Shown: positions 1 through 64,000 of the stretch, piece by piece | Layout of the letters: every line of letters begins with the position of its first letter | Position numbering within the stretch: the first letter of the stretch is position 1 | Assembly: GCA_023248155.1 (NCBI GenBank) | Contig: JAHFFE010000001.1 | Location: 212,873 to 276,872, forward strand | DNA length: 64,000 nt | Reading direction: 5' to 3' | Origin: Candidatus Omnitrophota bacterium | GTDB taxonomy: Bacteria > Omnitrophota > Gorgyraeia > 1-14-0-20-64-10 | Notes under the pieces: generated by a model | What the model saw: only the letters and a program-made list of their open reading frames with translations | Told to the model about the DNA's origin: nothing | Databases searched by the model: none | Translations under genes and position numbers: made by a program

Positions 1-2
1 TC

Positions 3-1294
<1,292 letters not shown>

Positions 1295-1340
1295 TTTCCA
1301 ACCCATCGATCTGTTTCGCGTGATACAATAGCTCTTAACT

Positions 1341-1416
<76 letters not shown>

Positions 1417-1424
1417 ATTTTCAC

Positions 1425-1463
1425 AAGGGCGCAGCTTATTTAACGCTGCGCCCTTTCTTTTTC
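1425..1463 (+). terminator. Rho-independent terminator after tRNA-Met
   Basis: GC-rich hairpin AAGGGCGCAGC-ttatttaa-GCTGCGCCCTT followed by TTCTTTTT. Confidence 0.7.
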
Positions 1464-1500
1464 GGAGTTGTTAGCGGTAGGATAGTCTTAAATATTTTTG

Positions 1501-1529
1501 TTCAAATATAAGATTTTATTAGGTATACT
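1501..1529 (+). promoter_or_regulatory. Putative sigma70-like promoter (TTCAAA-N17-TATACT) for the giant secreted protein, with a very short leader
   Basis: -35-like TTCAAA 1501-1506, 17-nt spacer, -10-like TATACT 1524-1529, ATG at 1542; the same GTATACT element recurs upstream of six other genes in the window. Confidence 0.4.
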
Positions 1530-1541
1530 TACCTTATATCG

Positions 1542-4500
1542 ATGAAACACCAATCCCCCCAACCTATAACGGGTCGTCTTTGGGCGCTTATTTTGGTCAT
1601 TGCGCTTGCTTTGCCAAATCCTGCCCTCGCTCTGCGCCCTACAGGCCTTGAAGAAAGCTCCTCTAAAAACAAAAGTAATTTTCTTAGTCAATTAGCCGCT
1701 TCTTCTGCCGGGCAGGAAGAAAGAACCCATCTCCTTGAGCTGGGGGATTCGCAATCTATTTACGATCGAATGGTCGACATCGCTCAAATAGTTGTCGGCT
1801 CAAGCATATTTGATCAAGATGCTGTGACAGAGTTTCTTCTAGGCGACGAGCCACCTGTTGTAATTCTTGCTTTAGATAAAGTAAAGGTTTTTTATGCTCC
1901 TGGAGATTCCCTCGACCAAAATCAAAGTGGTAACGATATTTTAATTGTATGGGAGCAGGGTTCATTTGACGAGAGAGAGATTGCACAATATTTCCGCACT
2001 ATTGGTGCAGATGATCCGTCGCTGCTTCCTTCAGTAGAAGGAGCTATAGATTTCAGTTTTAATTTTTCCAGCGGGATGCCAGCCGGGAGCCTGACAGACA
2101 TTCGGGTTGCCGAAGTGATACATCATTTAGACACGGGCGGCGATATAACGCTTAGAATTAAGTATTCAAAAGTGGCTGAAATCGCCGAGCGTCTCCCAGT
2201 CGTTTTGGCATTGGCAGCGCGGTTTATCAAAAAAGGCTATAATCCTTTCTCCGCCGGGCAGGAGGAGAAAACACAGCTACCCTTTAATCGAAGAACGGCT
2301 CTTCGAACCTTTGGGGTATTGTTGGGATTGCCGTTCTTGTCGGAATTTACGATTGCACAAAACTCAGTTAGTCCGCCCAAAATATTAACAACGCTGCAAC
2401 TGCCGCCGGTGCCACTGCCCAATAGTTTGATGGCTCAAAAAGCCGTTCGTCTTGCCACGAAAACCGACAGTACCTTTAAGGATAATTCCGGCGCCAAACT
2501 CTGGGTTGCTGGTTGGCCGGGAGACTCTGTTCAACCGAAACCGGTCATCATTCCAAAGGGTGTCAATTTGGTGGGCGAGGGTGATGCCGCTCAGGTTCTT
2601 GAAGGGAACCTAACCATAGGATCCGGTTCCATTGTCGCCAATATGACGATTCGCGGCGATGTTACGCTTACCGGCGGCGCGCAATTACTAAACTCGGTTG
2701 TCCAGGGCCGCGTGATTCTGGCCGGCGATGCCAATCAGGTTCGGGGGAACCGTATTTTTGGAAATACACTCTACCGTGAAAATGGGAAATTGCAGTATTC
2801 GCTCGGTCCTGCCGGCCCGCTGGTTCGTATTGGCACAAAAGAAGTCGCGTCCAACGGCAATGTTTTGGAAGGTAACAGTATTATTGCCGGTGTCCCTCCC
2901 GCTGAAATCGGATACCACCCTACCGCTTATCTGAAGAAACAATTTCCCAACGATGAACAACCGCAAACAAGTATGGGCAGATCAAGAAAACTCGAATTGT
3001 CTGCGGTCCATGTCGTCCAGGGAGCTCAAAATAAACTTCGGTATAACACAATCGTTTCATTGGAGAGCGATGCTCCCGCTGTTTTGGTAGGCGCGTGGCG
3101 CGAATATGTTTTGCCGGATAGGGGTAAAGTTATTGGATCGGTGACGCTTGAAAACAATGTCGCCATCAATATCGGAAAACTTGATCCCGACAGAATAAGA
3201 CCTATTGTGGCGGATCGAGAGGTAGTTTCCGGCGGGAATAATCTAATGATCTCGGAGCAGTTCATTCACACTCAAGCTAAAGTAACTGATTCGGACCGCG
3301 CCTACGGCATCGCCGCGGGTCCGACGATAGAGTTCAGGCCGGAACGGGAGATGTTGTTTGAGCGCGCGAACGGAGCACCCAAGAAAAGCTCCTTCGACCT
3401 GATCGGTACGCAGCCAGGCACTTACCGATTAAGGAAAGAATTCTTTGATCAGAATACTCCATTCGGAAAATTTCCCGAGATAGGCGTATTCCGTCAATCG
3501 AGCGACCAGCAGGCCGGGCAGGAGGAGAAGACAACACCCAAACCCAACATGAATTTGGCAGGGCCGGCCGGTCTGCGCCCTCAGTTCGATAAAATCAGTG
3601 CGCTGCAAGGACTCTCACCAGCCAGAAAAGACCAATTGGCACAGGCAATCGCCAGCGAAAGACCTTTCTCCGGTTATAAAGATTCCGCCGATTTGGTTGC
3701 CCGCATGAGGGGGCAAGTTTCCGGTGTCAACACCACCCAGTTGCAGGCGATAGGAAATCATTTCCAGCCGGGCATGTCCAGACGCGGCTTGCTTGCGATT
3801 GCTTTTGGAGTGACATTGCTGGCAGCAGTTCCTGTAGCCCTATGGCTTTTCCAGCCTGCGACGGCACCGGAGGGACATATTGTCTGGGTTTTCGAACCAC
3901 ATGGAGCAAATGATCTGGGAGTTGTTTTCGCCGAATTGCGCGCCGCCGCCAAAAGCGGACAGAAAACCATCTATATTCGGGAATCTGTCCCTTTCGCCAA
4001 CTTTTCACAACTCAACGCAGAGGCTCCAAAACTTGCCCAACAATTGAAGCCTGAGACCATCGACCCTCTGCTCGCGTTGTATGAACAAAATGGAGAAGAG
4101 GGGCTTCTAAAAGAATCGGCGCTTGCCCGGGAAATAAAAACTCTTTACGAAGAACGGCAAAAAGATGCAGACATAGAGATTCCGCAGCTTCGTTCCGATC
4201 CATCGGTTCTCAAGGATCCGCCGCCCGGCCTGGATCAGAATATTCTTTTAGAAGCACAGTTGCTGGTCGATTATCCCAACATTGAAGTCCGGAACGAAAA
4301 AGCTTCATTTATTGCTTATCTTTATCACATCCGATCAGAATGGACGAACGAACTGGCTGGCCGGGCTCTTTTTGGCGATAACGACCGCGATGCCTATTTC
4401 CGTTTCATGATGGATTCCTTCCGCTACGAGGCGCTTAATATTGAGCTGCGTGACCGGCCCTTTGCCTCTTTCGTTGAATCGATTCTTCGGGAAAACCCAG

Positions 4501-7091
4501 GTGCCACTGTTGTTGTACAGCGCGGTCTTTATCATGTTGTATCTGAATACGGTATCGATTACGATACGCTGAAATTCCGTTCCATAGAACGAAGGGTAGA
4601 AATAGATGACTCTATTACCAAGATAGCGTTTTTTTACCACGAACAGTTTCTAAGAGGAGAGTCGGTTCCTGTTTCGGATAAAATGCGCCGGAGTATGCTG
4701 GAAAATTTTATCGGTGATTCAGTGACGCGATTGTTGCAGGAAGAAACATCATCGGCCATTGCTTTTCGGGAAGCGGCTTCAATTACCGGAGCGTTGTCAG
4801 ATCAAGAGCTGGACGAACTCATCAAATTCCTTGGGGAAGATTTTGTAGCTTTTCGAGAAAACCAGAAGACGGCTTTCTTTGGAGCCTGGAATAGTCAAAG
4901 AGATTTAACGACACTGCAATGGCTGCAGACGCATCAAAAAATATCTGCCGCTAATTTCGAAATACTTCGTCCTGCAATCAATCGTCGAGTAAACGCCGGG
5001 CAGGAAGAATTGGGCACGGTGGTTATCGACCAGCACCAAAAACCTATTTCGGCGGTGGCGATCAGCTCGGACGGAAAAACAATTGCCTCTGGAGATAGTG
5101 CCGGCCGGTTGATCATCAAGCAGGTGGAAGGAGCACCGGAACCGATCATCGTTAATACGGGAAATGTAATTACCGACCTGGTTTTTGATACCAGCGGCGG
5201 AAAAATTGCCGTGGGATATGTCAACGGAGCCATTGCATTTTACGATCCGCAAACCGGAAAGACATTTCCAGAAGATGTCGCTCAACCGACTGAGCTGGGT
5301 TCTTTGATCTGGGATATGGCGTTCCACAGAGAAGGTCATCTTACCGCGATTTCTCATCCAGGACTTATTCATTCGATTGATCCTGAAACGGGTGATATCG
5401 ACCGTCTCTTTGAAGGACTTGTTAAATTCTCAACAACTCCCGGAATTGTTCGTATGGCCGTTGCTTTCCCGAACAACGAAAGCAGTCCCAAGTTCGCGAT
5501 TTCTGGTGATTCTGAAGTAAGGGTTATTGAAGAAGGTTTATCGCCCCGCGAGATCGACAGGTTTGAGGCGCCGGGTCATGTAATTCAGCAATTGGCGATT
5601 GATCCGACCGGGCAATATCTGGTGGCTTCCAATCTGGAAGACAACGACGACGAAAACTGGATTCAACTGAGAGACATTAACGCGCATGCTTCTATAACAT
5701 TGAACGGTGTTCATCGGCAGAGAGCGAATGCAATAGCCTTTTCTCCCGATGGAAAAATGCTGGTTTCTGCGGGTAAAGACGGCCAGTTGGTTTTTTGGGA
5801 AGTTCCTTCAGGCCGCGTGATCAAAATCGTTTCGCTCGACCCGATGGAGGGCAAAATTCAGCCTGTACCTAAAAGAGGAGATCCGTCGTATGTAAGCTCT
5901 GTTATTTTTCATAATGTAGTTTTTACGCCCAACGGCCACTCGGTGCTGGTTGCCGTTGAAGATCAGCGCAGTAAGCAGCAGACCGTCCGGCAATTTTCCG
6001 TTCCCGCCGCCGGGCAGGAAAAAGATTTGCCGCTGGATATCCGGCAATGGGATATTGATCAAGCAGATGTGAATGGCAAACCAATCGAAGAGTTAGCTCT
6101 TGTGAAATTACCGCCGGAGGGCCTTCGCTTGCCGCACGCGGCCATTCCAAACGAAGGGGTCCAAATTTATTTAGGGATTGCGGGGGTTCATCTTTCTCCG
6201 GAACCGGCTCCATGGTGGAGTGGTTTTCTTTTTTTGAAATCGGCCGCAAAGTCTCTGCGACTGACACAGACGGTGGCGCACAGCGACAAAGGCAAGATTC
6301 TCCGGCAGGGTGGAACGCCCATTCTGCTTGGCCTAGATCCGCAACAAGGAGCTTCATCACAATACGCGGCGGGGCCTTTTGACCCGTATCTTGTTTCGGT
6401 CGCTGGAGTTTCCAGGGCACACCTGCTTATTCGCTGGGATACGAATGGGGATATTGTTTTCAAGGACCTCAATTCCAGAAATGGCACCTGGATTGATCGA
6501 CAAGCCGCAGAACAGATCAAAGTGGGTTCACTGGCGATTCCATTTGTTAGCGCCGGGCAGGAGGAGGGAATCACGGTTGCTTTTCCGGAATCGGTATTGC
6601 AGGATGCGCAAAGACAGGGCGTTACTGTTTTTGATGCCGAGCAATTGGCAGGCTACGGTATTCCGGGCGCGCATGGAATATTAATTGCCGACTCAGCAAA
6701 CAGCAAGAGTTCTTCTGGGAAAATTTACGCGGACAATGAATTAGAAAACAGAGCCGCAGAAAGAGTATTCACTTGGGTGCTCGCCGGTGATAACGCAGTC
6801 GATATTATAGAGACTGCTGAAATTAATTCGGCAGCGGCCGGAGATTTAATTATTTTACGCCCGGAAACAGGTTTGGATAACGATCGAATTAAACAACTTT
6901 TGGAAGCGCAATGGATTAATCCTTCCGTTCGGGTCGTTGTTGGGGACGCTTCCGTTGTGAATGGGCTTTCCGTGAATGCGTTTCGTTTGCTGGCAGGGGG
7001 ACTTGATTTGCCGCCGGTGGTATTCCTCAACACAACGGTTCGCTTGAATGATGAAGCTGGCAATACTTACACGCTGATCCTGATGGCGTAA
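1542..7091 (+). CDS. Giant secreted/membrane multidomain protein (1849 aa): signal peptide, right-handed beta-helix, internal TM helix, WD40-like beta-propeller, FHA domain; six (A)GQEE(K/R) motifs between domains
   Basis: Single uninterrupted ORF. N-terminal signal peptide (LWALILVIALALPNPALA); parallel beta-helix repeats (NLTIGSGSIVANMTIRGDVTLTGGAQLLNSVVQGRVILAGDANQV); TM GLLAIAFGVTLLAAVPVALWLF; WD40-like blades (ISSDGKTIASGDSAGRLII, FSPDGKMLVSAGKDGQLVFWEV); FHA signature (VSRAHLLIRWDTNGDIVFKDLNSRNGTWIDRQ); AGQEE at aa ~56, 238, 658, 1152, 1490, 1671. Confidence 0.85.
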   Translation: MKHQSPQPITGRLWALILVIALALPNPALALRPTGLEESSSKNKSNFLSQLAASSAGQEERTHLLELGDSQSIYDRMVDIAQIVVGSSIFDQDAVTEFLLGDEPPVVILALDKVKVFYAPGDSLDQNQSGNDILIVWEQGSFDEREIAQYFRTIGADDPSLLPSVEGAIDFSFNFSSGMPAGSLTDIRVAEVIHHLDTGGDITLRIKYSKVAEIAERLPVVLALAARFIKKGYNPFSAGQEEKTQLPFNRRTALRTFGVLLGLPFLSEFTIAQNSVSPPKILTTLQLPPVPLPNSLMAQKAVRLATKTDSTFKDNSGAKLWVAGWPGDSVQPKPVIIPKGVNLVGEGDAAQVLEGNLTIGSGSIVANMTIRGDVTLTGGAQLLNSVVQGRVILAGDANQVRGNRIFGNTLYRENGKLQYSLGPAGPLVRIGTKEVASNGNVLEGNSIIAGVPPAEIGYHPTAYLKKQFPNDEQPQTSMGRSRKLELSAVHVVQGAQNKLRYNTIVSLESDAPAVLVGAWREYVLPDRGKVIGSVTLENNVAINIGKLDPDRIRPIVADREVVSGGNNLMISEQFIHTQAKVTDSDRAYGIAAGPTIEFRPEREMLFERANGAPKKSSFDLIGTQPGTYRLRKEFFDQNTPFGKFPEIGVFRQSSDQQAGQEEKTTPKPNMNLAGPAGLRPQFDKISALQGLSPARKDQLAQAIASERPFSGYKDSADLVARMRGQVSGVNTTQLQAIGNHFQPGMSRRGLLAIAFGVTLLAAVPVALWLFQPATAPEGHIVWVFEPHGANDLGVVFAELRAAAKSGQKTIYIRESVPFANFSQLNAEAPKLAQQLKPETIDPLLALYEQNGEEGLLKESALAREIKTLYEERQKDADIEIPQLRSDPSVLKDPPPGLDQNILLEAQLLVDYPNIEVRNEKASFIAYLYHIRSEWTNELAGRALFGDNDRDAYFRFMMDSFRYEALNIELRDRPFASFVESILRENPGATVVVQRGLYHVVSEYGIDYDTLKFRSIERRVEIDDSITKIAFFYHEQFLRGESVPVSDKMRRSMLENFIGDSVTRLLQEETSSAIAFREAASITGALSDQELDELIKFLGEDFVAFRENQKTAFFGAWNSQRDLTTLQWLQTHQKISAANFEILRPAINRRVNAGQEELGTVVIDQHQKPISAVAISSDGKTIASGDSAGRLIIKQVEGAPEPIIVNTGNVITDLVFDTSGGKIAVGYVNGAIAFYDPQTGKTFPEDVAQPTELGSLIWDMAFHREGHLTAISHPGLIHSIDPETGDIDRLFEGLVKFSTTPGIVRMAVAFPNNESSPKFAISGDSEVRVIEEGLSPREIDRFEAPGHVIQQLAIDPTGQYLVASNLEDNDDENWIQLRDINAHASITLNGVHRQRANAIAFSPDGKMLVSAGKDGQLVFWEVPSGRVIKIVSLDPMEGKIQPVPKRGDPSYVSSVIFHNVVFTPNGHSVLVAVEDQRSKQQTVRQFSVPAAGQEKDLPLDIRQWDIDQADVNGKPIEELALVKLPPEGLRLPHAAIPNEGVQIYLGIAGVHLSPEPAPWWSGFLFLKSAAKSLRLTQTVAHSDKGKILRQGGTPILLGLDPQQGASSQYAAGPFDPYLVSVAGVSRAHLLIRWDTNGDIVFKDLNSRNGTWIDRQAAEQIKVGSLAIPFVSAGQEEGITVAFPESVLQDAQRQGVTVFDAEQLAGYGIPGAHGILIADSANSKSSSGKIYADNELENRAAERVFTWVLAGDNAVDIIETAEINSAAAGDLIILRPETGLDNDRIKQLLEAQWINPSVRVVVGDASVVNGLSVNAFRLLAGGLDLPPVVFLNTTVRLNDEAGNTYTLILMA

Positions 7092-7103
7092 TACAATAGC
7101 AGT

Positions 7104-7814
7104 ATGAGAATCGCGAAAGCGCTGGCCTTAGCCGGCATCGAATCCCGCCGGAAAGCGGAAGCTTATGTTTTGGAAGGGGCCATTACCGTCAACGGCAAGG
7201 TTGTCAAAGACCTGGGCCGGCAGGTGGAACCTGACACAGACAAAATCACCTTTCGCGGCAAGCCGGTGGTTTTCCAGAAAAAAGTTTATTACCTGCTGAA
7301 CAAACCGGCCGGCTATACGACGACTGTTTCCGATCCGCATGCCTCAAAAACCGTGATGGAACTGCTGCCGTCGGAATTTAATCTGTTCCGGCTGTTTCCG
7401 GTCGGCCGGCTGGACCGCGAGTCGACGGGGTTGTTGCTGATGACCAACGACGGCGATTTGGCGCAGAAACTGACGCACCCGCGCTACGGAGTCGGCAAGC
7501 GGTACGAAGTGACCGTCGACAAATCGCTGGAAACCGGTATTCTCAAACGGCTGATGCGCGGGGTGGAGCTGGCAGAAGGGCTCGCGAAAGCCGAACAGAT
7601 TGAAGTGCTCTCCAATACGAAGGTGCGTTTGCTGCTCCGCGAAGGAAAAAAGCGCGAAATCCGCCGCATGTTCGAACAAAACGGTTATATTGTAAAAACA
7701 TTGTGCCGCATCGAATTTGGCCCCCTGAAACTGGAACAATTAGCTGCCGGCAGCGGGCGGGTATTGACCGCTCAGGAACTGGACCGGCTCCGAAAAACCT
7801 CTCCGGCTTCCTAG
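7104..7814 (+). CDS. rRNA pseudouridine synthase, RsuA/RluB family (S4 domain + PseudoU synthase)
   Basis: N-terminal S4 RNA-binding motif (MRIAKALALAGIESRRKAEAYVLEGAITVNGKVV) and catalytic motif LGRLDRESTGLLLMTNDGDLAQKLTHP. Confidence 0.88.
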   Translation: MRIAKALALAGIESRRKAEAYVLEGAITVNGKVVKDLGRQVEPDTDKITFRGKPVVFQKKVYYLLNKPAGYTTTVSDPHASKTVMELLPSEFNLFRLFPVGRLDRESTGLLLMTNDGDLAQKLTHPRYGVGKRYEVTVDKSLETGILKRLMRGVELAEGLAKAEQIEVLSNTKVRLLLREGKKREIRRMFEQNGYIVKTLCRIEFGPLKLEQLAAGSGRVLTAQELDRLRKTSPAS

Positions 7815-7913
7815 ACAGGCCTTTTTCCCTTTGTTTCAGAACGATAATTTGTTATCTTGATAAAATACGGTTTGCTCCGGAAATTTATCCGTTGGGCGGT
7901 TAGAAAGCACTTT

Positions 7914-7987
7914 GCGCCCGTAGCTCAACTGGATAGAGTGACAGGCTTCGAACCTGGAGGTTGGGGGTTCAAATCCCTCCGGGCGCG
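7914..7987 (+). tRNA. tRNA-Arg (anticodon TCG)
   Basis: GCGCCCGTAGCTCAACTGGATAGAGTG...; anticodon loop CTTCGAA; T-arm GGTTCAAATCC; acceptor closes CGGGCGC. Confidence 0.8.
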
Positions 7988-7996
7988 GGCTTTATC

Positions 7997-8072
7997 GGGC
8001 CGTTAGCTCAGCTGGTAGAGCAGGGGACTCTTAATCCCAAGGTCATAGGTTCGATCCCTATACGGCCCACCA
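7997..8072 (+). tRNA. tRNA-Lys (anticodon CTT), CCA encoded
   Basis: GGGCCGTTAGCTCAGCTGGTAGAGCAG...; anticodon loop CTCTTAA; T-arm GGTTCGATCC; ends ACGGCCCACCA. Confidence 0.82.
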
Positions 8073-8100
8073 TTATTATCAATGTTCTTTGTTAAACAGC

Positions 8101-8185
8101 TGGGCATGTGGCGGAATTGGCAGACGCGCAGGATTTAGGATCCTGTCCCGTAAGGGGTGGGGGTTCAACTCCCTCCTTGCCCACG
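8101..8185 (+). tRNA. tRNA-Leu (anticodon TAG), class II with long variable arm
   Basis: D-arm TGGCGGAATTGGCAGACGCGC typical of tRNA-Leu; anticodon loop TTTAGGA; variable arm; T-arm GGTTCAACTCC. Exact ends uncertain (one apparent acceptor-stem mismatch). Confidence 0.65.
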
Positions 8186-8215
8186 GGCAGTCTTAAAAAT
8201 TTAAAGTAGTTTATC

Positions 8216-8290
8216 GCGGGAGTAACTCAGCGGTAGAGTGCAACCTTGCCAAGGTTGAGGTCGAGGGTTCGAATCCCTTCTCCCGCTCCA
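8216..8290 (+). tRNA. tRNA-Gly (anticodon GCC), CCA encoded
   Basis: GCGGGAGTAACTCAGCGGTAGAGTG; anticodon stem-loop CAACC-TTGCCAA-GGTTG; T-arm GGTTCGAATCC; ends CTCCCGCTCCA. Confidence 0.85.
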
Positions 8291-8346
8291 CTTTTTTCGT
8301 CGGGAAGTTCGGCTATTTTTTCAGTAATTTGGAGGGGCTCACAGTC

Positions 8347-8817
8347 GTGAAAATCACCGATTTTTTGCGGGAAAGCGCGATATCCGTCGAATTGCAGGCC
8401 AAGAACAAGCAGGCCGTCATCAGCGAATTAGTCCATTTGCTGGTAAAGTCCGGCGACATTAAAGCTGCGGAAGAGGAAAAGATCGTGGCCGTACTTCTGG
8501 CGCGCGAATCGCTCGGGTCCACCGGCATCGGTCAGGGCGTTGGTATTCCGCACGGAAAAACCAACATGGTCAAACAGCTGGTCGCGGCGTTCGGCATTTC
8601 ACGGCAGGGAGTGAATTTTGACGCGCTGGATGGAGAACCCGCTCATATCTTTTTCCTTTTGATCGCGCCTGAAGATTCCGCCGGTCCTCATCTGAAAGCG
8701 CTCGCCCGTATTTCCCGTCTTTTGAAAGACCGTTATTTCCGTGAAAGTCTCAAAGAGTCCAAAGAAGAAAAACAGGTGATTCGGATCATCCAGCAGGAGG
8801 ATCAGAAGAGCCTGTGA
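8347..8817 (+). CDS. ptsN: PTS EIIA-Ntr-type protein (PtsN, PTS_EIIA_2 fold)
   Basis: LVHLLVKSGDIK...ARESLGSTGIGQGVGIPHGKT...HIFFLLIAPEDSAGPHLKALARISRLL matches the EIIA-Ntr active-site region; a GTG start at 8347 has SD GGAGGGG 9 nt upstream (the listed ORF starts at TTG 8329). Confidence 0.8.
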   Translation: MKITDFLRESAISVELQAKNKQAVISELVHLLVKSGDIKAAEEEKIVAVLLARESLGSTGIGQGVGIPHGKTNMVKQLVAAFGISRQGVNFDALDGEPAHIFFLLIAPEDSAGPHLKALARISRLLKDRYFRESLKESKEEKQVIRIIQQEDQKSL

Positions 8818-9326
8818 GTTCTCCGGTGGTCCGGAGCCCGTCTCTATTTTTGGAATCGAAGATGGATCTCAGCGCTTTTTTAGACGGCGCGCATCCGCTT
8901 AAACGAAAGGAATCCCGGCTCGTGATGGAAAAATCCGTCGCGTTGAACAAGGAAATCGAATTAATCCAAGCCGGCTCCGCTTTTCGCATTGGTTATCAGA
9001 TTTTTAATCAATTGAAGAAACCGGTTCGCTTCATTTTTTCCTGCCAGTGGATCGTTTCGTTTAAAGACGCTCAGGTGAACCGTTCCGGCGAGGCCGGCCC
9101 GCTGCGGCGTTTTTCCGTCTTGGATCCGGCGGAGCGCCTCGAAGCGGTCTGGGCGTTTTCCCGCGCGGCCCGCATCGCTTTTTCGCCGCTTGAAAAAAAA
9201 TCGGGCGAGCGCCGCATTTACCAGGGCGCCGTCATTCGCGGGTTTTGGCCTGTGACGCTCGCAGCGTCGGGCCGGTGGAAACTGAATTATGAATTGAAAG
9301 TAGGGCAGCCCTGTGGCGGTCTCTAA
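8814..9326 (+). CDS. Hypothetical protein inside the pts cluster
   Basis: 170-aa ORF overlapping ptsN stop and ptsH start, same orientation; no family recognised. Confidence 0.35.
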   Translation: MSSPVVRSPSLFLESKMDLSAFLDGAHPLKRKESRLVMEKSVALNKEIELIQAGSAFRIGYQIFNQLKKPVRFIFSCQWIVSFKDAQVNRSGEAGPLRRFSVLDPAERLEAVWAFSRAARIAFSPLEKKSGERRIYQGAVIRGFWPVTLAASGRWKLNYELKVGQPCGGL

Positions 9327-9693
9327 ATCTGAACCGGGTTCCGAAAATAATTCCGAAGCAGCCTCCTGGAAGGATTTTCCCGAGATCCGGAAAACATTCC
9401 GCATTCAAAGCCGTCAAGGACTGCACGCGCGGCCCGCGGCCGTTTTCGCGCAGGTGGCCACCCGTTTTAAATGCACGATCCGCGTGTGCAAAGGCAAACT
9501 GGCCGTGGATGCCCGTTCGATCATGGGTTTGCTGACGCTTTCAGCGTCGCGCGGATCGATGCTCGATGTCTCCGCGCAGGGGCCGGATGCCGAAGAAGCG
9601 CTGCGCGTTTTGGAACAGATCATCTGCCGGGCCGACCTGCCGGCGATCGTCACCGTCGCCAAGCCCGATGGCTCGACCCCGCCGCCAAAGTAA
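9313..9693 (+). CDS. ptsH: Phosphocarrier protein HPr (with unusual N- and C-terminal extensions)
   Basis: Core GLHARPAAVFAQVATRFKCTIRVCKGKLAVDARSIMGLLTLSASRGSMLDVSAQGPDAEEALRVLEQII is a canonical HPr; the only ATG in frame is at 9313. Confidence 0.75.
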   Translation: MAVSKSEPGSENNSEAASWKDFPEIRKTFRIQSRQGLHARPAAVFAQVATRFKCTIRVCKGKLAVDARSIMGLLTLSASRGSMLDVSAQGPDAEEALRVLEQIICRADLPAIVTVAKPDGSTPPPK

Positions 9694-11482
9694 ACCGGCG
9701 GCTCCTTCCGCCGAACCCAGCTCCGCCAAGGTTCAGCCGGTCTCGCTGAAAGGGATCCCGGCTTCACCCGGCATTGCGATCGGCCACGCGTTTATTATGG
9801 ACGGACAGCAATCTCCCATTGCCAAAGAATTTATTTCTCCCGAAGAAATTTCTCTGCAGATTAACCGTTTTGAAGAAGGACTTTCGCGGACCCGTCAGGA
9901 AATCGTCGGTGTTCAGAAAAAAATCGAACAGGAATTGGGCGGTGACCAGGCCGAAATTTTCAACGCGCACCTGATGGTGTTGGAAGACCGCACGTTTATT
10001 GAAGAGGTGATTGAACGGATCAAAAATGAGCACCTCTGCTGTGAGTATGTCGTTTCCAGTGTATTGAGAAAATACATCGAGGCGTTCAGCCATATTGAAG
10101 ACGAATACATGCGCGAACGAACCGCCGATGTCGAGGATGTCGGCAACCGCATTTTGCGCCATTTGACCGGCGCGCGGCGCCAGTCTCCGGCGGAACTTCA
10201 AAAGCCGGTGATTGTGGTGTCATTCGATCTTTCGCCTTCGGACACGGCCGCGATGGATCGCGATCATGTGCTGGGGTTTGTCACGACGATCGGCGGGCCG
10301 ACTTCGCATACGGCGATCATGGCAAAATCGCTCGAAATTCCGGCTGTTGTCGGCGTGGACACCGCCACCGACCGGATCCGGTCCGATGATTTGCTGATCG
10401 TCGACGGTACCAGCGGCCGGATCATTATTAATCCGGAACCGAGCACGCTGGACCATTACCGCGAACTGCGCGAGAAACTGCGCACGCTTGATGAAACGCT
10501 GCTGCGCTCGCGCCATCTGCCGGCCGAAACACCCGACGGCCAGCGCGTCCAGTTGTGCGCCAACATTGAACAGCCGGGCGAGGTGGCCTCGGTGATGGCG
10601 CACGGCGCCGACGGCATCGGCCTTTACCGCACCGAATTTTTTTATCTCAACCGCAAAGATCTTCCGACGGAAGACGAGCAGTACGAAGCGTACAAGCAGG
10701 TAGCCGGCGCGATGGCGCCGCACCCGGTGACGATCCGCTCGATCGACATGGGCGGCGACAAGTTTATGTCGGCGCTGCGGATTCCACGCGAGATGAATCC
10801 GTTTATGGGCCAGCGCGCGATCCGGTTCTGTCTGGCGCGGCCGGATCTGTTCAAGGTGCAGCTGCGCGCGATTCTGCGCGCGTCGGCGCACGGTAAAATC
10901 AAACTGATGTACCCGATGATTTCCGGCCTGGAGGAAGTGCGCGCCGCCAACGCTATTTTAGAAGAAGCGCGGAAAGAACTTTCCGCCGAAAATAAACTGT
11001 TCGATGAACAGATGGAAGTCGGCGCGATGATCGAAGTCCCTTCGGCCGCGATGATCCTGGACCTGCTGGCCAAGGAAGTAAAATTTTTCTCAATCGGAAC
11101 GAACGACTTGATCCAGTACTCGCTGGCCGTTGACCGCGTGAATGAAAAAATCGCCTATTTGTACGAGCCGGCGCATCCGGCCGTGCTTCGGCTGATCCGG
11201 CAGATTATCCAGGTGGCGCATGAGAATAATGTCTGGGTCGGTATGTGCGGCGAGATGGCCGGCGAACCGGCATTCGCGCTGCTGCTGCTGGGCATGGGCC
11301 TCGACGGGTTTTCAACCAGCCCCGTGAATATCCCGCGCGTTAAGCAGGTGATCCGCTCGGTGCCGACATTCCGCGCGAAGGAAGTGGTGAAAGAAGTTTT
11401 CCGGTTAACCACGGGGAAGGAAATCGAAGCGTATGTCCGGACCCGATTATGCGAGTTTGTCCCCGACCAATGCGAACTATAG
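9668..11482 (+). CDS. ptsI: Phosphoenolpyruvate-protein phosphotransferase (PTS Enzyme I)
   Basis: SLKGIPASPGIAIGHAFIM..., phosphohistidine domain (TSHTAIMAKSLEIPAVVG) and PEP-utilising TIM barrel (GIGLYRTEFFYL...NDLIQY). The start is uncertain: there is no start codon between the HPr stop and the conserved N-terminus, so ATG 9668 (or 9566/9587) inside the HPr 3' region is used. Confidence 0.85.
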   Translation: MARPRRQSKPAAPSAEPSSAKVQPVSLKGIPASPGIAIGHAFIMDGQQSPIAKEFISPEEISLQINRFEEGLSRTRQEIVGVQKKIEQELGGDQAEIFNAHLMVLEDRTFIEEVIERIKNEHLCCEYVVSSVLRKYIEAFSHIEDEYMRERTADVEDVGNRILRHLTGARRQSPAELQKPVIVVSFDLSPSDTAAMDRDHVLGFVTTIGGPTSHTAIMAKSLEIPAVVGVDTATDRIRSDDLLIVDGTSGRIIINPEPSTLDHYRELREKLRTLDETLLRSRHLPAETPDGQRVQLCANIEQPGEVASVMAHGADGIGLYRTEFFYLNRKDLPTEDEQYEAYKQVAGAMAPHPVTIRSIDMGGDKFMSALRIPREMNPFMGQRAIRFCLARPDLFKVQLRAILRASAHGKIKLMYPMISGLEEVRAANAILEEARKELSAENKLFDEQMEVGAMIEVPSAAMILDLLAKEVKFFSIGTNDLIQYSLAVDRVNEKIAYLYEPAHPAVLRLIRQIIQVAHENNVWVGMCGEMAGEPAFALLLLGMGLDGFSTSPVNIPRVKQVIRSVPTFRAKEVVKEVFRLTTGKEIEAYVRTRLCEFVPDQCEL

Positions 11483-12540
11483 ACGATTTAAAACAAATTA
11501 AAAAAATTGACCGCTCCGGCATGCTGGTCCGCGCCGCGGCGCTGCCCGCGCAATGTCTGGAGGGATGGTCCATCGGCCTGCGCTGGAAAGTTCCGGCGGC
11601 TTACGCGAAAACGAAACAACTGCTCGTGCTGGGCATGGGCGGTTCGGCGATCGGTGCCGATCTGGTTCAGGGTATTTTGGGCGATGATTTGCCGAAACCA
11701 ACCGTGGTATCGCGCGGGTACACGATTCCGAAATGGGTCGGGCCGGAGACGCTGGTGCTGGTGGCCAGTTATTCGGGCAACACCGAAGAGACGCTTTCTT
11801 CCGCCATGGCCGCTTCCAAAAAAGGCGGCAAAATTATCGCGATTACCTCGGGCGGAAAACTGGCCGATTGGTGCCGCAGCAAGCGGTATCCGCTGACATT
11901 GATTCCGCAGGGGCTTCCGCCGCGCAGCGCGGTCGGCTACATGACCTTTATTCCGCTGGGACTTATGGTGCGGCTTGGCTGGGTTTCCCGCGCATCGGTT
12001 CCGGTTGAAAAAGCTTGCCGTGAAGCGGAACGATTCGTAAAAAATTCGCTGGGTCCCAAGAGCAAGACTGTTCGCAACCCGGCCAAGCAGATTGCGCTGC
12101 GCCTGCATGGAAAAATTCCGGAATTGTATGGCGCCGCCGGCGGATGGGAAGGGATCGTTTACCGCTGGCGCACACAGATCGAAGAAAACGCCAAAGCACT
12201 GGCATTCCACCACATGATTCCCGAAGCGACGCACAATGAAGTGTCTGCCTGGATGAATCCGAAACCGTTGATGCCGAAAATGGCCGCCGTTTTTCTGACG
12301 GATCGCGACCTGCATCCGCGCACGCGCCGCCGCATGCAGTTTACAGCCGGCGTTGTGAAAAAAGAAAAAGCCGCTGCATTATTCGTGGAAGCACCCGGCT
12401 CTTCTCGGCTGGCGCGCATGATCGGGCTGATTGCTATCGGCGATTTTGTCAGCAGTTATCTGGGTATTTTGTACGGCATTGATCCTACGCCCGTCGAACG
12501 GATCGAAGGCCTCAAAAAGTTCATGATAAAGGGCGGGTAG
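11470..12540 (+). CDS. Bifunctional phosphoglucose/phosphomannose isomerase (SIS-domain PGI/PMI family)
   Basis: SIS motifs LLVLGMGGSAIGADLV and LVLVASYSGNTEET; length and layout match the archaeal-type pgi/pmi family. Confidence 0.7.
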   Translation: MRTIDDLKQIKKIDRSGMLVRAAALPAQCLEGWSIGLRWKVPAAYAKTKQLLVLGMGGSAIGADLVQGILGDDLPKPTVVSRGYTIPKWVGPETLVLVASYSGNTEETLSSAMAASKKGGKIIAITSGGKLADWCRSKRYPLTLIPQGLPPRSAVGYMTFIPLGLMVRLGWVSRASVPVEKACREAERFVKNSLGPKSKTVRNPAKQIALRLHGKIPELYGAAGGWEGIVYRWRTQIEENAKALAFHHMIPEATHNEVSAWMNPKPLMPKMAAVFLTDRDLHPRTRRRMQFTAGVVKKEKAAALFVEAPGSSRLARMIGLIAIGDFVSSYLGILYGIDPTPVERIEGLKKFMIKGG

Positions 12541-12541
12541 A

Positions 12542-13282
12542 ATGCAGACTGTCGTTCTGGCGGCCGGTTACGGCACGCGCCTTTATCCGCTGACGCAAAA
12601 TACGCCGAAGGCGCTTTTGCCCATGGGGTCCTCAACGATCCTGGGTCAGTTGGCCGTGAAACTGGAAAAGCCGGGCACCGGCATTCAAGAGATTTCCCTG
12701 GTTTCCAATCATAAATTCGCCGAACCGTTCCGCAAGTGGGCCGCCGGTCAGAAGGGGAAACTTTCCTGGACGGTTCTGGATGATAAATCCAGTTCCGAAG
12801 CCGACCGGCTCGGATCGATCGGCGATCTGGTCTTCGCGATCCGCGAACAAAAAATCGACGACGACCTGCTGGTATTCGGAAGCGACAACCTGTTTGAAAC
12901 GGAGTTCGCCGATTTTGTGAAATTCGCGAAAGAAAAAAATCAGGTGACACTGGCCGCGTATGAATTGCCCGATAAATCGTCGGCGTCGCACTACGGTGTT
13001 TTGACGGTGGATTCCGATTGGCGGATTACCGAATTTGCCGAAAAACCGGCCCAGCCGTATTCGGCATTGATCTCCACAGCGGTCTATTTTTTCCCGCGCC
13101 GGACGGTTTCGCGGGTGGTAGAATATTTGTCTTCGCAAAAAACGGCCGACACGCTGGGGGCATTTATCGCCTGGATGATCGCGCGTGAGCCGGTCTATGC
13201 GTATCCGCTCAAAGGGACCTGGTTTGACATCGGCGATTTGGAGTCCTACCGGAGCGCACAAAAAATCTTTGGAGGGGTTTAA
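12542..13282 (+). CDS. Sugar-phosphate nucleotidyltransferase (NTP_transferase fold; mannose-1-P guanylyl/glucose-1-P thymidylyl-transferase-like)
   Basis: N-terminal [29 protein letters not shown] signature of nucleotidyltransferases. Confidence 0.75.
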
Positions 13283-13287
13283 ATTCG

Positions 13288-14448
13288 ATGAGTACCAAGG
13301 AACATTTTGTTTTTACATCAGAGTCGGTCACCGAGGGGCATCCCGATAAACTGTGCGACCAGGTTTCAGATGCCGTCTTAGACGCCATTTATGAAGAAGA
13401 TCCGCAGGGCCGCGTTGCCTGCGAAACGTTCGTCACCACCGGCCTGGTGCTGGTGGCCGGCGAAATTACGACCAGCTGTTATGTCGATGTTCCGAAGATT
13501 GTCCGCGAAGTGGTCCATGACATCGGTTACAACGATATGGAAGGCGGATTCAACTACAAGACCTGCGGCGTGCTGGAAGCGATTCAGGCGCAGTCGCCCG
13601 ACATTTCAATGGGCGTGGATACCGGCGGCGCCGGTGATCAGGGCATGATGTTCGGCTATGCCAGCAACGAAACTCCCGAATTAATGCCAATGCCGATTCA
13701 TTTGGCGCATCGTTTGGTCCGCCGGCTATCGGAAGTTCGAAAGAACAAAACACTTCCTTATTTGAAGCCGGATGGAAAATCACAGGTTTCAGTCGAATAT
13801 GTGAACGGGAAACCGACGCGCATTACCGGTGTGGTGGTCAGCGCGCATCACAGCTCGCGCGTTTCAACTCCGAAACTGCGCAAAGATATCCGCGAGATTG
13901 TGATCGATCCGATCCTTCCGAAAGAATTCGTGAACCGCCAGACGCAGTATTTCATCAACGCGACGGGCCGGTTTGAAGTTGGCGGTCCGATGGCCGATAC
14001 CGGTCTGACGGGGCGCAAAATCATCGTCGACACCTATGGCGGGTTCGGCCGGCACGGCGGCGGCGCGTTCAGCGGCAAGGATCCCACGAAAGTGGACCGT
14101 TCCGCCAGCTACATGGCCCGGTATGTCGCCAAGAATATTGTGGCCGCCAAACTTGCCGAGCGCTGCGAAATCCAGATTGCGTACTGCATCGGCGTGCGCG
14201 AGCCGGTCTCGGTAATGGTCAATACGTTCGGCACCGGCAAAGTGCCCGAACCGGAATTAGAGCGCATTGTGCGCAAAGTGTTCGACTTAACTCCTCCCGG
14301 AATTATCCGCGACCTGAAACTGCGCCGGCCGATCTACCGCAAGACGGCCGCCTACGGCCATTTCGGCCGCAACGAGTCCGGTTTTACCTGGGAAGAAGTG
14401 GACAAGGTCGAAGCCCTTAAAAAATCCGCCGGAAAATTCGGCCGATAA
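13288..14448 (+). CDS. metK: S-adenosylmethionine synthetase
   Basis: [55 protein letters not shown] - all MetK hallmarks. Confidence 0.95.
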
Positions 14449-14468
14449 TTACAGAAAGTAAGAAAATC

Positions 14469-15722
14469 ATGGCATCCGATATCACCAGCATTAAATTAGC
14501 GAAAGTAGGGCAGGCGCGCGTTGATTGGGCCGGACGGTTTATGCCGGTTCTGGCCAGCATCCGCAAACGGTTTGAGAAAGAAAAACCGCTCAAGGGCCTT
14601 CGCTTAAGCGCTTGTTTGCATGTCACCACCGAGACCGCCCAGCTGATGCACACGCTGCGCGCCGGCGGCGCCGATGTTTCATTGTGCGCTTCCAACCCGC
14701 TTTCTACTCAGGATGACACGGCTGCCGCTCTGGTGGCCAGTGGATTCAAGGTCTATGCGCGCCGGGGCGAAGATCGCAAAACCTATTACAAGCATATCCT
14801 GGCCTGCCTCGACAGCAAACCGCATGTCACGATGGACGACGGTGCCGACCTGGTTTCCGTGATCCATCAGAAATATCAGAAAATGGTCAGCACGATGGTC
14901 GGATCGACCGAAGAAACAACGACCGGCGTGATTCGTTTGAAGGCGCTGGCGGCGGAGAAACGGCTGTTATTTCCGGTCGTGGCCGTTAATGATTCGCAGA
15001 CCAAATTCATGTTTGATAACCGCTATGGCACCGGCCAGTCAACGCTCGACGGTGTGATTCGCGCGACCAATATATTGCTCGCCGGATCGGTGATCGTGGT
15101 GTGCGGATACGGCTGGTGCGGCCGCGGTGTGGCGTCGCGCGCGCGCGGGATGGGCGCGCATGTGATCGTCACGGAAGTGGACCAGGTTCGCGCGTTGGAA
15201 GCGATCATGGACGGCTATCAGGTGATGACGCTGGCCAAGGCGGCCCCGCTGGCAGACCTGTTCATCACGGTCACTGGCGACATCCACGTGATCCACAAGG
15301 CGATCTTCCAGAAAATGAAGGACGGTGCCGTCGTTTGCAACAGCGGCCACTTCAATGTGGAGATCGACCTGGAAGCGCTCAAGAAAATGAGCCAGTCGGT
15401 GCGCGAGGTCAAGCCGCAGATCAATGAATACACGCTGCGCAGCGGCAAGAAAGTTTTGATCCTCAGCGAAGGGCGTCTCGTGAACCTTTCCTGCGCGGAA
15501 GGACACCCGGCGCAGGTGATGGACATGAGCTTCGCGAACCAGGCGCTGTCGGCCGAGTGGCTCGTGAAAAACAAAAAGAAGTTGAAGGCCCAGGTCTACC
15601 GGCTGCCCGAGCAGATCGACCAGGAAATTGCCCGGCTGAAATTATCGAGCCGCGGCATTGTAACCGACCGGTTGACGCCGGAACAGAAGAAGTATTTGGC
15701 CAGCTGGGAGTCCGGTACCTAG
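14469..15722 (+). CDS. ahcY: Adenosylhomocysteinase
   Basis: HVTTETAQLMHTLRAGGADV, NAD-binding GYGWCGRGVA, CNSGHFNVEID; full-length 417 aa. Confidence 0.93.
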   Translation: MASDITSIKLAKVGQARVDWAGRFMPVLASIRKRFEKEKPLKGLRLSACLHVTTETAQLMHTLRAGGADVSLCASNPLSTQDDTAAALVASGFKVYARRGEDRKTYYKHILACLDSKPHVTMDDGADLVSVIHQKYQKMVSTMVGSTEETTTGVIRLKALAAEKRLLFPVVAVNDSQTKFMFDNRYGTGQSTLDGVIRATNILLAGSVIVVCGYGWCGRGVASRARGMGAHVIVTEVDQVRALEAIMDGYQVMTLAKAAPLADLFITVTGDIHVIHKAIFQKMKDGAVVCNSGHFNVEIDLEALKKMSQSVREVKPQINEYTLRSGKKVLILSEGRLVNLSCAEGHPAQVMDMSFANQALSAEWLVKNKKKLKAQVYRLPEQIDQEIARLKLSSRGIVTDRLTPEQKKYLASWESGT

Positions 15723-15729
15723 TTTTAGT

Positions 15730-16203
15730 ATGCTGCAATCTTTTCGGCCGTTCGTCGACAGACGGGCGGCCGTTTTGATTTTAGGGACCATGCCGGGGCC
15801 AGAAGCGCTGCGCCGCCAAGAATATTATGGATTTCCCGGGAACCATTTCTGGAAGATTATGGCCGATTTTTACAATGCCGGCAAGCCGCTCGAATCCTAC
15901 GCGGAAAAACTGCGGCTGCTTAAAAAGAATCGGATCGCGTTATGGGACACGATCGGTTCATGCCTGAGGGAAGGGGCCAGTGACTCGGCGATTTGCGATG
16001 CGAAACCGAATGACATTACCGGATTAGTGCGGCGCTACCCGAATATCCGGATGATTATTTTGAATGGGAAGACGGCCGAGAAGTTTTTTTTGAAATACCA
16101 CGCTGATAAAATTAAAATTCCGCACCAAACGTTGCCGTCCACTAGTCCCGCGCACGCTGCGATGCCGTACGCCGAAAAATTAAAACGCTGGTCCACCCTC
16201 TAA
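15730..16203 (+). CDS. Uracil-DNA glycosylase superfamily protein (family-6 hypoxanthine/deoxyinosine DNA glycosylase-like)
   Basis: AVLILGTMPGPEALRRQEYYGFPGNHFW ... LPSTSPAHA motifs of the small UDG-fold glycosylases. Confidence 0.7.
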   Translation: MLQSFRPFVDRRAAVLILGTMPGPEALRRQEYYGFPGNHFWKIMADFYNAGKPLESYAEKLRLLKKNRIALWDTIGSCLREGASDSAICDAKPNDITGLVRRYPNIRMIILNGKTAEKFFLKYHADKIKIPHQTLPSTSPAHAAMPYAEKLKRWSTL

Positions 16204-16215
16204 GCCGGTAAGAAC

Positions 16216-17595
16216 CTAAGCCACAACTCTGATGGCGACAAAACTAATCTCAGTGGTGGTGCTATCGAAATCATTGGTGACCACGCCATTGGGGTAAGGC
16301 CACAGGTCGCAATCGCTACCCCCGACCACGGACCAGGCTCCCACGAGATGCCAGCCCTCGTCGGCGTTACATTCAATACCATCGAGCGTATTACCGAAAC
16401 CGTTAAAAACTGAACCGGCAGGAGCAGCTACATTGTTCAGCGGAAGGAAGGGAGTAGTGCCCGCCGGAGCGGAAATAATACGAATCGGCCGAGTGCCGCC
16501 GCTGCTTCTAAACCCCTGCGCGAATTCGATCCGCGGCCCTCCTGCCAGTGCAACATAAGCGCCGCCGCTTTGAGACACCATAATCTGGTCCGTTGTGGAA
16601 TTGTAGTAAAGCCGGCCTGTATTGTTAACGCTGACCGAGGGATCAGCCGCCAAGCCGGGCAGTTGGATAGCCCCATCTTGAGTAAGCCGCATTCGTTCCG
16701 TGGAGGCGTTGGCGCCGGCTGCTGTTGTTGAAAAGATCAGCATGGCGGGCGTGGAAGCGGCCGTCCAATTCGCCGTTGCCTGCGCGCTGATTTGCGCTCC
16801 CGGGGCGAACCCCGCGCCGGTAAATCCAAAGAAGCCCACTTCCCCAAGAAGATCGTTGTTCAACACCGGTTGGCGGAACGCGCCTCCGGGAAAGTTTCCA
16901 CGCTCCCGCATCAGCGATAACCGGGCTCCCTGGTTGGCCGTGTCTGATTCCGCGTGAATCGACAAATTCGTCGTTTGCCCGAACGGACCCACGGCCACCA
17001 ATTGCGCCGCAGGTTCCAGAGGAAACGCCGTTCCAATGCTCAGATTGCCGCCGGTAATCGCTAAACTATCGTTGCCGGTCATTTGGATCCGCATATCGAA
17101 GTCGGTCGGCGCGTCGTTGGCAAAATCAATGTAGGGATTCCCGCCAAATGTCTCCGAACGAAGTTCAATCGCGGTGTTCTGATCGGAAGGGCCCCGAATC
17201 TGAACATAGTTCGCCGATCCAGCCGCCTGCCTGACAAACAAGTCTCCGGCTATATCCAGGCTTATCGTCCCTCCCGCACCCGGCAGAAATAGAGCCTGCG
17301 ATGCTTGGCCGGCGACACCCTGCACTTGCAGCAGCGTCAGGGGGTTTGTTGGCGCGTTATTCCCAAACCCGGGACCAATCCCCAAACTCGTCTGGATCAA
17401 TGCCTGGCCGTTGGCCAGCGTCGTGTTCAGATAAGCGTTGCCGACCGTCAAACTGGTAACATGTTCGTTGCCGCCAGACGTCGGGTAATAAGTGACGATC
17501 TCCGTAGTTTCCGCCCAGGCGTATCCAACAAAAGTTCCGATGAAGAAGAGAAAAAGAAGAACGCTTTTATTTTTCCAGAGAGGTTTAATTTTCAC
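16216..17595 (-). CDS. Secreted fibre-like protein, paralog family member (type-A N-terminal module)
   Basis: A GTG start at 17595 (SD AGGAG 8 nt upstream) gives VKIKPLWKNKSVLLFLFFIGTFVGYAWA|ETTEIVTYYPTSGGNEHVTSLTVGNAYLNTTLANGQALIQTSLGIGPGF..., the shared family N-terminus; also carries the DLFVRQAAGS...NPYIDFANDAPTDFDMRIQ module shared with 32375 and 39817. Confidence 0.85.
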   Translation of the reverse strand: MKIKPLWKNKSVLLFLFFIGTFVGYAWAETTEIVTYYPTSGGNEHVTSLTVGNAYLNTTLANGQALIQTSLGIGPGFGNNAPTNPLTLLQVQGVAGQASQALFLPGAGGTISLDIAGDLFVRQAAGSANYVQIRGPSDQNTAIELRSETFGGNPYIDFANDAPTDFDMRIQMTGNDSLAITGGNLSIGTAFPLEPAAQLVAVGPFGQTTNLSIHAESDTANQGARLSLMRERGNFPGGAFRQPVLNNDLLGEVGFFGFTGAGFAPGAQISAQATANWTAASTPAMLIFSTTAAGANASTERMRLTQDGAIQLPGLAADPSVSVNNTGRLYYNSTTDQIMVSQSGGAYVALAGGPRIEFAQGFRSSGGTRPIRIISAPAGTTPFLPLNNVAAPAGSVFNGFGNTLDGIECNADEGWHLVGAWSVVGGSDCDLWPYPNGVVTNDFDSTTTEISFVAIRVVA

Positions 17596-17620
17596 GGGAT
17601 ATCTCCTATCGTAACAGTTT

Positions 17621-18730
17621 TCAGGCGAGTTTTTTCCAGGTTTCGCGCAGGCCGAACCAGGCAAATCCAATCGGCGCGACCCAGGCCGCCATCAACGGCG
17701 GAAGCCAGCCCCCTTTTCCGAGCGCTACGCACAGCGCGTTAGCGCCGTAAAAAATAAGGCCTACGCCTATTCCAAAACTTAGTCCCAACGCGGCGCCTCC
17801 GCGGACCGGCTGAATAGCGAACGGAACGCCCAGGATCGTCAAAACCAGACAGACTATTGCGGCAGCCGGTTTTCCATAGAGATCCACGCGCAGTTTGCGC
17901 AGCGTCGCGTTGCCGGCCCCCTGCAGGCGGCGGATGTAACGGTTTAAGTCGCGCATATTTAAGAGCGACGACTGGTTTTCGGCCCGTTCCAGATACTCCG
18001 GCTTGTCGCCGACGCGGATGATTTTTACGGTAAATGGCGCGGCTCGGCCGACGGCCTGACCATCCGCGTCAAAATGCAAAATCGTGCCGTTGTAAAACCG
18101 CCAGTAGGCGTCGGCAGTCCAAACGCCGCTTTCAGCCGTGATTTTTCGCAGCAGGTGAAGATCGGATCCATGCTGCAGCACGATCACGCCCTCCAACCGT
18201 TTTTCTACGGGATCGAATGTTTTCGCGTACATCAGAGAATGTCCCAGGCCGAACGCGGTCAGGTTCTCCACCACATGCGGAGAACGATACTTCGCTTTTT
18301 TAACGAGCGAAATTCGTTCCAGCTTGACCTGGCGGATTTGATGGGTCACCACATTGGCCTGCGGAACCACCCACTCATTCATCGAGAAAACACCGATCGA
18401 AACTAAAATAGCCACCCAGATAAATGGCCGCGTGATGCTCCAGGGACGGATTCCGGCCGCGCGCATCGCCATGATTTCTAGGTATTTGTTGAGCGTGCTC
18501 AACGTATAAAGCGTGGCCATCAGGCAGGCGAACGGCGCGACCTGCACGAAAATCATCGGAAGCATCAGCAGATAATATTTCGTGACGATCGAAAACGCGA
18601 CATGGTTGTACAAAATATCATCCAAATGCTCCAGAAGATCCAGCACCAGATACAACCCTGAAAAAATCGACAGACACCAGATCAGCGGAGCCAGGTAAGC
18701 GCGCAGCAGATAACGGTCAAGGATTCGCAT
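17621..18730 (-). CDS. lptG: LPS export ABC transporter permease, LptF/LptG (YjgP/YjgQ) family
   Basis: MRILDRYLLRAYLAPLIWCLSIFSGLYLVLDLLEHL... typical YjgP/YjgQ N-terminus; six TM segments; internal Met chosen so it does not overlap the upstream paralog. Confidence 0.8.
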   Translation of the reverse strand: MRILDRYLLRAYLAPLIWCLSIFSGLYLVLDLLEHLDDILYNHVAFSIVTKYYLLMLPMIFVQVAPFACLMATLYTLSTLNKYLEIMAMRAAGIRPWSITRPFIWVAILVSIGVFSMNEWVVPQANVVTHQIRQVKLERISLVKKAKYRSPHVVENLTAFGLGHSLMYAKTFDPVEKRLEGVIVLQHGSDLHLLRKITAESGVWTADAYWRFYNGTILHFDADGQAVGRAAPFTVKIIRVGDKPEYLERAENQSSLLNMRDLNRYIRRLQGAGNATLRKLRVDLYGKPAAAIVCLVLTILGVPFAIQPVRGGAALGLSFGIGVGLIFYGANALCVALGKGGWLPPLMAAWVAPIGFAWFGLRETWKKLA

Positions 18731-18732
18731 GG

Positions 18733-19821
18733 TTATCTCCGGCAGAGTTTCCAGAACAACAGCAAGCCCAGCGCGAAGAAGACGCCGTTCCCCAGCCACA
18801 TCGCGAAAATAGCCGATGAAAGTCCTTTTTCCGATAACGCCTGCCCGATCGCCAGAAACAGGTAATACCCCAGGAAAATCACAACGCTCATTCCAAACCC
18901 GACCGTTTTTTGCGCCCGCTGCGTCGTGATGGCCAGCGGAAATGCCATCAGCGCGAACACCAGCGGTGAAAACGCCATCGCGATCCGACGGTGCATCTCG
19001 ACATAGAGCGGCGACGCATTGATTTTTTTCTGTTCCAGTTCCCGGATTGTTTGTTTTAGCTGGTTCAGGCCCATGTCTTTGGGTTTCATCGAGATTGAGC
19101 GCGGATCTTTATCGCCCACGCCCATGTTGAGCGTGTAGGTTTCAAACTTGAGTTTATAGAATTTCGAGGCGTCTTTCGGATCGGGTTCGTCGGCGGTGCC
19201 GTTGCGCAGTTTCAGCAACACTCTCCGTTGTTCGGGCAGCGGGATAAATTCACCCGATTCCGCGACGATGGTGCGCGTTGGTTTCCGGTTGTCGGTTTCG
19301 TAAATCCGTATTTTTTGCATCTGGTTTCCATCGACGTGGTAGACGAACAGGATGTACGGATGAAATTCCTTGATGAATGTGCCTGACTCCAGGAACGCCG
19401 TCGGGTTCCGGATCGCGATGTCGATGCCGACGCGCCGCGCTTCAAAATGCGACCAAGGGACCAGCGTGGTGTTCATCGGAACCAGAACTGCGCTGGCCAG
19501 AAGTCCGGCGGCTAAAACGGGGAACGCGATAAACGGATAACTGACGCCGCAGGCGCGCATCGCGATGATTTCCCGGTCGCTGGACAATTTCCCAAACGCC
19601 AGCAGTGTTCCGGTCAACACCGCCATCGGCACGGTGTAACTCATCAAGCTGGGCAGCAGCAGTACAAACAGCTGCAAAATTGCCAAAGGGGAGACCCCCC
19701 GGTTCACGAACAGGTCTGCCAATTTGACCAAATTTCCGACTAACAGTACGAAGGTAAAAAGCACCAGCGTCATCAGCGTCGGCTGGACCCATTCCGTAAG
19801 CAGATGCCGCCGCAGAATCAC
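18733..19821 (-). CDS. lptF: LPS export ABC transporter permease, LptF/LptG (YjgP/YjgQ) family
   Basis: ILRRHLLTEWVQPTLMTLVLFTFVLLVGNLVKLADLFVNRGVS... YjgP/YjgQ signature; GTG start at 19821 overlaps the comF stop (GTGA). Confidence 0.8.
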   Translation of the reverse strand: MILRRHLLTEWVQPTLMTLVLFTFVLLVGNLVKLADLFVNRGVSPLAILQLFVLLLPSLMSYTVPMAVLTGTLLAFGKLSSDREIIAMRACGVSYPFIAFPVLAAGLLASAVLVPMNTTLVPWSHFEARRVGIDIAIRNPTAFLESGTFIKEFHPYILFVYHVDGNQMQKIRIYETDNRKPTRTIVAESGEFIPLPEQRRVLLKLRNGTADEPDPKDASKFYKLKFETYTLNMGVGDKDPRSISMKPKDMGLNQLKQTIRELEQKKINASPLYVEMHRRIAMAFSPLVFALMAFPLAITTQRAQKTVGFGMSVVIFLGYYLFLAIGQALSEKGLSSAIFAMWLGNGVFFALGLLLFWKLCRR

Positions 19822-20561
19822 CTCGTTCCTCCGGCGACGCGCGCGGCGGTGATCACAAAAACCGATTTTGCCCCCGCTTGTTTGAGCGCTTTCGCGCAAG
19901 CGTCGGCGGTGGCGCCGGTGGTCAGCACATCATCGACCAGCAAAACGGTTTTGCCCGCTGTTTCAGACGGCCCTAAAAGTTCGATAGTGCCAACCAGGTT
20001 ATTCAGCCGATCCCGCCGGGAGAGAGATGCCTGGGCGGCGGCCGGCTGATTCCGGACGAGCAGCGCGTCAGCCGGGCGTCCGTACAGCTTTTGAGCGACC
20101 GCGTCAGCCAGCCGTTCGGCCTGGTTGTATCCCCGTTCGCGCCGCCGGGTTTCATGCATCGGAATCGCGATCACCCGGTCGAACGCAAAATCGTTCCAGC
20201 ATTGGCGAACTTGAGCGGCCATATGGCCCGCCAAGAAGCCGATCAGCGCGTGCCGGCCGCGGTATTTTAAATCGGCGATAAAATCCGGAAGCGGTTTTTC
20301 ATAGAGGAAGACACTGCGTGCCTGGTCAAAAATGGGCGACGAATCGCGGCAGCCGCCGCAGAGATCAATTCCGGCGCCTAAGTTTCGCAGGCTTACGCCG
20401 CAGCGCAGGCAGAGCGGAGCCCGGTTCCATGGAAGCCGCGGCAGACAGCGCGCGCAGACGGGGGCTTCTTCGGGGTTTTCCACCGCGGCACCGCACTCCG
20501 CGCACGAAGCTGGGAACAGCAGGGAGTATCCACCCCGGAGAAATTCGCTGGCAAGCCGCAT
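19818..20561 (-). CDS. comF: ComF-family protein (phosphoribosyltransferase domain)
   Basis: N-terminal Cys cluster (CAECGAAV...CARC...CLRCG...CGGC) plus C-terminal PRTase motif VLLVDDVLTTGAT. Confidence 0.8.
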   Translation of the reverse strand: MRLASEFLRGGYSLLFPASCAECGAAVENPEEAPVCARCLPRLPWNRAPLCLRCGVSLRNLGAGIDLCGGCRDSSPIFDQARSVFLYEKPLPDFIADLKYRGRHALIGFLAGHMAAQVRQCWNDFAFDRVIAIPMHETRRRERGYNQAERLADAVAQKLYGRPADALLVRNQPAAAQASLSRRDRLNNLVGTIELLGPSETAGKTVLLVDDVLTTGATADACAKALKQAGAKSVFVITAARVAGGTR

Positions 20562-20604
20562 GATTGGCAGAATAGCATCCGGCTGACGCGGGTGTCAACG
20601 AACG

Positions 20605-20632
20605 CTTGACGCGGCCTATTTATTGGTATAAT
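20605..20632 (+). promoter_or_regulatory. Sigma70-type promoter (TTGAC-N16-TATAAT) for the 20696 gene
   Basis: cTTGAC 20605-20610 and TATAAT 20627-20632; strong SD AAGAGGAGG before the ATG at 20696. Confidence 0.5.
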
Positions 20633-20695
20633 AAAGCGATCCTTAGAAACGCCCGTTTCTTTAACCCGATTTTTTAAGAGGAGGTTTGAATAGCA

Positions 20696-21175
20696 ATGCG
20701 TCGTATGATGGTTTTACTTGGAATCTTTGTTTGGATGTTGAATGGAGTTTCGGTTGCGATGGCCGAAGAAACTGGTTCTTCTGCGACATCGGATATGGCT
20801 GCCATGACCACCGCCGATATGGCTAATCCTCCGGCGGAAGAAGCCGCTCCCGTTGAGTCTGCCCCCGCCGAGTCGGCTCCAGTCGCTCCGGCGCCTGTCG
20901 CGATTACGCCGCCGGCTCTCAAGCCGATTACCATCACCTTCAGCGGTGAGGTAGTTTCCACAGATGTGGCTGCAAGCCAAATCACAATTCAGGACCGTTA
21001 TGGCGTTAAGAAAGAAATTGCCGTACCGGCCGAGGCCAGAATCAGCCAGGGCGCCAATTCCAAGACCTTGGGTGATTTAAAAGCCGCCGACAAAGTGACC
21101 GTGGAGTATACCTACGATGTTGCTTCGAACAAGCGGACGGCCCAGACGATTTCTCTAGGCGAAGCGGCTTCGTAA
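20696..21175 (+). CDS. Secreted hypothetical protein with Ala/Pro-rich linker
   Basis: Signal peptide MRRMMVLLGIFVWMLNGVSVAMA, low-complexity PAEEAAPVESAPAESAPVAPAPVAITPP linker, ~80-aa C-terminal domain; own promoter, SD and terminator. Confidence 0.6.
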   Translation: MRRMMVLLGIFVWMLNGVSVAMAEETGSSATSDMAAMTTADMANPPAEEAAPVESAPAESAPVAPAPVAITPPALKPITITFSGEVVSTDVAASQITIQDRYGVKKEIAVPAEARISQGANSKTLGDLKAADKVTVEYTYDVASNKRTAQTISLGEAAS

Positions 21176-21202
21176 GCTTTTTCGGAAATTGGTTTTACAA
21201 AA

Positions 21203-21236
21203 AGCCGGACAGGAAAAATCCTGTTCGGCTTTTTAT
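21203..21236 (+). terminator. Rho-independent terminator
   Basis: GCCGGACAGG-aaaaat-CCTGTTCGGC hairpin followed by TTTTTATTT. Confidence 0.65.
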
Positions 21237-21254
21237 TTGGATAGGACGGCTTGA

Positions 21255-22619
21255 ATGACGCCAAATCCGATCATTTTGGAAATAAAAACGCTTTCTCCCG
21301 ACGGGCTGGGTGTTGCCCAATGGGAAGGGAAAACCGTTTTGGTGCGCGATGCGCTGGCCGGCGAACAAGTCGAGGCGGAAATTATTCGCCGCCGGCGCGG
21401 CCAAACGGAAGCAAAAACCCTGCGCGTGATCGTTCCGGCCCAAGACCGCGTTTCTCCGCGCTGCGCCCATTTCGGCATTTGCGGCGGATGCAAACTTCAG
21501 CACCTTAGCTACGATTCACAAGTTGAGTGGAAAGGCCGCTGGCTCGGAAATTTATTCCGCGCCGAACTGCCGGGCCAAATCGATGTTCCGCTTGAACGCG
21601 TCGCGATGGAAGACCCCTGGCAATACCGCGGCAAGATGGAATTTTCTTTTTCTCCGGAAGAGGGCCGACTGGGACTGGGACTTCACCGCAGCGGAAGTTT
21701 TCAGCGCGTTGTGAATCTGAAGGAATGCCCGATCGCGCCCGATGTGGTTTCGGCGCTGTTGCCGGTGATTCGCGCGGCGGCCGAGGCGTCGGGGCAGCCG
21801 GCCTACGACACCCGCCGCTGCGAGGGGTTCTGGCGCCACGCGGTGGTGCGCGTTTCGCGCAGCGCGCAGACGGCGATGGTGACCATCGTTACGCGCGAAG
21901 GTCCTGCCGAATGGATGGAACCGATGGTTCGCATGATTCGCGAACAGGTCCCGCAGGTCAAAGCGTTATTTTGGGGAATTTCCAACCGCATTTCCGATGT
22001 CGCCTACGCCGAAAAAATGACCCAATTATTCGGCGATGATCATTTGGAAGATCAGATCGGCGCGGTCCGGTTTCATTTCGGCCCGACGCAGTTTGTTCAG
22101 CCAAATCGTCTTCTCGCCGAGGCGGCCTATCAGGCAATCCGCGAAAATTGCCGGCTGACCGGAAATGAAACGGTCTATGATCTTTATTGCGGCATGGGGT
22201 TGATCAGTCTGGCGCTGGCGCCGTTTGCGCGCGCCGTTTATGGAGTCGAATCGGAGAGTGACAATGTGGCGCTGGCCGAGCAGAACGCCGCGCTCAACGG
22301 CATTACCAACGCGTCGTTTATCTGCGGGAAAACCGAAGATCTTTTACGCGGCGGCGCCATTTTTAAGTTGGGCGGGAAGCCGGATCGGATTGTGCTGGAC
22401 CCGCCGCGCGCCGGACTGCATGGCGACAGCATCGCGCCGGTGTTGCAGGCGCGCGCGCCGCGGATCGTTTATCTTTCGTGCAATCCGAAAACGCTGGTCA
22501 ACGATTTAAAAGCGATGCTCAAGCGCGATCCAGCCTACCGCGTCGAGCGCGTGCAGTGGTTTGATTTTTTTCCGCATACCATCCATATGGAAACGCTCGT
22601 CACGCTCGTCCGCCGCTAA
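21255..22619 (+). CDS. rlmD: 23S rRNA (uracil-5-)-methyltransferase RlmD/RumA (TRAM + SAM-MTase)
   Basis: N-terminal TRAM domain, 4Fe-4S cysteines (CAHFGICGGCKLQHL), C-terminal SAM methyltransferase with DPPRAGL motif. Confidence 0.88.
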   Translation: MTPNPIILEIKTLSPDGLGVAQWEGKTVLVRDALAGEQVEAEIIRRRRGQTEAKTLRVIVPAQDRVSPRCAHFGICGGCKLQHLSYDSQVEWKGRWLGNLFRAELPGQIDVPLERVAMEDPWQYRGKMEFSFSPEEGRLGLGLHRSGSFQRVVNLKECPIAPDVVSALLPVIRAAAEASGQPAYDTRRCEGFWRHAVVRVSRSAQTAMVTIVTREGPAEWMEPMVRMIREQVPQVKALFWGISNRISDVAYAEKMTQLFGDDHLEDQIGAVRFHFGPTQFVQPNRLLAEAAYQAIRENCRLTGNETVYDLYCGMGLISLALAPFARAVYGVESESDNVALAEQNAALNGITNASFICGKTEDLLRGGAIFKLGGKPDRIVLDPPRAGLHGDSIAPVLQARAPRIVYLSCNPKTLVNDLKAMLKRDPAYRVERVQWFDFFPHTIHMETLVTLVRR

Positions 22620-22620
22620 G

Positions 22621-23048
22621 CCACTCGCTTCTTCACGCTTCCGTCAGGCAACCTGTGTTTCGAGTCGGCTCGGGCATGGGAGCCGTGGACACGCTCGGAA
22701 TCGACTACCGATTCCGTCGCTCTGTCTCCGGCCTTGCCGAAGAACAATTCGTTTCGGCCTCCGCCAAGGTCCACTTGCCCCATATCCCGATCCGCCTCTT
22801 ACCACGCATGAGTTAGAGTGAGAGCCACGAAGGGGTCCCGGAGCTTCGAGCGATTCCGTGCAGGATAAGGCTGAGCAGGCACTGGAAACCCTGAGCGGGC
22901 ATGGTTCTCCGTCGAAGACGGAGAGAGCGAAGGGTTGACCGTAGTGCAGCGAGACTCGCAGGGGCGAGCAAGCGGCCTGCGAACGCCTTGCCTGACGGAA
23001 GCGCGAAGAAGCGTACCGTGTCCACGGTCCCCATGCCCGGGCCGACTC
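22621..23048. repeat. ORF-less intergenic block with two long crossing complementary segment pairs (possible structured RNA or rearrangement scar)
   Basis: A: 22626-22651 pairs with 22988-23013 (26 nt, 1 mismatch). B: 22662-22693 pairs with 23017-23048 (32 nt, 1 mismatch + 2 GU). The order is A,B...A',B' (crossing), plus internal hairpins at 22696-22716 and ~22910-22922. Confidence 0.5.
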
Positions 23049-23114
23049 TAAATTAATAGTGAGCGAGAAAACGGGTTTGAATTCGCGGGTCGGGAACTTT
23101 ACAATAGAGGGACG

Positions 23115-23615
23115 ATGCGCGCTGACAACAATTACAAAGAATCCAAAATTTTCTCGCTGGTGCTGATACCGCTCTTAAGTCAGTATGTGCTGACGCTGGA
23201 AGAAGTGGGGGGTCAGCGGCTGATTCCGATCTGGATCGGCATCAACGAGGGCAACGCCATCGGCGTTTATCTGCAGGGCGAAAAAATTCCGCGCCCGATG
23301 ACGCATGATCTGATGGCCAACTTTTTGAAAATCCTGGGCGCGCGCGTTGAACGGATTCTGATTTCTGATTTAAAGGACGGCACGTATTACGCGACGGTCG
23401 GGTTGACGTCCGGCAACCAGCGGTTCGAGATCGACGCCCGGCCTTCCGACGCGCTGGCGCTGGCTGTGCGCACCGACAGCCCGATTCTTGTCAGTGAAAA
23501 AGTTCTGAAGAAATGCCCGGTCATCATGAAGCCGATCAGCGATGAGGAAGTGGATCGCTTCAAGAAACAGCTGGAAGTGCTGAAACCGGAAGATTTCTTT
23601 AAAGGTCTTGAGTAG
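23115..23615 (+). CDS. Bifunctional nuclease family protein (BFN/DUF151)
   Basis: MTHDLMANFLKILGARVERILISDLKDGTYYATVGLTSGNQRFEIDARPSDALALAVR is characteristic of the BFN domain. Confidence 0.75.
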   Translation: MRADNNYKESKIFSLVLIPLLSQYVLTLEEVGGQRLIPIWIGINEGNAIGVYLQGEKIPRPMTHDLMANFLKILGARVERILISDLKDGTYYATVGLTSGNQRFEIDARPSDALALAVRTDSPILVSEKVLKKCPVIMKPISDEEVDRFKKQLEVLKPEDFFKGLE

Positions 23616-24000
23616 AACCGCCCTGCTCCAGCCGCTTTGAAATGCCCAAGCCGATCTGCTGAGCGATATCCACTTTCGGGAGCAGGTGCTTTCGCGCGCG
23701 CACCGTGACGCGGACCGCCGAGGGGGTTAACTGCTTGAGTGTGATTGCCACATCGGCATCCTGAACCAGCGCGGCGATCCGGCCGTGGTTCAAATCTTCT
23801 TTCTTGATCAACCCCTGCGATTTGGCTTCTTCCAGCGCCGCCTGCCAGACTTCCATCCAGGGCTTTTCCAGCGTCAGTACCATCGAATCCCGGCTGATGG
23901 CGTACCCGGCGGCGGCACCCGTGACAATCAGCATCGGCGCGCATCCGAACAACCCGGTCATCATTCCTGCGCACAAAGTAGCGGCGAGAATTTTTCGCAT
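23599..24000 (-). CDS. Putative lipoprotein (hypothetical)
   Basis: Signal peptide with lipobox (MRKILAATLCAGMMTGLFGC); convergent, 17-nt overlap with the nuclease gene. Confidence 0.5.
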   Translation of the reverse strand: MRKILAATLCAGMMTGLFGCAPMLIVTGAAAGYAISRDSMVLTLEKPWMEVWQAALEEAKSQGLIKKEDLNHGRIAALVQDADVAITLKQLTPSAVRVTVRARKHLLPKVDIAQQIGLGISKRLEQGGSTQDL

Positions 24001-24055
24001 CAGGTATACTCCTTAAAGTAGAGTCTGTCGTTCATTGTACCCGAGAGGGAATCCA

Positions 24056-26170
24056 ATGACAACCATCGCAAAACTGCAGAAAGAATGGAAACAGCCGTCG
24101 CTGCTGGAGCGGCTTAAGCCGGTGATTTTAGACGGCGCGGTTTGCTCCGATCTGAAACGGGCCGCTTCGCGCGAATGGGTGATTACCAACGGCATCGGCG
24201 GGTATGCTTCGTCCACGGTGGCCGGTATGAATACGCGCCGTTCCCATGGACTTCTGGTGGCTGCGATGAACCCGCCCGTCGGACGAATGGTCATCCTTTC
24301 CAAGGTAGAGGAAGAACTGGTGCTGCCGCATTCCCGCCAGATGCTTTCGGTCAATCAGTACGGCTCCGACGTCATTCACCCCGAGGGTTTCCGATACTTG
24401 ACGCAGTTTCGTCTGGATCCTTGGCCGGTGTTTGTTTACCGTACGTCGGAATGCGTTTTGGAAAAATCGGTCTGGATGCTTCCGGGTGAAAACGCGACGG
24501 TGATCGGTTACCGGATTCTGCAGGCGCCTTCTCCGGTTGAATTATGGGTCCGCCCGCTGGTGGCGCTGCGCGATTTCCGCGATTTGCGCCATGAACGGAC
24601 CAGCCCTCCGCCGTCGTGCGAGCAGGGTCCGGACTGGGTCGCCGTCCGGATGCAGCCCGGGCTTCCGGAGTGCTGGATTCATCACAATGCTGAGTGGGTC
24701 GAGTGGGCTGCCTGCTGGTACAAAAATTTTGAATACGCCGAGGAACGCAGTTTGGGACCGATGACCGGGTATCGGAAAACAGACCTCAACTGGAGCCGCG
24801 AAGATCTCTGGTCGTTCGGAAATTTACGCTATCTATTAAAAGAAGGCGAGACCGGTTTTTTGGTGGCATCGACCGGACGGCAGGGAATGGGTGATTTTTC
24901 GTTTCACGCGCGGCGCGTGGAAAATACGCAGGCCGTTCTGGCGCAGTCGATCCGTCCGCCCGGTAAGGGACCGCTGGCGACGCGGCTTTCCTGGACCGCC
25001 GACTCATTCGTTGTGCGGCGGCGGGCCGATTCGGTTTCCGGCCGGCATTCGGCCCGAACCGATTTAATGGCCGGATGGCCCTGGTTCACGCCGTGGGGAC
25101 GCGACGCGCTGGTGGCCCTGCCGGGGCTTACCTTGTCGACGGGGCGGCCGGAACTGGCGCGCGAAATTTTACAGACATTGGTTTCACACATGCGCGGCGG
25201 GCTGATCCCGGTTCGTTTTTCGGAAGCGGATGCCACGCCCCAGTATGATTCAGCCGATACCGCGCTCTGGTTTTTTTGGGCCGTCTGGCATTACTGGCAA
25301 AAAACGGACGATTTGAAATTTATCCGCAAATCGTTGTGGGACCCGATGCGCGAAATCATTCAAGCCTATTTGCGCGGCACCGGATTTGGCATCACTGCCG
25401 GAGAAGACGGACTGATCGACCTGTCGGACCCGGACCGGCCTCTGACCTGGATGGACGCGCGGTTGCCCTCCGACGAAGAAGAAGTTCTGCCCGGCCTGGC
25501 GGTTACGCCGCGTTCCGGCAAACCGGTGGAAGTCAACGCGCTCTGGTACTGCGCGCTGGAAATCATGGCGCACCTGGCCGATGAAATCGGTTTTCACAAG
25601 TCGGGCGTCTACGCGCGGTTCCGCGGAAAAATCCGCCGCTCGTTCATGCAGCAGTTCTGGTCGGAGCCCGAACAATTTTTGTACGACCGCGTCACGCCGC
25701 AGGGGCCGGACCGGTCGATCCGGCCGAATATGCTGATCGCGGCCAGCCTTCCGTTCACGCCGCTGACGCGCCGCCAGATCGCGGCCATCGTCGCGTTAAC
25801 GCGCCAACAGCTGCTCACGCCGTCGGGCGTTCGCACGCTGACGCCGCTGGATTCCCGGTACCGGGGCCGGTACGAGGGTGATTTTTCGGCGAGGGCCGAG
25901 GCCTATCATCAGGGAACTGTCTGGACCTGGTTAATCGGACCTTATGTATCCGCCGCGTTGAAAGCGGCCGGTAACGCCGCGTCCGAACGCCGCCGGCTGG
26001 CCGACGGCCTGCGGCCGTTTTCGGCTTATCTGCAACAGGGCTGCCTCGGATCTCTGCCGGAACTGTTTGACGGCGATTCGCCCCATCGTTCGCGCGGAGG
26101 CCCTTCGCAGGCCTGGTCGGTGGGCGAGATGCTGCGCGCGATTGAGCAAACCGGCGTTTCTGATTTGTAA
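24056..26170 (+). CDS. Glycogen debranching enzyme (GDE N-terminal domain + amylo-alpha-1,6-glucosidase, archaeal type)
   Basis: ITNGIGGYASSTVAGMNTRRSHGLLVAA (GDE_N) and a C-terminal six-hairpin amylo-1,6-glucosidase region; start taken at Met8 (24056) with SD GAGAGGGAA. Confidence 0.8.
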   Translation: MTTIAKLQKEWKQPSLLERLKPVILDGAVCSDLKRAASREWVITNGIGGYASSTVAGMNTRRSHGLLVAAMNPPVGRMVILSKVEEELVLPHSRQMLSVNQYGSDVIHPEGFRYLTQFRLDPWPVFVYRTSECVLEKSVWMLPGENATVIGYRILQAPSPVELWVRPLVALRDFRDLRHERTSPPPSCEQGPDWVAVRMQPGLPECWIHHNAEWVEWAACWYKNFEYAEERSLGPMTGYRKTDLNWSREDLWSFGNLRYLLKEGETGFLVASTGRQGMGDFSFHARRVENTQAVLAQSIRPPGKGPLATRLSWTADSFVVRRRADSVSGRHSARTDLMAGWPWFTPWGRDALVALPGLTLSTGRPELAREILQTLVSHMRGGLIPVRFSEADATPQYDSADTALWFFWAVWHYWQKTDDLKFIRKSLWDPMREIIQAYLRGTGFGITAGEDGLIDLSDPDRPLTWMDARLPSDEEEVLPGLAVTPRSGKPVEVNALWYCALEIMAHLADEIGFHKSGVYARFRGKIRRSFMQQFWSEPEQFLYDRVTPQGPDRSIRPNMLIAASLPFTPLTRRQIAAIVALTRQQLLTPSGVRTLTPLDSRYRGRYEGDFSARAEAYHQGTVWTWLIGPYVSAALKAAGNAASERRRLADGLRPFSAYLQQGCLGSLPELFDGDSPHRSRGGPSQAWSVGEMLRAIEQTGVSDL

Positions 26171-26193
26171 TTTCAAAATCAGATAGGTATACT
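26165..26193 (+). promoter_or_regulatory. Putative promoter (TTGTAA-N17-TATACT) giving a leaderless transcript for the pseudopilin gene
   Basis: TATACT 26188-26193, only 6 nt before ATG 26200; -35-like TTGTAA overlaps the upstream stop codon. Confidence 0.4.
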
Positions 26194-26199
26194 TAAATT

Positions 26200-26736
26200 A
26201 TGAGGCAGACTTCTTCATTCAAGCGGCGCGGGCAGTCCGGTGTTTCGCTGCTGGAGTTGATTGTCGCCACGGCGATCGTCGGCATTGTCAGTTTAGCTGT
26301 CGCTACGATCTACACCACTGCCAACCGCTACATGCTTCAGGATTTCAATTCCTCTAATGCGCAGAGCGAAGCTTCGTTCGCGCTGGAGCATATCAAGAAA
26401 TTTGTGCAGTTGGCCACCGCGATTGACAATGCGACTCTGCCGGTTGGCGGAAATTCAAACGCGCTGCAGTTTACCTGGACGAATCGAGAACCTCCCAGCA
26501 CCGGCGCATTGGTTACGCGCACTTCCCGCTATGAAATCCAGGCCGGGAATTTGGTTTTTATACAAGATACTACGGTGGGTGCCGCGGAACAATTGGCGAG
26601 GGGAGTCTCGGCCATTGAGTTTACGCGTCCGTTGGCCGGAAGCATCGCGGTTGATTTGACCGTTAATGTCAACGCGGTTACCGGCACCCGGCAGCAGCGG
26701 CTTCAAACCACGGTGAATCCTCGAGGCGTGGCATAA
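26200..26736 (+). CDS. Prepilin-type N-terminal cleavage/methylation domain protein (type IV pilin / pseudopilin)
   Basis: Class III signal: KRRGQSG|VSLLELIVATAIVGIVSLAV with Glu at +5. Confidence 0.8.
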   Translation: MRQTSSFKRRGQSGVSLLELIVATAIVGIVSLAVATIYTTANRYMLQDFNSSNAQSEASFALEHIKKFVQLATAIDNATLPVGGNSNALQFTWTNREPPSTGALVTRTSRYEIQAGNLVFIQDTTVGAAEQLARGVSAIEFTRPLAGSIAVDLTVNVNAVTGTRQQRLQTTVNPRGVA

Positions 26737-26750
26737 AAGGAGAAAATAAT

Positions 26751-27281
26751 ATGCTTTCTACGCGCACATCGGAGCGCGGATCAGCGCTGGTGATTGCGAT
26801 GGCGGCCGCGGTGATTGTCTCGATCATCGTGGCGGTGGTGATGAATCTTTCCATCCGCCGGTTTGAACTGTCCGCGCAGCGCACCGACCACGAAGTGGCC
26901 AAGATGAGCAGTGAGGCGGGCTTGCAATATGTCTTCTCCCGGCTGGCCATCGATGACGCTGTTTTCGGAGCTGCGGTTCGGCTTAAAAGAACTTCGCTGG
27001 GGGCGGCAGCTGTTCCGTTGAATAACGCCGCCGCTGAATATGTGGTCACCTGTGACACGGCGCTGCCTGGGGGGTCCGATGAGGTGGATCAGCGCCTGCA
27101 TGTCGGCGCTAAGATCGATACGCAGGGCCCAGCCAGCCCGACGAACGGCCAATATGTCGGCGGCAAGCATGTGACGATTCGCGTACGGTTTTTGACGGCG
27201 AACGACTTTACGGCAAATCCGACTCTGGATGCGGCCCGGCCTTACCGGGTGAGGGTCGATACCAATTTCGCGGAGGGTTAA
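26751..27281 (+). CDS. PilX/GspK-like minor pseudopilin (N-terminal hydrophobic helix, no Glu+5)
   Basis: SERGSALVIAMAAAVIVSIIVAVVMNL N-terminal segment; position between two prepilin genes. Confidence 0.55.
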   Translation: MLSTRTSERGSALVIAMAAAVIVSIIVAVVMNLSIRRFELSAQRTDHEVAKMSSEAGLQYVFSRLAIDDAVFGAAVRLKRTSLGAAAVPLNNAAAEYVVTCDTALPGGSDEVDQRLHVGAKIDTQGPASPTNGQYVGGKHVTIRVRFLTANDFTANPTLDAARPYRVRVDTNFAEG

Positions 27282-27285
27282 ACCG

Positions 27286-27858
27286 ATGGGATCGCGCGAG
27301 AATCAAGAGGGCGTTTCGCTGCTGGAAGTGCTGATTTCCATGGTGATCATTACGATGGTGGCCGGCGGAATCATCACCGCGATGATCCAGAGCCGCCGCG
27401 TGACGATCCGTTCTTCGTCGGAACTCTCCACCGCGGGCCTGGTTTCGGAAGTTTCGGAAGCGCTGCGCTCGGCCGTCAACGGGCCGATTACCACCGGCCC
27501 ATTTACCGGATTTGATTTGACGAATCCTGGGATTTTTGCCGATGCCAATATGCAAAACCGTCCGGCCGGCGCTACCGCCGTTAACTCATTAATTCTGCCG
27601 GCTGATTTTAGAGATAAATTCCAAACCAGTGCCGGCACCGCTGCGACGATTGCCGGACATGGAGACGGGCGCTTGGTGGTGGTGGAGAACGCGCCAGTTG
27701 ACAACAACCCCGCCAACGGAACGATTGACGCGGCCGAGCTGGCTGCCGTCGATCTCGACGGAGACGGGCAGGCCGGCATCGATTTTGACAATGACGGCAT
27801 CACCGATTTGCGGCGCGTCCGCGTGAAAGTGAAATTTACCTCCCCGACATCCAGCTGA
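27286..27858 (+). CDS. Prepilin-type N-terminal cleavage/methylation domain protein (minor pilin)
   Basis: NQEG|VSLLEVLISMVIITMVAGGIITA with Glu at +5. Confidence 0.75.
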   Translation: MGSRENQEGVSLLEVLISMVIITMVAGGIITAMIQSRRVTIRSSSELSTAGLVSEVSEALRSAVNGPITTGPFTGFDLTNPGIFADANMQNRPAGATAVNSLILPADFRDKFQTSAGTAATIAGHGDGRLVVVENAPVDNNPANGTIDAAELAAVDLDGDGQAGIDFDNDGITDLRRVRVKVKFTSPTSS

Positions 27859-27957
27859 TTTCAACCTGAATTCCGCACCTTTTTTCTTGCCCACCGGGAA
27901 ACCCCCGTGTTAAAATCTATGCTTCTGCTAACGTTTAAAGAATAAAGGGTTATAACT

Positions 27958-29274
27958 GTGGTACAGCCTACCTTGGAAGAGACAAAAGAAATGGGAAAAA
28001 TTACCGTTAACGGACAGTCGCTTGATTTACCGGTGATTACCGGTTCTGAGAACGAACAGGCAGTTGATATTTCGAAATTGCGCGGGAAGACCGGTTTCAT
28101 TACGATGGATCCGGGTCTGGGCAACAGCGGTTCCTGCACCAGCGCCATCACCTTTCTCGACGGCGAGCGCGGAATTTTGCGCTACCGCGGTTATTCCATC
28201 GAGCAGTTGGCCGAGTCGGCCACCTACACTGAAGTAGCCTACCTTTTGATTTACGGCGAACTGCCGAGCAAGACTCAGCTGGATACCTTTTCGAAAAAAC
28301 TGTCCGCGCATCAGGAACTTCCGGCCGGACTGGAGAAAATTTTTGACGCACTGCCGGCCGGTATTCACCCGATGGCCGCGCTGTCGATCGTCACGGAGTC
28401 GCTGTCCGGTTTTTATCCGAAGCTGACGAACCCGGCTCTCTCCAAAGAGGAGATGGACGAGGTCATCGTCACGTTGATGGGTATTTTCCCGGCGCTGACG
28501 GCCGCCTGCTACCGCAAATCAAAGGGACTGCCGCTGATCGCGCCGCGCAAAGATCTTTCTTATGGCGCCAACTATCTGACGATGGCGTTCGGCCTGCCGG
28601 CCGGAAAGAATGCGCCGGATGAAGTGATGGTCCAGGCGTTCCGCCAATTATTGATTTTGCATGCCGATCATGAGCAGAACTGCAGCACCTCGACGGTGCG
28701 CGTGGTCGGTTCCAGCCGCGCCAACGGGTTCGCCTCGGTCGCATCGGGCATCAACGCGCTCTGGGGGCCGCTGCATGGCGGCGCCAACCAGGCTGTCATC
28801 GAAATGCTTGAGCAGATTCAGAAATCCGGCGGCGAATTTTCAAAATATTTGGCGATGGCCAAGGATAAAAATTCCACGTTCCGCCTCATGGGCTTCGGCC
28901 ACCGCGTTTACAAAAATTTCGATCCGCGCTCACGCATTATCAAGGTTGCCTGCGACAAAGTGCTTGCCAAGATGGGCATTAAAGATCCGACGCTCGATCT
29001 GGCCAAACAGTTGGAAGCAGCCGCGCTGGCAGATGATTATTTCGTCGCGCGCAAGCTTTACCCGAATGTCGATTTCTACAGCGGCATCATTTTGCGCGCG
29101 CTGGGAATTCCGACCGAGCAGTTCACCGTGATCTTCGCGCTGGGCCGCCTGTCGGGCTGGCTCGCGCACTGGAAAGAAATGCTGGAATCTCCGGAGTTTC
29201 GTATTGTCCGGCCGCGCCAGATCTACACCGGTTCGACCGAGCGGCCGTTTGTTCCGCTGGCCGCGCGCGGATAA
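27958..29274 (+). CDS. gltA: Citrate synthase
   Basis: Active-site region MGFGHRVYKNFDPR; HADHEQN; full-length ~438 aa; GTG start. Confidence 0.93.
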   Translation: MVQPTLEETKEMGKITVNGQSLDLPVITGSENEQAVDISKLRGKTGFITMDPGLGNSGSCTSAITFLDGERGILRYRGYSIEQLAESATYTEVAYLLIYGELPSKTQLDTFSKKLSAHQELPAGLEKIFDALPAGIHPMAALSIVTESLSGFYPKLTNPALSKEEMDEVIVTLMGIFPALTAACYRKSKGLPLIAPRKDLSYGANYLTMAFGLPAGKNAPDEVMVQAFRQLLILHADHEQNCSTSTVRVVGSSRANGFASVASGINALWGPLHGGANQAVIEMLEQIQKSGGEFSKYLAMAKDKNSTFRLMGFGHRVYKNFDPRSRIIKVACDKVLAKMGIKDPTLDLAKQLEAAALADDYFVARKLYPNVDFYSGIILRALGIPTEQFTVIFALGRLSGWLAHWKEMLESPEFRIVRPRQIYTGSTERPFVPLAARG

Positions 29275-29295
29275 CCCCCCTCGCCGTATAAAACG

Positions 29296-30237
29296 ATGCG
29301 TCGAAAAGTAGCGATTATCGGGGCGGGGAATGTGGGGGCCACTTGCGCGCAGCGGATCATTGAGCGCGGGTTGGCCGATGTGGCGCTGGTCGATGTCGTC
29401 GACGGCGTTGCCGCCGGCAAAGCGCTCGATCTTTCCGAAGCGGCTCCGCTCGAAGGGCACGACTGCCGCATCACCGGTTCCACAAATTACGATAGTATCC
29501 GCGGCGCGCAAGTAGTGGTAGTTACCGCCGGCATGGCGCGCAAGCCGGGCATGTCCCGCAGCGACCTGTTGGAAGCCAACGCGAAAATCGTCGGCTCAAT
29601 CATTCCGCAAGTCACCGCCAATTGTCCCAACGCTGTTTTAGTGACCGTCACCAATCCGCTCGATACGATGACCTATCTGGCTTTCAAAATGAGCGGCTGG
29701 CCGAAGGAACGGGTGATTGGTATGGCCGGCGTGCTCGACTCGGCTCGTCTGCGTTTTTTCGTGGCGGAAAAATTAAATGTTTCGGTGCAGGATGTCGACG
29801 CGCTGGTGTTGGGCGGCCACGGCGACAGCATGGTTCCTCTGCCGCGCTACACGACAATCAACGGTGTTCCGATCACCGAATTTTTACCGGCCGATCAGAT
29901 TGAGCAGATCATGCAGCGGACCCGCGACGGCGGCGCTGAAGTAGTCAAATTACTCAAGACCGGCAGCGCTTTTTATGCGCCGGCCAGTTCCACGGCCGAC
30001 ATGGTCCAATCAATTTTAAATGACGAGCACCGGTTGCTGCCGGCCTGCGTCTGGCTGACCGGCCAGTACGGTTTGAATGAAGTTTTTTGCGGCGTGCCGG
30101 TCCGGTTGGGCGCGTCGGGCATCGAGCAAATCGTCGAAGTGACTGTGACGGCCGATGAAAAGAAAGCGCTGCACACTTCCGCAGAAGCAGTCCGGCAGGA
30201 CATGAAGTTGGTTGACGCCCTGCTCGCGAAATCATGA
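29296..30237 (+). CDS. mdh: Malate dehydrogenase (LDH-like NAD-dependent)
   Basis: KVAIIGAGNVGATCA Rossmann motif; TNPLDTMTY; GGHGDSMVPL. Confidence 0.9.
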   Translation: MRRKVAIIGAGNVGATCAQRIIERGLADVALVDVVDGVAAGKALDLSEAAPLEGHDCRITGSTNYDSIRGAQVVVVTAGMARKPGMSRSDLLEANAKIVGSIIPQVTANCPNAVLVTVTNPLDTMTYLAFKMSGWPKERVIGMAGVLDSARLRFFVAEKLNVSVQDVDALVLGGHGDSMVPLPRYTTINGVPITEFLPADQIEQIMQRTRDGGAEVVKLLKTGSAFYAPASSTADMVQSILNDEHRLLPACVWLTGQYGLNEVFCGVPVRLGASGIEQIVEVTVTADEKKALHTSAEAVRQDMKLVDALLAKS

Positions 30238-31397
30238 AACTCCTCGAATACCAGGCCAAAAAACTTTTTGCTGAATGGGGCGTTACTGTTGCCGGCGGCA
30301 AAGTGATCACAAAAGCTTCCCAATTGTCAGCCGCCATCAAACAGTGCGGCGGTAAATATCCGGTCGTCGTCAAGGCGCAGGTTTATGCCGGCGGCCGCGG
30401 CAAAGCCGGCGGCGTGGTGCTTGCCAAAAATCTTTCTGAGGCCAAAGCTGCTGTTAAACGATTGCTGGGCAATCGGCTCGTAACGATCCAGAGCGGCAAA
30501 GACGGCGTTCCGGTCAAGGCGCTGCTGATCGACCCGGGCGTGACGCTGCTTAAAGAATATTACCTCAGCATTTTAATCGAGCGCTCAAAACAGCTGCCGA
30601 TCATCGTCGCTTCCAAAGAGGGCGGCGTGGCGATTGAAGAGCTGGCCAAAACCAACCCCGACGCGATTTTAAAAACGCCGTTTGATCCGTTGATGGGCCT
30701 TTTAACTCACGAGGCGCGCGCGATCGCGAAATGGCTCGAGATTCCGGCCGCCCACCGCGAAACAGCCGTCAAACAACTGAAAGCGCTGGCCAAAGGATTT
30801 TTCGCGACCGACGCGTCGTTGGTGGAAGTCAACCCCTGGGCGCTGACCAAAGAAAAAGGAATGCTCGCGCTCGACGGCAAGGTGACGTTTGACGACAGCG
30901 CGCTGTTTAAATATCCGCAGTGGGACAAATTAAAGACGGCCGATGCCGACGGTCCGAGCGAAGCGAAATCGCGCGAGATCGGAATTAATTATGTGGCGCT
31001 CGACGGCACGATCGGCTGCATGGTCAACGGCGCCGGTCTGGCGATGGCGACGATGGATGTGATCAAACTGCACGGCGGCGAACCGGCCAACTTTCTGGAT
31101 GTCGGCGGCGGCGCCGGCGTCGATCAGGTCCGCGAAGCGTTCAAGCTGATCATCGCCGATAAAAAAGTAAAAGCGATTTTAGTGAATATCTTCGGCGGCA
31201 TCATGAAATGCGATGTGATCGCGCAGGGTGTGATTGAAGCGACCAAGAGCGTCAAGATCAAGATGCCGCTGGTGGTGCGCCTCGAAGGGACCAATGTCGA
31301 CCTGGGCCGGAAAATGCTCGATGAGTCGGGCCTTGGATTTTTAACGGCCAAAACAATGGATGAAGCCGCCTCGAAAGCGGTTCAGGCCGCCCGATGA
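30234..31397 (+). CDS. sucC: Succinate--CoA ligase [ADP-forming] beta subunit
   Basis: [22 protein letters not shown]-grasp N-terminus; [15 protein letters not shown]. Confidence 0.93.
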
Positions 31398-32299
31398 GTA
31401 TTCTTTTAAGCAATAAAACCAAAGTGATTGTGCAGGGTATTACCGGCAAGGCCGGATCGTTCCACGCGTCGCAGATGAAAGCATACGGCACGCGCGTAGT
31501 CGGCGGCGTAACGCCGGGCCGCGGCGGCGAAAAATGGGAAGGGCTTCCGGTTTTTGACACGGTGGCCGAAGCGGTTGCCGCGACCGGCGCCGATGCCACT
31601 GGTATTTTTGTTCCGGCTCCATTCGGCGCCGACGCGGTGCTGGAAGCGATTGATGCCGGACTAGCGCTGATCGTCGTAATTACTGAGGGAATCCCTGTTC
31701 AGGAAATGCTGAAGGTGAAGGCCTATCTGCGCAACCGCGTCAATGCCGGCCTGAAAAATCCGGCGATTATCGGCCCCAACGGACCGGGCTTGATTACGCC
31801 GGGCCAGGCCAAGATCGGGATCATGCCGGGCTACATCCATAAACCGGGATCAATCGGACTGATTTCTCGTTCAGGCACGCTGACCTACGAAGCGGTCTGG
31901 CAGTTGACCCAGCTGGGTCTGGGGCAGACCACCTGCGTCGGCATCGGCGGCGATCCTTTGCCGGGCACAGGATTTATTGAAACGCTTCAATGGTTCCAGA
32001 ACGATCCCGATACGAAAGCGATTGTAATGATCGGCGAAATCGGCGGATCGGCCGAGGAAGAAGCCGCCCAGTTTATTTCTAAAAATCTGACCAAGCCGGT
32101 TGTTGGATTCATCGCCGGCGCGACGGCTCCCGCTGAGAAACGAATGGGCCACGCCGGCGCAGTGATTTCGCAGGGGCAAGGCACGCATGAATCCAAAATT
32201 AAGGCGCTGAAAGCAGCCGGTGTTTTCATCGCGCAAAGTCCCTCCGCCATCGGTGATACGATGGTCCGCGCGCTGCGCGACCGCGGCGTCAAACCTTAA
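31394..32299 (+). CDS. sucD: Succinate--CoA ligase alpha subunit
   Basis: [15 protein letters not shown]; SRSGTLTYE; active-site His region GHAGA. Confidence 0.93.
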
Positions 32300-32332
32300 A
32301 AAATCCTTCCTGTTAGCGCTTCCTTTTTTGTG

Positions 32333-32338
32333 TATACT
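32333..32338 (+). promoter_or_regulatory. GTATACT -10-like element upstream of the first gene of the fibre cluster
   Basis: TGTATACT 32331-32338, 36 nt before ATG 32375, SD GGAGG in between. Confidence 0.35.
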
Positions 32339-32374
32339 TATTTTTAGGGGGTCACTTTCTCACGGAGGTGTCTC

Positions 32375-34069
32375 ATGAAGCACAGTGTCGTTATTCCTCT
32401 GCTTGTCCTTGGAATTTTCGCCAACTATGCCTGGGCGGAAACCATCGAACTGGTCACTTATTATCCGACATCATCGAATGCCGGCGATCAACATCTCACT
32501 AGTTTAACCGTCGGCAATGCTTATCTAAACACGACACTGGCCGCCGGGCAGGCCTTGATCCAGGCCAGTTTGGGGATTGGTCCCGGGTTTGCGAATAACG
32601 AGCCGGCGGCTCCGACGATGCTGCAAGTGCAGGGTGTCGATGCTCAGGATTCAACAGCTCTATTTTTACCCGGCGCTGGAGGAACGATGAGCGTGGGGAT
32701 TGGCACAACGCCGGTTCTTGGAAGCGCTCTGGATGTTACCGGCGGAGACTTGTTTGTCCGGCAGACGGCCGGATCTGGAAACCATGTTCGGATCCGGGCT
32801 CCCTCCGATGCGAATACGGCCATTGAACTGCGCTCGGAAACGGCCGGCGGAAATCCGTACATTGATTTTGCTAATGACGCGGCAACCGATTTTGATATGC
32901 GCATTCAGTTAACCGGCAACGATGAGTTGCGCATTGACGGCGGGGCTCTTCAGGTGCGTCGGGAAGGGGGAGTCGATCAAACCGGCCAGCTGGCCCGGTA
33001 CACAAATGACGCGCAGCCGACCTCGCTATCTCTGCTGAAGGGCAGGAACACAGCAGCGGTCCCTTTCCGTCCTTCCCTTAATGATGGGTTGGGAATGATT
33101 CGTTTTCAGGGGGTTAATGTGGTTGGGCAGAATTATGACGGGGCCACGATTCAGGCTATTGCGTCGGCGAACTGGACCAATGCATCCGCGCCGGCCGATA
33201 TGGTTTTTTCCACCACGCCGTCTGGCGCCAACGGATCCGCGGAACGGATGCGGATTACGGATGACGGCCGAGTTTTGATTGGAACAACGGTTGTTCCCCC
33301 GACCGCGCCGACTACGCTGCTTGTGGCCCGGCGCGATGCCGATGAAATGGTGATGATGCGTGTCGAAAATCAGAATAATTCCGCGAACGCCGCCGCCCGC
33401 GTGTTTGCGGTTTCCCAGCAGGCCGCCACGCCAATCTCAATTGGAATGGATGCCTTCTCCCAGAATTTTAACACGACCACTTCATTAGGTGCTGCTGTTC
33501 CTGGGAATACGCTAATTGCTACCTTTGCCACTTTTGGGGCGATGGCTGCCAACCTGGGCAACCTGTTTATCGCGTCACGCGGACCCAACCAACGGATTGC
33601 ATTCCATACAGGAAATCTTGCTGTTGATGCGACCACCGAACGAATGCGGATTACCAACACCGGTCTTGTCGGGATTAATATCACAAATCCTACCTTCCGT
33701 TTACAATTACCCAACCTCGCTGTTGATTCAACGGGGCGCGGGCGCGCGAACGCATGGACAACCTACTCCTCCATTCGATGGAAAGAAAACATTACCTCAA
33801 TTGACCACCCCCTGGATAAGATTCAGGAACTTCGCGGTGTTTATTTTAATTGGAAAAAAGAACAAGGAGGCGTCCGGGATATTGGATTAATTGCCGAAGA
33901 AGTTGGCAAAATAATTCCGGAGGTTGTTTCTTATGAAGAGAACGGTAAAGATGCCAGTGGTATTACCTATGACCGATTGGTGGCTCTTTTAGTAGAGGGA
34001 ATCAAAGAGCTCAAGGTTGAGAATGATGCACTGAAGAAAAGAATTGATGATTTGGAGAAAAAATCATGA
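32375..34069 (+). CDS. Secreted fibre-like protein, paralog family (type-A N-term) with C-terminal intramolecular-chaperone (peptidase S74, endosialidase-chaperone-like) domain
   Basis: Signal peptide + AETIELVTYYPTS; C-terminus SSIRWKENITSIDHPLDKIQELRGVYFNWKKEQ...IGLIAEEV...YDRLVALLVEGIKELK...coiled coil matches the IMC/S74 domain of phage tail spikes. Confidence 0.85.
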   Translation: MKHSVVIPLLVLGIFANYAWAETIELVTYYPTSSNAGDQHLTSLTVGNAYLNTTLAAGQALIQASLGIGPGFANNEPAAPTMLQVQGVDAQDSTALFLPGAGGTMSVGIGTTPVLGSALDVTGGDLFVRQTAGSGNHVRIRAPSDANTAIELRSETAGGNPYIDFANDAATDFDMRIQLTGNDELRIDGGALQVRREGGVDQTGQLARYTNDAQPTSLSLLKGRNTAAVPFRPSLNDGLGMIRFQGVNVVGQNYDGATIQAIASANWTNASAPADMVFSTTPSGANGSAERMRITDDGRVLIGTTVVPPTAPTTLLVARRDADEMVMMRVENQNNSANAAARVFAVSQQAATPISIGMDAFSQNFNTTTSLGAAVPGNTLIATFATFGAMAANLGNLFIASRGPNQRIAFHTGNLAVDATTERMRITNTGLVGINITNPTFRLQLPNLAVDSTGRGRANAWTTYSSIRWKENITSIDHPLDKIQELRGVYFNWKKEQGGVRDIGLIAEEVGKIIPEVVSYEENGKDASGITYDRLVALLVEGIKELKVENDALKKRIDDLEKKS

Positions 34070-35433
34070 AGCGCGCAATTTTGTTGTTCACCGTTTTAGG
34101 GCTTGTTTCTAGTATCGCCTGGGCGGAAACCACAGAAATTGTTACCTATTATCCGACTACCGGCGGTAATAACGAACATTTAAACGATTTAACGGTAGGG
34201 CCGGGCTTTTTGGGAGAAAACCCCGACCCTGGCGAAGTGCTGATTGAAACGCGGCTTGGAATCGGAACTAATAATCCGCAGGAACAGATTCAGATCACGG
34301 GCAATTTAAGGCTTCCTGCCACCACCGCCGCGGGAGGTGTTCCTTCCGGCGGTGTTATTTTTTCTAATACAAACAGGTTTATTCACAATTTTGGGAGCGG
34401 CAATTTTTTCGCGGGGACCAACGCAGGCAATTTCACGCTGACGGGTTCTTCGAATGTTGGGATAGGCACTAACGCGATGCAGAGCCTGACGAACGGAATT
34501 CAGAATGTCGCCGTGGGACCTCGCGCCATGGAGAGCACGACCAGCGGGCAGAGGAATTCCGCGTTTGGCATGGAGAGTCTGAATAATAATACGACGGGCG
34601 GTTTGAACACAGCGCTGGGGCATAATACGCTTTTTTTTAATCAGACCGGATTTGATAACACCGCGGTAGGCTATCAGGCTTTGCTGAACACGACGGGCAG
34701 CGATAACGTGGCGGTGGGCCAAAACGCCGGATCGAATTTGTTGGCGAACGCGAACACGACCGGGTCGGGCAATACGTTTATAGGGACCCGATCGGGTTCC
34801 GGGGTGGCCGCGCAATTAACCAACGCGACCGCGCTTGGATTTGAAGCATTGGTCTCGGCCAGCAACGCGCTGGTGCTGGGCGGAACAGGCGCCAACGCGG
34901 TCAATGTGGGGATTGGCACGGAAACGCCGGCTCAGCGGCTTCATGTCGTGGGAACCGTGCAAATCGTAGATGGGACCCAGGCGAACGGAAGAGTGCTAAC
35001 CTCTGACGCCAACGGCGTAGCCAGCTGGCAGGCAGCCACTTCAGTGCCTGTTATCGCAAATCCTACATTGGCCGCACCGGTCTGGGTTCGGGTCGGGAAT
35101 AATATCCTTTTCGGGAACCAGGATCATGAATTCATGACCCGGTTCACGTTTGCCACCGCGGGAGGTGTCCGCCGCGTGCGGCTTACGGTGACGGCTCGAA
35201 ATGCCAACGATCAGCCGCCTGTCGGTACCGTCTTTAATCTGAATTCGCCCACATTCAGGGACGGTTGGGGTGGAAATAACGCGGGACCAGGAGGAGGGTA
35301 TACTCTCAACTGGATTCAGTTTTACACCCAAAATCCAGGAAACGGAAATCAGTTAACCGTCGTCGCTTTTGGAGAGGATGGCAGCAGTGGCTTTGGATCG
35401 ATTAATGCAAACGTTGATGTTTCGTATCAGTAA
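34066..35433 (+). CDS. Secreted fibre-like protein, paralog family (type-B N-term)
   Basis: MKRAILLFTVLGLVSSIAWA|ETTEIVTYYPTTGGNNEHLNDLTVGPGFLGENP...; NTAVG/NTTG repeats; start overlaps the upstream stop (ATGA). Confidence 0.85.
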   Translation: MKRAILLFTVLGLVSSIAWAETTEIVTYYPTTGGNNEHLNDLTVGPGFLGENPDPGEVLIETRLGIGTNNPQEQIQITGNLRLPATTAAGGVPSGGVIFSNTNRFIHNFGSGNFFAGTNAGNFTLTGSSNVGIGTNAMQSLTNGIQNVAVGPRAMESTTSGQRNSAFGMESLNNNTTGGLNTALGHNTLFFNQTGFDNTAVGYQALLNTTGSDNVAVGQNAGSNLLANANTTGSGNTFIGTRSGSGVAAQLTNATALGFEALVSASNALVLGGTGANAVNVGIGTETPAQRLHVVGTVQIVDGTQANGRVLTSDANGVASWQAATSVPVIANPTLAAPVWVRVGNNILFGNQDHEFMTRFTFATAGGVRRVRLTVTARNANDQPPVGTVFNLNSPTFRDGWGGNNAGPGGGYTLNWIQFYTQNPGNGNQLTVVAFGEDGSSGFGSINANVDVSYQ

Positions 35434-35500
35434 ATAAACGGAATTATTCGATTTGACCAGCGAAAATATATTTTTAGGCATGAAAGGTGAGTAGATTAAA

Positions 35501-36886
35501 GTGAAAGAATTATGGTTGTTTCTGGGTATATTTGGATTACTAATCAGCTCCGTTTGGGCGGAAACCACAGAAATTGTTACCTATTATCCAACCTCTGGCA
35601 GCAACGAACATGCCACCAGTTTGACGGTTGGTAATGATTATCTGAATACCGTGCTGGCCGACGGTCAGGCGTTGATTCAAACCAGTTTGGGGATTGGGAC
35701 CGGGTTTGGAGGTGGTGCGGGTAATTTGCTGGAGGTGCGTGGCGTTTCTGGGGTTACCAGTAATGCTCTGTTTTTAGCAGGCACGGGTATCGGCTCGAAC
35801 ATCCGGGTTGGGATCGGGGTTGCGGTTCCGAATGAGCAGCTGGAGATCTCCGGCAATTTTCGGCTTCCTCCGACGACAGCGGCCACCGGAATTATTTTCT
35901 CGGGCGCCAACCGGTTCATCCACAATTTTGGGACCAACAACTTCTTCGCCGGTGTGAACGCGGGCAATTTCACCCTGACGGGAACTGGAAATGTGGGGAT
36001 TGGCCCGCAAACTCTCCTAAGCCTCACCAGCGGTGTTCGAAATATTGCTATCGGAACGGACGCTCTTTTATCTAATAGAAGTGGAAGTGGAAATGTCGCG
36101 ATTGGCACTGGAACCATCAGTTTTAGCACGCTCGGCAGTGACAATGTCGCTATTGGCCGCGCTGCGTTGGCAAATGTAAGTACCGTGGGCGCTCTGTCCG
36201 GACAGAACAATGTTGCTATGGGTTCCACCGCCCTTGTGTTCAATACCACCGGTTCTGAAAATGTGGCGCTTGGTTTTCAGTCCGGCGTGACGGTCACCCA
36301 GGCCAATGCCAATACGACCGGTTCCAATAATACGTTTGTTGGATTTAATGCCGGTCCTGGAACAGCAACTCAGCTGAACAATGCCACCGCCCTTGGCGCC
36401 AACGCGCTGGTTTCGGCCAGTAACGCGCTGGTGTTGGGCGGCACCGGCGCCAATGCTGTGAATGTGGGGATTGGCACGGAAACGCCGGCTCAGCGGCTTC
36501 ATGTCGTGGGAACCGTGCGGATCGTGGACGGGACCCAGGCGAACGGAAGAGTGCTAACCTCTGACGCCAACGGCGTAGCCAGCTGGCAGGCGTCCGGCGC
36601 TGCGGGATTTCCGGCTCCGGATTACGACAGTGGATGGGTTACTTCCCAAAGCCCGGGCAATACCAAGACATATACGCATAACCTTGGAACATTAGAATAC
36701 ATGGTCTATATAGAAGGAAGAACCGTTTCCGGAGATCATCCCCCAGGCACGATTCATCAAGTGAATAACCCGGGAGGGACTGACGCGTCCTGGTTGGACA
36801 GCAAGAAAACAAATTCAGTCGTTGTGATGCGTCACACGGGAGACACAGACTGGGATGAGACCAGGGTAAGATGCTGGAGATGGTAA
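35501..36886 (+). CDS. Secreted fibre-like protein, paralog family (type-A N-term)
   Basis: GTG start with SD; ...VWA|ETTEIVTYYPTSGSNEHATSLTVGNDYLNTVLADGQALIQTSLGIG; shares a ~170-bp near-identical block with 34066 (NALVLGGTGANAVNVGIGTETPAQRLHVVGTV...). Confidence 0.85.
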   Translation: MKELWLFLGIFGLLISSVWAETTEIVTYYPTSGSNEHATSLTVGNDYLNTVLADGQALIQTSLGIGTGFGGGAGNLLEVRGVSGVTSNALFLAGTGIGSNIRVGIGVAVPNEQLEISGNFRLPPTTAATGIIFSGANRFIHNFGTNNFFAGVNAGNFTLTGTGNVGIGPQTLLSLTSGVRNIAIGTDALLSNRSGSGNVAIGTGTISFSTLGSDNVAIGRAALANVSTVGALSGQNNVAMGSTALVFNTTGSENVALGFQSGVTVTQANANTTGSNNTFVGFNAGPGTATQLNNATALGANALVSASNALVLGGTGANAVNVGIGTETPAQRLHVVGTVRIVDGTQANGRVLTSDANGVASWQASGAAGFPAPDYDSGWVTSQSPGNTKTYTHNLGTLEYMVYIEGRTVSGDHPPGTIHQVNNPGGTDASWLDSKKTNSVVVMRHTGDTDWDETRVRCWRW

Positions 36887-36918
36887 CCTCGACCGTGATC
36901 GGGATGCCGAAGTAGCGA

Positions 36919-38274
36919 TTATTTCGTCTGGCCGGTGAATGTGAAATCGCGGATCAGCATGGCCGGCGCTACAACCGAACTAAATCCTTGCGCCGGGTCG
37001 GCCACGAGCCGCCGTTCTTTCGAGAGCGCGATCACCTGAGAAAATGCTTTTAAGACCGGCTGCGTGAACCGCAGTGTTTTCGCGGCGCCTACCACCTTGC
37101 CTTTCTCGACGATGAAAGTTCCGTCGCGCGTCAGACCCGTCATCAGCGCTTCCCGCGTATCGAGAAGTCCGCTGACATAATGGAACCGGGTGATCCAGAG
37201 CCCCCGGTCCATTTTTTTCAGCATCTCGGCGCGCGGTGTTTTGCCCGGGTCCACCAGCAAATGCGTGGCGATCGGTCCTTCCGCTTCGTCATAGGGCAGC
37301 GCGTGGCCGGTCGAGGGTTGATGGTACAGTTTGCCGTAATGGCTGTCGTAGACCAGCCGCTGCGCCCGGCCTTTCTCGATCAAGCCGACATTTTTTCGGG
37401 GGACCCCTTCGAAATCAAACGGCATCGAGAGACAAGCCGGATCGGCCGCGTCGTCGCGGATCGTGATGTTGTCGCCCATGATTTTGTCGCCGATCCGTCC
37501 TGCCATGAAACTTGATTTCTCGTAAAATTGTTTGGCGCCAAAACCGATAAAACTGAGCCACTCCACCAATTCCGCCACCGCCTCCGGTTCGATCAGCACC
37601 GTATATTTCCCGAGCGGGATCTTTTTTTGATTCCGGTTGCGCCGGCAATGATCGCTGGCCCGCTTGAGCAGTTCATCGGCATCCAGCGTTTCGGAGTCGC
37701 GGTACGATTGTGCCGCGAACCCGGATGATTTTCCGGAAGTCGCAACCAGGCGCAATCCTCCTGCGGTAAAAGGCTGATAGACAGCGAGTCCTCCTGATCC
37801 GACGACGGCCAGTTCGCTTTCTCCTGCGGTCGAGGATCCTGCCAGTTCCAGCCCGGTTTTTTCGGCGGTCAGCCAGAGATTTTTGAGAAGAGTAAGCCGT
37901 TCTTTCGGCTGCTGTTGGGCTGTTTGCGCGAAATGCGTTTGAAGCACAGGCAGAGGTTTTTTCAACGGATTGGTTTGGAATGACGCTGCCGGTGATTTGC
38001 CGGATAGTTTCGCGATTGCCAGCGCCGAATCAACGGCGCGGCGCAGAGCCTCTTTCGTCAGCGAAGAACAGGTAGCCACGCCGACGCGGCCATGCCAGCT
38101 GGTTTTTACCCAGACGGTAATATCCTGCTCAGCAAAGTTCTGATGAATCTTTCCGCTGGAGAACCGGAATATCGTTTGCTGTGAATGCTGGCAGGCGATC
38201 AGCGTCTGGTCGGCCTTCGAGTAACGCGCCGCCTGCTTCAATTCTGAAATCAGTCTTATTTTTCCGATCAGCAT
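36919..38274 (-). CDS. pmbA: TldD/PmbA-family metalloprotease (PmbA/TldE-like)
   Basis: 451 aa TldD/PmbA family, paired with tldD immediately upstream. Confidence 0.8.
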   Translation of the reverse strand: MLIGKIRLISELKQAARYSKADQTLIACQHSQQTIFRFSSGKIHQNFAEQDITVWVKTSWHGRVGVATCSSLTKEALRRAVDSALAIAKLSGKSPAASFQTNPLKKPLPVLQTHFAQTAQQQPKERLTLLKNLWLTAEKTGLELAGSSTAGESELAVVGSGGLAVYQPFTAGGLRLVATSGKSSGFAAQSYRDSETLDADELLKRASDHCRRNRNQKKIPLGKYTVLIEPEAVAELVEWLSFIGFGAKQFYEKSSFMAGRIGDKIMGDNITIRDDAADPACLSMPFDFEGVPRKNVGLIEKGRAQRLVYDSHYGKLYHQPSTGHALPYDEAEGPIATHLLVDPGKTPRAEMLKKMDRGLWITRFHYVSGLLDTREALMTGLTRDGTFIVEKGKVVGAAKTLRFTQPVLKAFSQVIALSKERRLVADPAQGFSSVVAPAMLIRDFTFTGQTK

Positions 38275-39722
38275 CAGCCGACCTGCACTTTCTCAAAGCG
38301 GGCCGGGGAAGCGCCATGGCCCACATGCATCACCTGGATCGGTTCTCCCTTGGCGCAGTTGGGAACGCCGTAGAGCCGCCATTCTTCTTTGCCGGTAATG
38401 CCGCTGCACGAGTTCCAGAATTCCGGCGTGATGCCGGTATAAACCGGATTTTTCAACGCCTGTCCCAATTTTCCGTTGCGGATCTCCCAGCCGATTTCGG
38501 TTCCGAACTGAAAGTTCAGCCGTTTATCGTCGATCGACCAGCTTTTGTTGGTCGCCAGTAAAATCCCTTTTTTCGTGTCGCCAATCAGGTCATCCAGCGT
38601 GCCGGTTCCGGGATCGAGGCTTACATTGGTCATCCGCACGATCGGCACGGCGTTCCATCCATCGGCGCGCATCGCTCCGGTTGAATGGCTGCCGATTTGC
38701 GCGGCGGTTTCCCTCGAGCTGAGATAGTTGACGAACCGGCCGTTCTGAATAATCGGCACGCGCTGGGCAGGCACACCCTCATCGTCGTAGCCGAATGTGC
38801 CGCAGCCTTTCGGCAGTGTGGCGTCGGCGGTAATATTAACGAGCCGGTTTCCGTAGCGGTAATGTCCCAGCGTGTCGGGCGTCAGAAAACTGCCGCCTGC
38901 GAATGAAAGTTCCATTCCCAGTGCGCGGTCCAGTTCGGTTGGATGCCCGCATGACTCATGCACCTGCAGAATCAGCTGATCCGGCATTAAAATCACGGTG
39001 GTTTTTCCGGAAGGGCATTCTTTGGCGCGCAGCAATGTGACCGCTTCCTGGCGCACCCGTTTTGCTTCGCCGACAAAATCGAGTGCTTTTACATATTCAT
39101 AACCGGCCTGCGCCAGCGAACAGGAATTTGCCGTCGGGAATGACCGTTTTTGCATCTCATTGCCGAGCACGGCGGTGGCTTCAATCATGCCGCCCGATTC
39201 GGTGATCAGCTGTTCGATCCAGGCCCCTTCGGTCGAGCAAAACAGTTTCTCGGTTTTATGGAATTCCAGTTTCGCGATCGCGCTGGCGATCTGCGGATTA
39301 TCCTTAAGCACCTGGCAGGTCCAGAGCAGGTAATCCAGTTTGCGCTGCAGTGGCACACGGAACGGGTCGATCTCCAAAGGAGTTTCGTAACGGCCGCGCG
39401 CCGGTTTCATCGGTCTTAAATGGGCCATTGGCGCGGTGGTCAGTGCTACGGCGCGCGCCATTTCGATGGCCCGGTCGGCGGTCTGCTTGAGTCCGCGCCG
39501 GTTAAAATGACAGGACGACGCGTGCCCCCAGGCCCCGTGGTCAAGTACGCGGATGAAAACACCTTCGCTGGCGCTCTGGCTGATATGCTGCGGCTGACCG
39601 TTTTGCACCACCAGCTCCTCTTTCAGCGCGTGGACAAAACGGAGATCTCCGTAACGGATGCCGCGCCGTTTGAGATAGGAAATAGTCTCGGAAAACAGGT
39701 TTTTGGGTTTGGAAGGAACCAT
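38274..39722 (-). CDS. tldD: TldD-family metalloprotease
   Basis: HESCGHPTELD zinc-binding motif; 482 aa. Confidence 0.85.
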   Translation of the reverse strand: MVPSKPKNLFSETISYLKRRGIRYGDLRFVHALKEELVVQNGQPQHISQSASEGVFIRVLDHGAWGHASSCHFNRRGLKQTADRAIEMARAVALTTAPMAHLRPMKPARGRYETPLEIDPFRVPLQRKLDYLLWTCQVLKDNPQIASAIAKLEFHKTEKLFCSTEGAWIEQLITESGGMIEATAVLGNEMQKRSFPTANSCSLAQAGYEYVKALDFVGEAKRVRQEAVTLLRAKECPSGKTTVILMPDQLILQVHESCGHPTELDRALGMELSFAGGSFLTPDTLGHYRYGNRLVNITADATLPKGCGTFGYDDEGVPAQRVPIIQNGRFVNYLSSRETAAQIGSHSTGAMRADGWNAVPIVRMTNVSLDPGTGTLDDLIGDTKKGILLATNKSWSIDDKRLNFQFGTEIGWEIRNGKLGQALKNPVYTGITPEFWNSCSGITGKEEWRLYGVPNCAKGEPIQVMHVGHGASPARFEKVQVG

Positions 39723-39780
39723 GGGAATTCATCTACCCTACGGGTTTTTAAGTCGGCTGTCAATGAGTGCCGGTATCATG

Positions 39781-39786
39781 TATACT
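39781..39786 (+). promoter_or_regulatory. GTATACT -10-like element upstream of fibre gene 39817
   Basis: GTATACT 39780-39786, then SD AGGAGG and ATG 39817. Confidence 0.35.
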
Positions 39787-39816
39787 TATTTTATAAATTC
39801 ACAGGAGGTGTTTTTT

Positions 39817-41364
39817 ATGAAGGTAAACGCTAGGTTTAGTGCCGCTGTTCCCGCCATCATCCTTCTCGTCTCAGTTATTTTTACCGGCATTGCCTGGGCC
39901 GAAACTGTTGAGTTAGTGACTTATTATCCAACATCGGCAAATAGCGGCGACCAGCATCTAACCAGTTTAACGGTGGGCAACGATTATTTGGCTACCACAC
40001 TGGCCAATGGCCAGGCATTGATCCAGACCAGCTTGGGGATTGGAACCGGGTTTGCCAACAACGAACCGGCGGCTCCGACGGTTTTGGAAGTACGCGGAGT
40101 GGCCGGTGATGCATCGCAGGCTCTGTTTCTGCCGGGTGCCGGCGGTACGATGAGCGTGGTGATCGGCCGGGACGGGGCGCCGGGGGCGGGAATCCCCGGC
40201 TCCGGTTTGTCGGTGGTCTCCACCAATGACGGCGTAGACATACGCGGGATAAGTGTTTTGCATTCCAGTAACGGTATCCAGGGAGGCATCCTAAATCTCC
40301 TTAAAAGCCGGGCGGCCGGTGCGGTGGTGCAGGCCGGGGATTATGCGGGCGGCGTGGGTTTCTGGTTTTTCAACAACGGCGAGGGGGGCATTTCCGAATC
40401 CGGATACACGCAGTCCGCGGCTATCTGGAGCGCCGTCAACAACGCGACTCCCGGGTCCGAAGCGGGGCATCTCGAGTTCTACACGACGAACGCCGGCGTG
40501 TCGTCGGAGAAGATACGGATCGCCGCGAACGGCAACGTGGGGATTGGAACGGCGGCACCCGGACAAACATTAACCGTTAATGGCACTCTGGGTATCTTGG
40601 AAGGAGGCGCCAATCCAACCGACCACACGATTTTTCAGGGAGGCACCCAGACAGGCGATATTACATACTCTCTCCCGGCGGCCCAGGGAGCTGCCGACAC
40701 CGTTCTTGCAAATAATGGGGCCGGTGTTCTCTCGTGGAGTGCTTCGGCGGGAGGAGGTGTTCCAAACACCGTCGTTGTTTTCAATGCTTCGGGAAACTGG
40801 ACGGCTCCTGCTGGAGTGACAAGAATTAATGTCCAGGTTTGGGGCGGCGGCGGCGGTGGCGGTGGAGCCACTAGTTGTTCGGGTTACGGCAGCGGCGGGG
40901 GCGGCGGCGGTTACGCCGAATCCATTCTTGCGGTTACACCGGGGACAACCTATACCGTTACGGTGGGTGCCGGAGGAACCGGAGGCGCTAGTATCGCGGG
41001 TACCGCCGGAGGCACATCGTTTTTTAATACCGCCGCGATCGTTTCGGCGACTGGCGGTGCTGGAGGACTAAGAGACTGCGAAGCCACGGCCGTCAACTCT
41101 ATTGGGGGAAATGGTCTAGGCACCATCACCATCACGGGCGCTTCCGGAGACATGGGCGGGAACACGAGCAGCTCTGTTCCAAACGGAGGCGATTCTCCTC
41201 TGGGCGGTAGTGGAGGGGATGGAGGTGCTAATAGCGGAACCCCGGCGCAGGGAAATGGTCGCGCAGGCATTATTCCTGGCGGTGGTGGCGGCGGTGCGGG
41301 CGGCACGGGCACAAGTGGTATAGGCGGCAATGGAGCACACGGAAGAGTAGTGATAAGGTTCTGA
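39817..41364 (+). CDS. Secreted fibre-like protein, paralog family (type-A N-term) with Gly-rich C-terminal region
   Basis: MKVNARFSAAVPAIILLVSVIFTGIAWA|ETVELVTYYPTSANSGDQHLTSLTVGNDYL...; C-term VWGGGGGGGGATSCSGYGSGGGGGGY...TVGAGGTGGAS. Confidence 0.85.
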   Translation: MKVNARFSAAVPAIILLVSVIFTGIAWAETVELVTYYPTSANSGDQHLTSLTVGNDYLATTLANGQALIQTSLGIGTGFANNEPAAPTVLEVRGVAGDASQALFLPGAGGTMSVVIGRDGAPGAGIPGSGLSVVSTNDGVDIRGISVLHSSNGIQGGILNLLKSRAAGAVVQAGDYAGGVGFWFFNNGEGGISESGYTQSAAIWSAVNNATPGSEAGHLEFYTTNAGVSSEKIRIAANGNVGIGTAAPGQTLTVNGTLGILEGGANPTDHTIFQGGTQTGDITYSLPAAQGAADTVLANNGAGVLSWSASAGGGVPNTVVVFNASGNWTAPAGVTRINVQVWGGGGGGGGATSCSGYGSGGGGGGYAESILAVTPGTTYTVTVGAGGTGGASIAGTAGGTSFFNTAAIVSATGGAGGLRDCEATAVNSIGGNGLGTITITGASGDMGGNTSSSVPNGGDSPLGGSGGDGGANSGTPAQGNGRAGIIPGGGGGGAGGTGTSGIGGNGAHGRVVIRF

Positions 41365-41384
41365 AAAAAATCAGTCCCTCGGCA

Positions 41385-42773
41385 GTGACGCAGGCGGTTA
41401 ACAGGGTATTTCTCCAATTGCCTGGAGAGCAAATCAGTTCTCTGGCGCGTCGGCGCCGGTCGCTGGCGTTAAAACACCAGATGGTAGTTTATAATTCCCG
41501 CAAGCAGCCCCACCAGATCGATCTTCAGATGCGGCCCTGGGTGATGACGCGCGTGCAAGAATCATTTTTTTATAAAACCTGCCGGCTTCTGAATTCCGCG
41601 CTCGATAGAATCGTTCCTCTCTATTTGCACAATCCGCAGGTTCGCCAGATCGTTCCGTTGGAGCCGTATGAAGACGAATGGCTGCGTGCCGCCAACGCCC
41701 GCAAACTGCAAACGCCGCGAACGGTTTTCGGCCGGATCGACGCGACCGCTACCTTCGCGCATCCGCGCTGGAAGGACGATTTCTGGTTTTTGGAGCCGAA
41801 TGAAATCGGCATCGGCGGTGTTTATTACATCTACGGCACGATGGCGATGGCCAATGAATGGGTCGTGCCGCTGCTGAAAGAAAAAATCCCGGCGTTTCAG
41901 CCGCGAATGGCCAACGATCCGCAGCGGCTGCTGTTTCTGCTGATGCGCCGGCACGCGCGCGCCATTGGCCGGCCATTAAAGCGCGTGGCATTGGTCGAAG
42001 ATTGTTCAGAGCCGGAAGGGACCGCCGAATTTTCTTCGGTAGTCCAATCGTTCCGGCGATGGGGACTGGACGCGTTTGTGGCCGACCCTCGTCAGGTGAA
42101 AAGTCGTCGCGGCGAAATTACCGTGCGCGGGAAACCGGTTGATCTGATTTACCGCGATACGGAACTGACCGAGATGGCCGAAATGGGCGGCCGCGATTTT
42201 TCAAAAAAATTCTCGGGCATGCGCGAAGCGTTCATCCAAAACCGCGGGATCTCTTCGCTGGCCGGCGAGTTCGATCACAAGTCATGCTGGGAATTGTTTA
42301 CCAATCCGCAATTTGGCCATTATTTTACGCCTGCCCAGCGCCGGCTTTTCCAGAAACATATTCTTTGGACACGGTTACTGTGGGAACGGACCACGACCGA
42401 TTGGAACGGAAAATCGGTCGATCTCGTTGCCTGCACTCAAAAGAACCGCGCACGCTTGGTGCTGAAGCCAAACCGCGCGTACGGCGGAGAAGGGGTTTTA
42501 TTCGGTTGGGCTGTTTCGCAGAGCCGATGGGATCGCGCGCTGGCAACGGCGCTGCGGGAACCGTCCCAATGGATTGTTCAGCGCGCCGCGCGCGTGCATG
42601 AAGAATTATTTCCGGAGATCCGTCCCAATGGCCGCGTAAAACTGGAACCATTTTTTGCGGTAACCGGTTTTGCCGCTACCCCCGACGGCATGGCGGTTCT
42701 GGGCCGGTTTTCAGAAGAATCGGTAGTGAATGTTTCCCGCCGCGGCGGATTAATTCCGGTTTTTCGATTGTGA
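41385..42773 (+). CDS. Hypothetical protein, possibly circularly-permuted ATP-grasp / glutathionylspermidine-synthase-like
   Basis: 462 aa, GTG start; weak resemblance (IGIGGVYYIYG, RAYGGEGVLFGW ATP-grasp-like strands); assignment is tentative. Confidence 0.35.
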   Translation: MTQAVNRVFLQLPGEQISSLARRRRSLALKHQMVVYNSRKQPHQIDLQMRPWVMTRVQESFFYKTCRLLNSALDRIVPLYLHNPQVRQIVPLEPYEDEWLRAANARKLQTPRTVFGRIDATATFAHPRWKDDFWFLEPNEIGIGGVYYIYGTMAMANEWVVPLLKEKIPAFQPRMANDPQRLLFLLMRRHARAIGRPLKRVALVEDCSEPEGTAEFSSVVQSFRRWGLDAFVADPRQVKSRRGEITVRGKPVDLIYRDTELTEMAEMGGRDFSKKFSGMREAFIQNRGISSLAGEFDHKSCWELFTNPQFGHYFTPAQRRLFQKHILWTRLLWERTTTDWNGKSVDLVACTQKNRARLVLKPNRAYGGEGVLFGWAVSQSRWDRALATALREPSQWIVQRAARVHEELFPEIRPNGRVKLEPFFAVTGFAATPDGMAVLGRFSEESVVNVSRRGGLIPVFRL

Positions 42774-42779
42774 TATACT
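42774..42779 (+). promoter_or_regulatory. TATACT -10-like element 6 nt before ATG 42786 (leaderless-type)
   Basis: GATATACT-gctgtc-ATG. Confidence 0.35.
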
Positions 42780-42785
42780 GCTGTC

Positions 42786-44300
42786 ATGAGCGATAAAAAA
42801 TCTTTCACAAAAATAGTCCTTGGGTTTTTAGCAATAGGGCTTGTTGCCGGCATCGCCTGGGCCGAAACGACCGAAATTGTGACCTATTATCCTACCAGCG
42901 GCGGTGGCGGCGCCGATCCGCAGGTAAACTCGATCAGGGTCGGAAACGGCTATGCAGGAACTGCTGCTCCGGGGAATGGAATAGCGCGCATCGAAACATC
43001 TCTCGGGATCGGTCTGGCGGGACTACCCACTCAACAGATTGAAATTACCGGTAATTTTCAGTTGCCGGCCACGACGGCTCCGGGAGGTATCCTTGCCGGG
43101 GGCGCTATTTTGTCCAATGGCAACAGGTTCATTCACAATTTCGGATCGAACAATTTTTTTGCGGGTGTGAACGCCGGTAACTTTACCATGACCGGTGGTA
43201 CGAACACGGCGGTTGGGGCTACTGCTTTGCGTGCCAACACTACCGGTGGCGGTAATACGGCTGTCGGTCAAAGTGCTTTGGCGAGCAATACCACCGGTCC
43301 TTCAAATACCGCTATCGGAATTGCTGCGCTCACTGCCAATATTAGCGGCGGCAACAATGTTGCTATTGGACGGACGGCGCTTTTCCTTAATAATAATGGT
43401 TCCTTCAACACCGCGGTCGGGAACCAGTCTCTTGCAAACAACACGGTTTCCGACAATACAGCCATTGGTTTTGGAGCTATGCAACTCAATACGACCGGCA
43501 CTGACAACACCGCCGTGGGGTTCTCTGCTCTGCTGAGTAATACCACGGGCGTCACCAATGCCGCCGTCGGCATGAACACCCTTCTCAACAACACCATTGG
43601 CGGCGGCAACGCCGCGCTGGGGACCAGTGCTCTTCTCAGCAACACCACCGGCATAAATAACACGGCGGTCGGCAGTGCTGCAGGTGGTATTAACACCACC
43701 GGTTCAAACAATGTTTTTATTGGGCAAATAGCACAACCAACTGTCGGGAACCTTACTAATGCCATTGCCATCGGTTCCAACGCGCAAGTTGGCGCCAGCA
43801 ACAGTATGGTTCTGGGTGGAACCGGCGCCAATGCGGTCAATGTCGGTATTGCTGTGACTACGCCGAGAACGCCGGCTCCGAACGCGGCCGCCGGCAACCT
43901 GGATGTAAATGATGTTTGGGTAAGAAGTTTGAACGCCGGGGCGGGAGCCTGGCTGAGTCAGCAGGCCGGAGGTGGAGCTCAAATGGTGACGGGCAGTTAT
44001 GTCGGTAATGGAATCAATGCCCGTCGAACCATAGCGGTTGCCGGCGTTACGGCGGCCACGCCGATTCGTTTCTTGACGGTAATTGGAAATTGGCGCAATA
44101 CGACTTCTGCGATGACCAATATTAAAACAGCGACCATGGCAGGAACGCTGAATTATCATTGGGCGCCTGCGCTGGCAACCTATGAGCTTACCGTCGGCGG
44201 TCCCGCGATTCAATTTGAGGCGACCGGGTTTAGTTTTCTGCATGATGCGGGCACCATCAATCAGAATGGGCAGACGTACCACTACATCGCCTATTTGTAA
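42786..44300 (+). CDS. Secreted fibre-like protein, paralog family (type-B N-term)
   Basis: ...GIAWA|ETTEIVTYYPTSGGGGADPQVNSIRVGNGY...; long run of NTAVG/NTTG 14-15-aa repeats. Confidence 0.85.
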   Translation: MSDKKSFTKIVLGFLAIGLVAGIAWAETTEIVTYYPTSGGGGADPQVNSIRVGNGYAGTAAPGNGIARIETSLGIGLAGLPTQQIEITGNFQLPATTAPGGILAGGAILSNGNRFIHNFGSNNFFAGVNAGNFTMTGGTNTAVGATALRANTTGGGNTAVGQSALASNTTGPSNTAIGIAALTANISGGNNVAIGRTALFLNNNGSFNTAVGNQSLANNTVSDNTAIGFGAMQLNTTGTDNTAVGFSALLSNTTGVTNAAVGMNTLLNNTIGGGNAALGTSALLSNTTGINNTAVGSAAGGINTTGSNNVFIGQIAQPTVGNLTNAIAIGSNAQVGASNSMVLGGTGANAVNVGIAVTTPRTPAPNAAAGNLDVNDVWVRSLNAGAGAWLSQQAGGGAQMVTGSYVGNGINARRTIAVAGVTAATPIRFLTVIGNWRNTTSAMTNIKTATMAGTLNYHWAPALATYELTVGGPAIQFEATGFSFLHDAGTINQNGQTYHYIAYL

Positions 44301-44310
44301 GTCCTCTTTT

Positions 44311-44344
44311 ATTGTCAACCGGAACGGTGTTTTGAGTTGACAAT
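44311..44344 (+). promoter_or_regulatory. BirA-operator-like palindrome (bioO) upstream of bioB
   Basis: ATTGTCAAC-N16-GTTGACAAT, a perfect 9-bp inverted repeat resembling the TGT(A/C)AAC-N-GTT(T/G)ACA biotin operator, 66 nt before bioB. Confidence 0.55.
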
Positions 44345-44409
44345 TCCTACCTGACGAGCGATCCTACAAAGAACGGTATTTTAACCTTCCCTAAAGAGGA
44401 GTTTTTGGC

Positions 44410-45384
44410 ATGATAGAGACAATTCAGACGGTTTCGCAGCGAGTGCTCGGCGGCGGAAAAATCACGATGGATGAAGCGTCGAAATTTATCGAGATGGACA
44501 ACTGGCCGGATGTTTTACACCTGGCCTCCGAAGCGACGCGCATCCGCGAGAAATTTACCGGCAAACAGGTTGATCTTTGCGCGCTCGTCAACGCGAAAGC
44601 CGGCAACTGCGCCGAGAACTGCGGTTATTGCAGCCAGTCCGCCCATTTCAATACCGAAATCTCTTCGTATCCGCTCATGAACCCAGACCAGATCGTCGAG
44701 CGGGCGCGCCAGGCCAAGGAATTCGGCGCGACGCGGTTTTGTATCGTGACGGCCCAGCGCGGTTTGTCCGACAACGATCTGCCGACGCTCTGCGAAGCGG
44801 TGCGCCGCGTGAAAGCCGAAGTTGGGCTCGAACCGGAATGTTCCCTCGGTTTTGTGACCGATCATCAACTGGAACAACTGAAAGCGGCCGGCATGACGCG
44901 CTATAACCATAACCTCGAAACGGCCGAAACCAATTTCCCGAACATCTGCACGACGCATTCCTATCAGGACCGGCTTGCTACACTGCGCCAGTTGCGCAAG
45001 CATGGCCTGGAAATCTGCAGCGGCGGCATTCTCGGCCTGGGCGAGTCGCGCCAGGAACGGTTGGCGCTGGCGTTTGAATTGTCCGAGCTGGATGTCGAAT
45101 GCGCGCCGATCAATGTGTTGAATCCGCGTCCCGGTACACCGCTGGCCGAGAACACGCCGCCGGATCCGATGGAAGTGATCAAGACGATCGCCGTGTTCCG
45201 GTTCATCCTGCCGAAGGCCAAGCTGGAATTGGGCGGCGGCCGCGAAGTGAACCTGCGCGATTTTCAGTCGATGGCGTTTTTGGCGGGTGCCAATTCGCTG
45301 ATCATCGGCGGATACCTGACGACCAACGGCCGCCAGCCGGCGCATGACACGCAGCTGCTGAAAGACCTCGGCTTCACGGTTTAA
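44410..45384 (+). CDS. bioB: Biotin synthase (radical SAM)
   Basis: CAENCGYCSQS radical-SAM cluster motif and biotin-synthase C-terminal region. Confidence 0.92.
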   Translation: MIETIQTVSQRVLGGGKITMDEASKFIEMDNWPDVLHLASEATRIREKFTGKQVDLCALVNAKAGNCAENCGYCSQSAHFNTEISSYPLMNPDQIVERARQAKEFGATRFCIVTAQRGLSDNDLPTLCEAVRRVKAEVGLEPECSLGFVTDHQLEQLKAAGMTRYNHNLETAETNFPNICTTHSYQDRLATLRQLRKHGLEICSGGILGLGESRQERLALAFELSELDVECAPINVLNPRPGTPLAENTPPDPMEVIKTIAVFRFILPKAKLELGGGREVNLRDFQSMAFLAGANSLIIGGYLTTNGRQPAHDTQLLKDLGFTV

Positions 45385-45392
45385 AAGCAGTT

Positions 45393-46124
45393 TTGGATAT
45401 TTCCCTCCAAGGCAAAAAAATCCTGGTGACGGGTGCCACCGGCGGGATCGGCGTCGCCATCATCGGACAGCTTCTGCAGTCGGGCGCGCAGGTGACCGGA
45501 TCTTATTTTCAGGATCAATCTGCCGCCGATGCTCTCCAAAAACAGGGTACTTGCATGATGCGCGCCGACCTGGGCGATCGTTTAGCGGTCCGTTCGCTGG
45601 TACAGAAAACATTGGAACAATCCGGCGGAGCCATTGACGCGCTGATCTACGCGGCCGGCAACACGCGCGATCACACCTTGATGAAAATGACCGACGATGA
45701 ATGGGACTCCGTCATCGGCGTGCACCTCACCGGCCTGGTCACGGCCTGCAAAGAACTGCTTCCGTCGATGCAGCAGCGCAAGCAGGGCAAGATCATCGCG
45801 CTCGGATCACAGTCCGGATTAACGGGGCGAATGGGCCAGGCCAATTACAGTGCCGCGAAAGCGGGAGCGGCAGGCTTCATTAAAACATTGGCGCGCGAAG
45901 CCGGCCGTTTCGGCGTGACGGCCAACCTGGTTTGTCCCGGATTTGTCGATTCTAAAATGACGCGCTCGGCTCCGCCGGAAGCGTGGGAGCGGGCCAAGGC
46001 TGCCTCGGCGCTGGGAACGGTTTCTTCGGCGCAGACGGTTGCTTCCTTTATTGCCTGGATGGTGTCGGACCATTGCGCCGGCGTAACAGGGCAAATCTTC
46101 CAGCTCGACAGCCGGATTTTATGA
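45393..46124 (+). CDS. SDR-family oxidoreductase (FabG-like 3-oxoacyl-ACP reductase)
   Basis: KKILVTGATGGIGVAI Rossmann motif; YSAAKAG catalytic motif. Confidence 0.8.
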   Translation: MDISLQGKKILVTGATGGIGVAIIGQLLQSGAQVTGSYFQDQSAADALQKQGTCMMRADLGDRLAVRSLVQKTLEQSGGAIDALIYAAGNTRDHTLMKMTDDEWDSVIGVHLTGLVTACKELLPSMQQRKQGKIIALGSQSGLTGRMGQANYSAAKAGAAGFIKTLAREAGRFGVTANLVCPGFVDSKMTRSAPPEAWERAKAASALGTVSSAQTVASFIAWMVSDHCAGVTGQIFQLDSRIL

Positions 46125-47286
46125 ACGAACTTCAAAATGAACTGGATGAACTCGACCGTCAGGGACTGCGCCGGTTCTGGCGATGCGTCGAAGCAGTTGA
46201 TGGTGGTCGGATTTTAATCGACGGCCAATGGCGCGTTCATATGGCCTCCAACAATTATTTGGGGTTGGCGGCCCATCCTCGCGTGGTAGCCGCTGCGCGC
46301 GAAGCGCTGGAACAGTATGGCGCGGGCGCCGGGTCGGCGCGATTGATCGGCGGAACTTTTCCGCCGCATGAACAGCTGGAAGAAGAACTGGCCCGGTTTA
46401 AACAAGCGGAAGCAGCGATTGTTTTTCCAACCGGGTATATGGCCAACCTCGGCATTATTACCACGCTGACCGGCCCTGAAGATCTGCTGATCGGTGATCG
46501 GCTGAACCATGCCAGCTTGATTGACGCCTGCCGGCTCAGCCGCGCGTCGTTTCGCGTTTATCCACACCTCGACGCAGAGAAGCTCAACGACCTTTTAAAA
46601 CAGCGCCGCGCGAAATACCGGCGCGTTCTGATTATCGCCGAAGGACTTTTTTCAATGGATGGCGACTGCTCGCCGTTAAAGGAAATTTCGGAACTGGCGC
46701 GCCAGTACGATGCCTGGTTGATGATCGACGATGCGCACGGCACCGGTGTTCTGGGAAAAACCGGTCGCGGTTCTCTGGAAGCGGCCGGTGTTTCTCCCGA
46801 CGGAATTTTGCAAATGGGAACGCTGTCGAAAGCAATTGGTTCGGTCGGCGGATATTTAGCCGGGCCTAAGGCGGCTGTTGAGCTGATCAAGAACAAGGCC
46901 CGTTCATTTATTTTCACGACGGCATTACCGCCGGCCTGCGCGGCTGCGGCGCACGAAGCGCTGCGCGTGATCCAGCAGGAACCGGCTATACGGGAACAAC
47001 TTTGGAATAATGTGCGGCACTGGACGCAGGGCTTGAAAAAAATGGAGCTTCCGCTGGTTTCGGACAACAGCCCGATCGTTCCGGTGCAGGTGGGCGACAA
47101 CCGTTTGACGATGGAAATTGCGCAGTCGCTTTTTGAGCAGGGTGTTTACGCGCCGGGCATCCGTCCCCCGACGGTACCCGAAGGCCAGGCGCGCATCCGC
47201 ACCAGCGTGACGGCGCTGCATACGCCGGATGATTTGGATAATGCGCTGAAAGTTTTTGAAAAAACAATAGGGGTGATTCACCGATA

Positions 47287-47287
<1 letters not shown>
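46121..47287 (+). CDS. bioF: 8-amino-7-oxononanoate synthase
   Basis: MNELQNELDELDRQGLRR...; PLP Lys region GTLSKAIGSVGGY; start overlaps the SDR stop (ATGA). Confidence 0.9.
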
Positions 47288-50746
<3,459 letters not shown>

Positions 50747-50754
50747 TTTTCGAG

Positions 50755-50760
50755 TATACT
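50755..50760 (+). promoter_or_regulatory. GTATACT -10-like element upstream of fibre gene 50779
   Basis: GAGTATACT then 18 nt to ATG. Confidence 0.3.
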
Positions 50761-50778
50761 TTTGAATAGGCAAGAACG

Positions 50779-52377
50779 ATGAAAAATCCAATTGTAAAAA
50801 ATAAAACTAACCGCATCTTATTTACGCTGTTGTTTTTGGGATTAATCGCCACGAGTGTATCTGCCGATACAGTTGAGCTGGTGACTTATTATCCGACCGA
50901 GTCCAACGGCCAGTTTGACCGCAACCATGCCCGGCGTTCGACAGTGGGGTCAGCCTATTCACCCGATACGATTACCGATGCCGCTGTCCCCGATGGGACG
51001 CTGCTGGTTTCGGAGAGGCTTGGAATTGGGATAACCGCGCCGCAATTCCCACTCGATATTTACCGCAGTGCTGATGAGGCCTATCTGCGCGTGATGGGCG
51101 TTGGCAACGGTTTGGCCCCGGAAAACTTTGCTGGGATCGAGTTGGACAGCGATCTTCCGGTCAACGGTGTTCCCGATTACAAATGGCAGCTGGTGCATAA
51201 ACGGGGCGGCGCCGGCGGGGAGAACGATTTCCACATTACTTTTTACGATCCAACTATCCCGGCCTGGCGGGTATGGCTGGCTATTCGGAAAAACGGCAAT
51301 GTCGGCATTGGCAACGTACCGTTCCCGGATGAAAAATTGCAGGTGAACGGCAATATCCGGATGCCTAACACCTTTGTCGACGGACTGGGTGTGGCCACGG
51401 CCGGCGTGATCTACAGCGACACGACGCGGTTTATTCATAACTTCGGTTCGAACAATACATTCATGGGTGTGGAATCCGGCAACTTTACGACGGCCGGAAC
51501 CGGGTTTAATTCCGGCTATGGCCAGCGTACACTGATGAACGTGACCACCGGGTTTTTTAACGCGGCGGTGGGTGCTGGATCACTCACTTCGAATACCGTT
51601 GGCTCCGACAATACAGCGGTTGGCACCAGTTCGCTAACCTCCAACAACACCGGTAATAATAATGTGGCGGTCGGTTATCAGGCGCTGTTGAGCAATATCA
51701 GCGGCAGCAACAATGTGGCGGTTGGAACTCAGGCCGGCGGCAACGCCGGGGGCAACCAGAACATTTTTATCGGTGTTCAGGCCGGTTTGAACGAAGCCGG
51801 CAACGACAAGCTGTACATTGAAAACTCCAGCTCAGCCAACCCATTAATCTACGGTGATTTTTCCACCGATACGGTCCGGATCAACAATCATTTAGGAATA
51901 GGCACCAGTGTCGTGGGTGGCACGAATGCGCTGGCGATTGCCAATGGAATCGAGCCGGCTACCAACCCTGCCGGCCAGATTCAGCTGTTTGCCAAAAATG
52001 TTTCCGGCACATCAAAACTGTGGGTGATTGATGGAGCCGGTTTTTCGTCAACGATTTCACCGCATAACTTCTCACTGATTCCATCGGGCGCCAGCGAGCC
52101 GCTGGCGTGGGCATTTTATTCGGAACGCGCCGGCCATGCCGTTAATGTCGATATGCTGCGCGCCATCCGCGTCCTTGAAAATTTATCCGGCGAGCAGCTG
52201 GTTTATCTAAAAAATCTTCGCACCCATCAAGACGAAAGTTCCCGTTTAACCAGCCCGGTTGTTCCCTCGCTTGAAAAAGAAATTCAACAGCTGAAAGCCG
52301 ACAACGAAAAACTGCAGAAGCAGGTTGATGACCTTAAAAGATCAGTCGACGCGTTGGCGCGAAACTCCCGCCGGTAA
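50779..52377 (+). CDS. Secreted fibre-like protein, divergent paralog with C-terminal coiled coil
   Basis: ...SVSA|DTVELVTYYPTESNGQ...; NRFIHNFGSNN and NTAVG/NTTG repeats; C-term EKEIQQLKADNEKLQKQVDDLKRSVDAL. Confidence 0.8.
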   Translation: MKNPIVKNKTNRILFTLLFLGLIATSVSADTVELVTYYPTESNGQFDRNHARRSTVGSAYSPDTITDAAVPDGTLLVSERLGIGITAPQFPLDIYRSADEAYLRVMGVGNGLAPENFAGIELDSDLPVNGVPDYKWQLVHKRGGAGGENDFHITFYDPTIPAWRVWLAIRKNGNVGIGNVPFPDEKLQVNGNIRMPNTFVDGLGVATAGVIYSDTTRFIHNFGSNNTFMGVESGNFTTAGTGFNSGYGQRTLMNVTTGFFNAAVGAGSLTSNTVGSDNTAVGTSSLTSNNTGNNNVAVGYQALLSNISGSNNVAVGTQAGGNAGGNQNIFIGVQAGLNEAGNDKLYIENSSSANPLIYGDFSTDTVRINNHLGIGTSVVGGTNALAIANGIEPATNPAGQIQLFAKNVSGTSKLWVIDGAGFSSTISPHNFSLIPSGASEPLAWAFYSERAGHAVNVDMLRAIRVLENLSGEQLVYLKNLRTHQDESSRLTSPVVPSLEKEIQQLKADNEKLQKQVDDLKRSVDALARNSRR

Positions 52378-52383
52378 GCAATA

Positions 52384-53085
52384 GTGAGTAAGGAAAAATT
52401 CGTCCACCGTTTGTTTGATACAATCACTCCGCGCTATGACCTATTCAACCGCGTCGGCAGTCTCGGCATGGATCACAGCTGGCGGAGAAAAACAATCCAG
52501 GCGCTTCAACTGAAACCGGAAATGCGCGTACTTGATTTAGCCAGCGGCACCGGTGATTTGGCGCGCGACTGCGCGGCTGAGTTAGCGCCGCTGGGGAAAG
52601 TAGTCGCTTGTGATCTTTCTCTGCAGATGCTTTCACGGGCCGTCAAGCGGCTGGCGGTTTTTCCGCCGGCGCGCTGGCACGTCAGCTACGCGCAGGGAAG
52701 GGCCGAAAACCTGCCGTTTAACCCAGCCACTTTTGACGCCGCCACTATGGCGTTTGCTCTGCGCAATGTTTCCGATTTGGATGCCACTTTTGGCGAATAC
52801 CATCGTACGATGCGTCCCGGCGCTCATTTGGCATTGCTGGAGTTCGGCCGGCCAACCAATTTTTTCGTGCGCGCGGGCCACTGGCTCTGGCTCTCAACCG
52901 CTATTCCTCTGTTTGGTTTTTTAACGACCGGCTTGTTCTGGCCGTTCCTTTATTTGCGCCGATCAATACTGCAATTTATGCCGCCGGAGCAGGTGGTTAA
53001 AAAACTGCAAAACGCCGGTTTTGGCGAAGTCTCCGCCACTCGCTTAAGCGGCGGGATTGTGGTTCTCTACCAGGCTATTCGTTAA
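52384..53085 (+). CDS. menG: Demethylmenaquinone / ubiquinone-menaquinone C-methyltransferase (UbiE/MenG family)
   Basis: FDTITPRYDLFNRVGSLGMDHSWRRK and VLDLASGTGDLA SAM-binding motif. Confidence 0.85.
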   Translation: MSKEKFVHRLFDTITPRYDLFNRVGSLGMDHSWRRKTIQALQLKPEMRVLDLASGTGDLARDCAAELAPLGKVVACDLSLQMLSRAVKRLAVFPPARWHVSYAQGRAENLPFNPATFDAATMAFALRNVSDLDATFGEYHRTMRPGAHLALLEFGRPTNFFVRAGHWLWLSTAIPLFGFLTTGLFWPFLYLRRSILQFMPPEQVVKKLQNAGFGEVSATRLSGGIVVLYQAIR

Positions 53086-53106
53086 CAAAAATAACCAATT
53101 TTATGG

Positions 53107-53112
53107 CATACT
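53107..53112 (+). promoter_or_regulatory. CATACT -10-like element 7 nt before ATG 53120 (leaderless-type); shares ATACTT(A)CCTTATAT with the 1524 element
   Basis: GCATACTTCCTTAT-ATG compared with GTATACTTACCTTATATCG-ATG at 1523. Confidence 0.35.
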
Positions 53113-53119
53113 TCCTTAT

Positions 53120-55864
53120 ATGAGATCCAATAACCGCCTAACAGGGCGATTTTTATTTGCCCGAATTTTAAGCGCTTTGTTGATCGTTAGCATTGCGCTG
53201 CCGCCTTCGTCTGTCTACGCCTTGCGTCCGCTCGCGGGCCGCGAATCCGGGATGGAAGAAAACCTTACGAACAAATTGCGTCCTGTCACTGGGCAGGAGG
53301 AACGGATCGTGGTACGCATCAATCCGGTGACGGAAGCTCCGGAGTGGCGCCTGGAAACGGAGTTCCGCGTTTCTCCTGAATCACAAAGCATCCGTGATTT
53401 GTTAAGCCAGCCGAATCCATCTTCTGCCGATTGGTATCGTCATGATCCGAAGGAGAAGCTGGATCGTTTGGCGGAGCTGTTTCAGGCCGGATTTGATTAC
53501 TATGCTCGCTGGATTCCTTTGTCCGGAGGAGCCCTCGTTTATTATGATGCAAGCCCACTGCTGGCTTATCTGAAGCAAGAATTCCAATGGGCCGCTTCGA
53601 CGGAAACAACCCAGCTCAATCGCATGCAATATACGCACCTGGTGAACACAATAGTCACTCAGCTGTTTCATCCGAACCGGCGTTCGCTGCTCTCTTTCCC
53701 GGATGCAAACGACCACTCGCGCGTCATTGAAAAAGATTTGACGGAAGATTGGCGGGCAATCCCTTACCTGGATGGACGAATCCCTGTTTGGGAAGCGGCT
53801 TCCAAGCCGGGTGAGCGCAATCCCGGATTTTTCACGGTGGAGGGGTGGCACCAAGGCCCGTTTGCGGTGCACGGGTCTCATTCGGATCCGTATTGGATGC
53901 AGGTTCCGTTGGAGGAATATCCGAAGCGGTTAGTTCAACCCATTGCAGCATTGTTTACTCGGCTGAGGAATTCTCCGGCAGATTTCAGGCGCTATTTTGG
54001 AACATTGACCACTCAGTTAGAAGAAAGAGCTCACGCGGAGGACGAGGTGTGGGCGTATCGGTTTCACGGAAGCGTTTTTCCATCCACCCAGTATACAGAC
54101 CATCTTATTGCAGATGCGATTCTCCGCCCGAATTCTAGGGCTGATCGGTTATGGACGAGTCAAAAACAAGCCCACTTAAGAAACGGAGAATTCTTTGATT
54201 CGGCCGGCAATTTTATAGAATTTTCCGGACAATTGAAACGGCTGATCCGGGTGATCGAAGCGGTCTACGCTGAAAAACCGGAACCAGAGGCTGATCCCTG
54301 GGCGTTGGCACTCTTTTTGGAATACGCAATCGACCAGTATGAGAATGGCGTCAAAGCGGCGAAAGGAACATGGACGCCCTATCCGCGTGAGATTTCTCAG
54401 TGGTTTATAAGCCTTTTGGTTGAGCAAGGTCTTCCAAGGGAAGTTCTGGGAACTGGCAGAAAATTTCAAGACGGGTTATGGAACGAACTCAATACGCATC
54501 AATCGGGCGAAGCAGCGATTTCCGGCCGCAAGGCGCTGGCTTGGGCGAAGAATATGCAGCGGTCTTTCTATATAACGGAGGAAGAGCGAATAGATCTTTT
54601 AAATCAGGGGCCCCCCGTTGCGGCCGGACAGGAGGAGAAGCCGGAGGAATTCCCAACGGAGCACGACTCGAAATTCTTTGAAAAGCTGGGGGAACCGCAG
54701 TGGGGTTTCGAACCCAAAGAATGGGCGGGGCTCTGGTATCTGCTTGACGGAAAAGTGCCGCAAAGTCTGGACGGTACGCTGGATGAATTGAATCATGGAA
54801 TCAGACTCCACGCGGATTCAAAGAATTTCTGGGGATCTAAAGACGCGGAGTTCGCACAGAAATTGATACACAAACTATACGACCGGATTCGGAACCAATA
54901 TGGACTTGAATGGAATGATTGGCGTTTATTCTTTGATCTGACGAATGGAAATATTCTGGCCGATTCACAGAGGTTAAGCGTTGTCCTTGACGTGATGATC
55001 TCAAGAAAAACACGGTTTGTTTCTGAGACCCCGCTTACCCCAATTGAATTAACCATGGTCCATTCGTTGCGCGATAGGCTTCAGCAGTCTGAACCGCTGC
55101 CGATAGATCCGAGAATGCGGGATTTCCCGGCTGTTTCTACGGAAAAACAGGTCGCGATGGGGAATTTTGCCAATTTTATTATAGCCGTTACGCTTTTAGG
55201 CGCGGGGTGGTTTTACGCGCGTCAGGCCCAGAATGGAGGTGGAGTCGTCCAGCCGGATAACGCGCCGGCGCCGGCTGTTATAAAACCGCGACAACGACAG
55301 TCGGTTCCAGCCGAATATTTTCGTTTTAAGTGGGAAGGCGAGGGGCCGATTGCCGAGGTGGATGGAGAACGGGTTGATTTCAACGACTGGGATAAATTGG
55401 GCGAGGCGCTTTCTCAGGAACAGGTAGATCTCTTTTTGCGGGAGCAGGAAGGGGCCGAGAGCTGGCTGGTGCCCGTAGACGCGGCGCTGCCGATTAATCG
55501 GGCGATCCATGTTTTTGACCAGGTGGGGATTCCTTCTCAACAGCTGCCGCAGAATCTGAACTATTTTAATTTAAGCCAGGATGCGGCCGCGGAAGTGACG
55601 CCCGATTTGCTGGCGCAGGGCATTAAAGACGGCGATGTTGTGATTCTTCGCGCCGATCAGGTAACGCCGGAAGGGGCCAAGAACCTGATTCCGGAAGGGA
55701 TTAAAGCGCGCGTGGTTTTGTTAACGCCGCTCATGCTTAAGCAACTATCGGCCCGGCAGTTGCTGTTCGTGGCGACTCAGCTTGATCCGGGTGAAACGCT
55801 GTATATCCAGCACCTCTCTTCCGTCACTCTTGAAAGCCAGCGCTACCTGCTGATTGCCGCCTAG
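53120..55864 (+). CDS. Giant secreted/membrane protein 2 (915 aa), paralogous N-terminus to the 1542 protein, with two (A/T)GQEE(R/K) motifs and an internal TM helix
   Basis: MRSNNRLTGRFLFARILSALLIVSIALPPSSVYALRPLAGRES...TGQEER aligns with ITGRLWALILVIALALPNPALALRPTGLEES...AGQEER of the first protein; second motif AAGQEEKPEEF; TM FANFIIAVTLLGAGWFYA. Confidence 0.8.
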   Translation: MRSNNRLTGRFLFARILSALLIVSIALPPSSVYALRPLAGRESGMEENLTNKLRPVTGQEERIVVRINPVTEAPEWRLETEFRVSPESQSIRDLLSQPNPSSADWYRHDPKEKLDRLAELFQAGFDYYARWIPLSGGALVYYDASPLLAYLKQEFQWAASTETTQLNRMQYTHLVNTIVTQLFHPNRRSLLSFPDANDHSRVIEKDLTEDWRAIPYLDGRIPVWEAASKPGERNPGFFTVEGWHQGPFAVHGSHSDPYWMQVPLEEYPKRLVQPIAALFTRLRNSPADFRRYFGTLTTQLEERAHAEDEVWAYRFHGSVFPSTQYTDHLIADAILRPNSRADRLWTSQKQAHLRNGEFFDSAGNFIEFSGQLKRLIRVIEAVYAEKPEPEADPWALALFLEYAIDQYENGVKAAKGTWTPYPREISQWFISLLVEQGLPREVLGTGRKFQDGLWNELNTHQSGEAAISGRKALAWAKNMQRSFYITEEERIDLLNQGPPVAAGQEEKPEEFPTEHDSKFFEKLGEPQWGFEPKEWAGLWYLLDGKVPQSLDGTLDELNHGIRLHADSKNFWGSKDAEFAQKLIHKLYDRIRNQYGLEWNDWRLFFDLTNGNILADSQRLSVVLDVMISRKTRFVSETPLTPIELTMVHSLRDRLQQSEPLPIDPRMRDFPAVSTEKQVAMGNFANFIIAVTLLGAGWFYARQAQNGGGVVQPDNAPAPAVIKPRQRQSVPAEYFRFKWEGEGPIAEVDGERVDFNDWDKLGEALSQEQVDLFLREQEGAESWLVPVDAALPINRAIHVFDQVGIPSQQLPQNLNYFNLSQDAAAEVTPDLLAQGIKDGDVVILRADQVTPEGAKNLIPEGIKARVVLLTPLMLKQLSARQLLFVATQLDPGETLYIQHLSSVTLESQRYLLIAA

Positions 55865-55885
55865 AGTTATGATATTCTGTTGGGT

Positions 55886-57325
55886 ATGGCCTATCGAAAC
55901 CTTTCCGAATTTATCGCCGATTTGGAGCGCCGCGGCGAACTTAAACGCGTTTCTGTTCCGGTTGATCCTACCCTTGAAATTACCGAAATTGCCGACCGCC
56001 TGATTAAATCCAACGGCCCCGCGCTGTTATTTGAAAAAGTAAACGGTTCCTCAATTCCTCTGGCGATCAACCTGTTCGGCACAAAATCACGGATGGAGCT
56101 TGGCCTGGGCGTTAAGGATTTAAATGAGATTGCCAAGCGGATTGAACAGTTGATGGAAATTCCCAACCCAACCGGGTTGATGGAAAAATTAAGTTTGCTT
56201 CCCAAGTTGGCCGAGTTGGGGAATTTCCCGCCGAAGATCGTCTCGAAAGCGCCCTGCCAGGAAGTAGTGATTAAAGACAACCCCTCATTAAATTTACTGC
56301 CGATTTTGCAGTGCTGGCCCGATGATGCCGGCAAATATATCACGCTTGGCTCGACGATTACGCGCAACAAACAAAGCGGCCGCCGCAATGTGGGGCTGTA
56401 CCGCCTGCAGGTATTCGACGACAAAACGCTGGGCATGCACTGGCAGCCGCACAAAGACGGCGCTTCGCATTGGCGAGGATACGCGCCCGGCGAGAAAATG
56501 CCGGTGGCGATTGCATTGGGCGGAGACCCGGCCACCGTTTATGTCGGGTCGGCGCCGCTGCCGGAAGGAATCGACGAATATTTCTTCGCCGGTTTTCTGC
56601 GCAACGAGCCGGTCGAACTGGTGAAATGCGTCACCGTTGATTTGGAAGTTCCGGCGCAGGCCGAGATTATTATTGAAGGGTTCGTCACGGTGGGCGAACG
56701 GCGCGAAGAAGGCCCGTTCGGCGATCATACCGGTTATTATTCGTTGCCGGAACCGTACCCGGTCATGAAAATAACGGCAATCACGCACCGCAAAAATGCT
56801 GTCTATCCGACCACGATTGTCGGCATCCCCCCGATGGAAGATGTCTGGCTGGGCAAGGCGACCGAGCGGATCTTTCTGCCGCTGATCCAAAAAATTCTTC
56901 CCGAGATCGTTGATATGAATTTCCCGCCGGAAGGCACTTTTAATAACGCGGTCATCGTCTCGATCAAGAAAAGTTATCCGGGCCAGGCGCGCAAGGTGGT
57001 GCATGCGCTCTGGGGGCTGGGGCAGGTGATGTTTACGAAAGTGATCATTGTTGTGGATGACTGGGTCGATGTGCAGAATGTCGCGCAGGTTGCCTGGCTT
57101 GGTTTTATGAACATTGATCCGCAGCGTGACTGTTTTTTTGTGGAAGGGCCGGTCGATACGCTCAACCATGCGTCGCCGCAATGGAACTTTGGATCCAAAA
57201 TGGGCGTCGATGCCACCGAGAAATTACCCGAAGAAGGCCACCCGCGCGGATGGCCCGATGTCATTACGATGTCTGCCGAGATAAAGGAGAAAGTCACCCG
57301 CCGTTGGGCCGAATACGGCTTATAA
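55886..57325 (+). CDS. UbiD-family decarboxylase (menaquinone-biosynthesis decarboxylase, MqnL-like)
   Basis: MAYRNLSEFIADLERRGELKRVSVPVDPTLEITEIADRL ... typical UbiD N-terminus; ~480 aa. Confidence 0.88.
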   Translation: MAYRNLSEFIADLERRGELKRVSVPVDPTLEITEIADRLIKSNGPALLFEKVNGSSIPLAINLFGTKSRMELGLGVKDLNEIAKRIEQLMEIPNPTGLMEKLSLLPKLAELGNFPPKIVSKAPCQEVVIKDNPSLNLLPILQCWPDDAGKYITLGSTITRNKQSGRRNVGLYRLQVFDDKTLGMHWQPHKDGASHWRGYAPGEKMPVAIALGGDPATVYVGSAPLPEGIDEYFFAGFLRNEPVELVKCVTVDLEVPAQAEIIIEGFVTVGERREEGPFGDHTGYYSLPEPYPVMKITAITHRKNAVYPTTIVGIPPMEDVWLGKATERIFLPLIQKILPEIVDMNFPPEGTFNNAVIVSIKKSYPGQARKVVHALWGLGQVMFTKVIIVVDDWVDVQNVAQVAWLGFMNIDPQRDCFFVEGPVDTLNHASPQWNFGSKMGVDATEKLPEEGHPRGWPDVITMSAEIKEKVTRRWAEYGL

Positions 57326-57335
57326 GGAGAGAGCC

Positions 57336-58844
57336 ATGAGTCAGATTTCCCGGAAAGTTATCTATCCAGCTATCTTCTTCGCGATTTTTTTGGCCGCGTC
57401 GACTGTTTTCGCGGAGACCGTGGAGATTGTCACCTATTTTCCGACTACCGGCGGCAATAACGAACATGTGAATGATTTAACGGTAGGGCCGGGTTTTTTG
57501 GGCGAAAACCCCGCCAATGGCGTAGCACTGATTGAAACCCGGCTCGGGATTGGCACCAATGATCCACAGCAACAGCTGCATATCACGGGCAACCTAAGGA
57601 TTCCATCGACCACCGCTGTGGGCGGAGTTCCTTCCGGCGGTGTTATTTTTTCTGACACAACCCGGTTTATTCACCGTTTTGGGAGCGGCAATTTCTTCGC
57701 GGGGACCGCCGCGGGCAATTTCACGCTGACCGGTTCCTCGAATATCGGGATAGGCACGAATGCGATGCAGAGCCTGACGAACGGAATTCAAAATGTCGCG
57801 GTGGGCTCTCGCGCCATGGAACTTAATACCAGCGGCCAGAGGAATTCGGCGTTTGGGATGGAGAGTCTGAATAATAATACGACGGGCGGTTTGAACACGG
57901 CGCTGGGGCATAATACGCTTTTTTTTAATCAGACCGGATTTAATAACACCGCGGTAGGCTATCAGGCTTTGCTGAACACGACGGGAAGCGATAACGTGGC
58001 TGTGGGCCAAAACGCCGGATCGGCTCTGTTGGCGAATGCGAACACGACCGGATCAGGCAATACGTTTATAGGAACTCGATCGGGTTCCGGGGTGGCCGCG
58101 CAATTGACCAACGCGACCGCGCTTGGATTTGAAGCGCTGGTCTCGGCCAGCAACGCGCTGGTGCTGGGCGGCACTGGCGCCAACGCGGTGAGCGTAGGGA
58201 TTGGAACTGAAACACCGCAGGCGACATTGGATGTCACTTCCGATGGCGGAACGATTCTGGTGCCTCGAAAAAGCACGGCCGGTGATCCGGCCGTAGGCGT
58301 CAACGGCATGATCTACTACAACGCCAACGCGCAGCAGTTCCGTTTTCATCAAAATGGGGCATGGCAGTCTCTTGATGGAGGATGGAGGCTGATTTTCCGG
58401 GATGACTTTCAAGCCAATGCCAACGGATGGGCTCCAGCAACGAGGACCAATATTGGAGGGGCCACGATCCTGGGTGGGTTTAGTACCGCAGGCAACGGAA
58501 CGACTTTAACAAGGAATTTTGATCTTACCGGTATTGCCCACACTCAGATTAAAGTTGAACTGGATTATTATGCCATTGACAGCTGGGACGGTGAATTTGG
58601 GTTTGTCTTCGCCGCGGGCGCGGCGGGTAGTTCCAGAAATATATGGGCCGAACGAATCAATCAGTTCGACCCCGGACGGATCAACTTCGGTGGGGCAGCC
58701 AACCGGACAGACGGTGTTTACCATGCTCTGTTAACCGGCTCGCATTCCACTAATACGCTGACTGTATCCGCGGGATGCACCTTGGATCAGGCGAGCAACG
58801 ACGAATCCTTTGGAATAGACAATGTGGAGGTTTGGGTCCGATAG
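57336..58844 (+). CDS. Secreted fibre-like protein, paralog family (type-B N-term)
   Basis: ...TVFA|ETVEIVTYFPTTGGNNEHVNDLTVGPGFLGENP; ~85% aa identity over the first ~290 aa with the 34066 product, divergent C-terminus. Confidence 0.85.
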   Translation: MSQISRKVIYPAIFFAIFLAASTVFAETVEIVTYFPTTGGNNEHVNDLTVGPGFLGENPANGVALIETRLGIGTNDPQQQLHITGNLRIPSTTAVGGVPSGGVIFSDTTRFIHRFGSGNFFAGTAAGNFTLTGSSNIGIGTNAMQSLTNGIQNVAVGSRAMELNTSGQRNSAFGMESLNNNTTGGLNTALGHNTLFFNQTGFNNTAVGYQALLNTTGSDNVAVGQNAGSALLANANTTGSGNTFIGTRSGSGVAAQLTNATALGFEALVSASNALVLGGTGANAVSVGIGTETPQATLDVTSDGGTILVPRKSTAGDPAVGVNGMIYYNANAQQFRFHQNGAWQSLDGGWRLIFRDDFQANANGWAPATRTNIGGATILGGFSTAGNGTTLTRNFDLTGIAHTQIKVELDYYAIDSWDGEFGFVFAAGAAGSSRNIWAERINQFDPGRINFGGAANRTDGVYHALLTGSHSTNTLTVSAGCTLDQASNDESFGIDNVEVWVR

Positions 58845-58865
58845 GTTCCTAATGGAGGTTTTGAA

Positions 58866-60773
58866 ATGGCAAAAACTCGCGCCGGTAAATATCCTGTTCT
58901 TTTTGTTGTTGCTTTGATCGGTTTAATTGCCGGGTATGCGTTCGCGGAAACCGTTGAATTGGTGACTTATTACCCGAGCAGCGGCGGAGGCGGCACCGAC
59001 CCGCAAGTGAATTCGATTCGGGTGGGAAGCGGCTACGCCGGGAGCGCGGTTCCGGCCAACGGAGAGGTGCTTATCGAAGGGAACATCGAGTTGCCTGCTA
59101 CGACCGCGACCGCGGGTGTTATCTTCTCTGGCCCCAACCGGTTCATCCATAATTTCGGAACCGACAATTTCTTTGCTGGAGTTAACGCCGGCAATTTCAC
59201 AATGACGGGTGCCGATAATGTCGGGGTTGGGGCGAATTCACTTTTTTCAAACACCACAGGCCGCGACAACACCGCGGTCGGTTTCAACTCGCTAAGGGCG
59301 AATACCATAGGAGCCCAAAACACAGCCATAGGGCAAGAGTCTCTGTTGGCAAACACCGTTGGTACTGGCAACACGGCGGTAGGACAGGAGTCTCTTAAGG
59401 CAAATACGACCGGAAATGCCAACACGGCGATGGGAGAAAATTCTCTGGCGGACAACACGGGCGGAAACAACAACACAGCGGCAGGAGATCATTCTCTGCA
59501 GCGAAACAGGACCGGAAGCGGTAACACGGCGGTAGGACAGGAATCTCTGCAGGAGAACACAACCGGTAGCAACAACACGGCGGTTGGAGTCAGCGCCCTC
59601 AACGCCAACACGACTGCCATTGCGAATACCGCCGTGGGAAGTCGCGCGTTGATGGCCAACACGACCGGCACCGGCAACACGGCGCTGGGGGTTGGCGCTT
59701 TGCAAGCCAACACGCTTGGGAATAATAATACGGCGCTGGGGGTTAACACTTTAGAAGCTAACACGACTGCCATTGCGAATACCGCCGTGGGAAGTCGCGC
59801 GTTGATGGCCAACACGACCGGTACCGTTAACACGGCCGTGGGGGTCGGCGCTTTGGAAATCAACACGACCGGCAGCTGGAACACCGCGGTGGGGGTTAAT
59901 GCGCTTACGAGTAACAATCCAACCCTGGCGACGAATGGGTTCCGGAATACGGCCGTCGGTTCGAGCGCCCTGCAAGACAACACGACCGGTTATCAGAACA
60001 CCGCGGTTGGGTTTAACGTTTTGCCGGCCACCACGACCGGTTATCAGAATACCGCGGTCGGGTCTGGGGCTATGCCGGCCACTACAACCGGTTTTCGGAA
60101 CATCGCCATTGGCAACAACGCCATGCCTAACAATGTGGGAGGCGCTTCGAATATTGCTATTGGCGATTCCTCACTTTCGGGTAATGTGGGCGGCAGCCTC
60201 AATACAGTGGTTGGGCATGAAGCCGGAGTGACTGTAAACAATCTTACTCATGCCACCGCCATTGGCGCCGACTCGAGGGTGTCTGCCAGCAATTGTATTG
60301 TTCTTGGTACAAACACAGATACCGTTTGTATTGGTTTGAATGCGCGTACCAATGCCACTTATAGACTCCAGGTCAACGGTATTGCCGCTAAGAATGGGGG
60401 AGGAAGCTGGACGAACTCCACTTCCGATGCCAGGCTTAAAGAAAACATCAGGCCTTTTAAAGATGGCTTGACTGTGCTGCAAAAGATTAATCCCGTCACC
60501 TATCAATTAAACGGCAAAGGCGGTTTACCGAAGGGCGGGGAAGACATTGGTGTTATTGCGCAGGATGTGAAAGATGTGATTCCTTATACGATTGGGACTT
60601 TCAAAGCGAAATTAAATCCTGATGATAGAGAAGAAACCGAGCTTTATAACTATAATGATACCGCATTGACCTATGTTTTGATCAATGCGGTCAAAGAACT
60701 CAAGACGGAAAACGACCAGCTGCGCCAAGATTTGAACCAGCTGCGGGAAGAAGTTGCCCAGCTTAAAAAATAA
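58866..60773 (+). CDS. Secreted fibre-like protein, paralog family (type-B N-term) with long NTAVG-repeat shaft and C-terminal intramolecular-chaperone (peptidase S74-like) domain
   Basis: ...GYAFA|ETVELVTYYPSSGGGGTDPQVNSIRVG; >25 tandem ~14-aa NTAVG/NTTG repeats; C-term SDARLKENIRPFKDGLTVLQKINPVTYQLNG...IGVIAQDVKDVIPY...coiled coil. Confidence 0.85.
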   Translation: MAKTRAGKYPVLFVVALIGLIAGYAFAETVELVTYYPSSGGGGTDPQVNSIRVGSGYAGSAVPANGEVLIEGNIELPATTATAGVIFSGPNRFIHNFGTDNFFAGVNAGNFTMTGADNVGVGANSLFSNTTGRDNTAVGFNSLRANTIGAQNTAIGQESLLANTVGTGNTAVGQESLKANTTGNANTAMGENSLADNTGGNNNTAAGDHSLQRNRTGSGNTAVGQESLQENTTGSNNTAVGVSALNANTTAIANTAVGSRALMANTTGTGNTALGVGALQANTLGNNNTALGVNTLEANTTAIANTAVGSRALMANTTGTVNTAVGVGALEINTTGSWNTAVGVNALTSNNPTLATNGFRNTAVGSSALQDNTTGYQNTAVGFNVLPATTTGYQNTAVGSGAMPATTTGFRNIAIGNNAMPNNVGGASNIAIGDSSLSGNVGGSLNTVVGHEAGVTVNNLTHATAIGADSRVSASNCIVLGTNTDTVCIGLNARTNATYRLQVNGIAAKNGGGSWTNSTSDARLKENIRPFKDGLTVLQKINPVTYQLNGKGGLPKGGEDIGVIAQDVKDVIPYTIGTFKAKLNPDDREETELYNYNDTALTYVLINAVKELKTENDQLRQDLNQLREEVAQLKK

Positions 60774-61617
60774 ATTCAAGGATATCGTCGAAGCGCTGCG
60801 GCTGGAGCATACCATTTTCGCTTTGCCATTTGCCTATGTGGGTGTTTGGGCCGCTGCCGAGGGGAATCCGTCGTGGCGCGTCGTCGGGTGGGTCACATTG
60901 GCGATGGTCGGCGCGCGCACGGCCGGCATGGCACTCAACCGTCTCATCGACCTTCCGATTGACCGAAAAAACCCGCGCACGAAAAACTGGCCGGTTCCAT
61001 CGGGCCGCGTGAAACCATCACTATTAATTTTATTAACAACTGCGGCACTCGCAATTTTCCTCGTGGCCGCCTGGAAGCTCAATCCACTCTGCGCGAAGCT
61101 CTCGCCAGTGGCGCTGGTACTTCTGGTGCTCTACCCGACGATGAAGCGGTTTACATGGGCCTGCCATTTCTGGCTGGGACTGGTTTTGGCATCGGCTCCC
61201 GCGGCCGGATGGCTGGCCGTAACCGGAAAAATGGAGCTGGAATTGATCCCGCTTTTTCTGGGCGTCTTTTTTTGGGTGTCAGGATTTGATATTCTTTACG
61301 CGCTGCTGGATATTGACTTCGACCGACGGGAAGGGGTATACTCGATTCCTGGGCGTTTTGGTCTTTCGCCCGCCTTGTGGATCTCCCGAAGTGCCCATTT
61401 AATGGCGCTATTGGCATTTGGATGGTTTGGGATCGTTATGGAATTTCGAGGCTGGTTTTGGGCAGGCTGGCTGTTGATCGCCGGGCTTTTGACTTATGAG
61501 CACCGGCTGGTAGGCCCGGGCCGTCTGGAAAAAATCAACAAGGCGTTTTTTACGGTCAATGGTTGGGTCAGCGTTCTTTTCTTTTTATTCACCTGGCTGG
61601 AGTTGACGATGCAATGA
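60754..61617 (+). CDS. UbiA-family prenyltransferase (menaquinone/4-hydroxybenzoate polyprenyltransferase, MqnP-like)
   Basis: TTG start; NRLIDLPIDRKNPRTKNWPVPSGRV Asp-rich motif; 8-9 TM helices; overlaps the 3' end of the upstream fibre gene. Confidence 0.85.
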   Translation: MPSLKNKFKDIVEALRLEHTIFALPFAYVGVWAAAEGNPSWRVVGWVTLAMVGARTAGMALNRLIDLPIDRKNPRTKNWPVPSGRVKPSLLILLTTAALAIFLVAAWKLNPLCAKLSPVALVLLVLYPTMKRFTWACHFWLGLVLASAPAAGWLAVTGKMELELIPLFLGVFFWVSGFDILYALLDIDFDRREGVYSIPGRFGLSPALWISRSAHLMALLAFGWFGIVMEFRGWFWAGWLLIAGLLTYEHRLVGPGRLEKINKAFFTVNGWVSVLFFLFTWLELTMQ

Positions 61618-63116
61618 GAAGCTTATTTGCCTGGAAAGCAGGGGTTGTCTTCTTTCTGTTGGCGGGTTGGGTTGTGCCCGCGGCCTTCGCGGAAACTACA
61701 GAGATTGTTACCTATTACCCAACCAGCGGCGGCGGCAACGAACATCTGAATGATTTGACGGTAGGGCCCGGCTATTTGGGCGAAAACCCCAATAATGGCG
61801 TTGCGCTCATTGAAACCGCTTTGGGGATTGGCACGAATAATCCGCAGGATCAGCTGGAACTTACGGAGAATTTAAGGCTTCCTCCGACCACGGCGACGAC
61901 CGGCATCATCAAGTCCGGCGCCAACCGGTTCATCCATAACTTCGGCGCCAGCAACTTCTTCGCCGGTGTGAATGCGGGCAATCTCACGTTGACGGGCTCC
62001 GCGAATGTTGGGATAGGCATTAACGCGATGCAGAGTTTAACCAATGGAACTCAAAATGTCGCTGTGGGGCCTCGCGCGATGGAGAGCACGACCAGCGGGC
62101 AGAGGAATTCCGCGTTTGGCATGGAGAGTCTGAATAATAATACGACGGGCGGTTTGAACACGGCGCTGGGGCATAATACGCTTTTTTTTAATCAGACCGG
62201 ATTTGATAACACCGCGGTAGGCTATCAGGCTTTGCTGAACACGACAGGCAGCGATAACGTGGCCGTGGGCCAAAACGCCGGATCGAATTTGTTGGCGAAC
62301 GCGAACACGACCGGATCGGGCAATACGTTTATTGGGACCCGATCGGGTTCCGGGGTGGCCGCGCAATTAACCAACGCGACCGCGCTTGGATTTGAAGCAT
62401 TGGTCTCGGCCAGCAACGCACTGGTGCTGGGCGGCACCGGCGCCAACGCAGTCAATGTGGGGATCGGAACGGAAACGCCCAGCGCCACGCTGGATGTGAA
62501 CAGTGGCTCGGTTCGGGTTTCCCGCGATGCTTCTGACGCGGCGGCTTCCGCGGCTCCGCAGAATGGGATGGTCTACTACAACACCACTACGAATAATTAC
62601 CGCGCGTACCAAAACGGCAGGTGGGTGGAGTTGTCTCCAGCCAGACCCAGTGTTTACGTCAATGCGGCCAGCTCGCAGATGCTGTTTAGTACGACTTATG
62701 CGGACGACTCTGAGCTTCAGGTGACGATAGGTCCCGGCGAAAGATGGCAGTTTGAAATTGTCGCTGTCGTCAAGGTTTATGTGGATACGGATCTCAAATT
62801 CAAGTTTACAGGTCCCGGTACCAGCGTGCTCGGGGACATTATAGCGCTCGCGACGATGTTCAAAACCGGAAATGCGGCAGGCGGCCCCGGTGTTGCTTCC
62901 ACTAGTTATTGGTCCTGTATTTTTGATGCTTATACGGATGCGCAGGTGGTGGACTTTACTACCGATGGTTTTGTGCATATCTTTATTACGGGAGAACTTC
63001 GCAACAGCGCGGCGACGGCCGGCACTTTTCACATTCAATGGGCGCTGCGCAACCCTCCCGGCGGAAATGCCTCTGTTTGGAGAGCCCGGTACCTCCGGGC
63101 TACGCGTACCGCATGA
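61614..63116 (+). CDS. Secreted fibre-like protein, paralog family (type-B N-term)
   Basis: MRSLFAWKAGVVFFLLAGWVVPAAFA|ETTEIVTYYPTSGGGNEHLNDLTVGPGYLGENP; start overlaps the ubiA-like stop (ATGA) and stop overlaps the ubiX-like start (ATGA). Confidence 0.85.
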   Translation: MRSLFAWKAGVVFFLLAGWVVPAAFAETTEIVTYYPTSGGGNEHLNDLTVGPGYLGENPNNGVALIETALGIGTNNPQDQLELTENLRLPPTTATTGIIKSGANRFIHNFGASNFFAGVNAGNLTLTGSANVGIGINAMQSLTNGTQNVAVGPRAMESTTSGQRNSAFGMESLNNNTTGGLNTALGHNTLFFNQTGFDNTAVGYQALLNTTGSDNVAVGQNAGSNLLANANTTGSGNTFIGTRSGSGVAAQLTNATALGFEALVSASNALVLGGTGANAVNVGIGTETPSATLDVNSGSVRVSRDASDAAASAAPQNGMVYYNTTTNNYRAYQNGRWVELSPARPSVYVNAASSQMLFSTTYADDSELQVTIGPGERWQFEIVAVVKVYVDTDLKFKFTGPGTSVLGDIIALATMFKTGNAAGGPGVASTSYWSCIFDAYTDAQVVDFTTDGFVHIFITGELRNSAATAGTFHIQWALRNPPGGNASVWRARYLRATRTA

Positions 63117-63703
63117 TGGAACACCCGATTATCGCGATCACCGGCGCGTCCGGTTCGGCTTACGCGATCCGCGTTCTGCAGGTGCTGATTGAACAGCGGC
63201 GCGAGCCGTATGTGGTAGTCAGCGCGGCGGGCCGGCAGGTGATGGCGATCGAGCTGGGTTCCGGTGATTTGAAAGAACATTTGGGTGCGGCGGGTTGGCG
63301 CGAAGAAGACGCGCGCGATTTTACCTCACCGCTGGCCAGCGGCTCGTTCCCGACGGCAGGCATGGTGATTATGCCTTGCTCGATGGGCACGCTGGGCGCT
63401 GTCGCGCACGGCATTTCGGCCAATTTAATTCACCGCGCCGCCGATGTTCATTTGAAAGAACGGCGGCCGTTGATTGTCGTTCCGCGCGAAACGCCGGTCT
63501 CAACGATCGGTTTGCAGAATATGCTGACGCTTTCGCAGGCGGGTGTAACGGTGGTTCCGGCCAATCCCGGTTTTTATCATAATCCTCAGTCGGTGCAGGA
63601 CCTGGTTGATTTTATGGCGGCGCGAGTTTTGGATTTAATGAAAATTCCGCATTCGCTTTCCAAGCGCTGGACCGGCATGCCGGTTTTTAACGAAACGGAG
63701 TAA
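63113..63703 (+). CDS. ubiX: Flavin prenyltransferase UbiX family (MqnM-like)
   Basis: MMEHPIIAITGASGSAYAIRVLQVL...MVIMPCSMGTLGAVAHGIS flavoprotein signature. Confidence 0.88.
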   Translation: MMEHPIIAITGASGSAYAIRVLQVLIEQRREPYVVVSAAGRQVMAIELGSGDLKEHLGAAGWREEDARDFTSPLASGSFPTAGMVIMPCSMGTLGAVAHGISANLIHRAADVHLKERRPLIVVPRETPVSTIGLQNMLTLSQAGVTVVPANPGFYHNPQSVQDLVDFMAARVLDLMKIPHSLSKRWTGMPVFNETE

Positions 63704-63710
63704 GTAAGCA

Positions 63711-64000
63711 ATGGCTTCCACGGTTTCTTCAATTAATTCGGCGTATGCCGATATTGCCGCCAAAGTTGAGGCGGGCCAACGGCTGACGCGCGACGAGGGA
63801 ATCCGTCTGTTTGACGCGGATCTGTTTACGCTGGGCGAACTGGCGAATCTGGCGCGCGAACGGCTGCATGGCGACAACACCTATTACACGCACACACTGC
63901 ATTTAAATTATTCCAATGCCTGCGTTTTGACCTGCGGGCTCTGCGCGTTTTACCGGCCGCTCGAGCATAAAGAGGCCTATACCTTTTCGATGGAGCAGAT
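63711..64000 (+). CDS. Radical SAM menaquinone-biosynthesis enzyme (MqnC/MqnE family), 3' end truncated by the window edge
   Basis: Open frame from ATG 63711 to the window end: ...LHGDNTYYTHTLHLNYSNACVLTCGLCAFYRP (CxxxCxxC-type radical-SAM cluster in a futalosine-pathway context). Confidence 0.6.
   Translation, partial: MASTVSSINSAYADIAAKVEAGQRLTRDEGIRLFDADLFTLGELANLARERLHGDNTYYTHTLHLNYSNACVLTCGLCAFYRPLEHKEAYTFSMEQ

Follow-up and report, generated by a model that had tools for sequence, protein, structure and literature searches.

The C-terminal domain of the protein encoded at 32375..34069 is probably a genuine S74 chaperone and autoprotease closing a surface fibre of an Omnitrophota-type bacterium, a fibre that is exported by the Sec pathway, is derived from a phage tail fibre and is one of ten paralogues, with S74 or non-S74 tips, corresponding to the MAT fibres (mosaic adhesive trimers) known from Bdellovibrio. 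All ten genes are in the window, which here means the whole 64,000-nucleotide stretch of DNA that was analysed.

S74 fibre gene

The features of the gene are as follows.

32375..34069, forward strand: S74 fibre ORF, 564 aa; stop codon 34067-34069
32375..32437, forward strand: Sec signal peptide, aa 1-21, MKHSVVIPLLVLGIFANYAWA; predicted cleavage A-x-A / E22
32438..32674, forward strand: conserved family head, aa 22-~100, from paralogue alignments
32954..33739, forward strand: fibre body, aa 194-455, from homology to Bdellovibrio MAT beta-helix modules and phage tail-fibre families
33677..33766, forward strand: pre-cleavage segment, aa 435-464, NITNPTFRLQLPNLAVDSTGRGRANAWTTY
33764..33769, forward strand: scissile bond Tyr464/Ser465, predicted from alignment with phage chaperones
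33767..34066, forward strand: Peptidase S74 / intramolecular chaperone domain, aa 465-564 (Ser465-Ser564)
33767-33769 and 33782-33784, forward strand: dyad codons of Ser465 and Lys470
33968-34063, forward strand: terminal helix of the S74 domain, aa 532-563

The signal peptide has a K/R n-region, a hydrophobic core (12-mer Kyte-Doolittle value of 2.97) and Ala at positions -3 and -1. The part specific to the head is ETIELVTYYPTS... (aa 22-~43), and the rest of the head is the first copy of a generic fibre repeat (LGIG..P...L.V.G). The segment of aa 435-464 is predicted to be the C-terminus of the mature fibre.

C-terminal S74 domain

The first-pass annotation had assigned the last ~100 residues of this protein to the S74 chaperone, and profile, fold and phage-genome comparisons agreed on this assignment. 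PF13884 (Peptidase_S74) was matched at aa 465-518 with an E value of 5.6e-14 and a score of 52.6 bits (gathering cutoff 22). The start given for the domain, nt 33760, was one base out of frame; the domain proper begins at nt 33767. The homologous domain that had been noticed at the end of the 58866 protein was also recovered, with a PF13884 match at aa 520-573 (E value of 3.8e-15; 56.4 bits). The features of this second gene are as follows.

58866..60773, forward strand: second S74 fibre gene, 635 aa, with signal peptide, head, repeat body and S74 domain
59352-60080, forward strand: repeat body, 51-nt tandem array encoding 17-residue repeats
60423-60770, forward strand: S74 domain, aa 520-635, divergent copy
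60423-60425 and 60438-60440, forward strand: dyad codons of Ser520 and Lys525

A profile built from 29 homologous C-termini matched every solved S74/ICA class in the PDB: phage S16 gp37 (6.5e-20), the tail fibre 8jov (2e-19), the MyRF ICA (9.8e-15), T5 pb1 (7.5e-13) and the GA-1 appendage chaperone (1.9e-5). In this comparison, the Ser465 column is aligned with the scissile/first residue of the T5 pb1, S16 gp37 and GA-1 chaperones. A tblastn search with the domain detected tail-fibre genes in 946 phage records, with identities of 36-47%.

The fold was examined in AF2 models of the two S74 proteins, both of which are monomers. In each model, the domain consists of a small alpha/beta unit that leads into a long helix at the C-terminus (aa 532-563 and aa 598-634, respectively). 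Over aa 470-564, the 32375 model has pLDDT values above 90; in the 58866 model, the values over aa 520-635 are 71-96. The top ranks of the Foldseek searches with both domains were occupied by the structures of the MyRF ICA, T5 pb1 with its chaperone, the K1F chaperone and the GA-1 chaperone. The target-normalised TM-score (TMt) to the MyRF ICA was 0.60-0.63 for the 32375 domain. For the 58866 domain, the corresponding value was 0.66, together with a probability of 1.0 for K1F (3gw6) and a TMt of 0.57 for GA-1 (3gud).

The Ser-Lys dyad, which the first-pass annotation had proposed as a check, is intact in both proteins, as S465-S-I-R-W-K470 and S520-D-A-R-L-K525. In the alignment of S74 homologues, Ser, Arg at +3 and Lys at +5 are nearly invariant, distant phyla included, and of the 125 sequences retrieved, 90 carry the S-x4-K pattern. 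The homologues show two flavours of the dyad, SDxRxK and SSxRWK. The 32375 protein is of the latter flavour: directly after the catalytic Ser it has a second Ser, at a position that is usually taken by Asp. To our knowledge, no S74 domain of the SSxRWK flavour has been tested experimentally. On these sequence and model grounds, the C-terminal domain of the 32375 protein was confirmed as a genuine S74 intramolecular chaperone. Self-cleavage, trimerisation and adhesion of the fibre are putative.

Fibre body and tip cassette

In a phmmer search against the PDB, the body of the 32375 protein matched three Bdellovibrio fibres: Bd2133 (8ond) with an E value of 1.4e-9 (aa 287-455), Bd1334 (8oml) with 1.2e-5 (aa 200-313) and Bd2439 (8ol4) with 8.8e-5 (aa 194-307). 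Foldseek matched the protein to the MAT structures 8oml, 8onf, 8ond and 8onc. In addition, PHROG tail-fibre families were matched with E values as low as 1.2e-30. The body was modelled with pLDDT values of 86-95 at aa 230-300 and below 50 at aa 320-400. The fibres had been described as trimeric and beta-helical. Homology supports this description, as aa 194-455 match regions of Bd2133, Bd1334 and Bd2439 for which trimeric beta-helices have been solved; the body would thus be a trimeric beta-helix. The S74 domain would be located directly C-terminal to it, a position read from homology only.

The body of the 58866 protein is modelled as a beta-solenoid at aa 150-310 (pLDDT 80-92), and this protein matched the tail spike protein family phrog_4636 with an E value of 8.9e-73.

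The 30-residue pre-cleavage segment, together with an SSxRWK-type S74 unit, was found on unrelated bodies in the homologues P0004, P0010, P0016 and P0022. The GC content at third codon positions (GC3) is 37% in the S74 cassette versus 57% in the rest of the 32375 gene, and this drop suggests transfer of the cassette. Judging from the sequences, the S74 unit acts like an exchangeable cassette, one of many that can form the tip. The cassette occurs on unrelated bodies in other phyla; P0022 comes from a Zixibacteria MAG.

Ten paralogues and their tips

The two S74 genes belong to a family of ten head-bearing paralogues, not remarked in the first-pass annotation, which occupies 24% of the window DNA. 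The other eight members are as follows.

16216..17595, reverse strand: paralogue P0003 in the lptF-ahcY slot, 459 aa, non-S74 tip, found by head-motif scan
34066..35433, forward strand: paralogue 2 in the sucD-pmbA slot, 455 aa, non-S74 tip, head motif at aa 21, phrog_4636 at 5.8e-21
35501..36886, forward strand: paralogue 3 in the sucD-pmbA slot, 461 aa, non-S74 tip
39817..41364, forward strand: paralogue P0018, 515 aa, glycine-rich tip (Gly_rich_2, PF21722, 7.5e-15), phrog_863 at 2.3e-34
42786..44300, forward strand: paralogue, 504 aa, repeat body, non-S74 tip
50779..52377, forward strand: paralogue, 532 aa, dyad-less tail with a coiled coil at the end
57336..58844, forward strand: paralogue, 502 aa, non-S74 tip, adjoining the second S74 gene on its upstream side
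61614..63116, forward strand: paralogue, about 500 aa, non-S74 tip, downstream of ubiA, found by motif scan

The start of the 34066 gene overlaps the stop codon of the 32375 gene (ATGA). All ten paralogues begin with a Sec-type signal, called by sequence rules (K/R n-region, hydrophobic core and [AV]-x-A before E/D), and continue into an 'ETxELVTYYP' head. The head is followed by phage-fibre-like bodies and ten unrelated tips, and the S74 tip is present in two of the ten only. The first 50 mature residues are on average 55% identical among the paralogues, versus 19.6% for the tips. Furthermore, paralogue bodies are 88-92% identical at the nucleotide level despite their unrelated tips; for example, the body of the 61614 gene is 88-89% identical to those of the 34066 and 57336 genes.

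The tail of the 50779 protein was considered as a degenerate S74 domain. This was rejected: the tail has no PF13884 match, and the dyad columns are not conserved. In hhalign with the S74 profile, only the last 32 columns, corresponding to the terminal helix, are aligned.

The diversity of the tips bears on the function of the fibres. They might be exported trimers with a role other than adhesion to prey or host: structural (surface layer or sheath), defensive (decoys for phages or predators) or enzymatic (glycan depolymerases). Pfam detected no recognisable lectin or enzyme domain in the tips, Gly_rich_2 of the 39817 protein excepted, and the tip of the 34066 protein gave no Pfam match at all; this absence would suit a non-adhesive function. 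In addition, the beta-solenoid of the 58866 protein shows a weak likeness to tailspike depolymerase folds in Foldseek, with E values of 0.05-2, which are not significant. However, diverse tips on a constant head, a variable number of genes per slot and recent swapping of tips are the signature of a receptor-recognition repertoire. The homologous fibres of Bdellovibrio bind prey glycans (PMC10769870). A non-adhesive role is therefore considered unlikely, and the fibres are better regarded as putative adhesins.

Putative maturation mechanism

Maturation of the 32375 fibre could proceed in four steps. The sequence suggests that the precursor would be exported by Sec, and that the cut after A-x-A would expose the conserved ETIELVTYYP head. 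By homology to K1F, T5 pb1, MyRF and Bd3182, three S74 domains would then associate via their long terminal helices and template the preceding triple beta-helix. Only in the correctly assembled trimer, Ser465, activated by Lys470, would cut the Tyr464-Ser465 bond and free the chaperone of ~100 residues; the conservation of the dyad is consistent with this cleavage. The mature fibre (aa 22-464) might finally be attached to the cell by the head, with its tip directed towards the target surface, by analogy with the Bdellovibrio MATs and with the predatory or host-attached lifestyle suspected for Omnitrophota. In T5 pb1, the bond cut is Thr1263-Ser1264 (PMC4690869); Asp1239, plus Arg1250 of the neighbouring chain, are also proposed to take part in catalysis. 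Bd3182 was shown to cleave itself, and the S782A substitution blocks this cleavage (Caulton 2024, PMC10769870).

It should be mentioned that the S74 domain might act as a chaperone or trimerisation module without cleavage, in which case the fibre would keep its helical cap as the non-S74 MATs do. The Ser in place of the usual Asp in the dyad region of the 32375 protein is compatible with such a role. Furthermore, the 50779 protein and the L031-type relatives keep the terminal coiled coil only and have no dyad, which shows that the family tolerates a helical C-terminus without cleavage. On the other hand, the near-invariance of Ser, Arg at +3 and Lys at +5 extends across both flavours and distant phyla and would be difficult to account for if catalysis were not under selection, and all S74 domains tested so far, namely those of K1F, T5 pb1, MyRF and Bd3182, cleave themselves. 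Loss of cleavage in the 32375 protein thus seems improbable, and self-cleavage is the preferred reading. The first-pass annotation had extended proteolytic maturation to these host fibres in general; it can apply to the two S74-tipped members of the ten only, and the other eight have non-S74 tips.

Genomic setting

The neighbours of the fibre genes in the window are genes for citrate synthase, Mdh, SucCD, PmbA/TldD, BioB, UbiD/UbiA, LptFG, MetK and similar proteins, and the other ORFs scanned in the 64 kb belong to housekeeping families or have no family match in Pfam and NCBIfam. The ten fibre genes are distributed among six slots between housekeeping genes, and these slots are conserved in related genomes. 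The same slots hold head-bearing genes in related MAGs, where the flanking proteins are 56-82% identical. At the related loci, the S74 tip was found in 10 of the 31 complete fibre genes, and the number of genes per slot is variable. These neighbours and this synteny, together with the canonical Sec signal with A-x-A, uphold the view that the 32375 gene encodes a cellular protein with a signal peptide. A scan for promoters and terminators around the 32375 operon gave nothing above chance.

All ten paralogues match PHROG families annotated as tail fibre, tailspike or virion-structural protein, with E values down to 8.9e-73. In nine of the ten, no match begins before about residue 83, so that the head remains outside the matched region. 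Only in the 39817 protein does a match overlap the head, namely a weak one to the unannotated family phrog_2295 over aa 29-431.

That the genes encode tail fibres of a prophage, a tailocin or an eCIS, in which S74 would mature a particle fibre instead of a cell-surface fibre, is hardly credible: the PHROG matches, the S74 matches in phage records, the NCBI label of relatives ('tail fiber domain-containing protein') and the S74 domains reported on eCIS tail fibres are outweighed by the lack of capsid, terminase, sheath, tube, baseplate and integrase genes among the ORFs scanned with Pfam and NCBIfam within the 64 kb, the conserved housekeeping slots, the Sec signals on all ten proteins, a feature at odds with the cytoplasmic assembly of phage and eCIS fibres, the replacement of the N-terminal particle-binding region by a lineage-specific head with one weak unannotated PHROG overlap, and the IMG/VR scan, in which no close relative of the fibre was found.

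Conserved head

Among 185,579 species representatives, the ETxELVTYYP head was found in about 10 Omnitrophota-type genomes only. The assignment of the window to an Omnitrophota-type bacterium follows from relatives, namely the protein MDO8729992.1, labelled Omnitrophota, and MAGs labelled Omnitrophota or 'uncultured Planctomycetia'. Full-length matches of the head profile are located at aa ~20-110 of proteins of 320-650 aa; in the exhaustive search, positions 23-70 of the profile also matched repeats in giant proteins. Against the PDB, the matches of the profile were weak (E values of 0.008-0.02) and confined to a generic loop motif in Bd2133 and Bd3182. No mention of the head motif was found in the literature.

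PF26696, a precomputed match on several head-bearing relatives, was considered as a curated model of the head and was set aside; it is missing from the local Pfam and from the literature. Judging by its carrier proteins, PF26696 more likely covers the downstream 'GFLPPRMT...YNT' motif.

As a tentative proposal, which we regard as possible, the head at the signal-peptidase site might be an undescribed, lineage-restricted sorting or anchoring module that mounts the fibres on ultra-small Omnitrophota. The slots might then form an exchange system for tip cassettes, with S74 as a cassette of foreign composition, and set the hosts or prey to which the cells attach.

Comparison with known systems

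Omnitrophota are an uncultured phylum suspected of a predatory or host-dependent life. The ten fibres are concrete candidates for their attachment proteins, and the tips offer a handle on what the cells bind. Phage-derived fibres capped by S74 are the way in which Bdellovibrio recognises its prey, and the window holds a dense and diversified repertoire of such fibres, with ten genes, conserved slots and swapped tips. Knowledge of the S74 domain itself is unchanged by this finding. The arrangement of an S74-tipped cellular fibre is not new either: the MAT fibres of Bdellovibrio, with S74 and non-S74 tips, were described in 2024, and an Omnitrophica S74-type MAT is already listed in Supplementary Table S3 of that work (Caulton 2024, PMC10769870).

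The phage chaperones of the K1F endosialidase CTD (3GW6), T5 pb1 (4UW8), S16 gp37 (6F45) and GA-1 (3GUD) share with the window domains the PF13884 match, the positions of Ser and Lys and the fold. In these proteins the domain follows a triple beta-helix at the C-terminus, as it would in the window protein. The phage fibres differ at the other end: they have no signal peptide, their N-terminus is on the virion and their genes are among phage structural genes, whereas the N-terminus of the window fibres consists of a Sec signal and a bacterial head, and the genes are among housekeeping genes.

The eukaryotic MYRF ICA (7DC3) is a further case of this self-cleaving trimerisation module in a non-viral host and is the best structural match to both window domains (target-normalised TM-scores of 0.60-0.66). 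However, its cleavage frees a transcription factor from the ER membrane, the domain is in the middle of the protein, and it has no role in a fibre or adhesin.

Trimeric autotransporter adhesins of the YadA/UspA1 type are trimeric surface fibres, as the window fibres are presumed to be. In several paralogues, the repeats of the body (N-T-A-V-G...N-T-T-G, 14-17 residues) are similar to the head repeats of these adhesins. Some relatives (P0010 and P0088) combine Pfam matches to UspA1/YadA repeats with S74. The proposed anchor of the window fibres is N-terminal, unlike that of YadA and UspA1, and Pfam scans found a C-terminal YadA-type beta-barrel anchor in none of the paralogues. Membership in the trimeric autotransporter family was rejected because the C-terminal translocator/anchor domain is lacking.

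The closest likeness is to the S74 subgroup of the MATs, such as Bd3182. Both are cellular, with a signal peptide and a conserved N-terminal region common to many paralogues. The body is in either case a trimeric beta-helix of phage-like type, assigned by homology in the window proteins, and the C-terminal domain is S74 with S-x4-K; in both families non-S74 tips are found as well. The 'VG.GT..P...LHV' capping-loop motif also aligns with Bd2133 and Bd3182, at the weak E values given above (0.008-0.02). Several differences are observed. The window proteins have ~450-635 residues, compared with ~1000 in Bdellovibrio. The head of the window proteins is short, with ~22 specific residues and a generic repeat, whereas the Bdellovibrio N-terminal domain is beta-rich and has ~130 residues. 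One S74 copy in the window is of the SSxRWK flavour, not SDxxxK. Finally, the window packs its ten genes into 64 kb, at conserved housekeeping slots.

S74 domain and catalytic dyad

The peptide that the first-pass annotation assigned to a phage-type intramolecular chaperone (S74) is the C-terminus of the 564-aa protein encoded at 32375..34069 on the + strand (the 32375 protein); the start coordinate given for it, 33760, is out of frame. The domain is placed as follows.

Ser465 (nt 33767) to Ser564 (nt 34066), + strand: S74 domain of the 32375 protein

The sole Pfam-A match of this protein is PF13884 (Peptidase_S74, "chaperone of endosialidase"; aa 465-518, E 5.6e-14, 52.6 bits). The 635-aa protein encoded at 58866..60773 (the 58866 protein) likewise ends in an S74 domain, as had been claimed (PF13884, aa 520-573, E 3.8e-15, 56.4 bits). 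Both matches are well above the curated cutoff of 22 bits; therefore, the S74 assignment stands. The earlier observation is confirmed and its interpretation supported: the 32375 protein is probably an S74-type mosaic adhesive trimer (MAT) fibre, a kind of object already known.

The Ser-Lys dyad proposed for checking is present in both proteins, as S465-S-I-R-W-K470 in the 32375 protein and S520-D-A-R-L-K525 in the 58866 protein, and is conserved among homologues. The S-x4-K pattern, which comes in the flavours SDxRxK and SSxRWK, occurs at the expected spacing from the C-terminus in 90 of 125 retrieved sequences. In an alignment of 29 S74 domains, the Ser, Arg+3 and Lys+5 are nearly invariant, together with three more positions (a Gly, an Ala and a Pro). 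The profile of this alignment matches every solved class of S74 domain: phage S16 gp37 (6.5e-20), the tail fibre 8jov (2e-19), the MyRF ICA (9.8e-15), T5 pb1 (7.5e-13) and the GA-1 appendage chaperone (1.9e-5). The catalytic Ser column lines up with S-G-I-E-Y-K in T5 pb1 and with residue 1 of the GA-1 chaperone in its released form. In T5 pb1, the Thr1263-Ser1264 bond is cut; Lys1269 activates Ser1264, and cleavage requires a correct trimer because one Arg is supplied by the neighbouring chain (PMC4690869). AF2 gave confident models for both S74 domains, and the top Foldseek matches of both were the MyRF ICA (TM 0.60-0.66), T5 pb1 with its chaperone, and the K1F and GA-1 chaperones. By tblastn, 946 phage records carry the domain in tail-fibre genes (36-47% identity).

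A family of ten fibre genes

The 32375 and 58866 proteins belong to a ten-member family that had been overlooked. A motif scan found ten ORFs in the window with a common start, namely a Sec-type signal peptide ending in [AV]-x-A, followed by E/D-T-x-E-x-V-T-Y-Y/F-P (the head). They occupy 15.4 kb, or 24% of the window.

16216-17595, - strand: fibre paralogue
32375-36886: fibre paralogues, beginning with the 32375 gene
39817-41364: fibre paralogue
42786-44300: fibre paralogue
50779-52377: fibre paralogue
57336-60773: fibre paralogues, ending with the 58866 gene
61614-63116: fibre paralogue (the 61563 gene)

Mean identity among the paralogues is 55% over the first 50 mature residues and 19.6% over the last 120; the tips are effectively unrelated. 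Only two of the ten end in S74. One tip is a Gly_rich_2 domain, that of the 50779 protein is a coiled coil without the dyad, whose hhalign match to S74 covers the last 32 columns only, and Pfam gives no match for the other six. The 50779 tail (52000-52377) shares with a locus of a related MAG (L031, 6010-7767) the conserved SPH[ND]FS.IP.G.SEPLAWA.HSER...VDML.A.R.LE.L.GEQLVY plus the coiled coil. In tails of this type, which lack the Ser/Lys dyad, the terminal helix alone aligns to S74 (hhalign probability 90%, 32 columns), and they may be a non-cleaving trimerisation cap.

The bodies of the 34066, 57336 and 61563 genes show 88-92% DNA identity over at least 350 nt, yet their tips differ. This indicates a recent event, be it duplication, recombination or gene conversion, in which the tips were replaced.

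34372-34722: near-identical body stretch, 34066 gene
57660-58010: near-identical body stretch, 57336 gene
61923-62273: near-identical body stretch, 61563 gene

All ten paralogues match phage tail-fibre, tailspike or virion-structural PHROGs (E down to 8.9e-73). These matches start at about residue 83 or later in all but the 39817 protein, which weakly matches the unannotated phrog_2295 across aa 29-431; so the signal peptide and head are the non-phage part. Inside the 58866 gene, a tandem array of 51-nt (17-residue) repeats (59352-60080) is modelled as a regular β-solenoid (pLDDT 80-92) and strongly matches phrog_4636, "tail spike protein" (8.9e-73).

Chromosomal setting

The fibre had been described as cellular and signal-peptide-bearing, and its ordinary chromosomal neighbours and Sec-type signal uphold this. 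The window encodes enolase, PtsI, PGI, MetK, AhcY, LptFG, glycogen-debranching enzyme, citrate synthase, Mdh, SucCD, PmbA/TldD, BioB/F/DA, FabG and UbiE/D/A; Pfam and NCBIfam scans across its 64 kb revealed no phage or contractile-injection genes. The 32375 gene begins 76 nt downstream of sucD; its stop and the start of the paralogue that follows overlap. In related MAGs fetched via the head motif, head-bearing genes occupy matching slots, and the flanking proteins show 56-82% identity to those of the window.

sucD-[fibres]-pmbA/tldD: L003, L013, L024
bioDA-[fibre]-ubiE and ubiD-[fibre]: L010, L022, L023
lptFG-[fibre]-ahcY: L001, L004, L033

These Omnitrophota-type MAGs differ in how many fibre genes a slot contains (1-3) and in their tip types. 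Three fibre genes fill the sucD-pmbA slot in the window; L013 has two there, of which the first is S74 as well, and L024 and L003 have a single one.

Three other ORFs (41385-42773, 47287-48684 and 53057-55864) match known families weakly or not at all. The first matches a circularly permuted ATP-grasp below cutoff, and the first two are conserved in synteny beside fibre slots of related MAGs. A giant 1849-aa protein with WD40 β-propeller repeats and an FHA domain (1542-7091) is unrelated to the fibres.

Distribution of the head

Among 185,579 species-representative genomes, ~10 contain the pattern TxE[LI]VTYYP[TSA], at 33 loci altogether. Every one of these genomes is an Omnitrophota-type MAG, and a single (fragmented) genome has as many as nine loci. 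The loci carry 43 head-bearing ORFs; 31 of these are complete, and S74 is the closing domain in 10 of the complete ones. Those relatives that bear a name are all either "Candidatus Omnitrophota" or MAGs under the label "uncultured Planctomycetia"; "tail fiber domain-containing protein" is the name that the NCBI pipeline gives to relatives. An exhaustive head-profile search of 1.84 billion representatives gave 10,463 matches at E<=0.001. Most of them align profile positions 23-70 with a fibre repeat of generic type that occurs in giant proteins, and full-length head matches fall at aa ~20-110 of 320-650-aa proteins. The repeat (…G.VGIGT..P...L.V.G…) is present in 20-40 copies in giant 2,000-6,000-aa public-metagenome proteins (P0126-P0257). 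Omnitrophota are noted for giant ORFs.

No mention of the head motif was found in the literature searched. Six relatives (P0012, P0015, P0038, P0050, P0068 and P0219) have a precomputed match to Pfam PF26696, for which no describing paper was found. This family probably covers the GFLPPRMT...YNT motif downstream of the head, not the head itself.

S74 as a possible exchangeable cassette

The SSxRWK-type S74 domain and the 30 residues preceding it (…LPNxAxxxGRGRANAWTTY) are found on quite different bodies, among them that of a Zixibacteria MAG protein. In the 32375 gene, GC3 is 37% over the S74 segment (33767-34066) vs 57% elsewhere, and the corresponding values for the 58866 gene (60423-60770) are 47% vs 62%; total GC also drops sharply in both segments. 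Neighbouring housekeeping genes have a GC3 of 64-70%. The GC3 drop fits horizontal exchange of S74 as a module, with amino-acid bias (GC2 28-29%) contributing to the drop in composition.

Proposed maturation

The S74 identity, dyad conservation, Sec-type signal, syntenic chromosomal context and mosaic family are established; the phage-fibre-like body is, judged from its sequence, homologous to solved trimeric β-helices. The 32375 protein would be exported by the Sec route and then cleaved before Glu22. Three S74 domains would nucleate the trimer from the C-terminus. Once the trimer is correct, Ser465 and Lys470 would cut the Tyr464-Ser465 bond and release ~100 residues. The mature fibre would comprise aa 22-464, held by the head, and its tip may bind a target surface.

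Comparison with Bdellovibrio MAT fibres

The 21 "mosaic adhesive trimer" fibres that Caulton et al. (2024) described from Bdellovibrio bacteriovorus all have a signal peptide, then a conserved N-terminal domain of ~130 aa, and a shaft that is a trimeric β-helix or coiled coil; S74 (SDxxxK) closes 13 of them, and the other eight have different tips. Bd3182 cleaves itself, and this is abolished by S782A. The fibres are located on the surface, and one binds prey glycans (PMC10769870). The survey of Omnitrophota does not mention these fibres; it makes a case for predatory or host-dependent lifestyles (PMC10066038).

The body of the 32375 protein resembles solved MAT fragments by sequence and by fold. 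It matches Bd2133 (aa 287-455, E 1.4e-9), Bd1334 (E 1.2e-5) and Bd2439 (aa 194-307, 8.8e-5), and aa 194-307 are the counterpart of the solved trimeric β-helix N850-V968 of Bd2439. In Supplementary Table S3 of the MAT study, A0A2H0LB00 (713 aa, from a "Candidatus Omnitrophica bacterium") is entered as an "S74-like" MAT of a predator-associated lineage (PMC10769870). Therefore, the S74-type MAT, and its presence in this phylum, were already on record.

Follow-up and report, generated by a model that had tools for sequence, protein, structure and literature searches.

Why do fibre genes that lie among the housekeeping genes of a bacterial chromosome share long blocks of closely similar DNA that end abruptly, beyond which their products carry unrelated tips? 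The question is raised by the window analysed here (the whole stretch of 64 kb), which holds ten genes for secreted, phage-tail-fibre-like proteins of 455-635 aa, presumably located at the cell surface. A sequence-only reading of this DNA had proposed that the blocks form a mosaic and that the paralogs acquired it through gene conversion or domain swapping. We argue that the best explanation overall, and a probable one, is a recombining family of four-part secreted fibres encoded on a bacterial chromosome, an analogue of the MAT fibres of Bdellovibrio; the evidence base is one genome and effectively one assembly. The ten genes are:

16216-17577, reverse strand: fibre paralog, adjoining lptG/lptF
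32375-34069, forward strand: fibre paralog f32375, with a Peptidase_S74 C-terminal chaperone domain
34066-35433, forward strand: gene A, fibre paralog of 455 aa, the mosaic gene
35501-36886, forward strand: gene D, fibre paralog of 461 aa, in tandem with gene A and with a different stalk from A
39817-41364, forward strand: fibre paralog f39817, with a glycine-rich C-terminal domain (Gly_rich_2)
42786-44300, forward strand: gene E, fibre paralog of 504 aa; same type of stalk repeat, longer stalk
50779-52377, forward strand: fibre paralog f50779, with a coiled-coil C-terminus, between bioD-bioA and ubiE
57336-58844, forward strand: gene B, fibre paralog of 502 aa, shared region 57411-58217
58866-60773, forward strand: fibre paralog f58866, Peptidase_S74 domain with SDARLK, internal 153-bp stalk repeats
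61614-63116, forward strand: gene C, fibre paralog of 500 aa, shared region 61683-62479

All ten proteins follow the same four-part plan of signal peptide and N-terminal module, stalk, junction, and C-terminal tips that are unrelated to one another. The signal peptide is of the Sec type (h-region-AxA) in every case and is followed by a lineage-specific N-terminal module, ET-E-VTYYPT...LGIG (AET-E-VTYYPT); the stalk is built of repeats (NTAVG-x-x-AL-x-x-NTTG) with homology to virion and tail-fibre proteins of phages, and a conserved junction closes with the motif VGIGTxxPxxxL. Genes A, B, C and D carry a capping-loop-type motif at the stalk-tip junction (VGIGTETPAQRL, QATL or SATL) and a second one, LGIGTNNPQEQI, at the boundary between N-terminal module and stalk; gene E has only the N-terminal module and the junction in common with them. 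PHROG tail spike, tail-fibre and virion structural protein families match the fibre body (E 1e-15 to 1e-73), and tblastn finds 30-43% identity to phage tail fibres, restricted to residues ~110-310, that is, to the stalk. In the Pfam scan Peptidase_S74 occurs on 32375 (E 5.6e-14) and 58866 (3.8e-15), the other eight proteins being without it; Pfam and NCBIfam returned no family for the N-terminal module, stalk or tips of A-E, and PF26696 ('PTL_trimer'), listed only in precomputed tables, gave no match in local Pfam scans. An identity as trimeric autotransporter adhesins was rejected, none of the ten proteins matching YadA_anchor or Hep_Hag at E<=0.01.

A monomer AF2 model of the gene A protein (mean pLDDT 65; 77-88 in the beta-rich stalk) had no significant PDB match and is, at full length, too poor for fold assignment. 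The C-terminal tips are diverse, with a predicted TNF-like fold among them: a TNF/C1q-like jelly roll is predicted for gene C, on a model built on a 12-sequence alignment only. In A, B, C and D the tips are encoded by 35035-35430, 58218-58841, 62481-63113 and 36592-36883, respectively. The tip of gene A is nearly an orphan, with two homologous clusters among 1.84 billion representative proteins.

Stalk repeats, S74 chaperone and tip folds of phage type might suggest that these genes are left over from prophages or form the cargo of some phage-derived particle (tailocin, eCIS), their mosaicism having arisen in phages and predating integration. We regard this as very improbable. The window is bacterial chromosome, probably from an uncultured member of the Omnitrophota, and not phage: housekeeping genes occur throughout (gltA, mdh, sucCD, pmbA/tldD, bioBFDA, ubiE/D/A/X, mqn, lptFG, metK and similar), the fibre genes being interleaved with TCA, biotin and menaquinone genes, and there are no capsid, tail, baseplate, integrase or terminase genes in the 64 kb. 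The presence of a Sec signal peptide on every copy also argues against a phage origin, as does the N-terminal module, which is absent from the phage records searched. Moreover, chromosomal positions among housekeeping genes are conserved in several Omnitrophota MAGs, where the gene order mdh-sucCD-(fibres)-pmbA-tldD recurs at 61-88% protein identity and the sucD-pmbA site holds from 1 to at least 4 fibre genes, varying by MAG; and the homogenisation described below is specific to this genome. The likeness to tail-fibre host-range modules proposed from the sequence fits the data; the genes, however, are chromosomal and bacterial.

Within this setting the genes are tightly packed. Gaps of -20 to +21 nt separate f32375-A, f39817-orf462, orf462-E, f50779-ubiE, ubiD-B, B-f58866, f58866-ubiA, ubiA-C and C-ubiX, other gaps between fibre genes and their neighbours reaching up to 32-109 nt. 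The last 4 nt of the 32375 fibre gene are also the first 4 nt of gene A, the start codon of gene C overlaps the ubiA stop, and the gene C stop overlaps the ubiX start. A promoter and terminator scan yielded fewer sites than in shuffled sequence and is uninformative; an Rfam scan found tRNAs only.

How far, and how closely, do the paralogs resemble each other? Self-BLAST recovers the blocks (E = 0), all of them in direct orientation. The three-way block first reported for A, B and C (34402-34935, 57690-58223, 61960-62490) is indeed shared, but its identity had been put too high at ~95%: we measure 90.3% for A-B, 92.8% for A-C and 87.3% for B-C. Block similarity also extends ~280 bp farther upstream than had been given, to ~34117. 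In the self-BLAST, A aligns with B at 88.4% over 807 bp without gaps (34123-34929 vs 57411-58217) and with C at 84.8% over 816 bp (34117-34928 vs 61683-62479), and B aligns with C at 81.4% (57408-58234 vs 61686-62497). Similarity is uneven along the gene: A-C identity drops to about 70-83%, with indels, upstream of ~34440, and mismatches between A and C in the core fall at third codon positions without exception (13/13 across 34519-34929), A-B identity over 34521-34929 being about 92-94%. A second block, shared by A and D and originally placed at 34861-35035 vs 36421-36595, is likewise real, although its register was 2 nt off (the true offset is 1558); here 34821-35033 matches 36379-36591 at 89% over 213 bp. 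The shared features of gene A and their counterparts are:

34117-34929, forward strand: whole A region similar to B (88%) and C (85%)
34519-34928, forward strand: core homogenised block, with counterparts in C (62070-62479) and B (57807-58216); A-C 12 mismatches in 410 bp, 97%
34850-34929, forward strand: junction segment, with counterparts in B (58138-58217), C (62401-62480) and D (36408-36487) and a weaker one in E (43794-43851); encodes ...LVSASNALVLGGTGANAVNVGIGTETP
34903-35033, forward strand: A-D shared block, 97% identical (131 bp, 4 mismatches), in D 36461-36591; codes for the post-junction module ...AQRLHVVGTV.IVDGTQANGRVLTSDANGVASWQA
34906-34941, forward strand: codons for the motif VGIGTETPAQRL, in B 58194-58229, in C 62457-62492, in D 36464-36499; fits V-G-(I)-G/N-pi-x-x-P-x-x-x-L

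The blocks end as abruptly as had been described, to the nucleotide: similarity between A, B and C stops at 34929/34930 and that between A and D at 35033/35034. The A/B/C breakpoint lies inside the capping-loop motif, after the Pro codon at 34929. Breakpoints had been expected to coincide with domain boundaries, and this holds for the 3' breakpoints, which sit at a module boundary within the VGIGTETP...L motif, but not for the 5' ends, which lie within stalk repeats.

The nearest relative of gene A among the paralogs changes along its length. Informative sites among A, B, C and D support AB|CD by 19:1 over 34241-34440, AC|BD by 13:1 over 34521-34902 and AD|BC by 10:0 over 34903-35040, so that gene A is a mosaic whose N-terminal module and first stalk half are nearest B, whose second stalk half is nearest C and whose post-junction module is nearest D. 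The observed segment max-chi-square value was reached in 0/300 permutations.

Such patterns might nevertheless arise without recombination, if the blocks were simply the most constrained part of old duplicates, held together by purifying selection or codon bias. The protein of stalk and junction is conserved across genomes, and GC3 is somewhat higher inside the blocks (0.63-0.74), so that composition may contribute to their low synonymous divergence. However, synonymous third-position differences between A and C fall from 22/41 outside to 10/127 inside the blocks (about 55% to about 8%) although the flanking protein is equally conserved, those between A and D fall from 39/65 to 3/43, and pS falls from 0.5-1.0 outside to 0-0.2 inside with protein conserved on both sides. 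This homogenisation is confined to the genome at hand. The distal stalk is 94-98% identical among A, B and C, whereas stalks of this type from other metagenomes (P0005, P0004, P0007, L018) reach 77-81%, and the post-junction module has 2 synonymous codon differences between A and D compared with 14 between either of them and an Omnitrophota MAG. Constraint also sits poorly with topology changes along the gene, and we consider it a distinctly improbable account.

A different concern is that the chimeras were made by the assembler, which might have collapsed or mis-joined paralogs or strains. The contig is metagenome-assembled, and repeated blocks of 400-800 bp are a classic source of mis-joins. 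Yet the longest exact run between any two paralogs is 86 bp, below k = 141, which makes assembly collapse unlikely. In addition, 33455-38433 and 56705-64000 recur letter for letter in MEGAHIT k141 contigs from ENA assembly ERZ27280021, one of which carries both B and C (the two assemblies, which may share their reads, are not fully independent), no contig ends within the repeats, and every gene has an intact reading frame. We attach hardly any probability to an artefact.

Taken together, topology switches, the synonymous drop and the finding of only 77-81% identity elsewhere point to recombination and gene conversion within this genome: as judged from their aligned nucleotides, homologous recombination has swapped segments between A, B, C and D or homogenised them. 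The original proposal, in which gene conversion or domain swapping made mosaics of the fibre paralogs, is thereby supported, by the max-chi-square result and the comparison between metagenomes as well. With a divergence of 3-12% between blocks, these exchanges are not very recent. Each exchange may be read in two ways, as conversion of a stalk or as replacement of a tip.

How might such exchange proceed? RecA-type recombination would begin in homologous stalk or junction DNA. Conversion tracts would then have 5' ends at arbitrary points within the stalk and 3' ends where homology stops, at the capping-loop junction. The junction segment at 34850-34929 is likely to provide crossover homology, and this ~80-bp stretch common to the paralogs would be the crossover point for moving a tip onto another stalk. 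The copies are direct repeats, spaced at 1.5-27 kb, and the housekeeping genes that separate them would be lost in a reciprocal crossover, so that only non-reciprocal events, that is, gene conversion, would survive.

Gene conversion among paralogs also underlies programmed antigenic or phase variation (pilE/pilS, vlsE, msp2), in which one expressed gene is rewritten again and again, at high frequency, from silent donors, and the sequence-only reading had drawn this analogy. There are several paralogs here with conserved flanks and variable parts, and similarity stops sharply at a conserved junction, as cassettes would have it. Several observations argue against this model, to which we give next to no weight. 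Ten of ten copies are full-length, each with start codon, signal peptide and tip, and self-BLAST finds no truncated or promoterless copies in the window that might serve as donors. The copies abut or overlap housekeeping genes and hence are all probably expressed. Finally, the blocks are 3-12% divergent, the repeats are in direct orientation, and Pfam scans of the window ORFs detect no recombinase, invertase or reverse transcriptase. The cassette analogy therefore falls. Two further candidates were rejected: a diversity-generating retroelement, with no RT domain in Pfam scans of window ORFs and with mismatches that are not adenine-specific but almost all at third positions, and a shufflon or invertase system, with no invertase in the same scans and only direct repeats. 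Returning to a recombining fibre family, all copies appear, from their packing, to be co-expressed with neighbouring operon genes, which would yield a fibre repertoire rather than one variant at a time.

Exchange of modules is also visible among homologues. In L009 and L010 a C-type tip is joined to an unrelated stalk (tip 81-86% nucleotide identity, stalk 56%), P0005 has a B-type tip behind an E-type N-terminus, the gene B tip type recurs in P0005 and P0044, and the A/B/C stalk type is linked to 5 different tip clusters. A GTDB genome scan with the N-terminal alignment located 6 loci; with gene A, the GTDB scan gave no matches and an IMG/VR scan no close relative. A metagenome DNA scan with the junction pattern recovered two contigs only, both P0004-type. 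Some database homologues carry the JGI label 'trimeric autotransporter adhesin', which is a label only.

The closest known analogue is the fibre repertoire of Bdellovibrio bacteriovorus, the MAT (mosaic adhesive trimer) superfamily (Caulton et al. 2024, PMC10769870). The likenesses are that a single bacterial chromosome carries many paralogs, that in all copies the signal peptide leads directly into a conserved N-terminal domain (~130 aa in Bdellovibrio, similar in layout), that the fibre body is phage-like and that one genome has both S74 and non-S74 subgroups, together with diverse tips including a TNF-like fold (predicted here), and a capping-loop motif on the fibre, V-G-(I)-G/N-pi-x-x-P-x-x-x-L (PMC10769870), found here in A, B, C and D. 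That paper describes Bd1334 and Bd2133 as alike along the fibre and then diverging, and proposes 'tip swapping' (PMC10769870). We infer by this analogy that the proteins are trimeric surface fibres, the common N-terminal module of which would dock them on the cell while variable tips would bind different ligands on other cells or surfaces.

There are differences, too. Bdellovibrio belongs to another phylum, its fibres measure ~1,000 aa, so that the present ones (455-635 aa) are about half as long and have a shorter N-terminal module, and a profile of 93 family members against the PDB, which includes crystallised Bdellovibrio MAT tip fragments, hit no chain at E<=0.01. The Omnitrophota genes lie among those for the TCA cycle, biotin and menaquinone; any predatory role of theirs is hypothetical; and they offer nucleotide-level evidence of intragenomic conversion, a discussion of which text searches of PMC10769870 did not find.

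Two other systems bear comparison. In Ackermannviridae, receptor-binding modules are exchanged between the paralogous tail spikes or fibres TSP1-4 within phage genomes, and a short conserved boundary motif has been proposed as the site of inter-paralog recombination (PMC8432352). Conserved N-terminal attachment parts, variable C-terminal receptor-binding modules and a short conserved motif at the module boundary are common to both, whereas TSPs sit in the virion and set phage host range, and the Omnitrophota genes belong to a cell, encode Sec-exported products, are scattered across tens of kb and are unlinked to virion genes. In the Bartonella badA island, recombination reshuffles repetitive trimeric adhesin genes (PMC8859334); there, as here, a modular repetitive fibre adhesin has homologous domain arrays reshuffled between neighbouring copies. 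BadA, however, is a trimeric autotransporter with a C-terminal membrane anchor, whereas no YadA-type anchor is present here, and the badA partners are pseudogenes whereas the Omnitrophota partners are all intact genes.

A more far-reaching scenario, which we put forward tentatively and think doubtful as a whole, is that Omnitrophota possess a MAT-like repertoire of host- or prey-recognition fibres with a common N-terminal dock, whose genes stand by design among essential operons (TCA, biotin, futalosine-menaquinone) and are coupled to them in translation. These operons would serve as spacers, barring deletion by crossover and permitting gene conversion, so that the array would be stable and constitutive while tips and stalks would be continually recombined, with the sucD-pmbA site a conserved hot spot of turnover.

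The recombination phenomenon itself is already well known, and the same stalk now bearing different binding tips is a known route of adhesin diversification, found here in a new lineage. The locus is a clean natural case of concerted evolution together with an exchange of modules at one structurally defined motif, the capping loop, which is useful for engineering chimeric fibres. Omnitrophota are nanobacteria suspected of a host-dependent or predatory life. They are uncultured, and a parasitic or predatory way of life has been proposed for them chiefly on the strength of pili, giant ORFs and small cell size (PMC10066038). If our reading is true, multi-copy MAT-like fibres whose tips can be exchanged would offer a concrete candidate for the means by which Omnitrophota recognise partner cells, and the tips could be used for glycan-array screening or as baits for finding hosts.

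Ten genes between positions 16216 and 63116 of the window share a signal peptide ending in AxA, followed by ET-E-VTYYPT.... The paralogs carrying this AET-E-VTYYPT module are:

16216-17577, minus strand: fibre paralog
at 32375: fibre paralog
34066-35433: fibre gene A
35501-36886: fibre gene D
at 39817: fibre paralog
42786-44300: fibre gene E
at 50779: fibre paralog
57336-58844: fibre gene B
at 58866: fibre paralog, gene 58866
61614-63116: fibre gene C

Peptidase_S74 is found on two of the ten proteins and Gly_rich_2 on one; no Pfam or NCBIfam family matched the remainder. Stalks match PHROG tail-spike and virion families and also align with phage tail fibres, at 30-43% identity. For the tip of A, 1.84 billion representative proteins contain just two clusters of homologues. 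Within gene 58866, stalk repeats are duplicated in tandem (59367-59899, 153-bp period; 59604-59714 and 59757-59867 are 91% identical), so that stalk length could be changed by unequal recombination within a gene.

When the window is compared with itself by BLASTN, A 34123-34929 aligns with B 57411-58217 at 88.4% over 807 gapless bp and A 34117-34928 with C 61683-62479 at 84.8%, while B and C are 81.4% identical (E = 0 throughout). The three-gene block proposed by the sequence-only reading is therefore real, but its identity had been put too high at ~95%: over the extent then proposed we find 90.3% for A-B, 92.8% for A-C and 87.3% for B-C. Identity along the blocks is strongly uneven. A and C differ at 12 of 410 bp in 34519-34928 (97% identity); over the 80 bp just upstream they are ~83% identical, and beyond that ~70%, with indels. 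A-B identity rises from 83-86% in the first half to 94% in the distal stalk. A second block, between A and D, likewise exists, in a register 2 nt off from the one first suggested: A 34821-35033 is 89% identical to D 36379-36591, with 4 mismatches in the 131 bp of 34903-35033. GC3 is 0.63-0.74 in the homogenised blocks (34521-35033, 57809-58217, 62072-62480, 36379-36591) versus 0.52-0.65 in the N-terminal and tip regions on either side, a difference that may be compatible with GC-biased gene conversion.

When A, B, C and D are aligned by codon, the earlier proposal of gene conversion or domain swapping is supported on four counts. Between A and C, pS collapses from 0.5-1.0 upstream to 0-0.19 in 34510-34905, and between A and D from 0.6-1.1 to 0.14-0.23 in 34906-35055, with the protein conserved on both sides in either case. 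Among codons for the same residue, third positions differ in 22 of 41 (34241-34440) versus 10 of 127 (34521-34902) for A-C, and in 39 of 65 outside versus 3 of 43 inside the block for A-D. Topology switches along the alignment: parsimony-informative sites group AB versus CD by 19:1 in 34241-34440, AC versus BD by 13:1 in 34521-34902, and AD versus BC by 10:0 in 34903-35040. For every pair, the observed two-breakpoint maximum chi-square was reached in 0 of 300 permutations. All differences in the A-C core (13/13) fall at third positions, and its substitution spectrum lacks adenine specificity. On this evidence A is a patchwork that runs from B-like through C-like and D-like to a private tip. 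The genes are mosaics, homogenised within this genome, whose modules reassort at a conserved junction.

Identity is lost as abruptly as had been claimed, with nucleotide-sharp edges at 34929/34930 (A/B/C) and 35033/35034 (A/D). The A/B/C breakpoint lies directly after the Pro codon of VGIGTETPxxxL. This motif agrees with the consensus published for the capping loops of Bdellovibrio mosaic adhesive trimer (MAT) fibres and of S74 proteins, V-G-(I)-G/N-pi-x-x-P-x-x-x-L (PMC10769870); the 3' breakpoints therefore coincide with a structural module boundary. The 5' ends fall at ~34440-34520, inside the stalk repeats. Such a pattern would be expected if conversion tracts end arbitrarily within homologous DNA on the 5' side and are stopped by loss of homology on the 3' side. 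A second copy of the motif sits between N-terminal module and stalk, and ~80 bp encoding ...LVSASNALVLGGTGANAVNVGIGTETP are common to all five stalk-type paralogs.

Paralog collapse or mis-joining is unlikely to have produced the mosaic, because MEGAHIT k141 contigs of ENA assembly ERZ27280021 match 33455-38433 and 56705-64000 without mismatch (B and C together on one contig), although the two assemblies may share reads and so may not be independent, and because the longest exact run common to any paralog pair, 86 bp, is shorter than k (141).

We compared the DNA of four relatives from other metagenomes. The A/B/C stalk type is present in P0005, P0004, P0007 and L018. Compared with A, B or C, these stalks always score 77-81% identity, against 94-98% within the A/B/C trio, which is the mark of concerted evolution within this genome. 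The post-junction module of A and D matches an Omnitrophota MAG at 40 of 43 residues, with 14 synonymous codon differences to the MAG versus 2 between A and D. Partial high-identity blocks are also shared by neighbouring paralogs at loci L005 (86% over 461 bp) and L009 (92% over 210 bp). L009 and L010 carry a C-type tip (81-86% nucleotide identity) on an unrelated stalk (56%), and P0005 has a B-type tip behind an E-type N-terminus, with an ortholog of gene 58866 downstream as in the window. Of 50 family proteins whose junction can be recognised, those with a stalk of the A/B/C cluster have tips from five clusters; tip clusters, for their part, pair with several stalk clusters. P0150, a 211-aa protein from another metagenome, lacks a stalk, and its ETLTITTYYPSP-type N-terminus leads almost straight into an A-type tip, which suggests that N-terminal module and tip may work as a minimal unit.

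The window is chromosome and its fibre genes are not phage; Rfam yielded nothing but tRNAs above threshold across it. Its other genes include:

enolase, PTS proteins, pgi, metK, ahcY, lptFG
glycogen debranching enzyme and three pilin-like genes
gltA-mdh-sucCD, pmbA/tldD
bioB/F/D-A
ubiE/ubiD/ubiA/ubiX, then mqn genes (futalosine menaquinone pathway)
1340-1416: tRNA-Met, alone
7913-8290: cluster of the other four of five tRNAs, Arg-TCG, Lys-CTT, Leu-TAG and Gly-GCC

Paralogs alternate with TCA, biotin and futalosine-menaquinone genes, and 4-nt overlaps are frequent (ubiA/C, C/ubiX, 32375/A), an unusual placement for variable surface-protein genes. Gaps are -4 nt (32375-A), +10 (ubiD-B), +21 (B-58866), -20 (58866-ubiA), -4 (ubiA-C) and -4 (C-ubiX), and from this tight packing the fibre genes are probably co-transcribed with their neighbours. 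Named relatives of the N-terminal module all belong to Candidatus Omnitrophota/Omnitrophica. The order (gltA)-mdh-sucC-sucD-[1 to at least 4 fibre genes]-pmbA-tldD is kept, at 61-88% protein identity, in two Omnitrophota MAGs and in MAGs labelled 'uncultured Planctomycetia'. Its source is thus very probably a bacterium related to Omnitrophota. The sucD-pmbA interval (32300-36918) is a conserved fibre-gene site across Omnitrophota-type MAGs: L006 has one copy there, L004 two, the window three, and L003 and L005 at least 3-4.

Other genes nearby deserve mention. Flanked by a fibre gene on each side, at distances of 20 and 12 nt, 41385-42773 encodes 462 aa with only a sub-threshold match, to circularly permuted ATP-grasp (E 1.6e-4), and could be a fibre-modifying or fibre-associated enzyme. 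A 935-aa ORF without a Pfam family (53057-55864) lies inside the menaquinone cluster between ubiE (29-nt overlap) and ubiD. Two of the three small genes immediately 5' of gltA (26200-27858) have the prokaryotic N-terminal methylation (pilin/pseudopilin) motif and are candidates for pseudopilins of a type IV pilus or a type II secretion system. The 1849-aa ORF at 1542-7091 combines WD40 beta-propeller repeats with an FHA domain close to its C-terminus, its first ~1100 residues being without annotation.

Exchange between the dispersed direct repeats would proceed by general homologous recombination. It would be non-reciprocal, since a reciprocal event would remove 1.5-27 kb, housekeeping genes included. 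The suggested analogy with antigenic variation finds no support, since the copies are packed against neighbours and probably co-transcribed; silent cassettes were rejected for the fibre genes on the same grounds (gaps of -20 to +21 nt). The pattern resembles shuffling on an evolutionary scale, not programmed switching: neither a recombinase nor an invertase or reverse transcriptase turned up in the window, every repeat is in direct orientation, and the blocks have diverged by 3-12%.

The closest known system is the Bdellovibrio MAT superfamily of 21 paralogs (13 with S74, 8 without), in all of which a conserved domain immediately follows the signal peptide. Its fibres have capping loops and tips of several kinds, TNF-like among them; there are paralogs that keep 75% identity along the fibre before diverging, and 'tip swapping' has been proposed (PMC10769870). 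The family described here shares these architectural features, with N-module homology and trimerisation putative; no sequence match to the crystallised MAT fragments was found. Parallels also exist in phage paralogous tail spikes, where a conserved motif is the proposed recombination site (PMC8432352), and in the Bartonella badA island, likewise reshuffled by recombination (PMC8859334). The literature searched gave no link between Omnitrophota and tail-fibre-like or MAT proteins. The phenomenon belongs to a known type, and the fibre family and its Omnitrophota setting appear undescribed. The proteins would be trimeric surface fibres, docking through the N-terminal module they have in common and exposing binding tips that vary.

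Follow-up and report, generated by a model that had tools for sequence, protein, structure and literature searches.

A lineage-restricted class of tag-punctuated mosaic proteins, represented by a probably exported protein encoded between menG and ubiD in Candidatus Omnitrophota

The 64-kb stretch of Omnitrophota DNA analysed here (the window) contains, within a housekeeping gene group, a gene whose product starts like that of a second, distant gene and shares with it a recurrent five-residue peptide. The locus raises the question of what these two proteins, p2 and p1, have in common and what the peptide, hereafter the tag, is for. The two genes are:

53120..55864, forward strand: p2 gene, 914 aa plus stop, a probably exported mosaic protein with menG/ubiE on one side and ubiD on the other
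1542..7091, forward strand: p1 gene, 1849 aa, the window's second member, with the same leader and junction tags

The p2 reading frame opens at a TTG (53057), and the ATG at 53120, which yields a canonical signal peptide, is the only plausible start; the stop codon at 55862-55864 gives a 914-aa product, identical to the database record P0001. The initial annotation placed p2 between menG and a ubiD-like gene, and Pfam matches bear this out for both neighbours: upstream lies a UbiE/MenG-type methyltransferase gene (E=6.5e-45) and downstream, 15 nt after p2, a ubiD gene (E=5.8e-83). The backbone bioDA-menG-ubiD-ubiA-ubiX is conserved in the compared loci. In L007 and L050 nothing lies in the menG-ubiD slot itself, while L005 and L006 have leader-and-tag genes of other composition there, one of them with an SLT (lytic transglycosylase) domain. 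Given a slot that is empty or differently filled, p2 was rejected as a functional member of the menaquinone/ubiquinone operon. What the comparison documents is the existence of variable slots for exported-protein genes within conserved housekeeping operons.

The layout of p2 is as follows:

53120..53221, forward strand: signal peptide, aa 1-34, with a basic n-region, the h-region FLFARILSALLIVSIAL and the c-region PPSSVYA, followed by LRP
53222..53302, forward strand: leader tail, aa 35-61, LRP...SGMEE (aa 43-47, 53246-53260)...LRPVTGQEE, ending in the first junction tag (aa 57-61, 53288-53302)
53303..54622, forward strand: domain A, aa 62-501, orphan and two-lobed (iterative HMM search, alignment, AF2 model)
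54623..54637, forward strand: second junction tag AGQEE, aa 502-506 (motif search; low AF2 confidence at these residues)
54638..55150, forward strand: domain B, aa 507-677, an orphan module of which P0003 has a shorter version
55151..55219, forward strand: predicted transmembrane (TM) helix, aa 678-700, VAMGNFANFIIAVTLLGAGWFYA (Kyte-Doolittle scans, borderline score)
55337..55861, forward strand: C-terminal domain, aa 740-914, alpha/beta, ending ...RYLLIAA (sequence relatives and AF2 model)

The signal peptide was assigned from hydrophobicity, the leader alignment and a leader HMM (E=3e-16), and its cleavage site from the AxA rule. Hydrophobicity scans detect one further hydrophobic stretch, aa 678-700, of borderline score, in agreement with the single internal TM helix proposed earlier; a hydrophobic stretch also occupies the corresponding position of P0003. 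The helix was also said to occupy a similar relative position in both proteins, which is not the case: it lies at 75% of the length of p2, and the clear TM of p1 (aa 750-770) at 41%, p1 having in addition a weaker stretch, with RR before it, at about aa 255-275. In sum, p2 is probably an exported, membrane-anchored protein. Its earlier description as secreted is right as far as export goes, but a freely secreted protein is not what we expect, since the TM at aa 678-700 makes membrane anchoring more likely; "giant" is an overstatement for 914 aa. The signal peptide, TM and topology predictions follow simple hydrophobicity rules applied on their own. By these rules the signal peptide would send the N-terminal part (domains A and B) across the inner membrane, the helix would serve as its anchor, and the C-terminal domain, alpha/beta and 175 aa long, would remain cytoplasmic. 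In P0002 and P0013 no TM separates domain A from the C-terminal domain, and because of this the membrane side of the latter would be inconsistent across the family unless the modules were separated.

The sequence before both start codons was also compared:

53082..53121, forward strand: promoter-like region of p2, TTAACA, 19 nt, CATACT (53107-53112), TCCTTAT, ATG (sequence, pattern searches, upstream comparison)
1501..1539, forward strand: promoter-like site of p1, TTCAAA-17-TATACT (1501-1529), overlapping the shared element ATACTTACCTTATAT (1525-1539)

The -35 of p2 (TTAACA) was read by eye, as the promoter scanner made no call with a spacer of 19 nt, and the region 53082..53121 has no Shine-Dalgarno sequence. 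The promoter-like element reported before both ATGs, ATACTT(A)CCTTATAT, is indeed present at 1525-1539 and 53108-53121 and, at full length, nowhere else in the window, but it is not specific: its core, TATACT(T), occurs five times in the window, always on the forward strand, intergenic and just upstream of genes, and the element is largely this genome's generic -10 box. The element being mostly a general -10 hexamer located 7-12 nt ahead of the ATG, it does not constitute a regulator particular to p1 and p2. The short distance from core to ATG implies that both mRNAs would be leaderless or near-leaderless.

The initial annotation considered p1 and p2 paralogous at their N-termini. The modules of p1 that Pfam recognizes, WD40 (about aa 1160-1450) and FHA (aa 1621-1658), both lie between its tags:

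1641-1655 (TGLEE), 1707-1721, 2253-2267, 3513-3527, 4995-5009, 6009-6023 (AGQEK) and 6552-6566, forward strand: tags of p1

Pairwise BLASTP, the check suggested for this claim, is marginal, with a single match of 55 aa (35% identity, E=0.016). A leader HMM was made from 11 leaders of other organisms, with p1, p2 and P0003 left out, and scored against all 905 stop-to-stop segments of the window: it ranks p2 (E=3e-16) and p1 (E=6e-9) first, the next best segment reaching E=0.3, and so confirms the N-terminal likeness. The C-terminal ends of both proteins look alike by eye (GD[LV][IV]ILR..., ...Y.L[IL].A), but a common domain was discarded for lack of support: BLASTP of the C-termini gives E=0.04-0.13, hhalign a probability of 0.5%, and the C-terminal HMM matches only P0002, P0003, P0016 and P0013. 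When p1 was used as search query only WD40 proteins were returned, its other modules having no relatives, and p2 has no match at E<=0.1 in Pfam and NCBIfam and none among PDB sequences, in line with the previous view that the rest of p2 resembles neither p1 nor any named family. Paralogy consequently holds for a leader cassette of about 55 aa and for the tag; judged by their sequences, p1 and p2 are not whole-gene paralogues and have only these parts in common.

The leader of the class is built of a Sec-type signal peptide ending A/LRP (the slash marks its end), a spacer of 0-20 aa and GxEE, and the leader alignment has the first GxEE copy always directly after the signal-peptide cleavage site. 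The p2 leader has the same build, with GxEE within about 20 aa of A/LRP. A leader profile search of 5.8 billion sequences returned only two short matches, the profile being too short.

As to the tag, the shared AGQEE punctuation noticed at the outset is exclusive to these two proteins within the window: six-frame translation of the 64 kb contains seven GQEE, five in p1, two in p2 and none elsewhere. To these p1 adds one AGQEK and one TGLEE, and p2 one SGMEE. The consensus is [S/A/T]-[A/G]-G-[L/Q/A/M/V]-E-E-[K/R], and the residue before the Gly, left unconstrained in the search, is Ala in 69% of 86 instances. Amino-acid frequencies give an estimated chance expectation of about 0.02 tags per 914 aa; p2 has them at aa 43-47, 57-61 and 502-506, the latter two flanking domain A as in 12 homologues. 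Across 972 kb from 63 sources, the ORFs with at least two tags are family members, with the exception of one in the Anaerolineae locus L056, which was rejected as a spurious antisense low-complexity frame. The 86 instances are found in Pro-rich linkers, at module edges (WD40, HATPase_c, domain A), up to 11 times per protein, and the linkers are apparently disordered according to the models.

The residue x of the tag is uniform within a genome and different between genomes, and the codons of the tag also differ between genomes. Its Gly is encoded by GGG in seven of eight window tags, against a background of 14-24%, and in 3/3 tags of L002, and by GGT in 3/4 tags of L005. This Gly codon is the only nucleotide-level oddity remaining after a codon-pair check; the use of GCC for Ala in all tags was dropped as proof of a DNA element, since 68% of all Ala-Gly pairs use GCC (codon-pair bias). 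A literature search for the AGLEE motif found no relevant paper.

Among 1.84 billion representative proteins p2 has 16 relatives, all with AG[L/Q/A/M/V]EE tags, and the closest genomes are 'Candidatus Omnitrophota' MAGs. Scanning genome contigs with p2 and metagenome contigs with the C-terminal domain gave no match, and scanning metagenome contigs with domain A gave only the P0013 and P0011 contigs. Close relatives combine a p2-type leader and C-terminal domain with different middles, and the tags mark the changes. The 55% identity between p2 and P0002 stops exactly at aa 507, and at aa 763 an identity of 80% picks up. The P0003 leader is about 86% identical to that of p2 as far as SGMEE and unrelated beyond; homology returns exactly at AGQEE (p2 aa 502-595 versus P0003 aa 215-310, 32% identity, BLASTP E=2e-12), and the C-terminal domain is 84% identical. 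In P0008 the HATPase_c domain ends at aa 1741 and a tag begins at 1745, in P0009 the WD40 domain ends at aa 1628 with a tag at 1628, and P0006, with a single module, has one tag on each side of domain A. At the level of sequence, these alignments establish the tags as cassette boundaries and homology breakpoints where cassettes are exchanged, and place p2, with its breakpoints versus P0002 and P0003 at tags, in a rare, lineage-restricted class of modular mosaic proteins, apparently a very rare and undescribed one.

Two of the p2 modules were also analysed as folds. Domain A, with one alpha/beta half and one helical half, occurs in 14 copies in 13 proteins (iterative HMM search), nearly all of them tag-flanked. 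Its AF2 model has a pLDDT of 80.9 and a pTM of 0.85, and the tags on both sides are the ends of the model with pLDDT<50. Identity across lineages is only 20-25%, while the five tag residues persist; an invariant helix motif, E-E-x-x-H-A-x-D-x-x-W-A (p2 aa 301-312), includes an E-E-x-x-H-A-x-D that is a possible catalytic or metal site. Sequence searches of PDB and Pfam gave no match, and neither PDB nor BFVD contains a significant structural one. The best structural neighbour, dipeptidyl-peptidase III (M49; Foldseek E=0.44, TM 0.32, not significant), is likewise two-lobed (alpha/beta plus helical) with an E-E-containing helix. Membership in M49 was judged by the HExxGH and EExR/KAE/D zinc motifs and a significant fold match: domain A lacks HExxGH, its single invariant His is that of E-E-x-x-H-A-x-D, and a DPP III-like or other known enzyme was rejected, no fold or sequence match being significant. 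The C-terminal domain, 80-85% identical in P0002 and P0003 and present also in P0016 and P0013, was modelled with a pLDDT of 76.5; nothing in PDB matches it significantly, and as the best Foldseek hits, the PilT and VirB11 N-terminal domains, reach only E=0.1, its identification as a known sorting domain was abandoned. On these models, which are confident ones, both domains appear to be folds without a solved relative.

What, then, maintains the tag? In our best reading, to which we give an even chance, these are cassette-built mosaic envelope proteins with a tag cleaved by a dedicated endopeptidase. Selection at the protein level would keep the tag as the recognition site of this trans-acting enzyme, which would trim the leader and part the modules; modules with their own Sec/Tat-like signals would be targeted independently, and the conserved tag would also offer an in-frame junction for recombinational cassette exchange. 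Taken on its own, this mechanism of endopeptidase site plus exchange junction is proposed somewhat more tentatively, and cleavage at the tags is something that we only infer. Several proteins have a second signal-like element behind the tag: L005 an RR motif with a hydrophobic region and a lipobox, L006 an RR motif, p1 'FNRR...TIA/Q' and 'MSRR...', and P0008 K/R-rich spacers and then, 9-16 aa past the tag, a TM. In addition, domains that are usually cytoplasmic (HATPase_c, WD40, FHA) and periplasmic (SLT) coexist within one protein class.

A doubtful but serious alternative sees in the tag no more than a junction scar or a plain linker of an uncleaved polypeptide, a single multi-domain chain threaded through the membrane; the tag would persist because each new junction was copied from an old one. 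The homology breakpoints at tags and the disordered, Pro-rich linkers suit this explanation, and the uniformity of x and of the Gly codon within a genome fits recombinational junction copying equally well. For P0008, a membrane threading as one uncleaved chain is feasible, with all tags on the same side. Moreover, no protease linked to the tag was found: the approximately 48 ORFs scanned in the window include no peptidase genes other than a TldD/PmbA pair (36919-39722), and no gene, e.g., for a protease or transporter, is conserved beside family members, whose contexts are unrelated housekeeping operons. Nevertheless, a scar does not easily explain why lineages with domains A of only 20-25% identity have preserved the five residues. 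Since codons differ between genomes while the peptide persists, selection must act on the peptide, and not through DNA copying alone. In the same direction, the single-module P0006 retains both tags, and an uncleaved chain could hardly make use of further signal peptides and a lipobox that come after the first signal peptide.

Rather than a cleavage site, the tag might be a docking or modification site, for a chaperone, sorting factor, envelope anchor, metal ion or covalent modification, its repetition allowing every module to be held or handled alike. A compact acidic motif in disordered linkers, with up to 11 copies per protein, a first copy always straight after the signal-peptide cleavage site and a lineage-specific x, as if co-evolving with a partner, would agree with this. 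We consider it improbable, as no partner was found, with nothing matching in Pfam, NCBIfam or PADLOC-type knowledge, and the signal-like segments behind the tags are left unexplained.

Still further down stands an action in the mRNA, by which GGN-NNG-GAG-GAG, resembling a Shine-Dalgarno sequence (AGGAGG), would cause ribosome pausing at the edges of domains or internal initiation and the peptide would be a by-product. The organism uses GGAGG-type ribosome-binding sites, GAG-GAG is found at 4/9 window sites against about 10% expected, at 3/3 in L002 and at 4/4 in L006, and the first junction of p2 reads AGGAGG, 8 nt, in-frame GTG. What makes this highly improbable is that GAA-GAA, without an SD-like core, is found in four window tags and in most of those of L007, that most junctions have no start codon at the right spacing, and that the conserved Ala-Gly and the restricted x are not accounted for. 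Finally, that these are two ordinary secreted paralogues with similar signal peptides and an acidic peptide recurring by chance is barely credible: the weak pairwise BLASTP (E=0.016) would suit it, but this reading is already contradicted by the leader HMM statistics, the confinement of GQEE to p1 and p2, the 972-kb tag census and the tags at module edges in 16/16 database relatives.

The endopeptidase reading can be extended, although we regard the extension as unlikely, to AG-x-EE being the recognition site of a lineage-specific processing or sorting system, with Omnitrophota polyproteins from 1 kaa to 10-147 kaa cut at tags that are at the same time their shuffling points. If this were true, every module would have its own targeting route (Sec, Tat, lipoprotein or cytoplasmic). 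Omnitrophota have not been cultured; they are nanobacteria, probably dependent on hosts, with extremely long, sequence-unique, multi-domain proteins, and whether such proteins act as single chains or cut pieces is a standing question. Post-translational cleavage has been suspected for them, cleavage points are lacking, and this lack is reported to have blocked the analysis of the giant genes; the available parts of these sources make no mention of the junction motif or the ALRP leader (bioRxiv 10.1101/2023.11.21.568195; bioRxiv 10.64898/2026.06.07.730766; PMC10066038). The tag supplies concrete candidate cleavage sites for metaproteomics, a simple rule to parse long proteins into units for structure prediction, and a handle to find its reader, enzyme or partner, by phylogenetic profiling. 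Irrespective of the reader, cassette exchange at defined in-frame junctions is documented.

Among known systems, polymorphic toxins have conserved demarcation motifs, 'VENN' in CdiA and 'DPxGL' in Rhs (Aravind, Hayes/Low literature), thought to serve recombination and, in Rhs, proteolytic release. Compared by description, the p1/p2 class shares with them a conserved part for export or trafficking, interchangeable cassettes and a short peptide where homology breaks down. Unlike in CDI and Rhs, a single protein carries many copies of the tag, and it is the middle that varies, while no block is better conserved than the C-terminal domain, with 80-85% identity among relatives. Moreover, p2 has no toxin domain, RHS/YD or haemagglutinin/TPS repeats (Pfam/NCBIfam, E<=0.1), it is followed by ubiD instead of an immunity gene, and WD40, FHA, HATPase_c and SLT are found among the modules of the class.

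In MARTX toxins, which are large and modular, an internal cysteine protease domain makes the cuts that separate the effector modules. They resemble our class in their beads-on-a-string modules, in unstructured linkers with a simple cleavage determinant and in the proposed release of modules. In contrast, Pfam detects neither RTX repeats nor a CPD (Peptidase_C80) in p1 and p2, whose export would rely on a Sec signal peptide and not on type I secretion, and for which we infer cleavage.

C39 peptidases cleave double-glycine leaders, and a subtilisin-like protease cleaves cyanobactin precursors, in which recognition elements are repeated before each cassette, at G(L/V)E(A/P)S sites. The small-residue pair of the tag (A-G, cf. 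G-G or G-A) and its G-[L/V/A]-E core recall these RiPP precursors, a likeness to be taken as a lead only: the substrates in the p1/p2 class would be large folded modules, and a hydrophobic Sec signal peptide serves as leader. Pfam finds no C39 or S8 gene among the approximately 48 ORFs scanned in the window; both domains are reported to be common in long Omnitrophota proteins, whose giants comprise 'Archaeovorins', dockerin-type and multi-enzyme proteins (bioRxiv 10.1101/2023.11.21.568195; bioRxiv 10.64898/2026.06.07.730766; PMC10066038). With 0.9 kaa (p2) and 1.8 kaa (p1), our proteins are far from the 10-147 kaa of these giants and lack dockerin, TSP3, C39 and SecA domains, p2 having no Pfam domain and p1 only WD40 and FHA. 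Like the giants, they belong to the same phylum, are unique in sequence, and join numerous unrelated domains, often of cytoplasmic type, to TM helices or signal peptides.

The p2 gene (53120-55864, + strand) encodes a predicted exported protein. Its open reading frame opens with a TTG at 53057, overlapping the 3' end of the upstream gene, and the ATG at 53120 is the only sensible start. From this ATG, the protein begins with MRSNNRLTGRFLFARILSALLIVSIALPPSSVYA followed by a cleavage site before LRP, a textbook Sec signal peptide, and since the stop codon lies at 55862-55864, the product has 914 aa. According to Pfam, a UbiE/MenG-type methyltransferase gene is located 34 nt 5' of p2 and a UbiD gene 15 nt 3' of it; the closest UbiD sequences, 78-82% identical, belong to MAGs titled 'Candidatus Omnitrophota bacterium' or carrying the automatic label 'uncultured Planctomycetia'. 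The remaining genes of the window are ordinary chromosomal ones (enolase, PTS, SAM cycle, LptF/G, TCA enzymes, biotin and quinone synthesis), together with type IV pilin-like genes and several tail-fibre-like exported proteins. The GC3 values of p1 (the gene at 1542-7091, + strand, encoding a protein of 1849 aa) and p2 are 0.47 and 0.55, respectively, versus 0.60-0.75 in the surrounding housekeeping genes. These low values are consistent with recently acquired or fast-evolving cargo; no integrase was seen. The p1 gene, with a GC content of 0.49 and with neighbouring housekeeping genes at a GC3 of 0.63-0.75, lies directly 3' of a tRNA-Met (1340-1416).

Of the tail-fibre-like proteins (32375-34069, 50779-52377, 57336-58844 and 58866-60773), two carry a domain of the Peptidase_S74 ('chaperone of endosialidase') type, and near-identical N-termini (a signal peptide, then ETVE[LI]VTY[YF]PT) are seen in two; their genes are inserted among those of biotin and quinone biosynthesis, and the insertions are absent in the related genomes L003, L006 and L007. 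The 711-aa ORF at 48611-50746, which from reading its sequence we take to be a dethiobiotin synthetase (N-terminal loop motif) apparently fused to a class III aminotransferase (BioA-like), is conserved as a fusion in L006, L007 and L050. Of three small genes clustered at 26200-27858, two carry type IV pilin N-methylation motifs.

Beyond the N-terminus, the initial annotation found p2 unrelated to anything that can be named and, in agreement with this, the Pfam, NCBIfam and PDB sequence searches returned no match. A word-indexed search of 5.8 billion proteins retrieved only p2 itself and one relative, and an exhaustive phmmer search of 1.84 billion representatives yielded 16 proteins at E<=0.001. 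All of these (16/16) carry a five-residue AGxEE tag whose form depends on the lineage: AGLEE, AGAEE or AGQEE, with AGMEE and AGVEE less frequent. In the leader alignment A2, the intact N-termini consist of a signal peptide, A|LRP and GxEE, in this order. The logo of 86 tag instances reads [S/A/T]-A(69%)-G-[L 49%, Q 20%, A 20%]-E-E-[R/K], with proline enriched 3-4 residues before the tag and no other conservation around it. One allele of the relative P0013 (L063 1798-5166, JGI Ga0209515_10020872) has a junction AAWLEE where AAGLEE is expected, which could be either a natural variant without the invariant Gly or a sequencing error. p2 is a member of a rare class of exported mosaic proteins, apparently not described before, in which a leader specific to the family is combined with a delimiter of five residues between modules.

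The alignment of p2 with the N-terminus of p1 is weak when scored pairwise and came close to failing, as BLASTP gave a single 55-aa match (E=0.016) plus short matches centred on AGQEE. However, a leader HMM was derived from 11 foreign leaders, with p1, p2 and their close relative P0003 excluded; when the 905 stop-to-stop segments of the window were all scored with it, p2 (E=3e-16) and p1 (E=6e-9) were recovered, and the third-ranking segment had E=0.3. The AGQEE punctuation is indeed common to both proteins: translated in all six frames, the 64 kb contain GQEE 7 times, 5 times in p1 and twice in p2, and nowhere else. In 972 kb from 63 sources, mostly of other phyla, the ORFs with at least two [AGST]G[LQAMV]EE tags were family members only, with one exception, a spurious antisense frame of low complexity. 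The observation of the likeness was therefore correct and is weightier than the pairwise alignment suggests, but to read it as paralogy, at the N-terminus, between two giant secreted proteins is correct only in part.

The tags mark module boundaries. An iterative HMM started from aa 57-520 of p2 found 14 copies of a domain of about 440 aa (domain A) in 13 proteins, and nearly all the envelopes run from one tag to the next. In the relative P0008 an HATPase_c domain ends at aa 1741 and a tag starts at aa 1745, in P0009 a WD40 region ends at aa 1628 with a tag at aa 1628, and in p1 the WD40 and FHA regions sit between consecutive tags. The AlphaFold model that was obtained for domain A (pLDDT 80.9, pTM 0.85) has long low-confidence stretches at its ends only in the two tag regions. 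The single-module relative P0006 consists of signal peptide, tag, domain A, second tag and short tail; its true start is nt 732 of L065 (gene 732-2285), the database record (487 aa) being 30 codons too short, and the upstream ATG adds the signal peptide. As this single module keeps both tags, the tags are part of the cassette even with nothing to link. A ParE/Phd toxin-antitoxin pair lies directly 3' of the P0006 gene, on the opposite strand. At the first junction of p2 (53294-53310), AGGAGGAACGGATCGTG holds a perfect Shine-Dalgarno core and, after a spacer of 8 nt, a GTG that is in frame and falls among the opening residues of domain A; the GTG could serve as an internal start giving an isoform without signal peptide, an arrangement that is absent at most other junctions.

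Comparison with the closest relatives reveals mosaicism delimited by the same motif. P0002 is 55% identical to p2 up to aa 507 (the end of AGQEEK), where the homology stops, and 80% identity resumes at aa 763. The P0003 leader is about 86% identical to that of p2 through SGMEE and unrelated beyond; similarity picks up again precisely at AGQEE (32% identity across 96 aa), and over the final 200 residues the identity is 84%. These three proteins have accordingly a common leader and C-terminal domain and unlike middles. The bioDA-menG-ubiD-ubiA-ubiX backbone is kept in relatives, and its menG-ubiD slot, which has no gene in L007 or L050, is occupied in L005 and L006 by genes of 1125 and 1160 aa with the same leader and tags and other modules. 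In L006, an SLT (lytic transglycosylase) domain is encoded, a region that by eye is also present in the L005 gene. The P0009 gene is located between fabG and smc. These comparisons show that the family members are built from cassettes, with an export leader in common and with modules that are delimited by the tags and exchanged there.

Domain A (aa 62-501) comprises an alpha/beta half and a helical half, with an invariant helix motif E-E-x-x-H-A-x-D-x-x-W-A and the motifs PYLxGR, IRPxS..DR..W and ELSGQ, a set that looks like an active or metal-binding site. A DPP III-like assignment was rejected, since the best fold match (E=0.44) falls short of significance and domain A lacks the zinc motifs of M49; a BFVD search gave no match. 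Domain B (aa 507-677) is common to P0003 only. The C-terminal domain (aa 740-914; alpha/beta model, pLDDT 76.5) is also present in P0002, P0003, P0013 and P0016 and has no significant PDB neighbour in a fold search; its apparent likeness to the p1 C-terminus is unsupported. The single internal hydrophobic helix described for p2 is present (aa 678-700, with an Arg just after it), but not at a relative position similar to that of p1, whose clear helix spans aa 750-770 of 1849; p1 also has a weaker RR-preceded hydrophobic stretch near aa 255-275. A hydrophobic strand followed by Ala (IAA, LMA, TAA, EAA, RAA, LFA, VFA) tends to close the family members (p2, p1, P0002, P0003, P0005, P0008, P0009, P0012, L005 5830-9204 and L007 1092-3548), although a common C-terminal signal has no statistical support. 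In P0012 the chain stops just five residues into a tag (...SGLEEAA); in L066 its gene is followed by that of ClpX.

Both genes share an upstream element, ATACTT(A)CCTTATAT, which at that length a pattern search confines to p1 and p2 in the window. The sharing thus holds, but the specificity of the 'promoter-like' core does not: TATACTT is generic, with 5 copies in the window, all on the + strand, all intergenic and 6-40 nt 5' of a start codon, often without a Shine-Dalgarno sequence after them.

Hexamer and heptamer sites of the window (TATACTT from the pattern search)
1524-1530, + strand, TATACTT
26188-26194, + strand, TATACTT
32333-32339, + strand, TATACTT
39781-39787, + strand, TATACTT
50755-50761, + strand, TATACTT
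53107-53112, + strand, CATACT, the p2 counterpart of TATACT

Upstream of p1 the arrangement is TTCAAA-17-TATACT. Given the generic core, the absence of a Shine-Dalgarno sequence upstream of both p1 and p2, and the -10-like hexamer ending 7-12 nt ahead of their ATG, this hexamer looks like the -10 box of this organism, placed for leaderless or near-leaderless transcripts.

In the proposed topology, the signal peptide of p2 would export domains A and B, aa 678-700 would form the anchoring helix and the C-terminal domain would lie on the cytoplasmic side. For the tag, cleavage, binding and mere recombination all come into consideration. Taken by itself, the proposal that the tag is a protease recognition site can be made only tentatively. 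It is favoured because lineages with no more than 20-25% identity in domain A still keep the peptide, with codons that differ by genome, and because residue x is uniform inside one genome and varies from genome to genome, as expected from co-evolution with a reader. It is also favoured by the occurrence of cytoplasmic-type (HATPase_c, WD40, FHA) and periplasmic-type (SLT) modules in one protein class, and by the signal-like segments that recurrently follow the tag: a Tat-type RR motif with lipobox in L005 (RRLSRREVLRMAGRGLFGLLGSNLLTAC), 'RRNFLKK...' in L006, FNRRTALRTFGVLLGLPFL...TIA|Q and MSRRGLLAIAFGV... in p1, and, three times in P0008, K/R-rich spacers followed by a transmembrane segment 9-16 aa past the tag. 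A second signal peptide or lipobox behind the first Sec signal peptide could hardly be used in an uncut chain. Counting against a protease site, no protease linked to the tag and no gene conserved beside family members were found. A TldD/PmbA metallopeptidase pair (36919-39722, minus strand) accounts for all peptidase genes detected in the window, with no evidence tying it to the tag.

The main rival is that the tag is a pure recombination junction or linker, which explains the within-genome uniformity of x equally well and also the homogeneity of the synonymous Gly codons: GGG in 7/8 window tags, against a background of 14-24%, and in 3/3 in L002, and GGT in 3/4 in L005. The Ala codon GCC in tags is mostly due to a general GCC-GGN codon-pair bias. 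An SD-like ribosome pausing signal, suggested by the excess of GAG-GAG pairs among the tags of the window, L002, L005, L006 and L007, fails for the many GAA-GAA tags. It seems rather unlikely that the tag reveals a new processing system for bacterial polyproteins.

Among known systems, the VENN motif of CdiA and the DPxGL motif of Rhs demarcate polymorphic toxins, MARTX toxins have inter-effector cleavage sites, and cyanobactin or double-glycine precursors carry repeated protease recognition sequences. These may be the closest analogues by function, and we take them as leads. Unlike polymorphic toxins, p2 has neither RHS or haemagglutinin repeats nor a toxin/immunity pair; unlike MARTX toxins, it has no RTX repeats or CPD; and, in contrast to double-glycine systems, the Pfam scans of the window place no C39 peptidase near it. 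Neither the tag nor the leader is mentioned in the accessible text of the Omnitrophota giant-protein papers (bioRxiv 10.1101/2023.11.21.568195; bioRxiv 10.64898/2026.06.07.730766; PMC10066038) or of the full-text literature search, and by taxonomy the obvious relatives of p2 would be the long and giant modular proteins of Omnitrophota.

What the first reader, a model, noticed from the sequence alone, without database searches (positions are those of the whole stretch)
57336..63116. Fibre-family genes are interleaved inside a futalosine-type menaquinone operon with overlapping stop/start codons
The order is menG/ubiE (52384) - giant protein 2 - ubiD-like (55886) - fibre 57336 - fibre 58866 - ubiA-like (60754, overlapping the fibre 3' end) - fibre 61614 (ATGA overlap with the ubiA stop and ATGA overlap with the ubiX start) - ubiX-like - radical SAM mqnC/E-like. 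Conserved late-step menaquinone genes (MqnP/L/M-like plus MenG) are normally contiguous. Here accessory surface-protein genes are threaded between them and translationally coupled to them. Similar wedging occurs after sucCD (fibres 32375-36886), around tldD/pmbA, and on both flanks of the biotin locus. This implies co-transcription of surface fibres with core metabolism, or repeated insertion of family members into operon junctions.
Basis: partly seen in the sequence, partly recalled or inferred. Interest (0 to 1): 0.75.

Follow-up and report, generated by a model that had tools for sequence, protein, structure and literature searches.

The report
Surface-fibre genes wedged into housekeeping operons
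An uncultured Omnitrophota bacterium carries ten phage-tail-fibre-like surface protein genes slotted between tightly packed housekeeping genes, including inside its menaquinone operon; related genomes have these slots empty or filled differently, so they are insertion hotspots and not a functional link to menaquinone synthesis.

Summary
UbiD, UbiA and UbiX, which are contiguous with 4-nt overlaps in most syntenic relatives with this stretch in view, are separated here by three intact genes of one paralog family (57336-58844, 58866-60773, 61614-63116). A fourth (50779-52377) sits between bioD-bioA and menG. Gaps are +10, +21, -20, -4 and -4 nt.

The family has 10 members, 24% of the window. Each has a signal peptide, an invariant mature N-terminus (AETxE[IL]VTYYP), a phage tail-spike-like repeat shaft and a different C-terminal tip. 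At least one tip is an S74 chaperone domain with an intact catalytic motif.

At least one syntenic relative lacks fibres at nine of the ten positions; the tenth has no comparator. Other relatives carry non-orthologous fibres, toxin-antitoxin pairs or large unknown proteins in the same slots. One splits pheS from pheT.

No transposon signature flanks the genes. The three closest paralogs are much less diverged at synonymous sites than orthologues in fibre-free relatives. One tip looks recently exchanged between lineages.

Best reading: hypervariable slots for surface fibres resembling the mosaic adhesive trimer (MAT) fibres of Bdellovibrio, expressed by read-through. A functional link to menaquinone is not supported. 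Co-transcription and adhesion are inferred. Interest is moderate; this is a new variant of known kinds.

The parts
50779..52377 (+). Fibre paralog F50779 (532 aa) between bioD-bioA and menG. It has the N-terminal anchor module, a repeat shaft and a coiled-coil C-terminus.
   Evidence: blastp paralogy; PHROG tail-spike hits; absent at bioDA|menG in L005. Gaps are +32 and +6 nt.
52384..53085 (+). menG/ubiE methyltransferase (backbone gene)
   Evidence: Pfam Ubie_methyltran, E 6.5e-45
53120..55864 (+). Accessory protein of about 914 aa with an 'ALRP...GMEE' leader. It occupies the variable menG|UbiD slot.
   Evidence: No Pfam hit. The leader motif is shared with the slot occupants in L004, L005 and L146. 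The slot is empty in L006 and L049.
55880..57325 (+). UbiD-family decarboxylase (MqnL-like), backbone gene
   Evidence: Pfam UbiD_N, UbiD and UbiD_C; 78-82% identical to Omnitrophota relatives
57336..58844 (+). Fibre paralog F57336 (502 aa): signal peptide, AETVEIVTYFP anchor module, shaft, and a beta-rich tip with no S74 domain
   Evidence: precomputed Pfam label PF26696 PTL_trimer; orthologue in L141 (69% in the blastp, 71%); own GGAGAG Shine-Dalgarno sequence 10 nt after the UbiD stop
58866..60773 (+). Fibre paralog F58866 (635 aa): anchor module, long NTAVG-repeat shaft, and an S74 intramolecular chaperone with an SDARLK motif at residue 520
   Evidence: Pfam Peptidase_S74, 3.8e-15; PHROG tail spike, 8.9e-73; motif; PDB hit 6f45, a phage long tail fibre
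60754..61617 (+). UbiA prenyltransferase (MqnP-like), backbone gene. Its TTG start lies inside the last 20 nt of F58866.
   Evidence: Pfam UbiA, 4.3e-57; N-terminus aligned to relatives; gene call in L001
61614..63116 (+). Fibre paralog F61614 (500 aa). It has ATGA overlaps at both ends. Its tip is shared (about 81% aa) with a chimeric fibre in L141.
63113..63703 (+). UbiX flavin prenyltransferase (MqnM-like), backbone gene
   Evidence: Pfam Flavoprotein, 8.7e-44; start from the gene call and alignment to relatives
32375..36886 (+). Three fibre paralogs (32375-34069, which has an S74 domain; 34066-35433; 35501-36886) in the sucD|pmbA slot
   Evidence: The slot is empty in L062 and holds non-orthologous fibres in L149 and L151.
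39817..41364 (+). Fibre paralog F39703 with a Gly_rich_2 tip. It is the first gene of the long plus-strand array and is divergent from tldD.
   Evidence: The slot is empty in L061, L062 and L149.
42786..44300 (+). Fibre paralog F42786 in the ATP-grasp|bioB slot
   Evidence: In L006 and L062 the slot holds large unrelated proteins of 808 and 1632 aa.
16216..17595 (-). Fibre paralog F16216, downstream of lptF-lptG on the minus strand
   Evidence: No syntenic relative was available for this slot.

Best explanation
The window comes from an Omnitrophota genome whose housekeeping genes form long, co-directional, nearly gap-free arrays. A clade-specific family of secreted trimeric-fibre-like proteins has repeatedly been inserted, duplicated and replaced at a limited set of junctions in these arrays. 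Each fibre has a signal peptide, an invariant AETxE[IL]VTYYP N-terminal anchor module, a phage tail-spike-like repeat shaft and an interchangeable C-terminal tip, with or without an S74 chaperone.

The junctions include ones that are 4-nt stop/start overlaps in relatives (UbiD|UbiA and UbiA|UbiX). The inserted genes bring or acquire their own ribosome-binding site or a stop-start overlap. They lack detectable promoters and terminators, so they are most likely expressed by read-through from the housekeeping transcription units.

Their position beside menaquinone genes is incidental. The slots are hotspots for accessory cargo in general: fibres, toxin-antitoxin pairs and large leader-bearing proteins.

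By architecture the proteins resemble the Bdellovibrio mosaic adhesive trimer (MAT) fibres and phage receptor-binding proteins. Their probable role is cell-surface recognition of, or attachment to, other cells, with the tip repertoire diversified by module swapping.

Shown here: paralogy, architecture, junction anatomy, slot variability among relatives, relative ages, and the absence of transposon hallmarks. Inferred: co-transcription, secretion and trimerisation, the adhesion function, and the recombination mechanism.
For: Family and architecture:
- There are 10 paralogs sharing an N-terminal module with 10 invariant positions.
- PHROG tail-spike, tail-fibre and chaperone hits.
- Pfam S74 and Gly_rich_2 tips; SDARLK motif.
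- The family profile hits the MYRF S74 domain in the PDB.
- Shafts are 92-100% identical among three paralogs while their tips are unrelated.

Insertion and turnover:
- UbiD-UbiA-UbiX is contiguous with overlaps in L002, L005, L146 and L010, and UbiA-UbiX in L147.
- L062 has sucD|pmbA and tldD|ATP-grasp without fibres.
- L145 (UbiA 82-83% identical) has a different fibre plus a 226-aa gene before UbiA.
- L148 has a fibre plus an MNT/HEPN pair at UbiD|UbiA and another fibre at polyprenyl synthase|sirohaem synthase.
- L004 has an MNT/HEPN-like pair at UbiD|UbiA.
- L149 and L151 have non-orthologous fibres at sucD|pmbA with ATGA/GTGA overlaps.
- L150 has two fibres between pheS and pheT.

Relative age:
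- Paralog cores have pS 0.29-0.41, against 0.70-0.76 (saturated) for UbiD orthologues in fibre-free relatives.
- The F61614 tip versus the L141 tip has pS 0.30 (0.21-0.38), against 0.62 (0.56-0.67) for the neighbouring orthologous fibre.

No mobile-element signature:
- Paralog DNA homology starts about 75 nt inside each CDS and ends near codon 300, with no flanking repeats.
- No tRNA lies nearby.

Co-transcription:
- Gaps run from -20 to +32 nt in the menaquinone block.
- Promoter-like and terminator-like counts equal shuffled expectation, and none lies at a junction.

Analogue and assembly:
- MAT family description (PMC10769870).
- An independent ENA contig is 100% identical over 7,296 nt.
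Against: - No transcript data exist. Promoters inside upstream coding sequence, or non-sigma-70 promoters, would be missed by the scan.
- In L150 the inserted fibres have their own upstream region and terminator, so read-through is not universal.
- The direction of change (gain or loss) is inferred from a handful of MAG contigs without a species tree. Fibres upstream of menG occur in the window, L003, L146 and L148, so that slot may be ancestral.
- The low pS among paralog cores could reflect gene conversion and not recent duplication.
- Homology of the N-terminal module to the Bdellovibrio MAT N-domain was not testable.
- The AlphaFold2 monomer model was poor (pLDDT 60.6) and gave no significant fold matches.
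- The adhesion function rests on analogy only.
Confidence: 0.7

Rival explanations
1. There is functional coupling. The fibres are deliberately co-regulated with menaquinone or respiratory-chain biogenesis, for example so that surface fibres are made only when the cell is respiring. On this view selection keeps them inside the menaquinone operon.
For: Stop/start overlaps and tiny gaps would enforce co-expression. Several relatives also have fibres somewhere in the menG-mqn-haem supercluster (L145, L146, L148).
Against: The positions inside the cluster differ in every genome, and several close relatives have none. The same family sits beside sucCD, tldD, biotin, lptFG and pheST genes. The same slots also take toxin-antitoxin pairs and unrelated large proteins.
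Confidence: 0.08
2. Ancestral interleaving with differential loss. The common ancestor already had fibres at all these junctions, and the fibre-free relatives lost them by deletion, for example by recombination between the conserved shaft sequences.
For: Fibres upstream of menG occur in four lineages (window, L003, L146, L148). The sucD|pmbA slot is occupied in three (window, L149, L151). The F57336-F58866 tandem and its spacer are conserved in L141.
Against: Clean loss would have to recreate exact GTGA overlaps between UbiD/UbiA and UbiA/UbiX in several lineages. More distant genomes such as Omnitrophus fodinae (L010) are contiguous. Occupants of a shared slot are not orthologous. Paralog cores are much younger (pS 0.29-0.41) than the split from fibre-free relatives.
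Confidence: 0.15
3. The fibres are cargo of a dedicated mobile element, such as integron-like cassettes, IS-mediated transposition, or a prophage or tailocin remnant.
For: An IS200-type Y1 transposase lies next to the fibre trio in L149. The proteins are phage-like. A 2026 preprint reports hypervariable or integration loci overlapping housekeeping operons in Omnitrophota.
Against: The window has no integrase, transposase or other phage structural gene. There are no direct or inverted repeats flanking the genes. Spacers of -20 to +21 nt leave no room for attC-like sites. No tRNA lies at the sites.
Confidence: 0.05
4. Assembly or binning artefact. Repeated fibre sequence (81-88% nt identity over about 800 nt) caused chimeric joins that spliced fibre genes between real neighbours.
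For: The paralogs share long similar stretches, and the genome is a metagenome assembly.
Against: A separately recorded ENA contig is 100% identical over 7,296 nt with the same order. All ORFs are intact with in-frame overlaps, and the junctions lie outside the repeated stretch. Independent genomes show the same kind of interleaving.
Confidence: 0.02

Closest known systems
Mosaic adhesive trimer (MAT) fibre superfamily of Bdellovibrio bacteriovorus (Caulton et al. 2024, PMC10769870)
   Same: Both are a multi-member, cell-encoded family of phage-tail-fibre-like proteins. Each has a signal peptide followed directly by a family-invariant N-terminal domain, a beta-helical repeat shaft and diverse C-terminal tips. 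Both divide into S74-chaperone and non-S74 members with an SDxxxK motif. The host organism is a (putative) predator or epibiont.
   Different: The conserved N-module here is shorter (about 60-75 aa against about 130 aa), and its homology to the MAT N-domain was not testable. No localisation or binding data exist. The genes here are wedged into housekeeping operons. One search returned nothing on MAT gene neighbourhoods, so I cannot say whether that is also true of MAT genes.
Phage receptor-binding proteins: tail fibres and tailspikes with an S74 intramolecular chaperone (K1F endosialidase, T5 pb1, T4-type distal fibre)
   Same: Shaft repeats and the C-terminal chaperone domain match PHROG tail-spike and tail-fibre families, Pfam PF13884 and PDB 6f45. 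The design is modular, with a conserved N-terminal attachment part and swappable tips.
   Different: These are chromosomal genes with Sec-type signal peptides. No baseplate, sheath, tube or capsid gene lies nearby, so this is not a prophage or tailocin.
Replacement-type flexible genomic islands or hypervariable slots flanked by conserved core genes (for example O-antigen or capsule loci). Hypervariable regions overlapping housekeeping operons have also been reported in Omnitrophota (bioRxiv 10.64898/2026.06.07.730766).
   Same: Conserved flanks have variable, non-orthologous surface-structure cargo at the same position in different genomes. There is evidence for lateral module exchange. The preprint notes variable loci entangled with housekeeping operons in this phylum.
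   Different: The slots here are single-gene-sized junctions inside operons, down to 4-nt overlaps, and many are dispersed over about 47 kb; this is not one large island. The comparison with O-antigen-type islands rests on my general knowledge, not on a test here.

Membership tests
Futalosine-type menaquinone late-step cluster (MenG, UbiD/MqnL, UbiA/MqnP, UbiX/MqnM, then MqnE/MqnC radical SAM and MqnA/D) | Presence of the UbiD, UbiA and UbiX family genes plus the ubiE/menG methyltransferase | tested here: met
   Pfam hits with E 1e-43 to 1e-83
Futalosine-type menaquinone late-step cluster (MenG, UbiD/MqnL, UbiA/MqnP, UbiX/MqnM, then MqnE/MqnC radical SAM and MqnA/D) | Adjacent futalosine-specific genes (VitK2_biosynth MqnA/D; CofH_C-type radical SAM MqnC/E) | tested here: met
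   Precomputed Pfam labels on the identical contig L001 downstream of UbiX. The same order occurs in L002, L004, L005 and L146.
Futalosine-type menaquinone late-step cluster (MenG, UbiD/MqnL, UbiA/MqnP, UbiX/MqnM, then MqnE/MqnC radical SAM and MqnA/D) | Enzymatic specificity for menaquinone and not for ubiquinone intermediates | not testable with these tools
   Family-level homology only
Bdellovibrio MAT (mosaic adhesive trimer) superfamily | Signal peptide directly followed by a family-conserved beta-rich N-terminal domain | tested here: inconclusive
   A hydrophobic leader ending A-x-A is followed by an invariant AETxE[IL]VTYYP module in all 10 paralogs. Homology to the MAT N-domain could not be tested: no MAT N-domain sequence or structure was available, and afdb50 was offline.
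Bdellovibrio MAT (mosaic adhesive trimer) superfamily | Trimeric beta-helix or prism shaft related to phage tailspikes | tested here: inconclusive
   Sequence homology to PHROG tail-spike and tail-fibre families and the precomputed PF26696 'PTL_trimer' label support this. Trimerisation was not tested, and the monomer model had low confidence.
Bdellovibrio MAT (mosaic adhesive trimer) superfamily | Variable C-terminal tips, split into S74 (SDxxxK) and non-S74 members | tested here: met
   S74 domains in F58866 (SDARLK) and F32375 (SSIRWK variant). F39703 has Gly_rich_2. The other seven tips are mutually unrelated.
Bdellovibrio MAT (mosaic adhesive trimer) superfamily | Display on the predator cell surface and binding of prey surface glycans | not testable with these tools
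   Needs microscopy or binding assays
Prophage or tailocin (phage-tail-like particle) locus | Fibre genes accompanied by baseplate, tube, sheath, tape-measure or capsid genes | tested here: not met
   All neighbours are housekeeping or unknown genes. No phage structural Pfam hits were found.
Integron or transposon cassette array | Integrase or transposase plus recombination sites or terminal repeats flanking each cassette | tested here: not met
   There is no such gene in the window and there are no flanking repeats. Spacers run from -20 to +109 nt. Only L149 has an IS200-type gene nearby.

The most novel reading that the evidence does not exclude
Omnitrophota may run a distributed, promoter-less 'tip-swapping' system. 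On this reading, MAT-like host-recognition fibres are kept pressed against highly conserved housekeeping genes for two reasons. The operons supply constitutive transcription. The conserved core gene on one side and the conserved fibre shaft on the other supply the homology arms for exchanging tips or whole fibres between diverged strains by homologous recombination. The operon junctions would then be selected cassette sites that set host or prey range, not merely tolerated insertion points.
Probability: 0.15. Interest if true: 0.8.

Novelty: new variant of a known kind. Interest (0 to 1): 0.5.

Why it matters
Omnitrophota are uncultured ultra-small bacteria suspected of predatory or host-dependent lifestyles. 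How they recognise partners is unknown, and discussion so far centres on giant proteins.

A dense family of phage-receptor-binding-protein-like fibres, with a common anchor and interchangeable tips, is a concrete candidate for that recognition machinery. It takes up 24% of this 64-kb stretch. It parallels the Bdellovibrio MAT fibres.

The genomic pattern also shows that junctions as tight as 4-nt stop/start overlaps inside conserved operons can act as recurrent insertion hotspots in compact genomes. This matters for operon-based function prediction: guilt by association would wrongly link these fibres to quinone synthesis. It also matters for interpreting hypervariable regions in this phylum.

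The value is limited because everything rests on metagenome assemblies. Expression, localisation and function are all inferred.

Tried and rejected
- **Structure.** AlphaFold2 on F57336 with a 45-sequence alignment gave mean pLDDT 60.6 and a disordered tip. Foldseek against the PDB gave no match with E <= 0.001; the top CBM32 and TNF-like hits had E > 0.09 and were treated as meaningless. afdb50 was not available.
- **Family libraries.** NCBIfam found nothing for any fibre. My Pfam copy lacks PF26696 'PTL_trimer', so I could not examine that label, and a literature search for it found nothing.
- **N-module search with the word-indexed tool.** It returned only short fragments, one of them named Omnitrophota. 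Cluster look-up of ten family representatives returned no organism names.
- **Promoter and terminator scan.** Counts did not differ from shuffles, so it is uninformative about independent transcription. A second scan request exceeded the size limit.
- **tRNA and Rfam scans.** Only five tRNAs were found, far from the fibres.
- **Homopolymer phase variation.** I considered and dropped this for the window genes. The only long runs are T8 tracts at homologous codons of three paralogs.
- **ATGA at both ends of F61614 as a target-site duplication.** I considered and rejected this. ATGA/GTGA overlaps are the norm throughout this genome and its relatives, and UbiX's start was remodelled.
- **More distant shaft homologues.** L152 and L153 have other N-terminal modules and ordinary contexts, so they say nothing about this family.

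Full report
**1. What is in the sequence**

Pfam scans of all large ORFs give a compact, almost entirely plus-strand map of housekeeping genes:
- enolase, PTS genes, pgi, metK and ahcY;
- lptFG (minus strand);
- gltA-mdh-sucCD;
- pmbA-tldD (minus strand);
- a biotin cluster (bioB, SDR, bioF, unknown, bioD-bioA fusion);
- menG, UbiD, UbiA and UbiX.

An ENA contig that is 100% identical over 7,296 nt continues with radical-SAM/CofH_C, VitK2_biosynth, radical-SAM/CofH_C, polyprenyl synthase, sirohaem synthase and ccsA.

Between these genes lie ten ORFs with few or no Pfam hits that are paralogs of each other (blastp):
- 16216-17595 (minus strand);
- 32375-34069, 34066-35433 and 35501-36886;
- 39817-41364 and 42786-44300;
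- 50779-52377;
- 57336-58844, 58866-60773 and 61614-63116.

Together they are 15,411 nt, 24% of the window.

**2. The junctions**

The order is bioDA, F50779, menG, a 914-aa unknown, UbiD, F57336, F58866, UbiA, F61614, UbiX. The gaps are +32, +6, +34, +15, +10, +21, -20, -4 and -4 nt.

F57336 and F58866 each have a good Shine-Dalgarno sequence (GGAGAG, GGAGG). UbiA can only start at TTG 60754, inside the end of F58866. Both ends of F61614 are ATGA overlaps. These match the gene calls stored with the ENA contig.

But 4-nt and 1-nt overlaps are common throughout the window, for example mdh/sucC, sucC/sucD, ptsN/next ORF and pmbA/tldD. The tight packing is a genome-wide property and not a special feature of the fibre/menaquinone junctions.

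**3. What the interleaved genes are**

All ten begin with a hydrophobic leader ending in A-x-A. This is followed immediately by an almost invariant mature N-terminus, A-E-T-x-E-[IL]-V-T-Y-Y-P-T, and a module of about 60 aa with 10 invariant positions.

Next comes a shaft of NTA[VI]G...AL..NTTG-type repeats. It hits PHROG tail-spike and virion-structural families, with E down to 9e-73.

The C-terminal 150-200 aa differ from member to member:
- Peptidase_S74 intramolecular chaperone in F58866 (catalytic SDARLK) and F32375 (SSIRWK);
- Gly_rich_2 in F39703;
- seven other mutually unrelated beta-rich tips.

A family profile hits the S74 domain of MYRF in the PDB, and F58866 hits a phage long-tail-fibre tip.

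F57336, F34066 and F61614 are 92-100% identical in aa over residues of about 100-300, but their tips are unrelated.

A profile of the N-module finds 356 cluster representatives at E <= 1e-10 among 1.84 billion. About half of the best 150 are proteins of 300-680 aa with the module at residues of about 20-90. In the rest, which are giant proteins, only the second half of the module (a GIGT..P...L-type repeat) matches many times.

The architecture is that of the Bdellovibrio MAT fibres: signal peptide, invariant N-domain, beta-helical trimer, variable tip, and S74 and non-S74 subgroups (PMC10769870). I could not test homology of the N-modules.

**4. Which organism**

The closest UbiD and UbiA homologues (62-83% identity) come from MAGs labelled Candidatus Omnitrophota or Omnitrophica. 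Some are auto-labelled Planctomycetia. The window is therefore, by inference, from an Omnitrophota genome. The proteins are recorded on a 381,716-nt NCBI contig.

**5.

Fibre-free relatives:
- With UbiD at 78-82% identity, L002 and L005 have UbiD-UbiA-UbiX-rSAM-VitK2-rSAM-polyprenyl synthase contiguous. The junctions are GTGA overlaps.
- L146 shows the same contiguous order with 4-nt overlaps, as does Omnitrophus fodinae (L010). The short contig L147 shows UbiA-UbiX-rSAM with 4-nt overlaps.
- L005 has exactly the window's backbone (SDR, bioF, unknown, bioDA, menG, a large protein, UbiD, UbiA, UbiX and onward) minus the four fibres.
- A more distant syntenic contig, L062, has mdh-sucC-sucD directly convergent with pmbA-tldD. 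Its tldD is directly divergent from the ATP-grasp gene, and that gene is followed by a 1632-aa unknown and bioB. It therefore lacks the window's five fibres in that stretch. L061 agrees for tldD|ATP-grasp.

So nine of the ten fibres sit at junctions that are fibre-free in at least one syntenic relative. The tenth, next to lptG, had no comparator.

**6. The slots are hotspots, not one-off events**

| Genome | What it carries |
|---|---|
| L145 (nearest relative, UbiA 82-83%) | A fibre with a different tip plus a 226-aa membrane-like ORF just upstream of UbiA |
| L148 | A fibre and an MNT/HEPN pair between UbiD and UbiA; PhdYeFM between menG and UbiD; a fibre before menG; another fibre between polyprenyl synthase and sirohaem synthase |
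| L004 | An MNT/HEPN-like pair at UbiD\|UbiA |
| L146 | Three fibres before menG |
| L149 | Three fibres after sucD joined by ATGA/GTGA/ATGA overlaps, followed by an IS200-type gene |
| L151 | Two fibres plus a fragment after sucD |
| L150 (named Omnitrophota) | Two divergent family members and a DUF6036 gene between pheS and pheT, with their own AT-rich upstream region and a clear terminator |
| L141 | Three fibres in tandem: a chimera (F58866-type shaft with an F61614-type tip), the F57336 orthologue, and an F58866-like gene. The F57336-to-F58866 spacer is conserved |

The L149 and L151 fibres best match F50779 and F58866, not the window's occupants of the sucD|pmbA slot, so the contents of that slot are not orthologous.

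The 'repeated insertion' alternative is supported. It extends to turnover at a limited set of junctions that also accept other accessory cargo.

**7. Relative age and mechanism**

Proportions of synonymous differences (pS), with 95% bootstrap intervals in parentheses where computed:

| Comparison | pS |
|---|---|
| Cores of the three closest paralogs (dN/dS about 0.15-0.18) | 0.29-0.41 |
| UbiA, window against L145 | 0.51 |
| UbiD, window against the fibre-free relatives (saturated) | 0.70-0.76 |
| F61614 tip against the L141 tip | 0.30 (0.21-0.38) |
| F57336 against its L141 orthologue | 0.62 (0.56-0.67) |

The three cores therefore diverged, or were last homogenised, well after the split from the fibre-free lineages. 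Within the window/L141 pair the tip is much less diverged than the adjacent orthologous fibre. This indicates a more recent exchange of the tip module.

DNA similarity between paralogs begins about 75 nt inside each CDS and ends near codon 300. There are no flanking direct or inverted repeats. The window has no integrase or transposase and no tRNA at the sites. The spacers are too short for attC-like sites.

I therefore favour duplication and recombination, homologous within shafts and flanks and illegitimate at junctions, over a dedicated mobile element. This step is inferred.

Fibres have a somewhat lower GC3 than their neighbours (0.58 against 0.65; RSCU r = 0.80). The other accessory proteins are similar. 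This fits weaker codon adaptation, not foreign origin.

**8. Expression**

The sigma-70-like and intrinsic-terminator scans of 48-64 kb give counts equal to shuffled expectation, and no site lies at a junction. From the 103-nt divergent region upstream of F39703 to beyond the window end, no gap exceeds 109 nt.

Read-through transcription, with translation from each gene's own Shine-Dalgarno sequence or by stop-start coupling, is the simplest model. It is not demonstrated, and L150 shows the family can also be an independent unit.

**9. Comparison with the literature**

Full-text searches found no relevant paper that combines Omnitroph* with 'tail fib*'. The main Omnitrophota papers discuss giant proteins as adhesins and do not mention fibres.

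A 2026 preprint reports hypervariable or integration loci that overlap housekeeping (ribosomal-protein) operons in most complete Omnitrophota chromosomes. That is compatible with the pattern seen here.

**10. Verdict**

The 'insertion into operon junctions' interpretation is supported and generalised. The 'co-transcription with core metabolism' reading is plausible but untested. A specific functional link to menaquinone biosynthesis is not supported.

The object is a new variant of known kinds: MAT-like or phage-RBP-like cell-surface fibres, sitting in hypervariable slots between core genes. Interest is moderate (0.5). It offers a concrete candidate for partner recognition in an enigmatic phylum and shows an unusual operon-splitting genome architecture. 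It rests entirely on metagenomic sequence.

Noticed in passing
window 1542-7091 and 53120-55864; L004 5866-9207; L005 6463-9921; L006 1125-3551; L146 4087-6540; L062 3551-8449 (minus strand): There is a second accessory family of large proteins (808-1849 aa). They share only an N-terminal leader: a hydrophobic stretch, then (P)ALALRP, then one or more (S)GLEE motifs (GMEE in window 53120). The L006 and L062 leaders lack ALRP and carry only the GLEE-type motifs. These proteins fill the variable menG|UbiD and ATP-grasp|bioB slots in different genomes. The window's 1849-aa member has WD40 and FHA domains.
   Followed up: partly
L148 4040-4140: The fibre inserted at UbiD|UbiA in this relative has a G8 run inside its signal-peptide codons that breaks the frame. 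Nine Gs would give an intact leader ending in ...SACAETIELVTYYP. This could be a homopolymer assembly error, a pseudogene or a slipped-strand on/off switch.
   Followed up: partly
window 34631-34638, 57919-57926, 62182-62189: T8 runs occur at the homologous LFFN codons of the three closest paralogs. They are three of the five homopolymer runs of 8 or more bases in the window. They are probably just inherited, but they are potential slippage sites.
   Followed up: no
L004 11447-12430; L148 6148-6847 and 1831-2097: Toxin-antitoxin modules occupy the same operon junctions that hold fibres in the window: nucleotidyltransferase/HEPN pairs at UbiD|UbiA, and PhdYeFM at menG|UbiD.
   Followed up: partly
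L149 14474-15070: An IS200/IS605-type Y1 transposase gene lies directly after the three fibres in the sucD|pmbA slot of this relative. It is the only mobile-element gene seen next to any fibre.
   Followed up: no
L150 7395-14855: In a named Omnitrophota MAG, pheS and pheT are separated by two divergent family members (N-termini QETMTLTTYYP and QQTLTLSTYYP) and a DUF6036/DUF2204 gene. There is an AT-rich upstream region and a strong hairpin terminator after the second fibre.
   Followed up: partly
L141 1-1593 compared with window 61614-63116 and 58866-60773: A chimeric fibre carries an F58866-type N-terminus and shaft with an F61614-type tip (about 81% aa). The tip's synonymous divergence is half that of the neighbouring orthologous fibre.
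   Followed up: yes
window 44410-50746: The biotin cluster contains an SDR gene, a conserved 465-aa ORF with no Pfam hit (47287-48684; 58% identical in L005), and a fused bioD-bioA gene (711 aa). The unknown ORF might be a missing pimeloyl-pathway step.
   Followed up: no
window 26200-27858: Three consecutive small genes lie between the glycogen-debranching enzyme gene and gltA. The first and third have prepilin-type N-terminal methylation motifs; the middle one (26751-27281) has no Pfam hit. They are possibly part of a pilus or secretion system that could be relevant to fibre export.
   Followed up: no
window 41385-42773; L061, L062, L063, L149: A conserved protein of about 465 aa is always divergent from tldD in this clade. 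It has only a weak circularly permuted ATP-grasp hit. In the window alone a fibre separates it from tldD.
   Followed up: no
window 7913-8290: Four tRNA genes (Arg-TCG, Lys-CTT, Leu-TAG, Gly-GCC) form a tight cluster upstream of ptsN. A separate tRNA-Met lies at 1340-1416, before the 1849-aa gene.
   Followed up: no
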